Below are positions 1 to 64,000 of a DNA stretch of 64,000 bases, piece after piece. Each line of letters opens with the position of its first letter. Position 1 is the first letter of the stretch. The DNA lies in the NCBI GenBank assembly GCA_951406725.2, contig CATOCA020000001.1:1488001-1552000 (forward strand). The letters run 5' to 3'. The notes below the pieces were generated by a model. That model saw nothing but the letters and a program-made list of their open reading frames with translations, made no database searches and was not told the origin of the DNA. Origin of the DNA: Octopus vulgaris. Its lineage: Eukaryota. Made by a program: the position numbers and the translations under genes.

Positions 1-129
1 CTGTCTCTTACCTTTGATCGCTCTGGGCCTCCAAATCTCATCTACCATCGCCTTCTCCCCTTTAGCTTCACTAACGCCCATCTCTTTCATCCGTCTTTTT
101 ATTGATGATACCATGCATTAGAATATTGC

Positions 130-427
130 TTACACATTTTGTCATAAGGCGAGTAATGTCGGCGGAAGGGTAAGTCGATTGTATCGACCCCAGTGCTCAA
201 CGGGTGGAACTTATGTTATCGATCCTGAAATAATGAAAAGCAAAATCGACCTCGGCGGAATTTGAACTCAGAAAAAATTAAGACAGACGAGATGTCGCAA
301 AGTTGCCTTATATTCTTAGTTATTGTTCTGTAACTAAATCGATTGCATTTTCGAAGCCCTTCTGCAGAAAAACAATCCCCTCTTCAAATCAACTAAATTT
401 GGATGTATTGAGTTTTATACTTATGCA

Positions 428-477
<50 letters not shown>

Positions 478-780
478 TATATATATATGTACACAGACAC
501 AGAGGCAGCATACATAAACATATGTGACATAGCGTAGTAATTCATTGTAATGAAATCGAAGAGAGACCGTTATAATGTTGTTTCTGGTTTCGGCACAATG
601 CCGGGAATTGCTTCTGTGTAAGGTGGACAGTCGGTTAATTCATCCTCAGAACCGAAGAGGTATGATTGGTAAAGGTGACCCTGGCAGGATTTCAATCAGA
701 ACATAAAGACCCCAGTGAAATCCTGCAAAGCATTTTGTTTGAAATGATAGCACCTTTGCCATTTCATCGCCCATTTTATT
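130..780 (+). mobile_element. Degenerate SINE-core repeats (also ~12255-12410, 14225-14370, 36740-36860, 42475-42690, 44280-44660, 56640-56850)
   Basis: Recurrent gatgaaaggcaaagtcgacctcggcggaatttgaactcagaac-like core. Confidence 0.75.
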
Positions 781-1439
781 AGAAATATTCAAAGTTATAA
801 AGGAACACCAACTCTAAATCCATTTATTGTGTTCACTCGATCACTATTTATAAATGGTAACTGAGAAAACTTTGTGTTAGTCGTATTTCATTGGAATGCT
901 TATATAAACATTCCATCATTCTAAAATTAATATAATGTTTCATGTTCCCTATATATTCTATGAGCGGTGCTACTGCCGTGTTTGTCGTACAAGGGCGTCG
1001 CCATCAAAAGTGTTTAGGTTATCTTTATAATTCCCAATAATTTGAAAGTAGAATTAGAAATGAAGTACACCATCGTACTATTTATCAAGACTTGTTTCCT
1101 TTTAAACTCTTCTATATCTTATACTAAAACTAAGAACTTGGAAGAAAAATCTTAAAATCCGAAAAACAAAAAAATACTTTTAATTTTGAATTAAATAAAA
1201 TAAATGTTTATCGCTAAACAAATTGAAACATAAATGCTATAAATAGAATTTAAAAAAGTTAAGGAACGCTATTGATTTTGTAAAATTGATGTTTGCAGTT
1301 TTGTCAAATATCAAATATCTTTTTGTTCTGCTCTAAAAATATTATGTAGAAGAAATCTAGCACTTGGATATCTCACTGAATGATGGATCGGGGCACTGAG
1401 TATGGCAATGTATATATGTATGACATTATTTGGTTTTAT

Positions 1440-2630
1440 TTCAAGAAGTTTTGCCTGTAGAGAAAGCGCCGGTTTCTAACCTAGGTCCAAGGCTCCTTCA
1501 TTGGAATTACAACATTAACAACAGGGTATTTTTGTTTGTTTGTATGTATTTATATGTGCAGATTTGTATGATTTGTACTCTGTATGTATACTCATGCATA
1601 TAGTTGCATATCTAGGCATGCTGATATATATTTAAATGCTAAACTTCTGGAAAGTTTTACGGATTTCTACAGTTCCAGTGATGGTTTGGATCTGTATTTT
1701 TCGAATTAGCTTTCTCCTTTCTGGTTTTGAGAAGCCGAATTTCTCAAGATCGTTATTTAGGCAGGGTTGTTACATATCCAATAATTACAGGTATAAATCT
1801 GAACTTGTATTTTGGTTAGTGTAACTTCAGATTTCTCAATAGTTCAGTATAGGTGTTCTCTTTTTCATTGATCTTCATCTTTAAGTTAACATCCGCCGGA
1901 CAGCAATTTCCACAACTGTACACAGTTTCTCTTCTCTATCCCAAATCGTTATATCAGGTCTACTGTGCTTATATTCCACTAGTACTCCTTTTTATTATTA
2001 GTAGCTATGTCTTCTACCATAATGTGGGTTCTTATTTCTTTGTCCTCGGTGTTACCCTTCCAATGAATTTCATCACAGTGTGACCTTGCTACCACATCAT
2101 GCCTCATCGGTAGATTATACTGTGATAATATTTTCAGACAACTGCTTGTGAATGATTGATGTGTTCGGTGTTAACCCCACAAAATCTGCACCAGAAGAAC
2201 ATTTTACTACTCTTCCTGCATCTCTATCGCTTTTGTGCTGTAGGTATTTGGTTGATATTTTCTGTTTCCGAAATGCAAACGGATACCTTCAAAGTGGGAG
2301 GTAGTAATCCGGATATTGGCCCATCATAGATCGCTTTGATGATCAGTGTTACTATCATAATGGAGCCTTCTAGAAATATATCCATGAATAATCTTCTGCT
2401 GATATATACTCATCGTTTCCACCAATGATACGTAGAGATAGAGTCTCACAACTTCTACGGGTATGCATTTCAGGTTATCTGACAAATAATGCTGCTCAAG
2501 GAGTTACCTTCCAAGTCTTATATCATCAGCCTCATCTATGCAAACTTGGTCAAGGTTAAGAGGTGTTGCTGAAGGGATAGGATACGACATTCAAAGGCAA
2601 TCTGGATTGATGTTAAGCCTCTGGCAGACA
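1440..2630 (-). mobile_element. 3' part of RLE-type non-LTR retrotransposon, degenerate
   Basis: Minus strand gives RGLTSIQIAFECRI near 2620 and an RLE-type C-terminus (...RKIQIQTITGTVEIRKTFQKF) near 1640-1700. Homologous to 54065-55190. Confidence 0.7.
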
Positions 2631-2884
2631 TGTATGTATGTGTGTATGTATATATCCATATGTGTCTGTGTATGTATACATATATATGTGTGTGTAGATA
2701 TATATATGTGTGTGTATATATATGTATGTATATATGTATGTAAGTATGAGTGTATGTATGTATGTTTGTGTATGTTTGTCTGTCTGTCTGTATGTATATA
2801 TATTCATGTGTGTGTGTATGTATATATATGTGTGTGTATATATATGTGTGTGTATGTATATATGTATATATGTATGTTTGTGTT

Positions 2885-5800
2885 ACGTCAGGTCACTTTC
2901 GAGTGCTACTGGTAACATGTAACCCAGTACAACCTATTGCATGGTCGGCTCGTCGGCGACTAAAGCGGCAATCTCACCAAGCAAGCTTGGTGAGGAGGGT
3001 GTTTATTGGACACCCTGCAGGATGTAAAACAAAACCCGTCAAAGGGCGGAGGAACTCTTGAGAGTCAACGGCCATCCAATAAATGTCTTAAGGCTGTATC
3101 ATGCGCGTGCACATAGAAAAAATCGGACTGAATACCCGATCGCGTGGTTAAACCATTGGGAGTGAATGACTCCTAGCCTTTGTTAGGGCATCTTTCTAGG
3201 AGAAGGTAACTCAGGTAACTGGGATAACTCCGACATAAAACCTGCGGCTCAGTGGTTACCGATGATGTTGACTTGTTCTTCTTTTCGGATTATGGTTGCT
3301 GTTGCTTAGTGAGTGGGATTGACTCAGTGCACAGCCTTTCCTCACATTTAAAAAAAGAATCTTCTAGCACAGGCATTGTACGATAACTACACTGGATTGA
3401 TTAAACTAATTCATGATTGTTGATAGTGCTGTGAGTCTCAACTGCATGGCTGGCAGTAGGCTTAAAAAGCAAAAAATCAATGATGTACCAAAACAGTATA
3501 AAAATGAATGGCAGTAAGGACTCTGGGACCACATCAGCTGAAAGAGTCTGGCCCGGCAGGGGCTCCAGAGCATCACAGACTGAACCCGGCCGTCATCATG
3601 CTACTGTCATAGAACCAAAGAAAATAGTGAATATCGGCTGTTGGAATGTACGGACACTACTTGACCGCAAGTCCACTGAATGTCCTGAAAGAAGGACTGC
3701 GCTTGTTGCGAAGGAGCTTCAACGCTATGATCTTGACATCGTTGCTTTATCTGAGACGAGATTACCTGGAGATGGTCATCTTACAGAATCTCGTGGAAAA
3801 TATACATTCTTTTGGAAAGGGTGGAATGAAGAGTTTAGAGGAGAAGCTGGAGTGGCATTTGCTGTTAAGACTACTCTTGTGGACAAGTTGGAAGAATTAC
3901 CAATCGGAATTAACGAGCGTCTTATGTCCATGAGAATTCCTTTGGCTAAAGGAAATTATATGACCTTGGTGAGTGTGTATGCCCCAACTAAGTGCTATAC
4001 TGATGACGAAAAACTTTCTTTCTACCATGCTTTGAAGGGCATTATAAGAAATATCCCTCGGGCAGACAAAGTCATCGTACTGGGTGACTTTAATGCTAGA
4101 GTGGGTAGAGATTTTAACACATGGACTGTAATTGGAAAGCATGGGGTGGGGAAGTGTAATAGTAATGGCATGCATTTGCTGCAGATGTGTGAGGAGCTGA
4201 GTCTGTGTTACCAATACCATGCTTCAACAAAATAATAAGCTTAAGACTACATGGATGCACCCTGCATCTAAATAATGGCATATTCTGGATTACAGCCTAG
4301 TTAGGGTGTGTGACAGACAGGATGTGCAGTGTGTTTGTGTTCTTCGTGGAGCTGAGTGTTGGAGTGACCACCGCCTAGTACGCGCAAAAGTGAAATTAGT
4401 CACAAAACATAAAATCCGAGCTGCAGGGATGACAACTGAATGTTGATCGTCTTAGGTATAATAGTGTGAAGAGTACTTTACGAGAGGAAATGAATGCTGC
4501 AGATATTAGGGAGGATTGGCCGACCCTTAAAATGTCAGTTTATAAAGTCAGCTTATGATATAGGCAAGAAAGTTCTGGGATTGACACAAAGAAAGCATCA
4601 AGATTGGTTCAAAGAAAATGATGAACATATAGATGATTTATTGGCTGATAAAAGGCGTACTTTGTCACGCTATTTGTAAGCAAAGCCACAGGAAAGGGAA
4701 GTGTTGCATGGGGAACTCAAGGACGTAAAATAACGTGTGAGGCAAAAGCTCTCTCAGATGAGGGATACGTGGTGGGGTAAGAAGGCTGATGAGATACAGG
4801 CGGAATCAGATTCCAATAACACAAAGCTGTTGTATGGTCTCTTGCGAGAAGTTTATGGACCGACGTCTTCCCTGATGACACCACTTCGAAGCAGGGATGG
4901 TAAAGAACTTCTTTGTGATTCACAAGGAATTCTGCGAAGGTGGCAAGAACACTTTAATGAACTTTTGAATCAACAGTCTGTAGTTAGTGAGGATGTTCTC
5001 AATCTCATCCCTAGATTGCCTGTGAAGGCAGCACTCGCGGAACCAGCAAAGTTAAAAGAAGTTGCAATAGCTGTCTCAAGGTTGAACAATGGGAAGTCTC
5101 CAGGTATGGATGGCATACATGCGGAGTTGTTACAGCATGGTGGTGAGAAACTTCTGCAGAAACTTCACTGTTTGTTTGGTAAGATATGGACTAGTGAATC
5201 TGTACCTGAGGACTGGAGAGATGCAGTAATGGTGGTCCTGTATAAGGGAAAGGGCAACAGGAATGATTGTGGTAATTATAGGGGAGTACCATTGCTGTCT
5301 GCTGTAGGAAAGGTTTTATGCAGGATACTTGTGGATCGTCTGCTGAAATACATTGCAGACTGTGTTCTTCCAGAAGTCAATCTGGCTTTCGTGTGGGACG
5401 TGGCACTGCTGATATGATCTTTTCAGCTAGACAGCTTCAGGAAAAGTGTGTGGAACAGGGTCTGGATTTGTATCACTTTTTTGTCGATCTGACAAAAGCC
5501 TTTGATACTGTCAATAGAAAAGCATTGTGGAAAGTTCTCCAGAAACTTGGGTGTCCTGAAAAGTACCTTGCTTTGGTTTGGTTAGATCTTTTCATGAAGA
5601 CATGAATGGTAGGGTGAATGTTAGAGGGAAAATGTCGGAGCCCATTTCAATACAAAATGGAGTGAAACAGGGGGATATTCTGACACCGACCCTATTTTCC
5701 ATATATTTCGCGATGGTGTCCTGTATTGCATTCAGAAACTGCAGATACGGTGTTTACGCCCATTATCGAACCTCTGGCAGCATATTTAATATCAGGCGCC

Positions 5801-7020
5801 TTGCTGCAAAAACAAAGATATTTACCTCTATCATAAGAGACCTATTGTATGCTGATGATTGTGAGCTAGTAGCACACATAGAGATTGATATGCAACACGT
5901 TTTGAATGCATTCTCTGATGCTTGCACAGCCTCAGGATTGACAGTCAATTTCAAGAAAACTGATGTCATGCATCAACCTGCCCCTGGTAAGCAGTATAGT
6001 GTACCAAATATCTATGTGAATGGTAACGACTTGATGTAGTCGATCAGTTTGTCTACCTGGGAAGCACTATTATTAGATATGGCAATGTGGATGATGAAAT
6101 TCCATATAGAATTAGGAAAGCAAGTGTTGCTTTCGAAAGGCTAGAAAAGCGCCTCTGGAGTCGGCGAGACATATGCAGAAAGACAAAGATAAAGGTGTAC
6201 AAGGCATGTGTGCTCCCTTTTATTCTCTATGCCTGCGAGACGTGGGTCGCATATCGATACCACCTTAAACAACTGGAACGTTTCCATCAGATGTGCCTCA
6301 GACGGATCTATGGCATTAAGTGGAAGGACCGCATCAGTGATCTTGAAATACTCGAAGGCTCTCGGTGTGAAAGTATAGAAGATCTTGTGTTAAAGCAAAG
6401 GCTCAGATGGATTAGCTAAAGGAGAACGACCTCCACATTAACCAAAAAAGAGATATAAGGACTTGCTGAAGACTTCCTTAAGAGATGCTTGCATCTCTCC
6501 TGACACATGGGAAGGCATTGATCGTAGCAGGTGGAGAAGGATTGTGCCTGAGGGGAGAAGCCACTTTTGAGAAATCTCGAGTTGCACATGAGAAAGTAAG
6601 GAGGGATGTCAGGAAAGGCATCGCTGTTACACTTCCAGAAGGGAAGGGTCTTCCTTTGATTCTGACCCTGCCTCAGTAAAGCTGGACTCATGAGTCATCA
6701 TCGTAGTCATAAAACGAGACAGATGAGTGACAACCTGGCCACTGGTGGTGGTGTAACAAACCATACTAATCATATCTGTCGGGCATGTGGAAGAGAGTGT
6801 AATTCAGCAGGAGGACTTAAACGACATGCAAAGGTACATGAAGCCCAGTTGCAACTACAGTCGGCTGTTACCAGAAAAGGTTATAGCTGCCAATTCTGTA
6901 CAAGACGTTGTAGATCTTTGGCTGGGCTAAAACGTCACATTCGATCACAGAACCAGTAACAGTTAGGCTTCGTGCTATGGCCATACTCGATAAAAAGGGG
7001 GCTGCCATAAAAGTAAGTAC
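2885..7020 (+). mobile_element. Near-full-length, disrupted RTE-clade LINE (5'UTR, APE, RT, C-terminal C2H2 fingers, (TATG)n tail)
   Basis: APE motifs GCWNVRTL, LSETR, LGDFNARVG and SDH. RT motifs KSPGMDGI, NYRG, FVDLTKAFD, GVKQG and LYADD. Zinc fingers CRACGRECNSAGGLKRHAKVH and CQFCTRRCRSLAGLKRH. Several frameshifts and stops. Confidence 0.93.
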
Positions 7021-7849
7021 TGTATGTATGTATATACACATGTATGCATGTATATGCTTGTATGCAACTAAGTATGTGTGTAGGTTTGTAATGTATGCAT
7101 GTATTTATATACGTATGTATGTGTGTATGTATGTGTGTATATGTAGAAATGCATGTGTATGTATATATGTATAGATGCATACTTGCATGTAGGTGCCTAT
7201 GTATGTATCCATGCTCGTATGTATGCATCTATGAGCATATGTATGTGTGTCTGTACACATGTATGTACATATATATGTGTGTACGTATGGACGTATATAT
7301 GTATGACTGTGTTTATGCATGTATGTTTAAATGTATGTAACTATGTATCTGCGTACGTATGTCTGCGTGTATGTATTTATGTATGTATGCATGCGTGTAC
7401 GTACATATGTGTGTGTGTTTATGAATGTATGTGCATATGTATGTATATATCTATGTGCGTATGTACGTATGTATGTATGTATGTAGCAAGCGTATATGTA
7501 TGTACGTATATACGTTCGTATATATGTATGTGTGTACATATGTGTGCATGTATGTGTGTATGTAAGATTGCATGTTTTTGTGTATATGTATGTGTGTGTA
7601 TGTATATGTGTATGTATTTGTGCATATGTGTATGTGTGCATATATGTATGTATATATATGTGTATATATACATGTATTTGTGTATGTATGAGTGTATGTA
7701 TCTATATGTGTGTGTGTATGTACGTATGTATGCATATGTATATGTATGTGTGTATATATGTTTGTATGTATATGTGTATGTATGTGGATATGTGTGTACG
7801 TTCTTATGTATGTATGTTTGTATGAATGTATGTATGTATGTACGTACGA

Positions 7850-8345
7850 CGCTGTGTCAAAAAGTATTGCCATTTTGTTTAGGAAAGGTATAATTATCAA
7901 CACAGGAACATGTATCATACATCAAAATGAATCTTGGCCCCAGTGGATCACATCCTACTCTTTAATATAGTTACCGTTTGTCTCAAAATCAATGTTCCTT
8001 CTTCGAATGAGAGCATTTATTCCTGCCCTGTTAAATTCTGTTGAATGTTCTTTGAGCCACTTCTTCACCACAGTGCATACTTCCTCGTCACTGGTATAAT
8101 GTTTGCCTCTCAAACTCTCTTTTGATGCGCCGAAGAGATTATAGTCTGAGGTGGTAAATCTGGTGAGTGTGGAGGTAATGAAGAAATGACTCAAAGAACA
8201 TTCAATCGAATTTTATGGGGCTGGGATACATGCAGTCATTTGATGGTGGAACATTGCTTTTGAGAGAAACGGCAACTATGTTGTGGAGTAGGGATGTGAT
8301 CCACTGAGGACCAGCTTCACTTTTATGTATGATACATGTTCATGG
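7850..8345. mobile_element. Mariner 3' ends in inverted (fold-back) arrangement
   Basis: SDYNLF...GINALIRRR...NGNY on the minus strand; 7903-8070 is the diverged reverse complement of 8178-8341. Confidence 0.75.
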
Positions 8346-8377
8346 ACGGCCATCTTGTTAATCTGTCTCACTGTCTA

Positions 8378-8414
<37 letters not shown>

Positions 8415-8423
8415 ATGTATGTA

Positions 8424-8925
8424 TGTCGCTCTTGAGTGCTACTGGGAACATATAACCCAGTACAACATGTTTCATGATCGGGTCGTCGGCGACTGAACTG
8501 GCAACCCCACCAGGCTTGCTTGGTGACGAGGATGTTGTTGGACACTCTGCTGGATGCAAAATAAGACTCGTGAAATGGCGCATGTACTCATGAACTGTCA
8601 ATTTCTTTATTAGCCATATAAGGTTAAGAAAATGGGGTGATGATGCATGGAGAGACAAAACAAATATTGTGGTCAAAGTATCGAATGATCCGCTGACGAA
8701 CGTATGAAGATTGCAAATCCAACGGAGGCCTCAAGCGACATTTTAAGACCTACAAACAGCAGAATTTATCTGCAGGTCTTGGTGGCCCAAATTTGAGGAG
8801 CAATCTATGTGGGTGTCTTTTCAGAATATTCTTTCTTTTGAAAAGCCACATCAGGCACCATAATGGTGCTACGGTGTCGGTAAGGAGGTGGTCAAACTCT
8901 GTATAAGGAGTAGACAACCACCATG
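8424..8925 (+). mobile_element. Short non-autonomous RTE derivative, copy 1
   Basis: First ~180 nt are homologous to the RTE 5'UTR at 2890-3070; ends in (TGTA)n; no coding capacity. Confidence 0.65.
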
Positions 8926-9177
8926 TATGTATGTATGTATGTATGTATGTATGTATGTATGTATGTATGTATGTATGTATGTATGTATGTATGTATGTAT
9001 GCATGTATGTATGTATGTATGTATGTATGTATGTATGCATGTATGTATGTATGTATGCATGTATGTATGTATGTATGCATGTATGTATGTATGTATGTAT
9101 GTATGTATATATGCATGTATGTATGTATGTATGTATGTATGTATGTATGTATGTATGTATGTATGTATGTATGTATG

Positions 9178-9209
<32 letters not shown>

Positions 9210-9251
9210 TGTATGTATGTATGTATGTATGTATGTATGTATGTATGTATG

Positions 9252-9285
<34 letters not shown>

Positions 9286-9899
9286 TATATGCATATATGT
9301 ATGTATGTAAATATGTTTGTATGTATGTATGTATTTATGTATTTATGCATGTATGCATAATTGAAAGTATATATAAATGTATGTATGTATGTACGAACGT
9401 ATTTATGGATGTAAGAATGCATGCATGTATGGATTTATGTACATACACACATACGTAGGTACATACGTAGATATACATGTACATAAAACATACATATATG
9501 TACCCAGATATCTATATACGTACACGAATAGATATATATACACATACCTACATACATAAGTACATTCACACATACATACATACACACATGTATGTATGTG
9601 TGTATGTATGTAATGTTTGTGTGTATGTGTGTATGTTTATATGTGTGTATGTATGTCTGTATGTATGTATGTAAGTATGTATGTATGAATTTCACGGGGC
9701 TGGGACACGTGCAGTCATTCGATGGTGGAACATTGTTTTTGAGAGAAACGGCAACCATGTTGTGGAGTAGGGATGTGATCCACTGAGGACCAGCTTCATC
9801 TTGATGTATGATAGATGTTCATGGACGGCCATCAAGTCTGTCAGTTTGTCTGTCTGTCTTTCCGTCTGTCTGTCTCTCTGTCTGTCTGTATATATGTAT

Positions 9900-10400
9900 G
9901 TCGCTCTTGAGTGCTACTGGGAACATGTAGCCCAGTACATCCTGCTTCATGATCGGGTCGTCGGCGACTGAACTGGCAACCCCACCAGGCTTGCTTGGTG
10001 ACGAGGATGTTGTTGGACACTCTGCTGGATGCAAAATAAGACTCGTGAAATGGCGCATGTACTCATGAACTGTCAATTTCTTTATTAGCCATATAAGGTT
10101 AAGAAAATGGGGTGATGATGCATGGAGAGACAAAACAAATATTGTGGTCAATGTATCGAATGATCCGCTGACGAACGTATGAAGATTGCAAATCCAACGG
10201 AGGCCTCAAGCGACATTTTAAGACCTACAAACAGCAGAATTTATCTGCAGGTCTTGGTGGCCCAAATCTGAGGAGCAATCTATGTGGGTGTCTTTTCAGA
10301 ATATTCTTTCTTTTGAAAAGCCACATCAGGCACCATAATGGTGCTAAGGTGTCGGTAAGGAGGTGGTTAACCTCTGTATAAGGAGTAGACAACCACCATG
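9900..10400 (+). mobile_element. Short non-autonomous RTE derivative, copy 2
   Basis: Near-identical to 8424-8925. Confidence 0.65.
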
Positions 10401-11026
10401 TATGTATGTATGTATGTATGTATGTATGTATGTATGTATGTATGTATGTATGTACGTATGTATATATGTATGTATGTATGTACGCATGCATGTATGTATG
10501 TATGTATGTATGTAGGTATGTATGTACGTATGTATGTATGTATGTATGTATGTATGTATGTATGTATGAATGTATGTATGAATGTATGTATGCATGTATG
10601 AATGTATTTATGGATGTAAGAATGTATGCATGTATGAATTTATGTACATACACACATACATAGGTACATACGTACTTATACATGTACATAAAAACATGCA
10701 TAAACGCATTGATATATATACACATACATGCATACATAAGTACATTCACACGTACATGCATACACACATGTATGTATGTGTGTATGTATGTATGTGTGTA
10801 TGTATGTATGAATGTGTGTATGTATGTATGTGTGTATGTATGTATGTGTGTATGTATGTCTATATGCATGTATGTATGTATGTATGTATATATGTATGTA
10901 TGCATGTATGTACGTATGTATGTATGTATGTATATATGTTTTTATATATGTATGTATGCATGTGTGTATGTATGTATGTATGTATGTATGTATGTATGTA
11001 TTTATGCATGTATGTATGTATGTATG

Positions 11027-11057
<31 letters not shown>

Positions 11058-11788
11058 GTATGAGTATTTATGCATATATGTGTGTATCTGTGTATTTGAA
11101 AAATTACTTAACCCAAAATTACTTAATACAGCTTTGCATCTGCGAAACATAGAAAAGTTCAGATCATTTATCACTGTTGCGGAGATTTTTTCCCACTTTT
11201 GGCTAATAATGTTAAAAAACATTTCTCCTTATTCTTTGTCTTAATACTTTTCACAGCACTACCCAACCATTCTCAAGGATTTTCGATGGTATTTAGGTCG
11301 GGTGATAGCGCTGGTCACTGCATCAACCAAAATCTCTTAGGTCTGATGTAGTTTCTGACTAGGTTTGTGGTGCCATTCAGCTCGTTCTCTCTTACCCATC
11401 ATAACTATTAGGTAACTTTTAAATTGAAGGACTCTTTAAGATTCACTTAAAAGATCTTTTCTAATATGTGGTAATTTTTCATGCTACAAACAGAAGTCAC
11501 ATTTACCTTACCTTTATGTTAGTCAATAAAGCCAAAAAAAAAAAACTTTGCAAATCATTCTGAAATTACACAAAATAATGTTTATTTTTAATTTTATATT
11601 TATATGTTGAATGTTACGCTGTAAGGTTGTTTACCATATTAAAGCTCGTGAAATTTTCGTTATTTTCATATTCATCTTAATTCACAATTTACAACTTGAA
11701 TATATAAAAACAATTCCATTTTACCATTATTATACGAGCGTTCTTCAATTAGATGGTCCCACCGTATATACTTCATATTCTGACGTTA

Positions 11789-14700
11789 CTTACGGACGAG
11801 CTCCTTCAGTCGATCCCCTGGCACCGAACGCGTTTTTTATATATCTAATCATAAGAATTATTAAATTTTGAATAATATCCATCATGTTAGCTAAATATTG
11901 AGAATTTTGTGGACCTGTCATCTGCTGTTGCAATGCTTCATTAGTGTTAATTAAATATAATTGACTATTCTGTGGGCTTAGGTTTTCAGGGTCGAGTGTA
12001 GATATGGTATCATAAGTTTGTCCCTGAAAAAATAAGGACCCTATTTTTCAGGGGTACTTATTTTCGCCCCAAACGAAGCAAACGAAAAGGAACAATTCTA
12101 GAGCCTAAATTTTTACGAAAAGATCAATTCTGCATTTTTTGCATTAAAAATAAACTTTCAGTTTTTTGAAAGGGATCATAACTTACCCGTTCTTTCAGCA
12201 GTTCAGAGGCTCATTTAGAAATCGAAAAGCTTCCCCAATGTTTTCAGAGAATATTTGTCACCTTCGTTCTGAGTTCAAATTTCGCCGGGGCCGACTTTGC
12301 CTTTCATCCTTTCGGGGTCAATAAATTAACTGCGTACTGAGGTCGATCTAACCGACTGGCCCTCTCCCCTAAAATTTAGGGCCTTGTGCTTAGAGTAGAA
12401 AAGAATATTTATGTCACCAATATTATAATTATCAACGAAATGTTTACAGTTTTTTTTTTTGGGGGGGGGGGTTTGTCTCTCATCTTCCTTTTCTATTCCA
12501 TCTTGAACACGTTCTCTTATCTTTTGTAAATACTCACTCTATACTCTTTGGTTCATATTTTCTCTTCCACGTTACATTTCCTGGGCTTCTTCTAGTGACT
12601 TGACCCTGTACTTCTCTTTACACCATTTCCCACGCCATTTCGTTACCATCACCACCATCACATGCACCACCACCAATAAGTCAAGGGTCGAAACACTTAC
12701 CCCCGAGTGGGGTTTCTCTTCTCTGGAGTCCCTCTGCTTTTCAGTTTCCTTGACAGTTTCTTACCATTATACCATGTTTAAATTTTCCCTCTGCTAAGCA
12801 TTTTATATTTCTCTCCCCGCTCCCTCACACACACACATACACACACACGCACACACGCACACGCACTCTCTCTCTCTCTCTTACTTCAACAAACTATTGA
12901 ACTAAGCCTTCCTCCTCTCCATGTTGTTATCAATTTCTCTCGTTCTCTTCACCTCTCGCATCCACTAACCACGTGACAACGTATTTCATCGGACGGGTAC
13001 GCGCTCGCCCGCACGCACACGCTGCCTCCGACGGACTTCTTTCGGTGTCCGTCAACCAAATCCACTCACACGACTTTTCAGAAGCAAATGAATCATACAA
13101 TATTCTTTTTATTTCATGTCCTTTGTCTGGAAATCTTTCGTCACACATCCTGTGACCTCTTCATAAAGTAATAAGAATAATAAACCCGAAAGAAAGAACG
13201 CATCCATTACTGATTACATCAAAAAGAAGAAAAAAAGAGCAAAAAACAAACATTTAATTTACTTCCCTTCGTCTTTTAATTACGTTTGTTAAGGCAGAAT
13301 TTTAGATTTAAAACTGCTCCAAGTCAACTTTCTACATTTTAGAAATGCTTCGTAAAGTGTCCTTCAGTTGTCACCATCAATGAGCAACATTTCTAGTAAA
13401 AGAAAAAAATACTTCTTAAATTTTTATGTGTAAAACAACGCAAAAGTCAGAGTAATTGACTGCTATTTTAAGCATGATTCTAGGTCACCTGTAGACAAAT
13501 ATTGTTTATAGATTATTCTTAGTTTCCAGACAAAGGACATGAAATAAAAAGAATTTTGTAAGATTCATTTGCTTCTGAAAAGTCCTGTGAGTGGATTTGG
13601 TTGACGGACACCGAAAGAAGTCCGTCGGAGGCAGCGTGTGCGTGCGGGCGAGCGCGTGCCCGTCCGATGAAATACGCTGTCACGTGGTTAGTGGATGCGA
13701 GAGGTGAAGAGAACGAGAGAAATTGATAACAACATGGAGAGGAGAAAGGCTGGGTTCAAAAGTTTCTAGAAGTAAGAGAGAGAGAGAGTGTATGTGTGTG
13801 TGTGAGAGAGAGAGAGAGAGGGGGAGAAATATAAAATGCTTAGCAGAGGGAAAATTTAAACATGATATAATGGTAAGAAACTGTCAAGGAAACTGAAAAG
13901 CAGAGGGACTCCAGGGAAGAGAAACCCAACTCGAGGGTAAGTGTTTCGGCCCTTGACTTATTGGTGGTGGTGCATGTGATGGTGGTGATGGTAACGAAAT
14001 GGCGTGCGAAATGGTGTAAAGAGAAGTACAGGGTCGAATCACTAGGACAAGCCCAGGAAGTGTAACGTGGAAGGGAAAATATGAACCAAAGAGTATAGAG
14101 TGAGTATTTACAAAAGATAAGAGAACGTGTTCAAGATGGAATAGAAAAGGAAGATGAGAGACAACATCCCCCCAAAAAAAACTGTAAACATTTCGTTGAT
14201 AATTATAATATTGGTGACATAAATATTCTTTTCTACTCTAAACACAAGGCCCTAAATTTTAGGGGAGAGGGCCAGTCGATTAGATCGACCTCAGTACGCA
14301 GTTAATTTAATGACCCCGAAAGGATGAAAGACAAAGTCGACCTTGGCGAAATTTGAACTCAGAACGAAGGTGACAAATATTCTCTGTAAACATTGGGGAA
14401 GCTCTTCGATTTCTAAATGAGCCTCTGAACTGCTGAAAGAACGGGTAAGTTATGATACCTTTCAAAAGAACTGAAAGTTTATTTTTAATGCAAAAAATGC
14501 AGAATTGATCTTTTCGTAAAAATGTAGGGTCTAAAATTTGTTCCCTTTTGTTTGCTTCGTTTGGGGCGAAAATAAGTACCCCTGAAAAACAGGGACCTTA
14601 TTTCTTCAGGGACAACCTTATCATACAATTTCTACACTCGACCCTGAAAACCTAAGCCCACAGAATAGTCAATTATATTTAATTAACACTAATGAAGCAT

Positions 14701-14845
14701 TGCAACAGCAGATGACAGCTCCACAAAATTCTCAATATTTAGCTAACATGATGGATATTATTCAAAATTTAATAATTCTTATGATTAGATATATAAAAAC
14801 ATGCGTTCGGTGCCAGGGGATCGACTGAAGGAGCTCGTCCATAAG
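11789..14845. repeat. Large inverted duplication: arms 11789-13133 and 13523-14845, spacer ~390 bp
   Basis: Arms are reverse complements with scattered mismatches, including an internal SINE and (CA)/(CT) repeats. Confidence 0.95.
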
Positions 14846-14849
14846 GGCC

Positions 14850-16440
14850 CCTGCCTACTCCAGCGCTCCTCAATCACCGCCAGTTTGCTTGCCTGACACC
14901 AGCATTCACGTGGACACAAACAGGGATTTCCTTATTGTATTATCTCTGGTGATTAAATAAAGGGCGTCTTTACGTCGATATGTTTCAGAGGAAAGAATGG
15001 CCGAGTTCCGACAAACAATCAAAACCTCGATCCAAACCACCGTTGTATCCATACAACACAATCGTTTGATGTGATTGGGAAGGGATACTCCGAGGCGAGA
15101 TGCTTGAAAATAACCACAGGTCAATGCAGAGCTTTATGTTCAGAAGAAACATCAGTTCAGTGAAGCAATCAAGCTGAAACAACGCAACCGCTCTCCCTCA
15201 TATCGATAATTTAACAAAGATGTTATTGAAGAGCTCGCTTGGAGAGTTCTACGAAACCCATTCTTCCGGTGCAGCACCTTCAGATGATTTCCTTTTCCTG
15301 TCGCTCTCCAGTCTGCGACACGTTTCGTTTGGCAACGACGGACGATGTGGCTCGATGAATTCTTTAAGTCTAGAACATCATCATCTCTACTGTGGGAGCA
15401 TTGACAAGCTGGTGGAATATTGGCAAGAAATTGTGGACTATAAGGGAGAATATATTGGGTGATCCCATAAATAATAAGAGTTTTATTTTATACTTCTCAT
15501 AGTTTTCAAAATTAAGATAAACAAAGTTCTTTTTAATCTAAAAGCCCCTTTTCCAAAGTCAACTTGTCCGTGACGAAAAATGCTCCTCCAGTAATGTTCT
15601 GACCTCGTCTACAGAATTCATATAATTTCCGTCCAAATGATTTTGAAGACTGCAGAGTAAATGATAATCAGATGGAGCAATGTCAGGCGGATATGGTAAG
15701 TAGGGCATCGTTTCGCATCCAAACTGCTCCAGCCTTTGGGATGTCATTCTCGCTGTATGTATGATGGAAGGTGTTCTTCCATCAGGATAATTTCTGATGG
15801 AGAAACACCTTCCGTCTTGAAACCAAAGTTAGCCGTTTTTCTTTTAGCGATGATGAATGGTTGAATGACCATATCCAAGCTTCTCTGCTAGTTCTTCAAC
15901 AGTTACAATGGGATTTTGTTCCACCAGGGTTTGCAGGACGTCCTTGTCCAGCTCTGCAGATCTTCCGGGATGAGGCTCATCTTCTTGGCAGTAGTTTCCG
16001 GCTTGGAATTTCTGGAACCACCATCGACACTGGCTTAATATTTATTGTCCAATCCTCATATACTTCATTAATATTCCTCGCATTTTCCATTGCGTTGTTG
16101 CCTTTATTGAACTCATAAAGCAAAATATGCCAAATAGGATCCTTTGTCACTTCCATTACAGATTTGAAAAAAATAACTGTTAAAATCGAACTGCACTCTT
16201 CAACACTTGCAGTAAAAATAACTAAAAAGTACAATTACTACCTGCTTTTATAGCAAGTTGATGCAGGTAGTTTATCCTGTCCCCCTCCGACTTTTCATGC
16301 AATTGAAGAAAAACGAATTATTTATGGGATGACCCAATATTGTGAACTGATTTGATGAAATTGTGGATGAAATCAATAAGGATTAAGATAAATGGTGAAA
16401 AACATGGGCGAATTTATGTGACTACGTTAAAATTATGTAT
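14850..16440 (+). mobile_element. Degenerate mariner interrupted by a second mariner
   Basis: APSDDFLF and GSIDKLVEYWQEIVDYKGEYI. Interrupted at a TA (15453-54) and apparently resumes at 16340. Confidence 0.7.
15455..16337 (-). mobile_element. Internally deleted mariner with both TIRs
   Basis: TIRs ttgggtgatcccataaataa / ttatttatgggatgacccaa flanked by TA. HILLYEF and PYPPDIAPSDYHL motifs. Confidence 0.88.
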
Positions 16441-16560
16441 GTATCTAGCTTAGCTTGCTATACATATATTTATTTGTATACGAAATGTTACTGTTCGATA
16501 TATATATATATATAAACATACACGCGCGCACACACATGTACACACTGTCACACCGACATA

Positions 16561-18203
16561 CAGAGGCGGCAAAAATGTTCAGAACGGCATTGTTTTCGTC
16601 AAAAAAGTAGATATAATTTTTTATCAAAGTAGTTTCGTATTCTATAATTTTCACAGACAGTAAATACGATTTTATTTGTTATTGCCTGATATTTTGGTGT
16701 AATTTGAGAGGATAATACAAAAGTTATGGATGATTTAGTGATTTACTGCAAAAACCATGGCGGCCAAAATGATCAAAACAGTTGCTTTTACTCCGTGTTT
16801 TAGTATATTTAACCAGCGAACTCTAATGTTTTGAATTTGTTTACGTGACGGTTCGTTTACTAAACATTAGTAAGAATATTTGCAGTGTACTTTGTTAATA
16901 TAATGCCACTTACTCCGTTACCAATTCGTCAGCAGATTATTAAGCTTCGAAGAAAGGATAATTTAAGTATTGGATCTATTGCAAAAATTGTTAACAAGTC
17001 AAAAAGTATTGTACACGGAATTCTTAAGGTCTACGATGATTGTGGTTCGTGTGAAGCAAGAAAGTTTACAGGTAGGCCAAGAAAAACGACCAAGAGAGAA
17101 GATCGTGCTATGGTAAAGTTGGTTAAAAAGGACAGATTTAAAACTGCTGCTGCTGTTTCTCGGAAAATGAGCATTGTACTGAAGAAAACTTTATCTCGAA
17201 AAACTGTGTCTCGTCGTTTAGTTGAACATGACCTACAAGCAAGAACATCTTCAGTGAAGCCACTGATCAGCTCCAAGCATAAAAAGCGTCGTCTTACCTT
17301 TGCAACCGAACATGTGTTGTGGTCTCAAGAAAAATGACAAACGGTGCTTTTAAGTGATGAATCTAAGTTTATGTTATTTGGCTCAGATAGGAAAGGGTAC
17401 TTTCGTAGGAAAGGGTACTTTCGTAGAAAAGTAGGTGAAAAATTGTTGCCTAAATGCCTTAAGACTAGTGTTAAATTCGGTGGAGGAAGTGTCATAGTTT
17501 GGGGAATGATATCTGGAGATGGTGTGGGCCCTTTGCTGCGATTACATAGAAAGTTAAATGCAGGAGTTTATAAACAACTTGTAAAAGATCATGTCTTGCC
17601 TGTGCTGAGAAATTCAACTAAGCACCACCCATATTCATGCAGGACAATGCCCCATGTCACAAGGCTAAGGTGGTCATGAACTTCCTCAAGTCTGAAAAGG
17701 TTATTGTTATGGATTGGCCAGCTCAAAGCCCAGACCTCAATCCTATTGAAAATGTGTGGAATATTCTAGAACGTTTGAAAGCCAGAAATCCTAAAACAAC
17801 CGAGCAATTATGGAATGCCCTTCAGGAAGAATGGAATAAGATCACCCAGCAAGAAATTGAAAATTTAATTTCCTCATGCAATCGAAGATGTCAGAGTGTG
17901 ACTGAAGCTAAAGGGCTTCACACTAAATATTAAATAATTCCAGTATTCTCTGTCATTTTTGATTATTTTGTAGTTTTTTCAACCGTTCTGATCATTTTAG
18001 CCGCCATGGGTTTTGCAGTAAATCACTAAATCATCCATAACTTTTGTATTATCCTTTCCAATTACACCAAAGTCTCAGACAATAACAAATAAGCTTATAT
18101 TTATTCTCTGTGAAAATTATAGAATATGAAATAACATTGATAAAAACTTATACTTACTTTTCTGACGAAAACAATGCTGTTCTGAACATTTTGGCCGCAA
18201 CTG
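16561..18203 (+). mobile_element. Full-length Tc1 (DD34E-type) transposon with ~210 bp TIRs; transposase disrupted
   Basis: TA|CAG...CTG|TA. HTH N-terminus, GRPRKT, LSDES, QDNAP and WPAQSPDLNPIE. Stop at 17335, a frameshift, and an 18 bp internal duplication (RKGYFR x2). Confidence 0.95.
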
Positions 18204-18229
18204 TATTTCCGTGCTGGCGTTACAGCCCC

Positions 18230-18900
18230 ATTGTCTAAGGGAGGTAATTCCCAACAAATCTTTTGAGAGTGATCTCCCTTGAGAAAAAATTCCCGTCTTC
18301 AACGTACACAGAATAATTTCTCTTTCGTTGTGGCCATGTCTTGGGGCGTTTCTCTGTATCATCTCAAGAATCGATTTTATTGTGTTTGAGATGCATATAG
18401 CCAATATTGATTTGTTGTGTTAAGTGAATCTCTTTCGACCCATGCGGAACCGAAATATCGGGCTTCTTCACGAGTCCAAGACATCTCAAGCGATTTTCAG
18501 TTGTGTGATAGAATGGCTTTGATTCGGTCATCATCGACTCCAGTAAGTCGACCTGAGCATTGGTCATCTTTGAGTGAAGAATCTACTGAACGGAATGTTT
18601 GAAACCATTTCTGAAATGTGCGTTTTGTTAAGCAATCCACACCATGAACTTCACGTGTTTCTTTGTAGGCCTCGGCAGCTCTGTTGCCTTTATGGAAATG
18701 AAAAAGCAAAATGTGGTGAAAATGTTTGTTTTTGTACACCATGTTAAAATTGACACTGGATTAACAACTGTAAAGGTAATTAGGTGCGATTTACCTGTGA
18801 AGTAAGCTAAAAGTAACGGCTATCAAATGTCAAAAGGAAACAAAGTTATAACAACGACACAAATGTTTCTCTCTATTTGCGCAAATGAAGTCCAATTAAT
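18230..18900 (-). mobile_element. Mariner 5' fragment
   Basis: HFHHILLFHFHKG...QKWFQTFRS...SGR N-terminal HTH signature. Confidence 0.8.
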
Positions 18901-19022
18901 TGGAGTTGCTGCAATGGTGACCTTGAACAATACTTTCCATTCTGTAGCTACCCTCATCACATCTACCCTCACACTACATTCTTTACAGTTGACAGCTATT
19001 TGTCCTCATCTTGTTTATTCTT

Positions 19023-19068
19023 AACACAACGTTTCGGCTGATATTCCCTCCAGCCTTCTTCAGGTGTC
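19023..19068 (-). ncRNA. Minimal type I hammerhead ribozyme motif (Penelope-like repeat)
   Basis: gacac-CTGAAGA-a-ggctg(10 nt)cagcc-GAAACGT-T-gtgtt: stem I, core, stem II and palindromic ACGT stem III. Confidence 0.7.
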
Positions 19069-19156
19069 TTGGGGAAATTTCGAACCTGGGTCCTCATTCC
19101 TAAGGGGTTTTTCGATGTTGTTGTCATTGTTATTCACGTCACTGCTCGGAATCGAA

Positions 19157-20340
<1,184 letters not shown>

Positions 20341-20815
20341 ACATTTAGTGAATTTCCCTGTTCTATGTTTTGGTTTGATTTTCCGTTTATGTTTTTCTTA
20401 AACTTCTCTTTGTTTTGTTCTTTTTATTCAGTTCTTGAAAATTGTGTGTAGCGATGTGTACAAACGTGTCTATGTTTCTGTATATGTGTGTATATGAATA
20501 TACGTATGTGGCTAGGAATGTAAGGAGTTATAGATTTGTGAATGTATGTTTATGTGTACACACAAAAATGTGTTTGAATGCATGTATGTTTATATATTTA
20601 TGAATTTATGTATGTCTGTATATATGTATGCAAGAAGTTATGTACAGGGTTTGTAATATTTCGGGACGGTCATTTCTTTTTGCCAAATAAACACACGCAC
20701 TATACATATTATTCTTCATTCGTGTATTATTGTTCTTATTTTATCTAATGTCCATTGTCTGGAGATCTTTTGTCCCACGTGCATCCTCCTCTGGAAGATA
20801 CACATGAATAGAAGA

Positions 20816-20858
20816 GTCACTGAAGAGGTCACAGATGTGTGAAGAAAGCTTTCCAGAC
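20816..20858 (+). ncRNA. Degenerate hammerhead motif, second family
   Basis: CTGAAGA-ggtcaca gatg tgtgaa-GAAAGCTTTC-cagac with a palindromic stem III. A homologue lies at 13125-13165 (-). Confidence 0.5.
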
Positions 20859-20972
20859 AGTGGACATAATATAAAATAAGAACAACAATAAACAAGTTCT
20901 ATATTTAAGAAGTGAGGAATTATGTACATTATTTACAATTGACGGATATTTGTCCTCGTCTTGTTTGTTGTT

Positions 20973-21018
20973 AACACAACATTTCGGCTGATATTCTCTC
21001 CAGCCTTCATCAGGTGTC
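20973..21018 (-). ncRNA. Minimal type I hammerhead motif, second copy
   Basis: gacac-CTGATGA-a-ggctg(10 nt)cagcc-GAAATGT-T-gtgtt. Confidence 0.65.
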
Positions 21019-21091
21019 TTAGGGAAATTTCGAACCTGGGTTCCCATTCCAAAGGTATTCTTCGATGTTGTTATTGTTGTTGTTGTTGTTG

Positions 21092-21169
<78 letters not shown>

Positions 21170-21809
21170 TGACTGCTTGGAATCAAACTCGGAATCTTCG
21201 GATTATTAGCGTCCTGTTTATCATTTATGCAGTCATCAAAATTGTTATAATGTCTTGTTGTTGAGATAGGTTCTCTTTCTTTCCTGATAAGAAGATTACA
21301 TTATTTTACACCGTTTATTCCTTTGGAATATAACCATTGTTGTCTTCGAAACATATGTCGAAAGTAAAAGACTTTGAATAACACCTGCTTTCAAATCCAT
21401 TTATTTACTTATGCTATGCAAATTACTGCACTTTAACCCGGAGTTTCTAACTTGGAATAGGTCGCTACATCCTTGTTACTTGTGTGAATTTTGCTACCCT
21501 GGTAACTGTTTATTAAATTTTCCATGTTAACGGTAAACAAAGGATAATTCATTCATCCATGTATATATAAGTGGTTGTATATATGTATGTATGTATGTAT
21601 GCATATATGTATGTATATATGTATGTATGTATATATGGTTGTATGTATGTATATATGTATGTATGTATATATGGTTGTATGTATGTATGTATGGTTGTAT
21701 GTATGTATGCATACATGTATGTATGTGTGTGTGTATGTATGTATGTATGTATGGTTGTATGTATGTATGCATACATGTATGTATGTGTGTATGTATGTAT
21801 GTATAATTT

Positions 21810-22328
21810 TAATTAGGGTTCAACTAATTGCTTCACCACATACCGAAATTAGAAATAGGAGTTAAAAATTCCTTTTCAGCTACAATAAGTATCTCCATGA
21901 CGGTAAACATACTTTTTTGCGAAGGCAAAGAGAAAAACAATGAATCAACACGACCAGGTTTCATTATATACGCGCGTTTCGAGATTAAAGTAATTTTAAT
22001 TTTTATTACTTCTCTCTTCAGTATAATATTTGCAATTTTTATAAAATGTGAAAGTGCTAGGGTTGAATATGTACACAATCGAGCCTCATAATGTAACAGA
22101 TATCCAACCAACACTTCCAAACTTTACAGAGCCGAATGCGAATACACTATTCAAACTCTATACCCACCTGTAATTAAACCTGGTCCTGTTTATTCATTGT
22201 TCTTCTCTTTGTCTTCGTAAAAAAGTATATTCACCGTCATAGAGATTCTTATAGTAGCCGAAAAGGGATTTTCAACTCCTATTTCTAAATTCAGTATGTA
22301 GTGAAGCAATTAGCTGAACCCTAATTAT
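21810..22328. mobile_element. MITE with ~160 bp imperfect TIRs
   Basis: aattagggttcaactaattgcttcac... versus ...gtgaagcaattagctgaaccctaatt. Confidence 0.85.
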
Positions 22329-22897
22329 AATTATGTGGATATTTTTTTACCTATAAAGGTTATTTTAACTTACCGATCTACTTGGTAAAATTGTTAATTA
22401 ATTGATTAATTAATTAGTTAATTTAGTTAAATAATTTCACCCAGCTATTATTAATTTCAAATTTCAAGAAAAATGCACGTGCAATTTGCACAAAAAAATC
22501 ATCATGCTTTTCCATCCAGATTTACCTCCCTAACCATTTGTACTGCTTAAAGGCACGTTTCTTTCCTGCTAAGCTTACTGTTTAAACCATGTTTGTGTCC
22601 TCCCAGTCAACAGCCTTATCATTACTGGTACTATAAACTGTTCGGTTGCATATTTGTGTGAAAAAAATCGGTCTTTTTTTTTGGAATAGTAAAAAAAGTC
22701 TATCTTTATTTCTTCTTTTACTGGTGTCTGAAATTTAGGTTAAACCAGTGTTTCTCGAAGGAGAGGCCTATGGGACGGTCAGACAAGTTGTTTTGAGAAA
22801 ATTTGGCTTAAATGTTTGATAACTCAGCACCGTCCATTGGACGGGGAGCGTTTTTCTCGTGCGTATATATATATATATAAATATATACACGCACACG

Positions 22898-22929
<32 letters not shown>

Positions 22930-22954
22930 CATATATATACATATATAAATATAA

Positions 22955-22987
<33 letters not shown>

Positions 22988-24316
22988 TGTATGTATACAA
23001 ATCAAAGACATACGCAACGGGTGTGTTGCAGGCTCGTGGTTCGACTGCATTTATAATATTCAAGAGAATTTATTCTTAATACGGCTGGTGTTAAACACCT
23101 GAAAAGTAAGTCGTAGGCAAACGAGACATGAGTTCCCTTCTCAGAGCGACAAATAACGATGTTCGTTCTTTGTTATGACTTTTCAATGTCATGTACTGGA
23201 CTAGGTCTATATATATATGCGAATATACGTATGTATATTTGAAAGAAGCGTGTATATATACACAAGCACGCACATATATATATACTTCTATATACATACA
23301 CATAGGAACATATATGAAAGAAGTTTTTCTCACAAGCAATATTATTTATATTGCAATCATAAGCATGAACATGACACCAACTATTACGTACATATATAGA
23401 TAAGGTCTACACAGACCGTTTAAAGCAAGAAGTCAGAAGCACACACGTGCACTCGTGCGTACACACACACACACACACACACGTACATACAATTTTCCCG
23501 GCACAGACATGAAAAATGATACTTCACTATCCAAACATATATGGACATTAAATTAAAGAAATATTCGAGTAACCTTTAATTGAAAACATTTTTGTCACAC
23601 GCCCAAACGTACAAAGGTGACTACGAATCCTGCGAACTTTTTGCCAAAGATTTGTAGCACATTCTTACATCTTCAGAATCAAATTATGAAAGAAACTCAT
23701 AGTTAGTCTCTCCATGCAACCAGAAAATCTGTACAACTCTAAAACACATTAAACTAAAATTTTTAATGGCTAAATATGAAAATACCTCACCACCTTCCTT
23801 CATCCATTCCTCTTTATTATTGACTACCTCTACAATGCACATAAAAATTGGTATTACTGCTATGCACAAAACAAGTCCTGCAGATCGATGAAGCAACGTT
23901 GTAGCATATTTTCTGCATCATGCGAATGATGCGGTGCTTGTGGCAGCGTATTTCAAAGCAACCCCAATAATCAATTTCAGTTATGCCATTTATTTTGTTT
24001 ATTTATTTTGTAGTTGTTCTCTGATCTGTCATAATTCTCCTAATATTTGGTTTAGTGTATGGAGACTACTGTAAGCAAACATTATACTAAGTACGATCAT
24101 ACAAAGAAGGTGAACAGTGGGATGGCGTCACCTTCTAATGACTGCAGTAGGAGCAGCAGTTGAGAGGATTTTAAAGAAGATGAAAGAATTGTAACAGAGT
24201 AAGATGATAGATTTTGCAATACTAAATGTTGGTAGAATTGATATCAAAGAGAGCGAGTAAACAGAGTATTTACCTTTCGTGCGCGTCCGTTCAGCTGATA
24301 TATATATATATGTAAA

Positions 24317-24366
<50 letters not shown>

Positions 24367-24614
24367 AATGCATATATAAATGTATGTTTGTGTGTGCGTG
24401 TATGTCTTTGTTTCTGTGTGTCTGGATATCGAAACATACAATAAATATGTTCTACTCATTAATGTACATAATTTGTGGCAAACATGAGAAATGTTTTTCG
24501 TTTTGTTTTGGATCGAAATCTCTTGCCCTTAATGCTTCTGTGATACTTCATTTTATTGACTGAACATTGGACAAGTTTCTTTCCTTTATTGCCTTCTTTC
24601 TATTTTCTTTGTAG

Positions 24615-25003
24615 CTGTTGGTTATCCGGACCATCTTTCTATGCTGCTTTCCTGGCTCCTGTTGCAATCAGTCTCATCTTCAACATTATCATGCCTTCTC
24701 TCGTTATCTGGCACCTTATAATGATGCAAAGTAATAAGAGATCTGAGCAGGAAAGAAGTAAAGTACGTGTTTTGGGCCTGGTTGGTTTGATGTTTTTGTT
24801 TGGACTCAAATGGGTCTTTGCATTCTTCACTGTTAGCGAAGCAGCAAAAGTGTTTGAGTATCTTTTTAGTATATTCAATACACTTCAAGGAATGTTTATC
24901 TTCATATTCTATTGTATGTACAAGAAAGATACCAGAAATATCATCGGGGAGTTTGTAAATGAAAGAAAGAGAATGAATCAGTGGAAAATTACCGCCGGCA
25001 GAA
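24615..25003 (+). CDS. Adhesion/secretin-family GPCR exon (ECL2 end, TM5-TM7, start of C-tail)
   Basis: ttctttgtag| and |gtaagt. CWL...FLAPVAISLIFN...GLMFLFGLKWVFAFF...YLFSIFNTLQGMFIFIFYC matches 7tm_2 motifs (CW, LLGLTW-like, FNxLQGxFIFxFxC). Confidence 0.92.
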
Positions 25004-25079
25004 GTAAGTGCGATAGCTTTGTTTTCATTCATTCATAATAGGTAGATAGAGACATAGAAAGATAGACAGACAAACAAAC

Positions 25080-25160
<81 letters not shown>

Positions 25161-25690
25161 CAAACATACATACATACATATATACATACATACATACCTA
25201 CATACATACATACATATATACAAACATACATACATACATACATACATACATTCATACATACATACATACATACATACATACATACATACATACATACATA
25301 CATACACGGGTGAGTGGACAAATGAAGAAATTTGGCTGCACTTTGATGTATTTAAAATGGCAATATGTCAAACTGTTTTTCACACATTTTTAAAACTTCA
25401 TAATCCACTCATTCACACTTCTGCGCGACAGAGTTTTATACAAGTATTGTTATGAAAGCCTGCAACGGATTTCAGCCCCTGTCACACCTTCAGACTAGAC
25501 AAATCTAATCACTGATCACTGTTCTTCTTTGGTGCACTCAGCCAGAAAGAAAACAGGAGCGATCACATTCAACTCTCGGTTACGTATCTACAAGAGAACC
25601 ACATTTTTAGCACAGGGGCTCAGAAGGTAGTACAGCCAAATGAGGAGAGTTTTGGCGAAAGTGCGGATAATTATGTGTGCGTATGAATGA

Positions 25691-25749
<59 letters not shown>

Positions 25750-25834
25750 AAGAAACAATGAAAGGGGAAAAAGTATGTGTGTAAAATTATATATATATAC
25801 AAACACACATACACATACATATATATATAGTATA

Positions 25835-25937
<103 letters not shown>

Positions 25938-26025
25938 CCAAGAAAAAAGTAACACGAATGGATCAGTAATTCTGTACAATTGTTTCATACTGAGAACATT
26001 TTTATTTGAAGCTGCAAATATAATG

Positions 26026-26188
26026 TCAAGTATTCATCACCCAAATCACATATATGTTTTCCAACCATCCTAGAAAGCGTAAATATCCTTATGAAGTATT
26101 GAGAGTGAGTTCTAATACTTCATAAGGATATTTACGCTTTCTAGGATGGTTGGAAAACATATATGTGATTTGGCTGATGAATACTTGA
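26026..26188. repeat. Near-perfect palindrome, 75 bp arms and 13 nt loop
   Basis: One mismatch seen between the arms. Confidence 0.95.
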
Positions 26189-26529
26189 TTCTTCAAAACT
26201 GTATCTGGAATCTGGGACATAAATTTAGAAGATGGTTAACATTCCCTGTGGCATCGAGAGAAACACTCATTAGTCTCTCTTAATAAGAAACGTAGGATTT
26301 TATGTATTTTGCGAATATGTTTTTCTCCTATCAAAGCTACTCCCTGTCATGTAATGTTATCTCGTCTGCATAAATAAATGGTAACATACTTAACCATTTC
26401 AAACGCGATACCTTGCAGATAAGAAAGGACATTTCAAACCCAGTAAAGCTGTAGAGATAGCAGAGAAAGACTGGGTACTCTTATGAGACTCGAACCCTTA
26501 TCCCCCAGACATCGACTGAGTAGGCGACA

Positions 26530-28075
26530 GGTAATCTGAATCCTGATAATTTCACCCCCGGTATTTTGACTCCGGTAATTTGACTACCAGTCAATTTCAC
26601 TCCCGTTATTAGAAAAAATAAAACGTTGAATAAGGATAAAATAAAAAGTTGAGTAAAACCTAAAATTATTACTAAAAGTTTCAATAAAAATGAAGGTTAG
26701 GGGCTATTGCTCGTACAAAATCCATCTTATTTTCGGGACTATGTCGCTCAATACTTATCCGTTTGCTTATATCCTTTCTTTTATTTTTGTTTGGTCTTGC
26801 AGATCCCACCTCCATCAAATTCAACCTGTCTCAGCTGTGCCAAGAGTTCTTCCCTTTTCAATGCTGTAATTATCTCCATATATTCGGATGTGAACAAATT
26901 AAGGAAATTTGTAGGGCGTTGTAAAATCCCTCTAAAAGGTTTTTAGTGCGAGGCATATCCGATTCTGTTTTAAAGCGGACATTACAACTACCCTTGGGAA
27001 ACTAGGGAGAAGTCCTTTGTGGTCTGATTCCTTTACTTTGCACTCATCTTAGGTACGATAATCCAAAGTAGGTGACAAGTTCTTGCGGAAGATCATCGTC
27101 ATCTACAAGATTTTCGACTCCGTCAACCTCATCATCGAGACGAAGAATTAGCAACGCTTAAAACCATCTGATTTTAATGCTAAACTCATTATCATGATGG
27201 TATCTTTCCTTCAAGCCAAATTCACATGTTTTCTGTATATATTTTGTGACAGATGAAAAAGACAGCATGAGATGGAAGTAGTAGGAAACAGATACAATGC
27301 TATTAATATGAGCTTTTTCAAAATCCCTCATAACATCTTCAGGGCTCAGTCTTTAGAGTAATTCATTTAGCTTATTAAAAAGGCGGGTGTAAGTTTATTT
27401 TTGGGTGGGGGTAATGCAAACAACTGCGGAACACTGAATAACCCCACCTGAATATGAAGCATGGATTTTGAAGCACATGAACAATGAGGATCTCCACCAA
27501 TGTGCTGAATTATGGTATGATCTTCATCATGTATCCTAATGTGCACTCGAGCGTTTCAGGACTTAATTCCGAATTTCCTGTAAGTCTTAGATTCATCGGC
27601 GTTTTGTTTCTGTGCTTCATAATATGTAATTCATGTTATCCACAAGTCTCTTCCTTCCGCGGATACTGTCAAAATCGTGAGGCATGGTGTAAGTATATTT
27701 CCTTTATAAGTAACTTTTATATCCTTGTAAGTTTGATAAATAATTTAACGAAGTATTTACACGAACGCACGAGGCTTCCTGTTATACGAGGTTACACGGC
27801 TCACAGCGAACTGCTTACCAATTAACTCCTGATAACTCGACAGTTCTTTATTCATAGTAAATGTGACAATTCACTTTTAATCATATGGGAGTTGTCGGAA
27901 TCCTTCCACAACAGTAACGAATGAGGCAAGGATGGATCACGGATAAACCAGTAAACTTTAAATTAAACATCCGAATGGATAACTGAAAAGGTACTTTCAG
28001 TTAACTGAATTACTCTGTAAATAATCAATCGAATAGGTGACTGAAATGATATTTTCAGTTTACCGAATTACCTTG
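26530..28075 (-). mobile_element. Decayed MULE/Mutator-like transposon
   Basis: Minus strand at ~26870-26965 reads DMPRTKNLLEGFYNALQISLICSHPNIWR (MULE PRTNNxxEGxH...HPNIW). Short tandem subterminal repeats at both ends. Confidence 0.7.
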
Positions 28076-28078
28076 TAT

Positions 28079-28129
<51 letters not shown>

Positions 28130-31100
28130 AGCAACAACAACAATAAGTAGAGCACTTAAAAGGTGCAAACCTCCGCCGAGACAATACCAACATCCACTCA
28201 ACGATGAGCTAGAGATGATTTTTAGAATGAGAATATCTGAAATAAACTCGACTGCTCTCCCAAACGAGAATACTAAAAGTGAACTCGACCGCTCTCAAAA
28301 ATTAGATGGAGTAAGCAAATTAATGCTGAAAACGGCAGAATCCGCATACTTCGCCTCGATGAATGACTCCCACCTCTCTGACTCGTCAATAATTTATGGC
28401 ACCAATTTATGAAAAGAAATGAGGCTCCAGAAATATATAACGCGTAACGTTATTGGACCTTCGATCCAGCGCCCGCGCAACACTCAGCTAATCACAACAC
28501 AGGGTTCAATAAATGTCCAATGACTTATATGATAGTTATGTTAACCAATCTCAACAGAGTAGCGTGGTGAGCTTTCAGAAACTAACTTAATGTTTTCAAA
28601 TATACAATAATAGAAATTGGTCTCGCTACACATCTATCACGTCCATAAGTTCAGAATATTGCTATTGGTTAGAATTTTACTATTCGTCTAGGCATTATAG
28701 CGGAATATGCAAGGGAACAGCACATCCCTTCTTGGAGCCCATAGCCAAGATGTGGATGTAACTAATCCAGAATTTTATTCTTCGATAAACCTTGTGCTAA
28801 CCGTTACGGTTTATAATCTACTAGTTCCATTTATATCTACTAGTTCCACTAGTTCCATGTGTTTGTATAGAATTCAACATTTTCGTGCAGTCACGTATTA
28901 AAACTTGCTTGTCAGCCTGGACGTATTACAAATAGTCTGTTGTATGTCATATTTTCACAAGATTGTAAGTACTGCAACTACGTGTGACAAGCACCCATTA
29001 TAGGTTAAGTGTTACGTATTGATGTATGGAACAGATGTGTAGATGTCTGTAGATGTGTTTTTGAATATTGTGAACCTGCGGAGTTAGTTTCATAACCAGG
29101 TTGTTCTTCATAGTGCTTGTAGTATATTGGGGGCTCATCGTTGTAGAACCAATGGAATTTGTGGGCAACGGTATGGAGGAGGGGCCATATCAGGACCGAA
29201 AGGCAGAGAGAAACAGATCAAGGAGAAGTTAGTTATAGGATGAAAAATAATGAAGAATGATTATGTTTGTGGTTCACAATGAAGAGAGAAAATATGTTAA
29301 ACGAAAGAGCGGAGGTCAAAAACAATTATAAAAAATGTTGAACGTCTTTGCTGGCTTAATTCTCCACGCGCAGGGAAGCAACATGTGATATGAGAGAGAG
29401 AGAGAGAGAGAGAAGCATGGAGTGATGAGGGAAGTGTATGGGAGAGGCAAAGCTATAAGAGAGAGGAGAGAGAGAGAGAGAGAAGTAGCAAAAGAGACAG
29501 AGAGTGACTGAAGGAGAAATGTCATGGAGACAGATTTGTTTTCTTCACTGAAAGGAGAAATAGAGAAAATATGTGTTCACAGATAATAACGAAGTGAGGA
29601 AATATATATTTAAAAAATTTTTCCTTTATTTCAGTAATGAGACTGCAGCCATGCTGGAGGAGGTGGAGGGCCCCTGGAAAAGTTTTAGTCGAACGAATTG
29701 ACCCTAGCATTTTTTTCTCAGTATGGTGAAAATTGCCCAAAGTGCCATGTCACACGTTGAGACCAAGAAAAAAAACGGAATTATGCGGTTGGGAAGCAAA
29801 CCTAATATTGATGGTCTCAGACGAAATATGGGGAAAATGGGCTATGAAAATGAATAGCATTATATTCAGATTAATTACACAACGCAAAGAAAATAATCAC
29901 ACTGAATGGTTCTTATGTTGAACGTGTCACAGAGAGCTGTGTAGTATCCGTCGCACTAGACACACAGGTTAGAAAAGACAGATCACGCTAGCATGTATAG
30001 CATTTGAGAGATTTAAGAAACAGGATCTGGAGCTTGTAGGACATCAGTCAGCGATGCATTGATAGGTTGCACATTTTTGTTTCTCTAATCAGAGTCTAGA
30101 AACACATAAGTAAGAGGTTATTAAAATGTGTATAAAACTAAAGAGATATTATAATGAGACTGGCGTAATTTGTATAAGAAACGTTATTTACATGACATAA
30201 ACCAGAACTGAAGTAGTCAGATGGAAGAGAGTGAAATGGTGCGACCATCTAATTAGGAGGAAACTAAAAATAATTCCTTAGTTCAGTCGATGTACCAAGA
30301 CATCTAAAACCACAGGCCATATAATAAGTGGTAGAAATGACAGAGCTGTTACGATAAACGGCTACATATCTTTTAACAGCAACAAGCAGAGCATAAAAGA
30401 AGGGCGTAGTGGTGTTCCGGCTGGCAAGAGAGCGACCAATGATCCGGAAAACAGACATACACAAGCACGCACACACACACACATATACAGGTACACACAC
30501 ACACACACACAGAAATAGACACTTTGACTATTGGTTCGGTGCGTTCTGTCCACGAGAAAAACACTTCCAGTGCAGTCATCTGAGAAGAAATACCAGCAAC
30601 AACCAAGGGTTAAACTTGCAACAGACTGGCATCTCTTTTAGTGGGGTGTCTTCTATCCCCGGGTGTTGGAATATGTTGGATACCGAGAGAGACTGCGGCC
30701 TAATGGGCCTGAATATCATGTAGAGAATATAACTAAAAAACTACTTCAATGAAGACATTGAGGCGTGCGCAGTCTCGTGTTAGTGTAACATTGATTGAGT
30801 GAAAGTAGACATGAACGTGTAGAAGACGAATCTGCGTCCGGTGCTTTGATTGGAATGTAGCTGTTTGTGAAATGTTGATTATTTGAACAATGACAGTTGA
30901 ATGACCTGATAATACTAATTAGATAAATGATCGTAAATCTAATCAACATGATACATTTTGCAAGTTTTAACATTTTAGTGGAATGTTTAAAATAACAAAT
31001 GGAATCAATGCCTCTTCCGGTGGTATTTGATCTTAGTCTGCGGTATTACAGTATTTCATCTAGAAAACGAACGGTAGCAACAGATCAGATTTAATCCTTT

Positions 31101-31304
31101 ATTTAACAATTCTAAAGCTTACATTGATAACATTAAATTGGCAAGAAGATAGAATATCAATATAATTTCAAATCATGCAATATTTTCTGTTTCAAGCCAT
31201 AGTGAGGCCCTGAAACTCGTTTAAATTACATTATGGTGGATTATACAGTCTCATGCATGCATAGTGTTGTATTGAAACGTACAATTATAGTGTCGTTACA
31301 AGGA

Positions 31305-31870
31305 AAAAATATTTCATATTATATATGGAGAAAATATAATTTTATATTATATATGGAGAAAATATAATTTTATATTATATATGAAGAAAATATTATTTCA
31401 TATTTTATATTGAGAAATGATCATTTCAAATTATATATGCAGAAAATATAATTTTATATTATATATGAAGAAAATATAATTTTATATTATATATGCAGAA
31501 AATATAATTTTATATTATATATGGAGAAAATATTATTTCATATTATATATGGAGAAAATATTATTTTGTATTATATATGGAGAAAATATTATTTCATATT
31601 ATATATGGAGAAAATTTTATTTTTGTATTATATATGGAGAAAATATTATTTCATATTATATATGGAGAAAATTTTATTTTTGTATTATATATGGAGAAAA
31701 TATTATTTAATATTATATATGGAGAAAATTTTATTTTTGTATTATATATGGAGAAAATATAATTTTATATTATATATGGAGAAAATATTATTTTATATTA
31801 TATATGGAGAAAATATAATTTTGTATTATATATGGAGAAAATATTTTGTATTATATATGCTGAAAATATC
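31305..31870. repeat. AT-rich minisatellite, ~28-29 bp unit (tattatatatggagaaaatataatttta)
   Basis: About 20 units directly visible. Confidence 0.95.
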
Positions 31871-32334
31871 ATTTTATAGCATAAAATATCATCAAAGACG
31901 ATTCTTGGAGGCTCTTTTTCGATTTTCACTCAAAAGTTTGTTTCTGCTGTTCTATCCTCTGTTCCATTACCAGTACTTGAACCTGGAAACATAATGAAAA
32001 ATATAAAAGTTTAAGTACATTAATTACCGGATAGTAATAATTTGTATATATATATATATATGATTATTTCTTACTATTTGAACTGTTAGAGCTATTTTCG
32101 CTATGTATCCAGTACAACCCTTAAACAAGTAAATAATATTTCCCTAAACAATAGATCAAGGTATTTCAGTTTGTGACTTATTCACGAATATACCATGAAT
32201 GACGATGCCTTTCATGTTACTTCAGCCAATTGGCAAGCGCTGATGGAAGGACGGTTCTGCTTTTAGACAAATACACTGTCAACACAAAGGTCACATCCTG
32301 TTTACATGTAGGAACACTTTCCAAAAATCTATCT

Positions 32335-32505
32335 GCACATCTTGAAAATGGCCAGCGTGTATATTTCACAGAAGACAATGCTCGAAACGTAGATCTGAAT
32401 CCATGAGAAACTACTTTGACAGCTTTCTTCAAATTATGCCAATGTGATCTGTTTGCCCGAACACTGTTGTACGTAGAGATCCCCGTATACTCTTCCTGGG
32501 CACAC
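32335..32505 (+). mobile_element. Helitron RepHel fragment
   Basis: HLENGQRVYFTEDNA...TTLTAFFKLCQCDLFARTLLYVEIP, a typical Helitron inter-domain motif; contains a stop. Confidence 0.85.
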
Positions 32506-32979
32506 AATATATATATATGCACACATATATTTATTCATTTATATATTTTTTTAAAAATAATAAATAAAATGACCATCCCGAAATATGTGTGTGTATATGT
32601 ATATATATTTTTACATTTTCCCGAGCAATATATAATTTGTTACGGGATTTGACTAGTAAAAATGCTACTGTCTGTTTCGCGGCCTCTATTGTTGCATTTC
32701 CTCAATATTGACCGCTACTTAGACATACTGACCGGATGCGCATAAACCTCTTTTATGCTGGAAATAGATAGACTTTATATTGATTTGGCAGTGGTAAAAT
32801 GAAATGAATGGAAACGAAGTGAAAAAATTATATCATTGTTCGGCAATGGGATGTGATTTATTCCTCTTTTATATCTCTTAGAGATGAGTTAAAGCGTATG
32901 AGCTGTGTGTGTATCTATCGATCCTAATTCAAAAATTAATATGATCACTTCGAACAAAATGAATTTTCGCTGAGGAAAA

Positions 32980-33074
32980 TTATTTGCAGCATTGAATAAT
33001 TTTCCTGAGTGAATTAAAGAAAGTACTGGAATTGTGTGAATTTTTCTGCCCAGTAGAGTCTGCATCTTCTACTT
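32980..33074 (-). CDS. Duplicate of candidate terminal exon
   Basis: 95 nt; I see a single substitution versus 46062-46156. Confidence 0.35.
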
Positions 33075-33385
33075 CTATACAAAATTAGAAGAAAACATTT
33101 TGCCCTCGGTTAGACAAACCAGTTCCGTAGGGACAAGAAACGGAAAAGCGCAAAATAAAATGCTGATTTATTGAAATTATCCAAGCTTTGAAAAAATGTA
33201 AATGAATAGTTGTATGTATGAGAGAGAGGGAGGGAGTCTGTGCGCTTGCGTGCACGCGTGGGTGTCCTAAGGTATCATCCGTTGTGGTTGATGATGACGA
33301 CAACGACGAAGAGGATGGTATGGTGATTGATGAAGCTAATTATGACGGTAATGGTGTTAAAAAAATGAAGAAACACGATACTTAC

Positions 33386-33468
33386 TTTCATCAAGCAAAT
33401 TCATGTTGAGCAATGCCTGGAATTTGTTCAAAACTTGGGAGATATTGCGCCGCAGTTGACTTTGAACA
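33386..33468 (-). CDS. Exon F': shortened duplicated SEA part 3
   Basis: Original 5' part and acceptor are deleted. A candidate new acceptor ctctttaag| gives 83 nt, phase 2->1: VQSQLRRNISQVLNKFQALLNMNLLDE. It also has an in-frame internal deletion; the donor is intact. Confidence 0.4.
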
Positions 33469-34152
33469 CTTAAAGAGATTAATTGTTTTGTTTCAATTAT
33501 TTCTATATTCAAATATAGCTTAGGATTGGATCATCATAGGTAAAAAAACCGCATTCAGTATGGTTGAGAACAGAATTAGTGAAGAAGGCTAAAACTACAA
33601 GCGGGTGACTAAAAGTTGGTGTTAAGAACATATTCGTCCAGTACCGTGGCTTGCCCTCTTTAGCATGTAAGAAATCCACATGGTGGTCTTCCCTCCGTGT
33701 ATAAATTTTTATATACATTTTTATATATATATATAATTACCTGGTTGGTTTTAAAATGTGTGTTAGCTACCTTAAATATTTTATAATCTTCACATTGCCA
33801 TTTTGTGAAATCAATCACTCATTTTTATGTCATTCTCAATGATATTGACAGGCGTGAGTTAGCCTCCACCAGCCGTAATGGAGTGAGCATTGCTGATGAG
33901 TATTAACTTCCTATAAGAAATTACCATGCTAATCTAACCCATCTGGCTTACCGTGGGGAATGTTCTGTCCCCTGTCAATGCAAAGAAACCATATGTCTTT
34001 TTGTGGCTAAGGAGTCTATGACTAATATTTCTAATAATGCTGGTGCTCACCGCACTCTTGTCACCTTTAGTGACTGAATTATTTCCATGTTGGTCTTAAA
34101 ATGCTGATAGCCGCCTTGATTTATATATACACAGCATACATAATACATATAC

Positions 34153-34234
<82 letters not shown>

Positions 34235-34314
34235 TTATAAATATGATTCGTATATGTAAGTATATTGTATGTTGTATATGTATATATTTGTATTTATTTG
34301 CTTTTCTGAGTATA

Positions 34315-34371
34315 TTCCACTGATGAAGGCAGAGCATTTCTTATGCAGAGTCAGAAATCCGGGATCTGGAA
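34315..34371 (+). ncRNA. Hammerhead-like motif, third family
   Basis: ttcca-CTGATGA...GAAAT ccggg ATC-tggaa: perfect 5 bp stem I, imperfect stem II. Confidence 0.5.
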
Positions 34372-34656
34372 TTATCCAGAAATGTTTGCTATTCTATTTT
34401 GTCTCTTCGTCTTCTCTCCTGGTGCTATATGAACATTTAATGTGGCTACCTAGAGTCAAGATTTGACTGATAATATTGATATTAAATATCGATATTATCC
34501 CTATATTATAATTATATATTTATAATGTAATATATCGTATAATTATTATTTATTTTTGATGGATCTGAATTTTTTATTCCCATGCTGCTGCATTATCCAC
34601 CTGATAAAATCATGATATTTAAATATTGATCTTATCCTTCTGTGTGTGTATGTATA

Positions 34657-34700
<44 letters not shown>

Positions 34701-34972
34701 AGCAGCAGAAAAATCACAAAACCAGTTATAGTTTGGTTATGGACAGTTTTTGCTAGAATAAAAGATATGTCAATTTATCGATAGAATTGATATATATTCT
34801 ACAAAACTGTCCAACAACGGCAACCAAACTATATGAATTTTCTGGTGCTTTAAATAAACATATTACTCTACTGGTATATATTTTTCCACCTTGTTTCACA
34901 TTTATGTGTTTACTCGTATATATATATTAGGTATGGTATATGTATATATGCATATTTATATATATATATATA

Positions 34973-35012
<40 letters not shown>

Positions 35013-35225
35013 TTCTCTCTTTATCTTTATATGGGTTTGTTTGTCCTTTGTATAATAAAACATTGATAAAACACTTAAGCATTTCGTCGAAGGTATGAAT
35101 TAGTATATTGTGGGTCACAAGTAAAACACTGTTGATCATGGTGACGTATAATACATGCGATAAAATCGAATGTTTGGAACAAAACCAAATAAATTTGAAT
35201 AAATGTGTTAGAAGCTCTTGCTTAC

Positions 35226-35278
35226 CCAGGATATTCAACTCTGAATTTTCCAGTCACGGTTAAAAACTCATGCTCCAT
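35226..35278 (-). CDS. Exon E': duplicated SEA part 2
   Basis: Paralogue of exon E, 53 nt, cttttgcag| and |gtaagc. MEHEFLTVTGKFRVEYP(G). Confidence 0.6.
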
Positions 35279-35379
35279 CTGCAAAAGCCGGATGTGTATA
35301 TATATATATGCAGACATTAAATTCAAGAAACAAAGTTTGATTTAAAAGCGTTGAGATGTATTGAAAGATACAGATAAGG

Positions 35380-35712
35380 AAATAATTTTACTTCCAAACG
35401 CAGGATAATGCTAATAATATAGCATGAACAGGATGAAATATCCATATTTTGCGGCTAGCTTTGAGACTCAAACTCACATCCCTGAGATTACGCGTCAAGT
35501 GCTTTACCATTAAGCTAAGCTGCCCGAATGACAAATTCTGCTGCAAATTTAGGATATATAAATCTAGCTTTATAAGACGCGTTATCACAGGGATGTGAGT
35601 TCAAGTCTCATGACTGGTCGCCGACAGATTTTTCTGCAAAATAAGGATAGTTTTTATCCTGTTCATTCTATATTATTAACATTATCCTGAGTTTGAGAAT
35701 AAAATTATTTTC
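35380..35712. mobile_element. MITE-like element with internal tRNA-like inverted pieces (copy at 49095-49410)
   Basis: ~70 bp imperfect TIRs. Internal tagcttaatggtaaagcac...gtgagtttgagtctc on minus and gtgagttcaagtctc on plus. Confidence 0.6.
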
Positions 35713-35875
35713 TCATCTGTAATATATACATATATACATACATATATATATATATTTTTTTCTTTTCTATTTCCTTTCCGACCAGTCCATCAGATGTAGT
35801 TACACATCGCTGGTCACAATGCGTTCGCATTGTCTTAGCCATCGAATGACACCACCCCGCTGGCTAAGCGAACAG

Positions 35876-35931
<56 letters not shown>

Positions 35932-37211
35932 AAAATTTGAAGAGTAGAACATTAAAAATAAAAATAACAAAAAACAAGAGGACATGCGCATGGAATATAT
36001 TAGCTGGACGCTCGGTAAAGTTGAAGAAAAGAGAGGGCTTTTAACGTTCCGAGCATAGCTCTTTGTCGGAAAGGAAAACGGAAAAGTTGAGAGAAGGAGA
36101 ATATTACAAAAGTACCTGTGTGGTTACATATGTACATATGTGTGTGTGTGTGCATGTTCGCGCGCATGTGTGTGTAAAGACAGGATTAGTGAATAATTTG
36201 AGTGGGATTTCATTTAGTATCAGAATCGGAAATTATATCACGGAATATATAAATGATGTCGTTCATTGTGTGAACTTCTTTTAAAGACAAAATAGTGGAT
36301 CGAACAGTCTTTTTATTGACCAGCAAAAAGTCAGTAAGTTAGAAAGAAGTTTATGTAATAATTTACTATCAGTAATTGGAGTTGATTGTCTGAATTTCAT
36401 GAAACCCAAATACAATTAATTCGCATTCTTTTACTACGGTCTACTGCATGTTCATGTCTCAGTGTATTTACACGTCTGTATAAAAGTCTATATATACTTA
36501 CATGCATACAAATTATGAACATATGGATTGCATTAAATTGCCGATGTTCAGTCCAGAGCAGAACGAAGGTCTCAGTATAATCTCTCTACCAACCCTATCT
36601 GATGTGGAGGCCGTGTTTTGACCTGGCGAGTATACTAGTTCGATGAACCTAACAACTCACACTAGCTCAACAAAGCTTGGTAGTGGAGTAAATACTCATA
36701 CAGAGGTGTAGTAAATACTCATACAGAGGTGTAGTAAAAACGATTAAAGGATGAAAGGCAAAGTCGGCTGCAGTAGAATTTGAACTCAAAATATAAAGAG
36801 GGGCGAATTATTGCTTATTATTTTGCTCGACGTACAAAAGACTTTTCCAGCTCGCCGCAGAATATGTAGGGAATCAAATAATAAATAAATCCGCAAATAA
36901 TACTTATCTGTATATTTGATTTGAACATGCATTTACATATGTATGTATTTATGTGTTTAAGCTGATCAGGCTAAACTTTAAAATACCTGTTATCATTTAA
37001 CAAAATCGATATCACTATCTACTAAACGTATTGGGCTCACAATATATTTGACGTTTTGCATTTTTTCTATAAAATATGCATGTGTGTGTGTATGTGATCG
37101 TGAATGTGTGTATGCATATGTGCGTGTGGTCAGTGCTTGTGTGTGTGTGCAAGCGTGTGTGTATGTGTGAGTGTGCAGAGAAAGAGAGAGAGAGGGCAGA
37201 TATCTACTCAC

Positions 37212-37294
37212 GACTTTTGATATGTTCTCAGCAGGTTTTTTATATTCGTTGAAAGATTTTAAAATCAAACGAAATGCGAAGGATTTGGTCCAGC
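37212..37294 (-). CDS. Exon D': duplicated SEA part 1
   Basis: Paralogue of exon D, same length (83 nt), splice sites intact. (G)WTKSFAFRLILKSFNEYKKPAENISKV. Confidence 0.6.
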
Positions 37295-37771
37295 CTATGG
37301 ATTGATATAGAAAATAATTGCTGTATTTATAAATGAGACACACGTCATAGATGCACATAAAACCCACATACGTAGATAAAAATATACATTCATAATCACA
37401 TATACACTTAAACATACTATAAATAAATATATATATATACGAACATACAGACTCACATTAATACATCTGCATCTACATGTATAAACACATATATAAATGC
37501 ATGTTTGTACACATACACAGTTCCATGTACTTATATATATATATGTGTGTGTTCGTGCGTGTATATATATATGTATATATACAATATATATATATATATG
37601 TATATATATATGTATATATATACATATATGTATATATATATATATATATGCATGTTTGTACACATACACAGTTCCATGTACTTATATATATATGTATATA
37701 TATGTGTGTGTGCGTGCGAATATATATATACGTATATATAATATATATATATATATATGTATATATATACA

Positions 37772-37802
<31 letters not shown>

Positions 37803-37864
37803 GCAAATCAGCCCACATTTGCATACATACGTAACATATATATATAAGTTTATATACATAAGTA

Positions 37865-37910
<46 letters not shown>

Positions 37911-37959
37911 GTGAAATAGAAAGATGAATAATCTTGTTGCAGATTAATCAAAAGTTTAA

Positions 37960-39650
37960 CCGATACCTTGGTAGCAAAAATCACAATTTGTGTAACTCTC
38001 GATGCCAAAGTTTGGGACAAGTACCTCCAGGATCTTCCAGATGTTTATTATGGCATATCTTTCCCGCCTACGCTCCAAGGAATATAGTTTTAATCTCTTG
38101 AGTCTTTCCTAGTAGCTTATATTCTGCATAGAGGCTATCTTCTTCGTGTAGCTACGCTGGATCGCCTCAAGTTCTGTGAGTAACTTGACACTGGATGGTG
38201 ACCATAACTGAGAGCAATAGTCAAAGTGGCTTAGGACAAGTGTCCTCAAGACGACCATCATGGTTTCTTGTTCTCTTGTTCTAAAGGTTCTGAGAATCCA
38301 TCCGGCCAGTCGTCTACATTTCATTGCCAATTTAGCAACATGTACACGAAAGGTTGCGTCATCACTCATGTAAATACCCAGGTCACGCACTGATTGTGCC
38401 TCTGGGATTGCAATTCCTCCAGGTCCAGTGTATTCATTGGGTATTGCATTTAGTTGTGCATGCTGATAGTATAAAGCTTGAAACTTTTCAGCATTGAACT
38501 GCATGCTATTCTTTTCAGCCCACTTGTATATTTTGTCCAGCTCACATTGCAGGCCTTTAGTGTCCTCAGGGTTCTGTATTGCCTGTGAAACTTTTGTATC
38601 ATCTGCATAACTTGTGATCGTGGCTCTCTGCGTGGCTGAGGGCATGTCTGAGAGGGCCATTATGAACAGTAGTGGTCCCAAAACAGTGCCCTGCGGAACA
38701 CCGCTCACTATTTGCGTGTTAATGGAAGTGGCCCCATTGGCTACTACCACCTGACTTCTATCTTTCAGAAAGTCATGAAGCCATTCTCCCAGTTTTCCAA
38801 CTATGTTGAGATCACGCAGTTTGTGACATATCATTCCATGATCGACTTTATCAAAGGCCTTTGCAAAGTCGAGATATATCACTTCCACATTTGAGTGGTT
38901 GAGCAGTCGTTTCAGCACCCAGTCATAGTGTTGTAGGAGCTGAGTTAAACAGCTTCTCCCTGGTCGGAAACCATGTTGGGTGTCGAGCAGCAAGTCATTT
39001 TCTTCAAGGAAGGTGATCAGTTTCCCTCTGACTATTCGTTCCATGACCTTGCTGATGTGTGAGGTCAGAGAGATAGGTCTGTAGTTCTTGGCCTCCGCTC
39101 TGCTACCTCCTTTATGAATAGGGCATATTTTACCTTCCTTCAGTTTTCTTGGAAGTTTGCCAGCTGCAAGGAAGCTCTGAAAGAGGAACTGCAGTGGTCT
39201 TGCTAGGACTCAGTTACATGCTTTTAGGAGGATTGCTGGGAATCCATCAGGGCCAGTAGCTGAGTCTGTTTTCATTTCATCTATAGCCTTTATTACATCG
39301 TCTTCCTTTATATCGATGTAATTTATCGTCGCCGCCTCTGATTTTATATCTGCAGTGGTAAAGAAGTCAGTTGGATTGGTGATTTGGAAATGCCCAAGGG
39401 GTGGAGTGAAAACACTCTTGAATTGCTCATTCAGTATTTCACTTACCCTCATTGGTTTTCCTGTGAGTGTGCCATCCTTTTCAAGGAGGGGCCCTATCCT
39501 ACAGTACACCGTAGCTGTTTCTTTGGCATACCTGTAGAAAGCTCTGGGGTTAGATTTTAAGTTGTCTATAGCCCAGGCTTCTTTGTCTGCTCTTTCCTTT
39601 TCATGGGAGAGTTGCAGACATTTTTCAATTTCCAACAGTTTTATTTTCAG
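37960..39650 (-). mobile_element. CR1/L2-group LINE RT fragment, truncated at both ends
   Basis: GPDG, NYRPISLT, QHGF..RSCLTQL, DFAKAFDKV, GVPQGTVLGPLLF, YADDTK and RDLG. Long frame with isolated stops (39210, 38109). Confidence 0.93.
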
Positions 39651-39909
39651 GCGGGACTATATTTATATTTATTTATTTATATATTTTTAATACAACAATT
39701 TTTTTTCACACGTGTATATCTTTCTGAGGAGTTTTCTGATATTAAATTCTTAATATTAATAATAATATATTATTTAAAAATGTATATAATCGCTCGTATT
39801 AAATATATAAATATTTAATAGTATTAATACTTCGATACAATAGAGCACTCAATATATATTCAGTATGTAATATTCTCATTGAATATATTTGACTAAAGAT
39901 TCATATATA

Positions 39910-40300
39910 TTCTTTACTCTTTTTACTCTTTTATTTGTTTCAGTCATTTGACTGTGGCCATGCTGGAGCACCGCGTTTAGTCGAGCAAATCGACCCCAGT
40001 ACTTATTCTTTGTAAGCCTAGTATTTATTCTATCGGTCTCTTTTGCCGAACCGCTAAGTTACAGGGTCGTAAACACACCAGCATCGGTTGTCAAGCGATG
40101 TTGAAGGGGGGCAAAAACAGACACAAACATATACACACATACACACACATAGATATATATACATATACATATATACGACAGGCTTCTTTCAATTTCCGTC
40201 TACCAAATCCACTCACAAGGCTTTGGTCGGCCCGAGGCTATTGTAGAAGATACTTGCCCAAGGTCCCACGCAGTGGGACTGAACCCGAGACCATATGGTT
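39910..40300 (-). mobile_element. tRNA-derived SINE
   Basis: Reverse-complement homologue of 47272-47665. Confidence 0.85.
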
Positions 40301-40411
40301 ATCATTATTGTCACTCTAGTGGTCACTCTACATCTATCCATCAATACAGGTTTATAGCTTTATGTTTATAGAGTGTATGTGCGTGCATATACACACACAT
40401 ACATATGTACA

Positions 40412-40445
<34 letters not shown>

Positions 40446-40803
40446 CATACATACATACATACATACATACACAGGCGTATGTACGTACATGCATACGTAC
40501 ATACATACACACATGTATGCATACATACACACATACATTCGTACATATATATGACGAACTAACTGTTACTTTCTCAGATGCAGCACGGATTTTTGTCAGT
40601 GAACAGGTCGCGGATTTTAGCGATGAAAATATTTTGACAAATTAAACTTAAATGTTGAAGTTAATCGAATGGCTTTTGTGTGTTTCTTATATGACTTATA
40701 GACACCTTCCACGCTGCAATTGTTTTCGTTTCAGCACACGATCTCAGATCAAATTACTTGCTATGCGAGTACATCTCCGTAATATATGTATATATATATA
40801 TTG

Positions 40804-40874
<71 letters not shown>

Positions 40875-41177
40875 TACATATATATATATATGCAACCATA
40901 CCCACACTTGCATACATATGTATTAGAATATGATTGTTCCTTTCCAGCAACACAAAACCATCCAATGGCCATTTTTATGGGTTTTGAAAGAAAAAGCCTA
41001 CAGTTACAAGGAAAATGACAATAATAAAAGCACAGTAAAATAGAACGCAAAAGAAATATCTAAACCGGTTTTTATTAATTTGATTACCCTGTGTACGAGG
41101 GATACATTGTGTTGCAAGGAAGAGGGATATTATCGTTTGGAAGGAGAATCGCTTTCAATTGAAATTTCAGGAAGAAC

Positions 41178-41459
41178 CTGCGTGGTACCTTGGGCAAGTG
41201 TCTTCTACTATAGCCTCGGGCCGACCAAAACCTTGTGAGTGGATTTGGTAGACGGAAACAGAAAGAAGCCTGTCGTATATATGTATATGTATATATATCT
41301 ATGTGTGTGTATGTGTGTATATGTTTGTGTCTGTTTTTGCCCCCCCCTCCAACATAGCTTGACAACCGATGCTGGTGTGTTTACGACCCTGTAACTTAGC
41401 GGTTCGGCAAAAGAGACCGATAGAATAAATACTAGGCTTACAAAGAATAAGTACTGGGG
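41178..41459 (+). mobile_element. SINE fragment, inverted near-copy of 39994-40273
   Basis: Shares the same internal microsatellite string. Confidence 0.85.
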
Positions 41460-41689
41460 CCTTTTCTCTCTCGCGTCGCTTAATTTAGGCTTTTTGGACA
41501 CAGTTTCTGCACTTTGCACACTTGCAGGCCTTTTCATTAGAAATTTAGCAAGAGAAGTCTGCTTTTACCTGCCTTTTTATTCAGTCTTTAGTAGTTTTTC
41601 TGTGCCACATTGTAAATACTCGGCTAAGCTTTTTTCCATCTCTATACGTTCTTCTACTGCTATTGAGCATCTCCCAGTCTGGTCTTTCC

Positions 41690-42335
41690 TTAATTACAGT
41701 CGGTTGATATCTGCTTTCGGATGTTGAGCGCCACATATTTTCAGCAACTTATTAGGAGTTTTGTAGGAGTTCCTTGAGGCTTGCATTGTGGGAGTTCCTG
41801 GACACTTGCTCATTCTAATGTCGACCCTCCAGTTTGTGGCCAAAGCTTACTCTTGCGCTGCCAATATAGTGTTCTCGGTCTCTTTCTTTAGAATTCCTTT
41901 CATCAGCCAATCCCACCTACATTTTGCTATATGGAAATTCATTGTGTTCTCCCTTCTTGCGCCATTCATCTTCATTTCTTTTTGTGTTTCTTCCTTCGTT
42001 TTTCCTGCTTTCAATACTCCCTCATTCCTAACTGTCACTAACAAGGTTTCCTTACTTTGGGTTCGGTATCTCATTAAGCCTTCGAGTTCGAAACGCACGC
42101 AGTTTCCCACACTTATCAGTCCCTTTTCTCCATTCACTCTCTTCGTGTATCGGCGATCGTGGTCTGCATGTGGATGATGGGCTCCATACATCGTTAGAAC
42201 CTTTCTTGACTTCCTGTCCATCTCCTTTAGCTTCTCTGTCCACTTCAGTTTTTCAGCTTTCAAACCAATATTTTGATCACTCGCCAAAAGTGCTCTCTTT
42301 TTCTCTTTTCCTTCATGTCGTGGTGTTTGATTCCA
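41690..42335 (-). mobile_element. RLE LINE fragment (duplicate at 50580-50880)
   Basis: DRKSRKVLTMYGAHHPHAD...GLI...LKKETENTILAAQE. Confidence 0.85.
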
Positions 42336-43345
42336 TCTGTGTGTGTGTGAGTGTTAGAGAGAGAGAGAGGGAGTGTGTGTGTGTGTGGGGGGGGCATTGT
42401 AAGCGATGAATGAAATGAACATTAAATGAAAAAATCGTGTAAATGAAAGGACATAATAAACGGAATAATATAGGTTTCAAATATTGGTACGTGACCAGCA
42501 GATTTGTTGTAGGGGGTTAAGTTGATTACATTGACCCAGAGCTCAACTTGCGCTTATTTTATCGACACAGAAATTATGAAAAGCAAAGTCAATCTTGGCG
42601 GAATTTGAACTTAGAACGTAAAGACAGACGAAGTACTGCAAAGCATTTCTCCCGCTCTGCTAACGATTCTGCCAGCTTACCGCCTAATTTAAGGATTAAT
42701 AGTGATAAGTTTTCATAATGGTCTAATGAGAAATTGAAATCATCACATCACTAAATGCATATGAAAATCTATTCAATTTGACAGTGCCATAATAACATTT
42801 GAGAGAAGTAAATTGCTTATATTCTATGACAAACAGATATGTAGGGTATGTTATTGAATATTTGAAGATTCTACAACCACCGCTCCAACGTAATGTATGC
42901 AAAGAGGTATGTACCAGTAATATCCCTGTTGTTTTTCTGCTTCTCTCTCTACTCAGCCTGTCTGCAGAATGTTTACGAAAACGTGCTTTTAACGATATTA
43001 CAATAATGAACTCAACTCTCCAAAGTAATAAATTCTTTCATAACGTTTCCATAAATGAGTCAAATGATTTGCCGTTGAACGGGATGGACACATTCCTGGA
43101 GGACTCAAACGGGAGAATAGGTTGCATTACCTTTTGAAAAATCATTGTAATTACAAACACACACACACACAGGACAGTCATAATGGAACAGACATAGAAA
43201 GACATACACATACACACTCACCACCCCCACCTCCACCAGAGTGGTCGTATTTAAACAGACAGAAAGTCACTCACAAAAATTACTTCTTCTCATCCTGCTA
43301 CTTCTACTACTGTAAAAGTCATTTAAAAATAATTTGCTCGCTCAC

Positions 43346-43488
43346 CATCATCAATGCCTTTGCTCTGTTCTGCATTGTAACATTGAGACATGTCTGGTTC
43401 TTGCCAGATACCAGTAAACGGTGAACACTTTTGTGATGACAGGTTTTGACTTGATGCCATTTCTGGATGCCCCATCGTTCTGGAAGAA
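43346..43488 (-). CDS. Exon H: HRM domain part 2
   Basis: ttttttcag| and |gtgagc; 143 nt, phase 2->1. SSRTMGHPEMASSQNLSSQKCSPFTGIWQEPDMSQCYNAEQSKGIDD contains the HRM GxWxxPDxSxC motif. Confidence 0.88.
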
Positions 43489-44900
43489 CTGAAAAAATAA
43501 ATGTTAAATATTGTCAGTCGAGTTTATTCATTCTGAGGAGAATTTCATCAGTCTCAGAGGAATATAAGAAACCTTCGAACTGGTCGTGATTTGAACTCAT
43601 AATTTAGTGAAAGAAGGATAAATGGTGTCTTGCATTTGGGGGAGAAATCTATTATTTACTCCTGACCCCTATCCTCAAAACTAATGTCAAATATTTTCTA
43701 ACTAGAGTTCAGATATAAAAACAATATTCCTGCATCTGTTTTTATTTACAATAATTTCTTGTTTTTATGATTATTCAATACAAGATTAGTTGGAACGGTG
43801 TAAGTGATGCAGCATTAAGGAGCCAAGTTGTTAGTTCAAGTTGAATGGGGGAATTAGTTGCTAATATTTCGCCACCATAGACATCAGTAGCAACAGCGGC
43901 AGCAATGGATTTATGTATATTTTCCTACATATGCACAGATTTGAGTGATTCCACCAGTTGGTCTTGTCTTAAAACTAATAAAGCTCAGCCTGTGGGAGGA
44001 ACAATTTAGATGCTTAACCTGTGGAATGACGTGGTAGAAATGAGAGAAGAGAGACCGTGTTACATAGTCTGTGATGAGTGAAATCCCAGGATGACCATCA
44101 TGTACTAGCAAGATATATAGCTCTAATGTAATCATAAAATTGAATAAATAGTATTAGCCTGAATCCAACAGAATCACTGATAGATTCTATTGGCTGTATC
44201 TAGGTATGTGCTTTCTTTGCTACAATTATTTTGTGAAATTCTGGAACTTACAAGAATCTTTAAATCTTTGAATAATGCTGATTTCAAATTTTGCCACAGG
44301 GTCAGATATTTTGGGTGGGGATAGTTCGATAACATAGACCCCCGCTTACTTATTTTATCGATCCCGAAAGGGTAAAAGATAAAGTTTACCCTGGTAGCAT
44401 TTGATCTCAGAATGTAAAGTCAGAGGAAATGCTGCTAAGCATTTTGTCCGGCATGGAAACGATTCCGCCAGGTCAGCACCATAAAGCCTTGTCTAATATT
44501 GGTTTCAAATTTTGGCACAAGGCCAGCAATTTCAGGGGAAGGGTTAAGTTGTTTACACCAAACCCAGTGCTCAATTGGTATTTATTTCATCGAACCGAAA
44601 AAATTAAAGGCAAAGTCGACCTTAGGGGAATTTGAACTCAGAACATAAAAACGAATGAAATGAAAGCTTTGTATAATATTGGCGACAAAGCAAACCTAGA
44701 TAGTTAGGACAAGGCTAAATTATATCAAATAATGTATAAAATGTAAAAATGGTGGGACAAGAGATTGCAACCGATAGACGTTTAATTCTATCTTGTTAAT
44801 CTATAAACCTGTTATTTGCTCTACCAAGTAACATTCTCTCACAATAGGATGACGCTGAAAACTTCAAATTTTGAGCAGAAATAAATCAATACAAACGAAC

Positions 44901-45015
44901 CAATGCCTGGTGGCTACATTTCCATTACATGGGATCTCCGCAGTAGTTCCTATTTTTGTCATTGGCCAAGAGAAAGCTCGATTGTTAGTTGATGTTGTGC
45001 TTTCATCACAAACCA
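44901..45015 (-). CDS. Exon G: hormone-receptor (HRM) domain part 1
   Basis: ctttttcag| and |gttcgt; 115 nt, phase 1->2. VCDESTTSTNNRAFSWPMTKIGTTAEIPCNGNVATRH(C) fits the HRM C...WPxTxxGxxxxxPC...AxRxC motif. Confidence 0.88.
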
Positions 45016-45075
45016 CTGAAAAAGAAGCAAAATATGGACATGAAAGAAGCCAGTAGTAGTAGTAGTAGTAGCAGC

Positions 45076-45134
<59 letters not shown>

Positions 45135-46061
45135 CAGCAGCAGCAGCAGTAGTTAATGTTGGAAATAAATTGTTTGGACCACCTGCTGGCTGATTTGAGG
45201 ACAATGATACACGAAGTGTTGCAAACATACACGGAGAGCATATATATTTATTCAAAATAGACAGATTTCTAGATTTTCATTTAGTAGTTTGTAAAGAGAT
45301 AAATGATTTAGAAATGAATTACAATCCCTTACAACACAAGGACCCAACCAGGCTCCATGCAATTCTTGGAAGTGTAGTCTATTCTTAACTAAAATGGCGA
45401 CAATATGATTTTCTCCATATTCTTGCTCTGTTAAAATATTTGAGAAAAATTACATTAAAGTGTCCTACTTATTAAAATTCTAATTCATTATTTATGCAGC
45501 TGAAGATGGCATTACATTTAAATTGATGTAATTTTTGTATTGTTCAATTAAATTTAGCCGATTGAAACTGCATAACTACTTGAGATCCTGTAGATTATAT
45601 ATATATATATTCTTATATATATTTTTTCTTATATATTCTTAAAAAACAATAAATAAAATAGAAATAGAGGTGTGTGCATATGTATATATATATATTTTAT
45701 ATTTTCTCGAGCAATATATAACTGGTTACGGAATATGACTACTCAGAATGCTAGTCTGTTTCGCGGCCTCTAGCGTTGAATTTCGTCGATATATTGATCG
45801 CTCTTTAGACATACTAACCGGAAACGCAAAACCTAATGTATGCTAGAAATAGGTAGATGTTATATTGATTTGGCGATGGTAAAATGAAATGTATGGAAAC
45901 GAAGAGAAAATATATCATTTTTCGGCAATGGGATATGATTTGTTCCTCTCTTATATCTCTTAGACATTGTTTAAAGCGTATGAGCTGTGTGTGTATCTAT
46001 CGTTTCTTATTAAAAAATTAATATGATCACTTCGTACGAAATGAATTTTCACCGAGGAAAA

Positions 46062-46156
46062 TTATTTGCAGCATTGAATAATTTTCCTGAGTGAATTAAA
46101 GAAAGTACTGGAATTGTGTGAATTATTCTGCCCAGTAGAGTCTGCATCTTCTACTT
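46062..46156 (-). CDS. Candidate alternative terminal exon after exon F
   Basis: ctaattttgtatag| acceptor, phase 1, reads (K)VEDADSTGQNNSHNSSTFFNSLRKIIQCCK*. Nearly identical in the duplicate. Confidence 0.35.
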
Positions 46157-46472
46157 CTATACAAAATTAGAAGATGACTTTTTTGCCCTTGGTTAATTAG
46201 TATAATTAAAAAGAAACTGAGCAAAGACAAACAGTTCCGTAGGGACAAGAAACGGAAAAGCGCAAAATAAAATGCTTTTTTTTGAAATTATCCAAGCGTT
46301 GAGAAAATGTAAATAAATAGTTGTATGTATGAGAGAGAGAGAGGGAGAGAGTCTGTGTGCTTTGTATCATCTAATGTGGTTGATGATGACGACAAAGACT
46401 AAGAGGTTGGTGATTGATGAAGCTAATTATGACGGTAATGATGATTAAATTAATAAGAAACACGATACTTAC

Positions 46473-46627
46473 TTTCATCAATGAATTTCATGTGGGTTTT
46501 CTTAACTCCTAAGTTAAGCAATTCCTGGGATTTGTTCAAAACTTGGGAGATATTGCGCCGCAGTTGACTTTCAGTCATTTCGCTAAATACTGTACAGTAA
46601 ATAGCAAATATTTTATTTCTGTTTGAG
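46473..46627 (-). CDS. Exon F: SEA-like module part 3
   Basis: ttttatttcag| and |gtaagt; 155 nt, phase 2->1. SNRNKIFAIYCTVFSEMTESQLRRNISQVLNKSQELLNLGVKKTHMKFIDE. The SEA call is inferred from the strand/helix pattern and its position before HRM. Confidence 0.8.
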
Positions 46628-46705
46628 CTGAAATAAAAAATAAATACATACATGTATGTCGGTATGTATGTATGTATGTAGCTAGCTAGCTAGAAATATA
46701 CATAC

Positions 46706-46756
<51 letters not shown>

Positions 46757-47271
46757 TCGTTTAAAAGCTGCCCTGTTAATCCTTGGGCCCAACAATGACA
46801 CCATGCATTGAGTACATATTAAATTTCATGAAACATGAATATTTCTCAAGCAATGAACAATTTTCATCAAAGCAATGATATAATTTGTCGACTCGGAACT
46901 TATTGCAAAGCTTCATGATAAACAACAGTACCACCACCATCGCCACCACATCTGCCATACACACGCCATCCAGACTTCTGACGCCATCACCATCAATACT
47001 TTGCATCACTTTCCGCTCCACCACCATCACCACTGTCTTTCACATCGCTTTCTATCAGTATATTCAAATATAGCTCAGGATTGGATCATCATAGCTAAAA
47101 TAACCGCATTCAGTATGGTTGAGAACAGAATTAGTGAAGAAGGCTCGAACTACAAGCGGGTGACTAAAAGTTGGCCTTAAGAATATATTCGTCCACTAAG
47201 AAATCCACATGAAGGTCTTCACTCCCTGCATAAATCTTTGAATACACTTTATATATGTATTTATACATATA

Positions 47272-47665
47272 CAGGAGTGGCTGTGTGGTAAGTAGCTTGC
47301 TAACCAACCACATGGTTCCGGGTTCAGTCCCACTGCGTGGCATCTTGGGCTAGTGTCTTCTGCTATAGCTCCGGGCCGACCAATGCCTTGTGAGTGGATT
47401 TGGTAGACGGAAACTGAAAGAAGCCTGTCGTATATATGTATATATATGTGTGTGTGTATGTGTGTGTGTTTGTGTGTCTGTGTTTGTCTCCCAAGCATTG
47501 CTGGTGTGTTTACTCCCCGTCACTTAGCGGTTCGGCAAAAGAGACCGATAGAATAAGTACTGGGCTTACAAAGAATAAGTCCCGGGGTCGATTTGCTCGA
47601 TTAAAGGTGGTGCTCCAGCATGGCCGCAGTCAAATGACTGAAACAAGTAAAAGAGAGAAAAAGTG
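47272..47665 (+). mobile_element. Full-length tRNA-derived SINE
   Basis: A box tggctgtgtgg, B box ggttcagtccc, internal (TG)n and an (AG)-rich tail. Absent from the paralogous segment near 33700. Confidence 0.88.
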
Positions 47666-47671
47666 AGAGAG

Positions 47672-47706
<35 letters not shown>

Positions 47707-48675
47707 CAACAATTGAGGGTAAAATTAATTAATTATTAATCAATTTCACCAAGTGTTCAGTATGCAAAGGGACCATTTAAGGCGAATTCAAATTATTACA
47801 TTATATAAAAGGGCTTAGTAAAATAAATTAGCATACTGAACTCATTAGAAATAGCAGCTAAAAACTTTTTAAAGCTATTTCTAATATAAGAAAATCTCTC
47901 TCATATATAGTGTTATATATATAGTTTATATATATATATATATATATATAATTACCTGGTTGGTTTTAAAATGTGTGTTAGCTACCTTCAATATTTTATA
48001 ATCTTCACATTGCCATTTTGTGAAATCAATCACTCATTTTTATGTCATTCTCAATGATACTGAGAGGCGTGAGTTAGCCTCCACCAGCCGTAATGGAGTG
48101 AGCATTGCTGATGAGTATTAACTTCCTATAAGAAATTACCATGCTAATCTAATCCATCTGGCTTACCGTGGGGAATGTTCTCCCCACTGTCAATGCAAAC
48201 AGACCATATGTCTTTTTGTGGCTAAGGAGTTTATGACTAATATTTCTAAGAATGCTGGTTCTCACTGCACTCTTTTCACACTTAGTGACTGTGAATTATT
48301 TCCTTGTTGGTTTCAAATTGCCGATACCCACCTCAATTTATATATATACACACCCATATATGTGTGTGTATATATATGTGTGTATATATATGTGTGATGT
48401 ATATGTATGTATATATATATACATATATATACAGCAATTTAATAAATAAAACATATGCATACATACATACATATATGTACATACCTACATCTATACGTAT
48501 ATATACATACATATATGAGTACAGGATACCACAAATAAACGTAGAACACAACGAGAAACGAAGACAAAAAATCAAACAAGGAAACAGACTTTTTCCAACA
48601 ACGAAAAACAGAGTACAGGACAAACAATACAAGGAAAATTCCCTTCTTCAGCTGGCCCTGTTTCGACTCAATGCG

Positions 48676-48707
<32 letters not shown>

Positions 48708-48922
48708 AGTTCTCTCTGTATCTTTATATGGGTTTGTTTGTCCTTTGTATAATAAAACATGGATAAAACACTTAAACATTTCATTGAATGTATGAATTAG
48801 TATATTCTGGGTCACAAGTACAACACTGTTGATTATTGTGACGTATAATACATGCGATAAAATCGAATGTTTGGAACAAAAGCAAATAAATTTGAATAAA
48901 TGTGTTAGAAGCATTTGCTTAC

Positions 48923-48975
48923 CCACAGTCTTCAACTCTAAATGTTCCCGTCACGGTTGAAAGGTCATGCTCAAT
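48923..48975 (-). CDS. Exon E: SEA-like module part 2
   Basis: ctttttcag| and |gtaagc; 53 nt, phase 0->2. IEHDLSTVTGTFRVEDC(G). Supplies exactly the phase needed between D and F. Confidence 0.8.
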
Positions 48976-48987
48976 CTGAAAAAGCCG

Positions 48988-49036
<49 letters not shown>

Positions 49037-49570
49037 TAAATTCAAGAAACAAAGCTGAGTTTGATTTAAAAGCGTTGAGATGTATTGAAAAATAAAGAAA
49101 TAATTTTATTCTGAAACGCAGGATAATGCTAATGATATAACGTGAACCGCATGAAATATCCATAATTTGCAGATAAATCTGTCGTCAGCCAGCTATGTGA
49201 CTACACCTCACACCCCTGTGATTACGCTTCAAGTGCTTTACCATTAAGCTAAACTGCGCGAACGACAAATACTTCTGCAAAGTTAGGCTATATACATCTA
49301 GCTTTATAAGACGCGTAATCTGGCCGCCGACAGAGTTTTCGGCAACAGGTGAATACGTTATCCTGTTCATGCTATACTATTAGCATTATCCTGCGTTTGA
49401 GAATATAATTATATATAAATATATTAGCTTGACACTCGGTAAAGTGGGGGAAATGAGAGGGTTTTTAATGTTCCGAGCATATCTCTTTTTCAGAAAGGAA
49501 AACGAAAATGTTGAGAAGAAAAATATTACCAAAAGGAAGTGTGTGATTACATATGTTCTTATGTGTGTGT

Positions 49571-49607
<37 letters not shown>

Positions 49608-50020
49608 TGTGTGTCTGTGTCTGTGTCTGTGTGTGTCTGTGTGTAAACACAAGATTAGTGAATATTTGAGTAGGATTTTATTTACTGTCAGAATCGGAAA
49701 TTATATCACGGAATATATTAAGACAAAATAGTGGATAGAACAGTCTTTTTATTGACCAGAAAAAATTCAGTAAGTTAAAAAAGAAAGTTTTATGTAATAG
49801 TTTACTATCAGTAAATGGAGTTGATTGTCTGAATTTCATGAAACCTCACTATTTATTTGACGTTTCACATTTCTTCTATAAAATATGCATGTGTGTGTGT
49901 GTGTGTGTGTGCGTGAGAGTGTGTATGTGTATGCATGTGTGCGCATGTTCAGTGCATATGTGTGCGCGCACGCGCGTCTGTGTACGGAGAAAGAGAGAGA
50001 GAGGGCAGATATCTACTCAC

Positions 50021-50103
50021 GGCTCTTGATATGTTCTCAGCAGGGATTTTATATTCGTTGAACTTTTTAAAAATCAAACGAAATACGAGGGATTTGGTCC
50101 AGC
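50021..50103 (-). CDS. Exon D: SEA-like module part 1
   Basis: ccatag| and |gtgagt; 83 nt, phase 1->0. (G)WTKSLVFRLIFKKFNEYKIPAENISRA. Its duplicate copy is also open. Confidence 0.8.
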
Positions 50104-50513
50104 CTATGGATTGATATAGAAAATAATCGCTGCGTTTATAAATGAGACACACGTCATAGATGCACATAAAACCCACATACGTAGATAAAAATATACATTC
50201 ATAATCACATATACACTTAAAACTCTATATATATATATATATTATTCTTATTCTACCTATTATATACGTTTTTATTATTATTATTATTTGCAATTTACTT
50301 AAGCATTGACATTTAATTGTTATTTATTTTTATATTTCTATTATATGTAATTTTCTAGATGGTGTAATTTAATTGTTCATTTTGAATTGATAAAAAGTGT
50401 TTTTTTTTATTTTAATTTTTTATATATATCTTATATTGTGTGAAATTTGATTTAGTATTTCTAAATTTAATTTTTCCCTTGTAAGTTTGGATTTTATTCA
50501 CTCAAATAATAAT

Positions 50514-50583
<70 letters not shown>

Positions 50584-51067
50584 TTATCATTCCCTTTCTT
50601 CCTGTCGCTCTCTTCGTGTATCGGCTATCAATGCCTGCACATGGATGATTGGTTCCATACATCGATAGGACCTTTCTTGACTTCCTGTCCAACTCCTTTA
50701 GCTTCTCCTCTGTCCACTTCAGTTTTCCAGCGTCATTCCGAACTACTGCGACTGCGTGCGAGTTTATCGCCGAAATTATGTTCCAGGCATTCAGCTTTCT
50801 AACCAATATTTTGCTCACTCGCCAAAAGTGCTCTCTTTTACTCTTTTCCTTCATGACGTGGTGCTTGATTCCATCTGTGTGTGTGTGTGTGTGTGTGTGT
50901 GTTAGAGAGAGAGAGAGGGGGAGAGGGAGAGAGGGAGAGAGAGCATTGCAAATAGTATACACACATCAAAATATTTTCCCGTATATTAATTACTATAAAA
51001 TGTTCTTATTAACTATCAATTTGTAATAAACTTGTTGGTGTTATATTAGACAATAAATAACACTTAC

Positions 51068-51251
51068 CAATGAAATCATTCTTGTTACATAAGTGTCCGA
51101 CGCAACAACCAGTACAAGACGTGCCATTCGTCCGTTTATTGCATGTAAGGGTATTGTTTCTCATAGCTTCAACACATTTTCTGTATGTGCTGCAGGACCT
51201 TTCAGTCTTCAGTTTAGCACCGTTCATTGATATTGCGAATCGGCATACAGG
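51068..51251 (-). CDS. Exon C: second half of Ly6/uPAR-like domain
   Basis: ttattacag| and |gtaagt; 184 nt, phase 0->1. PVCRFAISMNGAKLKTERSCSTYRKC...SCTGCCVGHLCNKNDFI ends with the Ly6 CCxxxxCN motif. Confidence 0.85.
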
Positions 51252-53225
51252 CTGTAATAATAGATATGAAAATTATACACTACAACAACAATATTTATTA
51301 GTACGATTACTGCTAATTACAGCAACAACAACAGAAACAACACCACTGGGGATGTTTACCATGCAAGAAAGTTTAATCATTGCTTTAAAATACCCAAAAG
51401 CAATAAATGAAACCGTAAAGAGTTTCCGAATTGTTGAAAGTTAACAGCATAAGTAAAATTCCGTAAAAGTTATTGCTATTTAGTATTCAAAAATCATGTT
51501 TTAAATGCTTACAGTGTCCAAACCTCTCGGATCACAAGTAGATATGGACATCGGATCACGGTCTTTACAAAACCGCATCGCACTGTCACACATCGCCCAA
51601 CTTAAAATAGGTCAAATTATCCCAATAAAGATGTATCAATTCTCTAAAATTTCTTCTTACTGGAGGAATGCTCAAGAGGAATTTTTCATATAAAATTTAC
51701 GGAAAATCATGCGTACAAAACTCACCAACAAGAGAAACTAATATGCCTTTACCCAAAGATGAAAATGAAATATAATTGTCAGATTGAACTCCTCAGTCCA
51801 AGCAAATAAAACAGAAAATACATAAAACGAACACAAGAGAAACTTCGTTTTATTTTGCAAGTATATTTTATATGAAAATACGGTATATTAGTATAAAATT
51901 TGGAGAGAAAACAACCAAGGTCTTGTTAACTTAATAAGGGACATTCTGAAAGCGAAAAATATCAGAAATGGAGAAGAATATTTAAAGAAAAGAATCCATC
52001 ACGAAAACGCAATTAATAATCGCAAACACCTAACAATAATAAAAGCAATGAAAATGTAGACATTGAAGTTAGAAATAAGATTTGCATTGCCTTAGTTTGA
52101 AATTGAAACTTGTTTCTTCCAATGTTGGAAAAGTTTTAGAAAGAAAATTGGATCTCCCAAACTGAGTGAGGATGTCATGAAAAAATAACCAATGATAGTG
52201 TCCGAAGGCTGGCGTCTTCAAAAGAGCCAATGGAGTCTGTGATTGCAAATGAATGAATCATTACATAAGCTAACTCAGCTTCAAGAAAACAGAAAGGTCT
52301 GAGATCAGAACAGACAATGAAACAGGCAACAGAATGCAGCCATGCTCTTATGTCACGCTCTATTCTCCTATATTCTCGTAGATCAGTTAATGTGAAGCAT
52401 TGATCTGTGTCATTACCGGTGTCTTTTATTGTTTCTCTTGTGTTTCTTTCACCAATGTACAACTGTGTATTCAGAGATATGCCTGGCAATTTTAATTTGT
52501 GTTTTAGCTGCGTTTAATCGTATAGCTTTCACCTATTCCTGTTGAAATAATATGACCCCCATCCGTTATGTTCTGTGAAGCTTATTGTACTTCTTGATGT
52601 GAGGGCAGATTTAATCTGTTTCGAACATTTCATAATCTTTTCTATCAAACAACCACTTTTGCTATGGCCAACAGACGAAGGAGACGGTCATTTACTTCTT
52701 AACTTTTTCCTTAATCCGCTCCCTTTAATCTCTGCAAGATGGTAGGGCCACATCCAGCATGCAGTTATCCCCTCTAAGGTTAGTGGCCCGAGGTCATTCG
52801 ACAAGGAATCTTAATCCCAAGTTGACTTCTGGCCACATACATTCATACATCCTACTCTAAGGACAGCCATGTTTTGTCGGAGAAAGCTCACTTTAAGTTC
52901 GTGTGTTCGTTTCTTGAATAGGGATTCCTGGACAGGGAAGAACATTGTGTCCTTGAACAAGGCATTTCATATCACTTTGTTCCAGTCCAATCGAAGGAAA
53001 TGTATCCCAACCTAGTGATGTTCATCTATTTCTCCCTTCTGTCGTCACATCCTTGTTTTCCCATTGAGTCATGAATAAGAAGATCGACAGGGTGTGTGTA
53101 TGTCTACGCAGGCACATAAAAAAAACTAGCGAAAGCATATTACAATCTATGTGGACTTAATGGCTTTCGAGTGACGGCTGTGGATATATTTTAACGAAAA
53201 GGAAGAAAGTAATATTCTAGTTTAC

Positions 53226-53311
53226 CTCTGTTCCTGGACAGCTTGTCACTTCATTGCATATGATTCCTGAACATGTTTGACACTGTAAATTCCGTTGAAA
53301 TAACGAGTAAT
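53226..53311 (-). CDS. Exon B: first half of Ly6/uPAR-like (three-finger) domain
   Basis: ttctgtag| and |gtaaac; 86 nt, phase 1->0. YSLFQRNLQCQTCSGIICNEVTSCPGTE (LxCxxC start). In frame with exons A and C. Confidence 0.8.
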
Positions 53312-53868
53312 CTACAGAATACAAGTAAATATCTGTATTTATGAACCAAATAATGCAATGCATAGCAATAACAAGAAATATTTTCTTTCAGATGTAAAAA
53401 CAAATGTATGCGTGTTAGTATTGAAATCAATACATGTTAGACATATAAAGCAAATTATTAACAAAGACTATAAACCTATTTTCATGTTCATTTGGAAACG
53501 TTTCAATAATGTCACAAATTCAACTGAGAGAAGCATGAAAGCCACTTGTTGTCCTTTTAGTATTCTGATGTAACAAACACGTGAAAATCGTTGAACAAGT
53601 CAAATAAAGGGATTAAATTTGTAAGTTGCAACCATTGATGCAGTGGAAACTCCCTAATGAAACCTGAGAATCTCATTTAAGTTATGTTACAATGTCATAT
53701 AGTATGTGAAGAAGGCCATAATATGTGAAGTGAGCAAAACAATATTTGGATAAACAATAAAAATTATGATCACTAATATTGTGCTTTTTCCAATATACAC
53801 ACAATTATGTATGTATGTATGTATGTATGTATGTATGTATGAATGTATGTATGTATGTATGTAAGTAT

Positions 53869-53900
<32 letters not shown>

Positions 53901-53904
53901 GGTT

Positions 53905-54040
53905 TTAGTTGCCAATCCTGTAAAATACATTGTAGATATTTAGCTGGGCTAAAAAGTCACATTCGATCACAGCACCAGTAACAGTTAAGCTTCGTCCAAT
54001 GGCCATACTCGGTAACAAGGGGGCAGCCATAATAATACAT
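53905..54040 (+). mobile_element. 5'-truncated 3' end of the same RTE family as 2885-7020
   Basis: Aligns by eye with 6888-7015 (gctgggctaaaa..cacattcgatcacag..ccagtaacagtta..ggccatactcg); embedded in (TATG)n. Confidence 0.8.
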
Positions 54041-54064
54041 GTATGTATTATGTATGTATGTATG

Positions 54065-55190
54065 TCATTATTCACTGTTATTTCAAGATTTGTTGGCAAT
54101 AGAGGAGAGAGTTTCTATCCTACACTGGAATTTCAACAACATCAATATTGCCATCATTTCGGAACTTTCTACCAACATATCCATGCATAGTCTTCTGTTT
54201 ATAGATCCTCATCCGTTCATCTAATGATACGTTGCGGTAGAGTCATGCGACATCTTTGAGCATGTATTCTGTTATCAGATAAGGAATGTTGCTCAAGGAG
54301 CTGCCTTCCAAGTCATATGAATTATGCAAACTTGGTCAAAGGATGCACTTTGACATTTGTGGTTATAAGATGTTACCGAAAGGATATGATACGACATTCA
54401 AAGACATTTTGCATCGATGTTAAGCCCCTGCCGCCTTGTTTTCGTTTTAAGGAGAGGGGGTCTACTTCACCGTTTATGTGGAAATTATGTGTACTTGTCA
54501 GTATTTTCCGGGTTTTCACATAAACAGCTCGGATCTCATCAAGTGTCCAATAAAACAGCCCAAATGTCAGTATGAGTACTTGCACAGAACACACGTTGTG
54601 GGCCAATGTTTTATTGAATGCATAGATTTCTGCGGTTGAAATGTTATTTATTCAGCTGTAATGTTCTTTGTTTATACTTTAATGACACCAGTAAGTTAAT
54701 GGTACCTGTAAAAAAGCACTTGTTTTTTTACAGGTGCTGTTATGAGATATATTTTCAACCACCCCTAGATATCTGTAACATTCCTCTTCAGATATAGGGG
54801 AAACTGTCAGGTCATTGATGGCGATGTTGCTAGTCTGGTTTACATTTTTCGCCCTTTTCACAACCATATAACATTTATCCTGAACAAACGCCAACCCCAC
54901 ATTTTTTGAGAATGTTGTAACTTGGTCAAAGCTCCTTTTCATCTCATCCATATTCTTTGCATAAAGTTTTAAGTCATCCACAAAGAAACAGCGTTCAATT
55001 TTGTAATTTCTGTTTCCTTTTGAACCAATGAGATATCCTTAACATGAATGACATGAGGTTTACAGAAAGTATAAACAACATCATAACGAGGTTGTCCCCT
55101 TGGAATATGCCTTTGCGATATTGTATTCTGTCAGTGATAATAGTCACTCTTTGTGTTTAATTTCATGATGGTGGCCCACAATGAAATCAG
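54065..55190 (-). mobile_element. RLE-type non-LTR retrotransposon RT fragment
   Basis: GIFQGD-like, DDLKLYA, YRYLG and GGRGLTSMQNVFECRI segments. Confidence 0.8.
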
Positions 55191-57149
55191 GTCAGCTATG
55201 GCTTTGATTATGGCTCACTGGAAATTTAGCAAGCTGAATGGCTTCTAGCATCCATGAGTGTGTATGTATGTACGTATGTACGTATGTATGTATGTATGTA
55301 TGTACGTATGTATATGTATGTACATATGTATGTATGTATATCTGTATGTATGTATGTATGTATGTATGTATGTATGTATGTATGTATGTATGTATGTACG
55401 TATATATGTATGTATGTATGTATGTCCGTATGTGAAAATGTATGTATGTATGTGTGTGCGTATGTACATACATATACATACTGACTCATATATTTTCTCG
55501 AGTGATGTGCTTCATCGGACTCCATTTTAAGTCTGTCATTTGGAACCTTCGCTGTTTATGCCGGATTCTTCTCCGTTATAAACAATCAAGGCAGGTCTTT
55601 GGTTTCAGGATATCTTCCTACTTTCCCCCAACCAATCACAGCAGCCTTCTGAATGATCATGAGCATTGATCGTCTTCCTGGCTAAGCGCTAAATATATAC
55701 TTTACCTCTCTACTTCGTTTTCTTCCTCACTCTCCTCCGCAGCATCACTCTTACCAACCCACATCCTCACATTATTTGTCCCTCCGCCCACATTTACACT
55801 TTATACACACTTCACACGCTAGACCACAGTTTCTACCTACACATCTCACTTCGGTAGCACAGTTACTCTCTGCACACTTTATTACACACAAAGACAAACA
55901 CACACACACACACACACACACACAACTTTGTCCCATTGGATATTCTACATTTGACACACACATACAGATGCATACACACTCGTACATAGACTCATACATA
56001 TTCACGCACACTCACTCTTCAAACACATACACACACTCACACACACATACCCATACTCACAAGTGCTGCCCTCACACATTCGCTTTTGCACCCAACGTTT
56101 TGCTTTGTATCTCTAAACCACTCACTTCTCTTTCTCCCCCTCCTCCTCCCCTCCCTTTTCCTCCCACTACTGCTTGGCTCCTACTAACAGTTTACCTCCC
56201 CTATACGCACACATACCGCACCCTTCTTCTCTCCCTTTCCATTCGTGTTCACTCTTCTTCGAATAAAACCACTTTTGCTCTTCTCTCCTTCTTTCGTCAG
56301 CCATTTTCTGTCTCTCACTTAACCCATGTGTACCAACCCTTTGCTTGTACCGTTTACATTATTTGACCTTCATGAAGTGTGCCATCCTTTTCAGACATTT
56401 TACATTACTGAATGTTTTGCCTGCATTTTGCCCTTTCTTGTCTTGGTATTTGATCTTCTGAAGCAACTTTTCTCTCCTATTCGATTTTTATCCTATAGAT
56501 TCTACTGCAACTGTCCATGTCACGTCTTGCTGACTTTACAGTGTTCCCAGAGCATTGAACAGCAGTGATGGTGTCTGAATTGTGGTAACCGTCATGAATT
56601 ATCATGAATACAGGTTTCTCTCTTCCAATATTTAGATGGCTTTCAAGGCGGCAAGCTGGCAGAAACGTTAACACACCGGGCGCAAAGCTTAGCAGTATTT
56701 CGTCTGATTTTTCACGTTCTGTGTTCAAATTCCACAGAGGTCGACTTTGCTTTTATCCTTTCGGGGTAGCAGTTGCGTACTGGGGTCGATCCAATCGACT
56801 GGCCCTCTCCCCACCAAATTTCATGCCTTGTGCCTAGAGTAGCAAAGAATATTTAGATGGCTTCCAGTCCGCCATATCAGCTTTTTTCTCAGCTACAACT
56901 TTATGCTCTCTAACGCCTTTGCTTACCAATACACTACGTTTTCCTTAATATAATGGGACATAAAATCGTTATATTTAATACCGACACTCTGTATATCCAT
57001 CCATCTACCATCTTCAACGCTCATTATTCCTGGGAGGGTCATGAGGACATCTGGTGCCTCAGGTACCTCCTGCATAGGGTACTATCAGAGGCAACTGCCA
57101 ATACGCATACTGATTGAATTCTCAAGCATGACCAAATGAGACTATGGAT

Positions 57150-57460
57150 ATTTTCTAGCCATCTCTTTTTGGTCTACCTCTACATTCTCTGCTGTTTTGC
57201 ATCATTTTAAAGAATCGATCTTGCGATTTTGTCATGTGACATCCTAATCGCATGTCCGCATTACCGGAAATGTAGTGGCACAATACGGAAATGTACCGAC
57301 CTGATCTGGAGAGACTCCCTCATCTCCAAAGTACACACTGTGTCGAGTAAAGCTACTCCAGTTTTTTCGGAGGAATCCCATTTCGGCCGCTTCTGTTTGA
57401 GATCAGACTCTTTCAGTCGTTAGCCAATATTCATGACAACAGATGAGAATGGGCACGAAA
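57150..57460 (-). mobile_element. Old RTE-like LINE 3' fragment
   Basis: QTEAAEMGFLRK resembles the RTE post-RT AAEMxFLR motif. Confidence 0.45.
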
Positions 57461-58130
57461 CCCAAACTGAAGATAGTGTGTTTGGCTTTGTTACCAAGTT
57501 GTCCTCTTCTGGGGATCGAATACTGGAACTTTTTTGTATCTCGGGAGGGTCATTAAGCCAATAAAAAACACACGTACTGGTTCTATTTCACTTCATTATT
57601 CGTCACTTTGTTAACAATTTGTTAACGAATTAACTAAATGAATGTTTGATTAACCGTTTGGTTAACCTCTCAACCAGTTATGGTTGTTAGCGACATTTTG
57701 TTGTCAATCGTGACCGCTTCGATGACTTGTTTTTGTTCTATACTTATGTAGTTGTGAGAGAGAGTGTACGTGAGAGAGAGGGTTAGAGAGTATGTCTGTG
57801 TACATATGTGTGTGTACATGTGAGCGTACATTCATGTGTGCGCTGTTGTGAATGTTTGCGTATGTATGTTTGTGTATGTCTGTTTGCGCTCGCGCCCATG
57901 TGTGTGTGTGTGTGTGTGTGCTGTTGATGGTTTGTGTGATACAGTTGAATCTATAAGTTCGGTAGAGCGAAGATGTGAATGTAAAGCGTGCGAATGGTAA
58001 AACGTTTATTCCTCATATCTTTATCTATAGTTTCCCTTTCATGAGACATGATATTGCAAGCTTCAGAGAATAACCCGGATTTTCTTAGTATTAATAATAA
58101 AAGAAAAGACGAAACGAGAATTTTACTTAC

Positions 58131-58288
58131 TTTGACATTGCGAATAATCCAGTATAGGTATTCGTTTCCCTGAGCCTTCCTGACACGTGCCAGAGGCAGC
58201 CACAGTTCTGTTATAGACTTTTTGAATATACTTAACGAAGGCTGGCAAGTGACATCCACACTTCATAAGGTTATTGTTTCGGAGGTAA
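58131..58288 (-). CDS. Adhesion-GPCR-like gene, exon A: last LRR plus LRR C-terminal cap
   Basis: tattacag| acceptor and |gtaagt donor; 158 nt, phase 2->1. Reads YLRNNNLMKCGCHLPAFVKYIQKVYNRTVAASGTCQEGSGKRIPILDYSQCQ, matching the LRRCT NxxxCxCxL...C...C pattern. Confidence 0.8.
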
Positions 58289-58887
58289 CTGTAATAGTAA
58301 AGAGAACTTTGGATGCGTTTCAGATCAACAGAGAAATTCCTATGTGATTTGACAAGAAACAAAGATTATAAAATTTGAGCAGGTTTATAAACGCTATGAC
58401 CTACATTTTTTTAAGTGTTGTTAATAACATCAATATTGCGAAATGGTTTCTAGTAGAAAGTGGAAGCACTAAGTTTCTATTCTCTTTTAGCTTAGATATT
58501 GAATAATATAGTACCTTTAACTAAGATTACTAGCCACTTGAAACGATTCTATTTTATTGTAGTTTAGGGACATTTTAGTGTCGGAAAATTGGTGGTAGGG
58601 CTCTTGCGCCGCTCTATCTGAGAAAACTCATTTAGACGGGTGGCTTTGGCGCTAAGAGGGTCGTGTTTATTCTATGTAGCAACTGGTTTTAAAACTAGAG
58701 ACGTACCAGCGCAGAAACTGAGAGATTACAGTGTTGTACATTTTATAGCTTCAGCGGTAAAGACATGTATAGTAATACTCCTAATTAAGAAGGGGAAAAT
58801 TAATATTCAATTTTGATATATCAATTTGAATATTTTCAGTCAATAATAAATCTCTGATCGAGATGTAAACAGTAACCGCTCGACAAC

Positions 58888-59223
58888 GTAAAGTATAATA
58901 GCCATCTCAATATGGCTAACCACTAAGGGTGGGTGTTACTATAGCTTTTAACCCCAGGAGATCATCGTCAACGCACGGTATTCACCGGTTTACGATCGTA
59001 AACCGGTGATTACCGTGCGTTGACAAGAGGCAAATACCTCGAAACTGCGGTCCGTGCGTATCACTTAGGCTTATGAGAGAGGGATGACCTCCCTTTGCAA
59101 ATACCATAAGGGCACAGATAGTGTGCCTAAAGCCAGCTGGAGACGATGATCTCCTGGGGCTACAAGCTACAGTAACACCCAGCCTTAGTGGATAGCCATA
59201 TTGAGATGGCTAGTATACTTTAC
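58888..59223. mobile_element. MITE with ~80 bp TIRs and a nested palindrome
   Basis: gtaaagtataatagccatctcaatatggc... / ...gccatattgagatggctagtatactttac. Confidence 0.85.
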
Positions 59224-59302
59224 AGTATTTTCAGTGTTTTTCAAAAAAGAGCAACAGAAAGAACAACAGCAACAATGTCAACAAAAATACAACAACAACA
59301 AC

Positions 59303-59351
<49 letters not shown>

Positions 59352-59371
59352 TTAATAATAATAATAATAAT

Positions 59372-59413
<42 letters not shown>

Positions 59414-59419
59414 TAAACA

Positions 59420-59660
59420 ACAATGACTATTTGAAGTGAGAAATAGAAGGTTGTTGACAATGAAGAGAGTAGAGGTGATACCAGTAGTAATTGGTACATT
59501 TGGAAGTATTAGCACTCAACTACCAGCATGACTGAAAACAATTGGTACAAGTGTGAAGGTAGAACACCTAAAAGAAATCAGTATTGCTTGGAACGCAAGA
59601 ATTCTTCGTAGGGTTCTTGAAGTATAAACAGTAAACAAGTAACACTTTCCATCAAACCCA
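59420..59660 (+). mobile_element. Short RLE LINE 3' remnant
   Basis: VEVIPVVIGTFGSI between (AAT)n and (GAT)n. Confidence 0.7.
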
Positions 59661-59684
59661 GAAAAGTAAGCTGTGAGTTTTCAT

Positions 59685-59759
<75 letters not shown>

Positions 59760-59891
59760 ATGATGGTGATGATTATGATGATGATGGTGATGATAATGAT
59801 GATGATGATTATGATGGTGATGATTATGATGATGATGGTGGTGATAATGAGGATGATGATTATGATGGTGATGATTATGATGATGATGATT

Positions 59892-59930
<39 letters not shown>

Positions 59931-59939
59931 GTGATGATA

Positions 59940-59970
<31 letters not shown>

Positions 59971-60009
59971 GGAGGAGGAGGAGGATCGAAAGAGCTGAGG
60001 AAAAGAGAA

Positions 60010-60859
60010 AAGAATACCTTCTTTAAATCAGAATGCATGGACAGTTTGAAAGGAATAAATAGGACGTTAAGGTTAATACAGCATCGTGGGCATGGCTTGA
60101 GCGAAGTGATTTGAAGCGTACCACTGAAAGCCTGATCATTGCTGCATAAGACCAGGCTCTCGCTACCATATCAGTGAAGTATAACATCTATAAAACTTCT
60201 GACACCCAGCAATGCAGACTCTGTGGAAAGAGTGTGGAAAATGTGACCCACTTGAGAAGTGGATGTGAGAGCCTTGCACTAAAAGAATACGAGCACCGCA
60301 ACGATAAAGTGTATGTGTATCTTCATTGGTTTTTATGCCATAAATACCAATATGAAGTAACAGAGAACTGGTATGAGTATGTACCAAGTAAAGTTATGCA
60401 GGAAGATGTACAAGTAATGATACTCTGGGACTATGATTTTCAGACGGATCGTGTAATCGAAAACCGTCGGTTGGATATTGTCATATTGAATAAGAGAGAC
60501 AAATACTGTCAGATCATTGATGTAGCCATACCAAATGACAACAATGTTATGAGTAAAGGGGTTGAAAGAATCACCAAGTACTCCGAAATGAAAGCGGAAA
60601 TGGCAAGATTGTATGGAATGCGAGAGGGTAATGTAAAAGTGATACCAGTGGTGATCGGAGCGTTGGGCTCAATCCCATTGAAACTTCAAGACTTTTTAAA
60701 GCAAGTGGAAATCCCAAGCAAGATTTATGTCTTGCAAAAATCAGACTTGATGGCCACAGTGCACATCATAAGGAAAGTATCATTTGTCTGAGGTCCTTGC
60801 TGTGACTTGACAGATGACTAAAGACTCCGATGCGTTTTTACCTACACTGTGTTATGAAG

Positions 60860-60860
<1 letters not shown>
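60010..60860 (+). mobile_element. R4/Dong-like RLE LINE 3' end followed by (AAT)n
   Basis: CRLC...H...C knuckle, LWDYDFQTDR, R.DIV, IIDVAIP and IPVVIGALG. Confidence 0.9.
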
Positions 60861-60931
<71 letters not shown>

Positions 60932-60936
60932 TAATC

Positions 60937-61011
<75 letters not shown>

Positions 61012-61040
61012 GAAAAATTAATAATAATAATAATAATAAT

Positions 61041-61092
<52 letters not shown>

Positions 61093-61094
61093 GA

Positions 61095-61812
61095 CCCATC
61101 AATGGCTAATGGCCTCTGGCTTAAAATCTGAAACAGAGGGGTTTATCATAGCAGCTCAAGATCAATGCCTACCAACAAGAAACTACCAGGCCAACATATT
61201 AAAGAACGGCAGTAGCCCAACATGTCGTGTATGCCGACAACAAAATGAAACCATTGATCATGTTGTCTCCAAATGCAGTCTTCTAGCGCCTACAGAGTAC
61301 CTCAACAGGCATGATAAAGCTGCACAATATATTCATTGGGTAATGTGCAAAAACCTGGATTTGCCCCATGAAAAAAACTGGTGGGAACTCAAACAACCCC
61401 CAGTGCTTGAAAATGACCACATTTCACTCCTCTGGAACTTCCCCATTCAAACTGACAGGAAGATAGATGCAAATAGGCCAGACATCATATTGAAAGACTT
61501 CAGATAAAGAACATGCCTCCTCATTGATATGACTCTCCCAATCGATATAAACGTATCTGTCAAGACCTACCAAAAACTGAGCAAATATAAAGATCTTGAA
61601 ATAGAAATCAGCAAAATGTGGAAACTGAAGACTAAAACAATACCTGTTGTCATAGGTGCCCTGGGAATGATAGCGAAAGGGACTGATTGCTACCTAACTC
61701 AGATACCAGGAAACCCCAAAATGGCAGAAGTTCAAAAGATAGTGCTCATGGGAACTGCTCATATCCTACGCAAAATACTCTCTATGTAATCCCAAGGTTT
61801 AAAACAAACTTT

Positions 61813-61855
<43 letters not shown>

Positions 61856-61995
61856 TTTTATTTTTATGTATTAGACATTCACTAGTATAACACCAAAAAA
61901 AACCCAAATATATGGCACAGAACTTCCAACCTGTTGTCTCTTGAGGTCTCTGGGTGAGACTTGGAGCCAACTTGTACAGACATAAAGCAAAAGTC
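61095..61995 (+). mobile_element. R4/Dong-like RLE LINE 3' end followed by (AAT)n
   Basis: ETEGFIIAAQDQ, CRVC..ETIDH...C, RPDII, KLSKYKDL and IPVVIGALG; one stop at 61505. Confidence 0.92.
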
Positions 61996-62093
61996 AAACA
62001 TAGAAAATAATAATAATAATAATAATAATAATAGTAATAATAATAGTAATAATAATAATAATAATAATAGTAATAATAATAATAATAATAATA

Positions 62094-62132
<39 letters not shown>

Positions 62133-62240
62133 GTAATAATAATAATAATAATAATAGTAGTAATAATAGTAATAATAATAATAATAATAATAGTAATAAT
62201 AGTAATAATAAAAAAAATAATAGTAATAATAATAATAATA

Positions 62241-62278
<38 letters not shown>

Positions 62279-62327
62279 TATAATAATTATAATAATAATG
62301 ATAATAATAATAATAATAATAATAAAA

Positions 62328-62366
<39 letters not shown>

Positions 62367-62373
62367 GTAATAA

Positions 62374-62444
<71 letters not shown>

Positions 62445-62966
62445 GCTCTGATGCAGTACCAGGTTGTGGCTCTCATGGCTTTTCATCTTAACTGATTAGA
62501 AGGATTATCATGTACATTGTTTTGTCTTGGTATAAAAGATGGGCTACAGCAAATATTCTGCTCATTATCACAGATTTGCTTGTCAGTTGTTTGACCTTAA
62601 CCAGATGGAAATGTCTCTGATCACGAATAGAATTAGTGGGAATGCATCATAGCCATGTGTTGAGTGGAAATCTTTGAGATTTTAATAATTCACCTTAGGA
62701 AACACGTTTTTTTTTCATCCTTAAACAAACCTAATTCAGGGACCTTTTGAACAGGATGGGCTACTCAATCTGAAGAAAATTCTAAGTGGCTCCACCTGCA
62801 ACATCATGCACTGTTTATCTTCATATAAGATTACCATATTGCGCACATGTGGTCGTGATGCATATACCTGGTGTACCCTTATCAGACAGGTAATCATGAT
62901 AGGTATATTGGGCTTCCTATATTTTACCCTAGTGTCATTTTGGTGGCATGCGCGGCTCTTTCACCC

Positions 62967-63007
<41 letters not shown>

Positions 63008-63009
63008 AC

Positions 63010-64000
63010 AAACATCGAAAACAAGGACATCCTATGGAGCCAACGATTTACTAACAAAGAATTGGACTGTATCCGTGTAAGTAATACTAATTGAAATTTA
63101 TTACTATTTTCGAAACGAAATGATCTATTTTGACTCGATATTATCTCCACCTCTAACACAACACATGTAAACATGCGTGGAACATCATGATCACCCCCGA
63201 CCTCAAACACCATGTACAAAGGAACTACGAAGAAATTAAATGCCACCGATACTATTCAACCCAAGAATAACAATCGAGCGGTACGTACATTAAACTTACA
63301 ACAAAAAATGTACGAAAAACTACACGTGCGAAATAATGTGACAACAGAAATAAACGTACCTCATGTCCCGCAAATAAAACCCAAAAGACGTAAATGGACA
63401 CGTGAGGAATACATTTCTATCTTACACGCATACTTCACAGCAGTACTCTACCCAAAAAAGGAAAATACAACAACACATACATATAAAATATGGAAGGAAA
63501 ATAATAGAGATATAGACTTGGATACAGCAATGAACCCTAATAAATTAGCTACCGTACGAAGATACATTCTCAACACAAAAAAATATCAGAAATAGAAATA
63601 GAACACCTTAACGAAAACATACACCAGGAAAATGTAGATAGAAGCCACACAACAATGCCCAATAATATAAACACTGAAACTGTAAAACACGAAGACAAAC
63701 GCAACATTCCCAACAAACACGATGTAAACAACGAAGGGGAGCCTAATGATTATGATAATATAAAAAATAAAATAATCTTAGAACTGAAAACCACAGAGCC
63801 CAAAATGGACAACCGACCATACCTCCCAAGAATAAAAATAAACGAAATAACAACACCAATTATAAACAGCATAAACCTAGCCGTCACTGAAACAAAAAAA
63901 AGTGATATCACTGAACTAAATGACTTGATATACGCAGCAGCCACTGCAGCCCCAAAAGAAGCTGGATACTCACCAAACCCGCCCAAACAGGAGTACCACC
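63010..64000 (+). mobile_element. 5' region of an R4/Dong-like LINE, running off the window
   Basis: Starts right after (AAT)n. KRRKWTREE...KLATVRRYIL and RPYLPR...LIYAAATA resemble the N-terminal region of this clade. Confidence 0.65.

What the first reader, a model, noticed from the sequence alone, without database searches (positions are those of the whole stretch)
43346..58288. Hidden eight-exon ectodomain: LRR cap + Ly6/three-finger + SEA-like + HRM
Seen: eight short minus-strand exons with canonical AG/GT ends whose phases chain without a break (2-1-0-1-0-2-1-2-1) into one open frame of ~325 aa. The ORF track misses or mis-frames several of them. Known: HRM, SEA and LRR occur in adhesion-GPCR ectodomains, and octopus genomes have expanded GPCR repertoires. 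A Ly6/uPAR three-finger module is not part of the vertebrate aGPCR architectures I know. Inference: a mollusc/cephalopod-type aGPCR architecture with an added three-finger ligand-binding module.
Basis: partly seen in the sequence, partly recalled or inferred. Interest (0 to 1): 0.75.

Follow-up and report, generated by a model that had tools for sequence, protein, structure and literature searches.

The report
Octopus receptor head without membrane anchor
These eight exons are the stalk of an octopus gene that descends from a known cell-surface receptor family but has lost its membrane and signalling half, so it likely makes a secreted protein whose fast-changing leucine-rich head, rather than the three-finger module, is predicted to do the recognising.

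Summary
The LRR cap, Ly6/uPAR (LU), SEA and HRM domains are supported. The family is the octopus-expanded adhesion GPCR group 3 of Ritschard 2019. But the LU module is no cephalopod addition: the same receptor occurs in other molluscs, a brachiopod, nemertean, annelid and echinoderms, and LU-bearing GPCRs are in print (PMC9410279, PMC13719153). 14 of 65 LU-exon hits in the genome show this layout, and RNA-type contigs show the splicing for the subfamily. The LU exon is nearly constant; the upstream LRR exons vary on their binding face. Selection on the young copies is ambiguous. Earlier scan notes on other loci had already reached the family and the secreted reading.

The parts
58131..58288 (-). 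Exon A: last LRR strand and LRR C-terminal cap
   Evidence: model residues 1-127 of paralogue P0019 match Nogo receptor 2 and hagfish VLR at Z 15.7 and 14.8
53226..53311 (-). Exon B: first third of the LU (three-finger) domain, 4 Cys
51068..51251 (-). Exon C: rest of the LU domain, 8 Cys, ending CC-x4-CN
   Evidence: 66 genome matches
50021..50103 (-). Exon D: SEA domain, part 1
48923..48975 (-). Exon E: SEA domain, part 2
46473..46627 (-). Exon F: SEA domain, part 3
44901..45015 (-). Exon G: HRM domain, first half
43346..43488 (-). Exon H: HRM domain, second half, with a 3' end and intron shared by 16 genome copies
37212..37294 (-).
   Evidence: a loose contig end at exon H matches its bases 2-12
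35226..35278 (-). Exon E2: duplicate of exon E
33386..33468 (-). Exon F2: shortened duplicate of exon F with a new acceptor; the second SEA is incomplete
   Evidence: pLDDT mostly under 50-60 for this region in the paralogue model
31930..31982 (-). Exon T: last coding exon of the full-length receptors (cytoplasmic tail, ends ETNF-stop), reached in frame
24616..25005 (+). Orphan TM5-7 exon of an adhesion GPCR on the opposite strand: remnant of a tail-to-tail neighbour gene, not part of this gene

Best explanation
This is one of a young set of octopus genes that keep the whole outer part of an LRR-LU-SEA-HRM adhesion GPCR but lack its GAIN and 7TM exons, and it likely encodes a secreted, glycosylated recognition protein. 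Shown: a 26-exon open frame of 791 aa (signal-like N-terminus and LRR N-cap, 12 variable one-LRR exons, a terminal LRR, cap, LU, SEA, HRM, partial SEA copy, native tail), no hydrophobic segment after the N-terminus, and no GPS or 7TM exon downstream on its strand. Inferred origin: LU, SEA and HRM are each bounded by phase-1 introns, as is the tail exon, so a duplicated SEA block replaced the GAIN-7TM block by recombination in introns and kept the frame down to the normal stop; segmental duplication then spread the gene, carrying a piece of its tail-to-tail neighbour. Inferred function: the LRR concave face binds variable targets, the LU-SEA-HRM part is a constant stalk, and the soluble protein would compete with or complement the membrane-bound paralogues for the same class of ligand (decoy or opsonin-like role). 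The ligand is unknown.
For: Open 791-aa model, highest 19-residue hydropathy after residue 40 is 0.82, 17 N-glycosylation sequons. No GAIN/GPS/7TM tblastn match on the minus strand in 264 kb. 14 of 65 LU-exon hits reach a tail exon before any GPS or TM5-7 match, 11 of them among the 21 hits at least 88% identical to the window. 16 of 40 listed exon-H matches share the derived 3' end and intron. 5 of 6 other copies read from exon A to T are open with AG/GT ends (in one the script mapped D2 onto D). Exons B-H have 41 of 819 variable sites against 139 of 1325 in flanking introns in 7 copies (P = 6e-6), and 3 indels against 33. G-H splice in 3 of 4 runs; a loose end at H in run X7 equals the start of a D-type exon. 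The same ending occurs in O. vulgaris and O. sinensis models. An O. bimaculoides model (P0214) also has HRM, a second SEA and no 7TM, with its two SEAs 74% alike but 43-49% like those of O. vulgaris/sinensis, suggesting a separate origin. LRR exons differ at 14.6% of sites against 3.4-4.7% in their flanks, concentrated at codons 1, 3, 4 and 23.
Against: Among the few exon changes in young copies N/S is about 1 (exons B-H: 35 of 636 non-synonymous, 9 of 168 synonymous sites; exon C 0.93 in 20 copies), so protein-level purifying selection is not shown. The copies were picked by exon similarity, which biases the exon-intron contrast. One of six copies is frameshifted, one LRR unit in this gene is broken, and the second SEA does not fold in the model. 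In runs X7 and X11 all depth at place 44926 carries a paralogue's letter, so expression is shown for the subfamily; only X2 has a share (about a third) with the window's letter. The runs are RNA by guess. The H-to-D2 evidence is 11 letters in 2 contigs of one run and cannot tell D2 from D. The signal peptide was judged by hydropathy only. No protein, ligand or tissue evidence.
Confidence: 0.62

Rival explanations
1. The 7TM-less copies are transcribed by-products of a duplication-prone region, in early decay and with no function of their own.
For: N/S about 1 in young copies; a frameshifted copy; orphan tail and TM exons and chimeric models fused to ankyrin or Death-domain sequence; a useless cytoplasmic tail and a broken SEA at the end.
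Against: Exons vary half as much as flanking introns and have 3 indels against 33; 6 of 7 copies open; retained in two species and possibly arisen twice; face-restricted LRR change.
Confidence: 0.22
2. The soluble ectodomain is the outer half of a split receptor: it docks, through HRM or LU, on a full-length paralogue or another membrane protein and signals through it.
For: LU proteins such as Lynx and LYPD6 modulate membrane receptors (PMC11595613 passages); the stalk is the conserved part; 39 of 65 LU-exon hits belong to GPS+7TM genes that could be partners.
Against: GAIN, the part that holds the two halves of an adhesion GPCR together (recalled), is missing; no binding evidence.
Confidence: 0.08
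3. One reading: these exons are the ectodomain of an intact adhesion GPCR whose LU module is the added ligand-binding part; the 7TM half would be misassembled or lie farther away.
For: True for paralogues such as P0033 and P0030; a TM5-7 exon lies in the window; tandem LU copies occur in some models.
Against: The gene closes with its own tail exon and stop; the TM exon is on the other strand and is collinear with a neighbour gene on C30; the LU is ancient, identical at DNA level in 8 other copies and absent from model P0212.
Confidence: 0.05
4. Many of the near-identical copies are assembly artefacts (uncollapsed haplotypes), so the young expansion is much smaller.
For: 11 of the 21 closest LU-exon hits lie on one 12-Mb contig and flanks differ by only 1-3%.
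Against: More than two versions with different intron lengths and exon indels; copies on C1, C2, C5, C14 and C30; several models in O. sinensis.
Confidence: 0.03

Closest known systems
Octopus-specific adhesion GPCR expansion, group 3 (Ritschard et al. 2019, PMC6408891)
   Same: Same family: A0A0L8HDZ7, listed in group 3 in its Table S2, is P0192, in one 90% cluster with P0037, which groups with the close paralogues at support 1.0. The paper notes LRRs in 5 of 22 sequences.
   Different: The passages read do not mention LU, SEA or 7TM-less copies; its Table S3 holds one SSF57302 hit (snake-toxin-like superfamily, name recalled) in a group 3 protein. The study collected by 7TM signature, so 7TM-less genes could not enter.
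LU-domain GPCRs of invertebrates: starfish LyAr2/LyAp2 (PMC9410279, PMC11595613) and mollusc/arthropod cases (PMC13719153)
   Same: An LU domain in the ectodomain of an adhesion-type GPCR; the starfish LU resembles Lynx2/LYPD1 and LYPD6, as the profile here does.
   Different: Those are full receptors. The 2026 survey lists 7TM+LU only for echinoderms, arthropods and molluscs; here brachiopod, nemertean and annelid cases also appear. Its Fig. 2 legend names LRR and GPS domains; the figure and supplements were not visible, so the LRR-LU-GPS-7TM layout may be drawn there.
Vertebrate ADGRG6/GPR126 (PDB 6V55; Leon et al. 2020, PMC6954182)
   Same: SEA-HormR-GAIN-7TM core; best Foldseek hit of the model (E 3.1e-5) and best PDB hit of the family profile (E 7.5e-151).
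   Different: CUB-PTX instead of LRR-LU at the tip; the window copy lacks GAIN-7TM and shows neither the GSVVV nor the (R/K)-X-K-R cleavage motif in the SEA loop.
Secreted variable LRR recognition proteins (lamprey VLRB, mosquito LRIM1/APL1; roles recalled)
   Same: Soluble LRR solenoid with a variable concave face; VLR and APL1B chains are among the LRR fold matches.
   Different: Each LRR here is a normal germline exon; no rearrangement was tested or is needed; the stalk comes from an adhesion GPCR.

Membership tests
Adhesion GPCR (this gene copy) | Seven-transmembrane domain (7tm_2) | tested here: not met
   No same-strand match in 264 kb; nearest same-strand TM5-7 exon is 555 kb downstream; no hydrophobic segment in the model
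Adhesion GPCR (this gene copy) | GAIN domain with GPS motif | tested here: not met
   No tblastn match; none of 63 GPS matches lies between exon C and exon T
Adhesion GPCR (this gene copy) | Multi-domain ectodomain homologous to that of full-length members | tested here: met
   66-68% identity to P0033 and P0030 over the shared part; these carry GPS and 7tm_2
Octopus group 3 adhesion GPCRs (Ritschard 2019) | Paralogues fall in the clade of a listed group 3 gene | tested here: met
   (FastTree on GPS+7TM, 124 sequences, midpoint root)
Ly6/uPAR (LU) domain | Conserved Cys pattern ending CC-x4-CN | tested here: met
   10 invariant and 2 nearly invariant Cys in 19 homologues; all 12 align with human LYPD1
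Ly6/uPAR (LU) domain | Sequence-profile match to solved LU domains | tested here: met
   LYPD1 E 1.3e-9, LYPD6 3.1e-8, SLURP1 5.6e-6; all 21 PDB hits to E 10 are three-finger proteins by name. Single-sequence Pfam hits stay below cut-off
Ly6/uPAR (LU) domain | Three-finger fold by structural superposition | tested here: inconclusive
   The model is confident there (block pLDDT 72-92) with beta hairpins and a helix in loop III, but both fold searches were filled by LRR and Gpr126 hits
SEA domain | Ferredoxin-like fold directly before HormR | tested here: met
   beta-alpha-beta-beta-alpha-beta, block pLDDT 75-94; 6V55 match; Pfam SEA E 5.5e-5 in the Haliotis homologue
SEA domain | Cleavage motif (GSVVV or furin site) in the beta2-beta3 loop, present in some SEA domains | tested here: not met
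   The loop reads G-S-N-R-N; motifs from PMC6954182
HRM (PF02793) | Cys/Trp pattern and profile match | tested here: met
   E about 1e-3, below cut-off, in three close paralogues; above cut-off in the Lamellibrachia homologue; confident model
VLR-type rearranging receptor | Somatic assembly of LRR cassettes | not tested
   The cassettes are ordinary AG/GT exons in one open frame
Secreted protein | Protein found outside the cell | not testable with these tools
   Only predicted; the mucus proteome paper names an adhesion GPCR G6 protein without saying which form

The most novel reading that the evidence does not exclude
Octopuses have, more than once, turned an adhesion GPCR into a family of secreted antibody-like proteins: a germline-diversified LRR head on a constant LU-SEA-HRM stalk, working beside some 35 membrane receptors of the same design as a paired soluble/signalling recognition system, for example in immunity or self-recognition.
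Probability: 0.3. Interest if true: 0.78.

Novelty: new variant of a known kind. Interest (0 to 1): 0.5.

Why it matters
The feature that was flagged, a three-finger module in an adhesion GPCR, is real but old and already reported. What is left is a clean case of a receptor ectodomain set free by exon shuffling and then amplified. If the proteins are made, octopus has a large paired set of membrane and soluble LRR proteins with a variable head, a direct handle on how cephalopods recognise pathogens or self. GPCR surveys that start from the 7TM miss these genes, and automatic annotation calls them ADGRG6-like, slit-like or TLR5. The wider taxon list also favours one ancient LRR-LU receptor over independent gains.

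Tried and rejected
Exon hunting by splice motifs alone gave wrong candidates (45427 and 48287 regions); homologues settled the model. The + strand TM5-7 exon was considered as this gene's missing half and rejected. A first fold with a 10-sequence alignment failed for the LU (mean pLDDT 50) and its Foldseek search gave no hit at E 0.001, only ferredoxin-like folds. The wide structural search tested only the LRR part. The ESM Atlas hits for the LU scored 0.75-0.82, a lead only, with the named ones in LU-type families. The run search listed no holder on record as RNA; run X1 looked like DNA (flat cover, no joint). dN/dS did not separate function from decay in young copies; the D2-F2 counts are unreliable because D2 was mapped onto D in two copies. 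Supplements of PMC13719153 and PMC11431876 could not be read and may bear on novelty and secretion. Paper searches listed no paper whose title or abstract start describes 7TM-less octopus paralogues; the library is incomplete. No complex was predicted, as no binding partner is claimed.
Full report
Observation. Each has an AG acceptor and GT donor, the phases are 2-1-0-1-0-2-1-2-1 and the joined frame is 325 aa without a stop. A search with exon C found 31 proteins among 31 candidates, all from Octopus vulgaris, O. sinensis or O. bimaculoides, several 100% identical over the exon. Their tblastn matches fall on exons A-H in order. On contigs of four runs (RNA by guess, four studies), the G-H intron is skipped with GT..AG ends in three; the fourth looks like DNA.

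Domains. A profile from 19 homologous LU stretches has 10 invariant and 2 nearly invariant cysteines and matches human LYPD1 at E 1.3e-9 with all 12 aligned, then LYPD6 and SLURP1; all 21 PDB hits to E 10 are three-finger proteins by name. AlphaFold on a 41-sequence alignment headed by the close paralogue P0019 gave mean pLDDT 78.6, with confident LRR, LU, SEA and HRM units. The best Foldseek hit is the zebrafish Gpr126 ectodomain (E 3.1e-5), whose SEA-HormR-GAIN order is described in PMC6954182 (passages). A structural superposition of the LU alone was not obtained.

The architecture is old. A search of 1.84 billion representatives with full-length paralogue P0030 listed its best 150 hits. 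An LU profile found the domain in many of them. I looked up 20 of them, chosen for N-terminal coverage or an LU hit: Aplysia, Physella, Nucella, Haliotis, Gigantopelta, Saccostrea, Dreissena, Ylistrum, Liolophura, Argonauta, O. bimaculoides, Lingula, Tubulanus (2), Lamellibrachia, Owenia, Acanthaster, Diadema, Lytechinus and one unnamed. 18 of these 20 also have LRRs, all 20 a GPS and 19 a 7tm_2 match. In a tree of 124 GPS+7TM regions the molluscan LU receptors group together and the octopus paralogues form one clade (support 1.0) next to the chiton gene (FastTree, midpoint root, weak deep nodes). LU-bearing adhesion GPCRs are in print for starfish (PMC9410279 and PMC11595613, passages) and for molluscs and arthropods (PMC13719153, passages and second half of Results; figures and supplements not seen). 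The octopus family is group 3 of Ritschard et al. 2019 (PMC6408891; part 2 of 6, passages, supplement rows).

After exon H the frame goes into copies of the SEA exons (D2, E2, a shortened F2) and then into the last exon of the full receptors, ending at the normal stop. With 100 kb fetched on each side, no GAIN, GPS or 7TM exon appears on this strand. Upstream lie a signal/LRR N-cap exon, 12 variable LRR exons and a terminal LRR exon. The 26-exon model is 791 aa, open, with 17 sequons and no hydrophobic stretch after the N-terminus. A loose contig end at exon H in run X7 equals bases 2-12 of D2 (and of D), the only two places in the window with that word. The F2-T intron resembles the gene's own F-G intron for about 950 bases and a full receptor's last intron only near T. 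All these introns are phase 1, which explains why the swap kept the frame (inference). The TM5-7 exon at 24616-25005 is on the other strand and comes from a tail-to-tail neighbour copied along.

How common. The genome gave 66 exon-C, 82 TM5-7, 63 GPS and 42 tail-exon matches (lower bounds, the tail search scored 40 of 51 candidates and reaches only close copies). I dropped 1, 23 (19 distant C9 rows, 2 split pieces, 2 weak rows), 0 and 2 rows. Of 65 exon-C hits, 39 have GPS and TM5-7 within 100 kb downstream, 14 reach a tail exon first, 5 have GPS only and 7 nothing. The tail-first class is 11 of 21 hits at least 88% identical to the window and 3 of 44 below. Hits are exons, not genes; three on C30 are one gene. 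Sixteen of 40 listed exon-H matches share the derived 3' end and intron, pointing to one origin. The same ending is in O. vulgaris and O. sinensis models; two short O. bimaculoides models keep the normal HRM-GAIN junction, while P0214 looks like a separate loss.

Which part varies. The 12 LRR exons differ at 14.6% of sites, their flanks at 3.4-4.7%, and the change sits at codons 1, 3, 4 and 23, the x positions around the LxxLxLxxN strand (face assignment recalled); pN is 0.41 against pS 0.23 in six face codons and 0.05 against 0.15 in the rest. Exon C is identical at DNA level in 8 of 45 other copies fetched, and dN/dS is 0.50 among 26 older copies. LU number varies from 0 to 3. The LU is therefore better read as part of a constant stalk. 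I ran the LRR test after earlier scan notes on other loci reported it; those notes had also reached the family and the secreted reading, which I had written down before opening them.

Function or decay. For: 6 of 7 copies read from A to T are open; exons B-H have 41 of 819 variable sites against 139 of 1325 in introns and 3 indels against 33; the form persists in two species; spliced contigs exist. Against: N/S is about 1 among the few changes, copies were chosen by exon similarity, one is frameshifted, the second SEA is incomplete, and most RNA depth carries paralogue letters. A skin-mucus proteome names an adhesion GPCR G6 protein (PMC11431876, two passages) but the form is unknown.

Verdict. 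A real gene, correctly read by the first stage at exon level. The three-finger module is an ancient and published feature. The locus is a membrane-less, likely secreted derivative of octopus group 3 adhesion GPCRs; five paper searches listed nothing on such derivatives. New variant of a known kind, interest 0.5; mechanism (soluble LRR recognition protein or decoy) inferred at about 0.6, ligand unknown.

Noticed in passing
window 24616-25005 (+): Intact but orphan TM5-7 exon; window 24.3-31.4 kb is collinear (86-95%) with tail-to-tail receptor pairs on C30, minus the neighbour's tail exon. Opposite-strand TM exons also lie behind the copies on C1 and C14.
   Followed up: yes
G000:C31 about 1,557,700-1,598,400 (window coordinates 69.7-110.4 kb): Front of the same gene: signal/LRR N-cap exon, 12 variable 72-nt LRR exons, one broken LRR unit near 91.0 kb and a terminal LRR exon.
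   Followed up: yes
G000:C30 19.58-19.60 Mb; proteins P0004, P0006, P0212: LU copy number varies from 0 to 3 between paralogues; the two LU exons form a phase 1-1 cassette.
   Followed up: partly
protein P0214 (O. bimaculoides, named toll-like receptor 5): Model with LRRs, LU, SEA, HRM, a complete second SEA and no 7TM or TIR; looks like an independent membrane-less form, model not checked.
   Followed up: partly
proteins P0164, P0211: Pieces of this family are joined to ankyrin-repeat or Death-domain-labelled sequence in gene models; chimeras or annotation errors.
   Followed up: no
G000:C9 28.42-28.88 Mb: 19 distant class B 7TM matches in long open frames (most 400-700 aa), an apparently intronless tandem GPCR array.
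   Followed up: no
window 43320-43500 and 44880-45000, run X7: Summed contig depth over exons G and H is 13,000-48,000 against about 20-40 in most of the intron, hundreds in X2 and X11; the subfamily seems very abundant in that run, though contig depth is a poor measure.
   Followed up: no
window 38112-39656 (-), 4857-6036 (+), 61094-61786 (+), 16864-17676 (+): Reverse-transcriptase-like frames (one inside the H-D2 intron) and a Tc1/mariner-like transposase remnant, judged by eye from translations.
   Followed up: no
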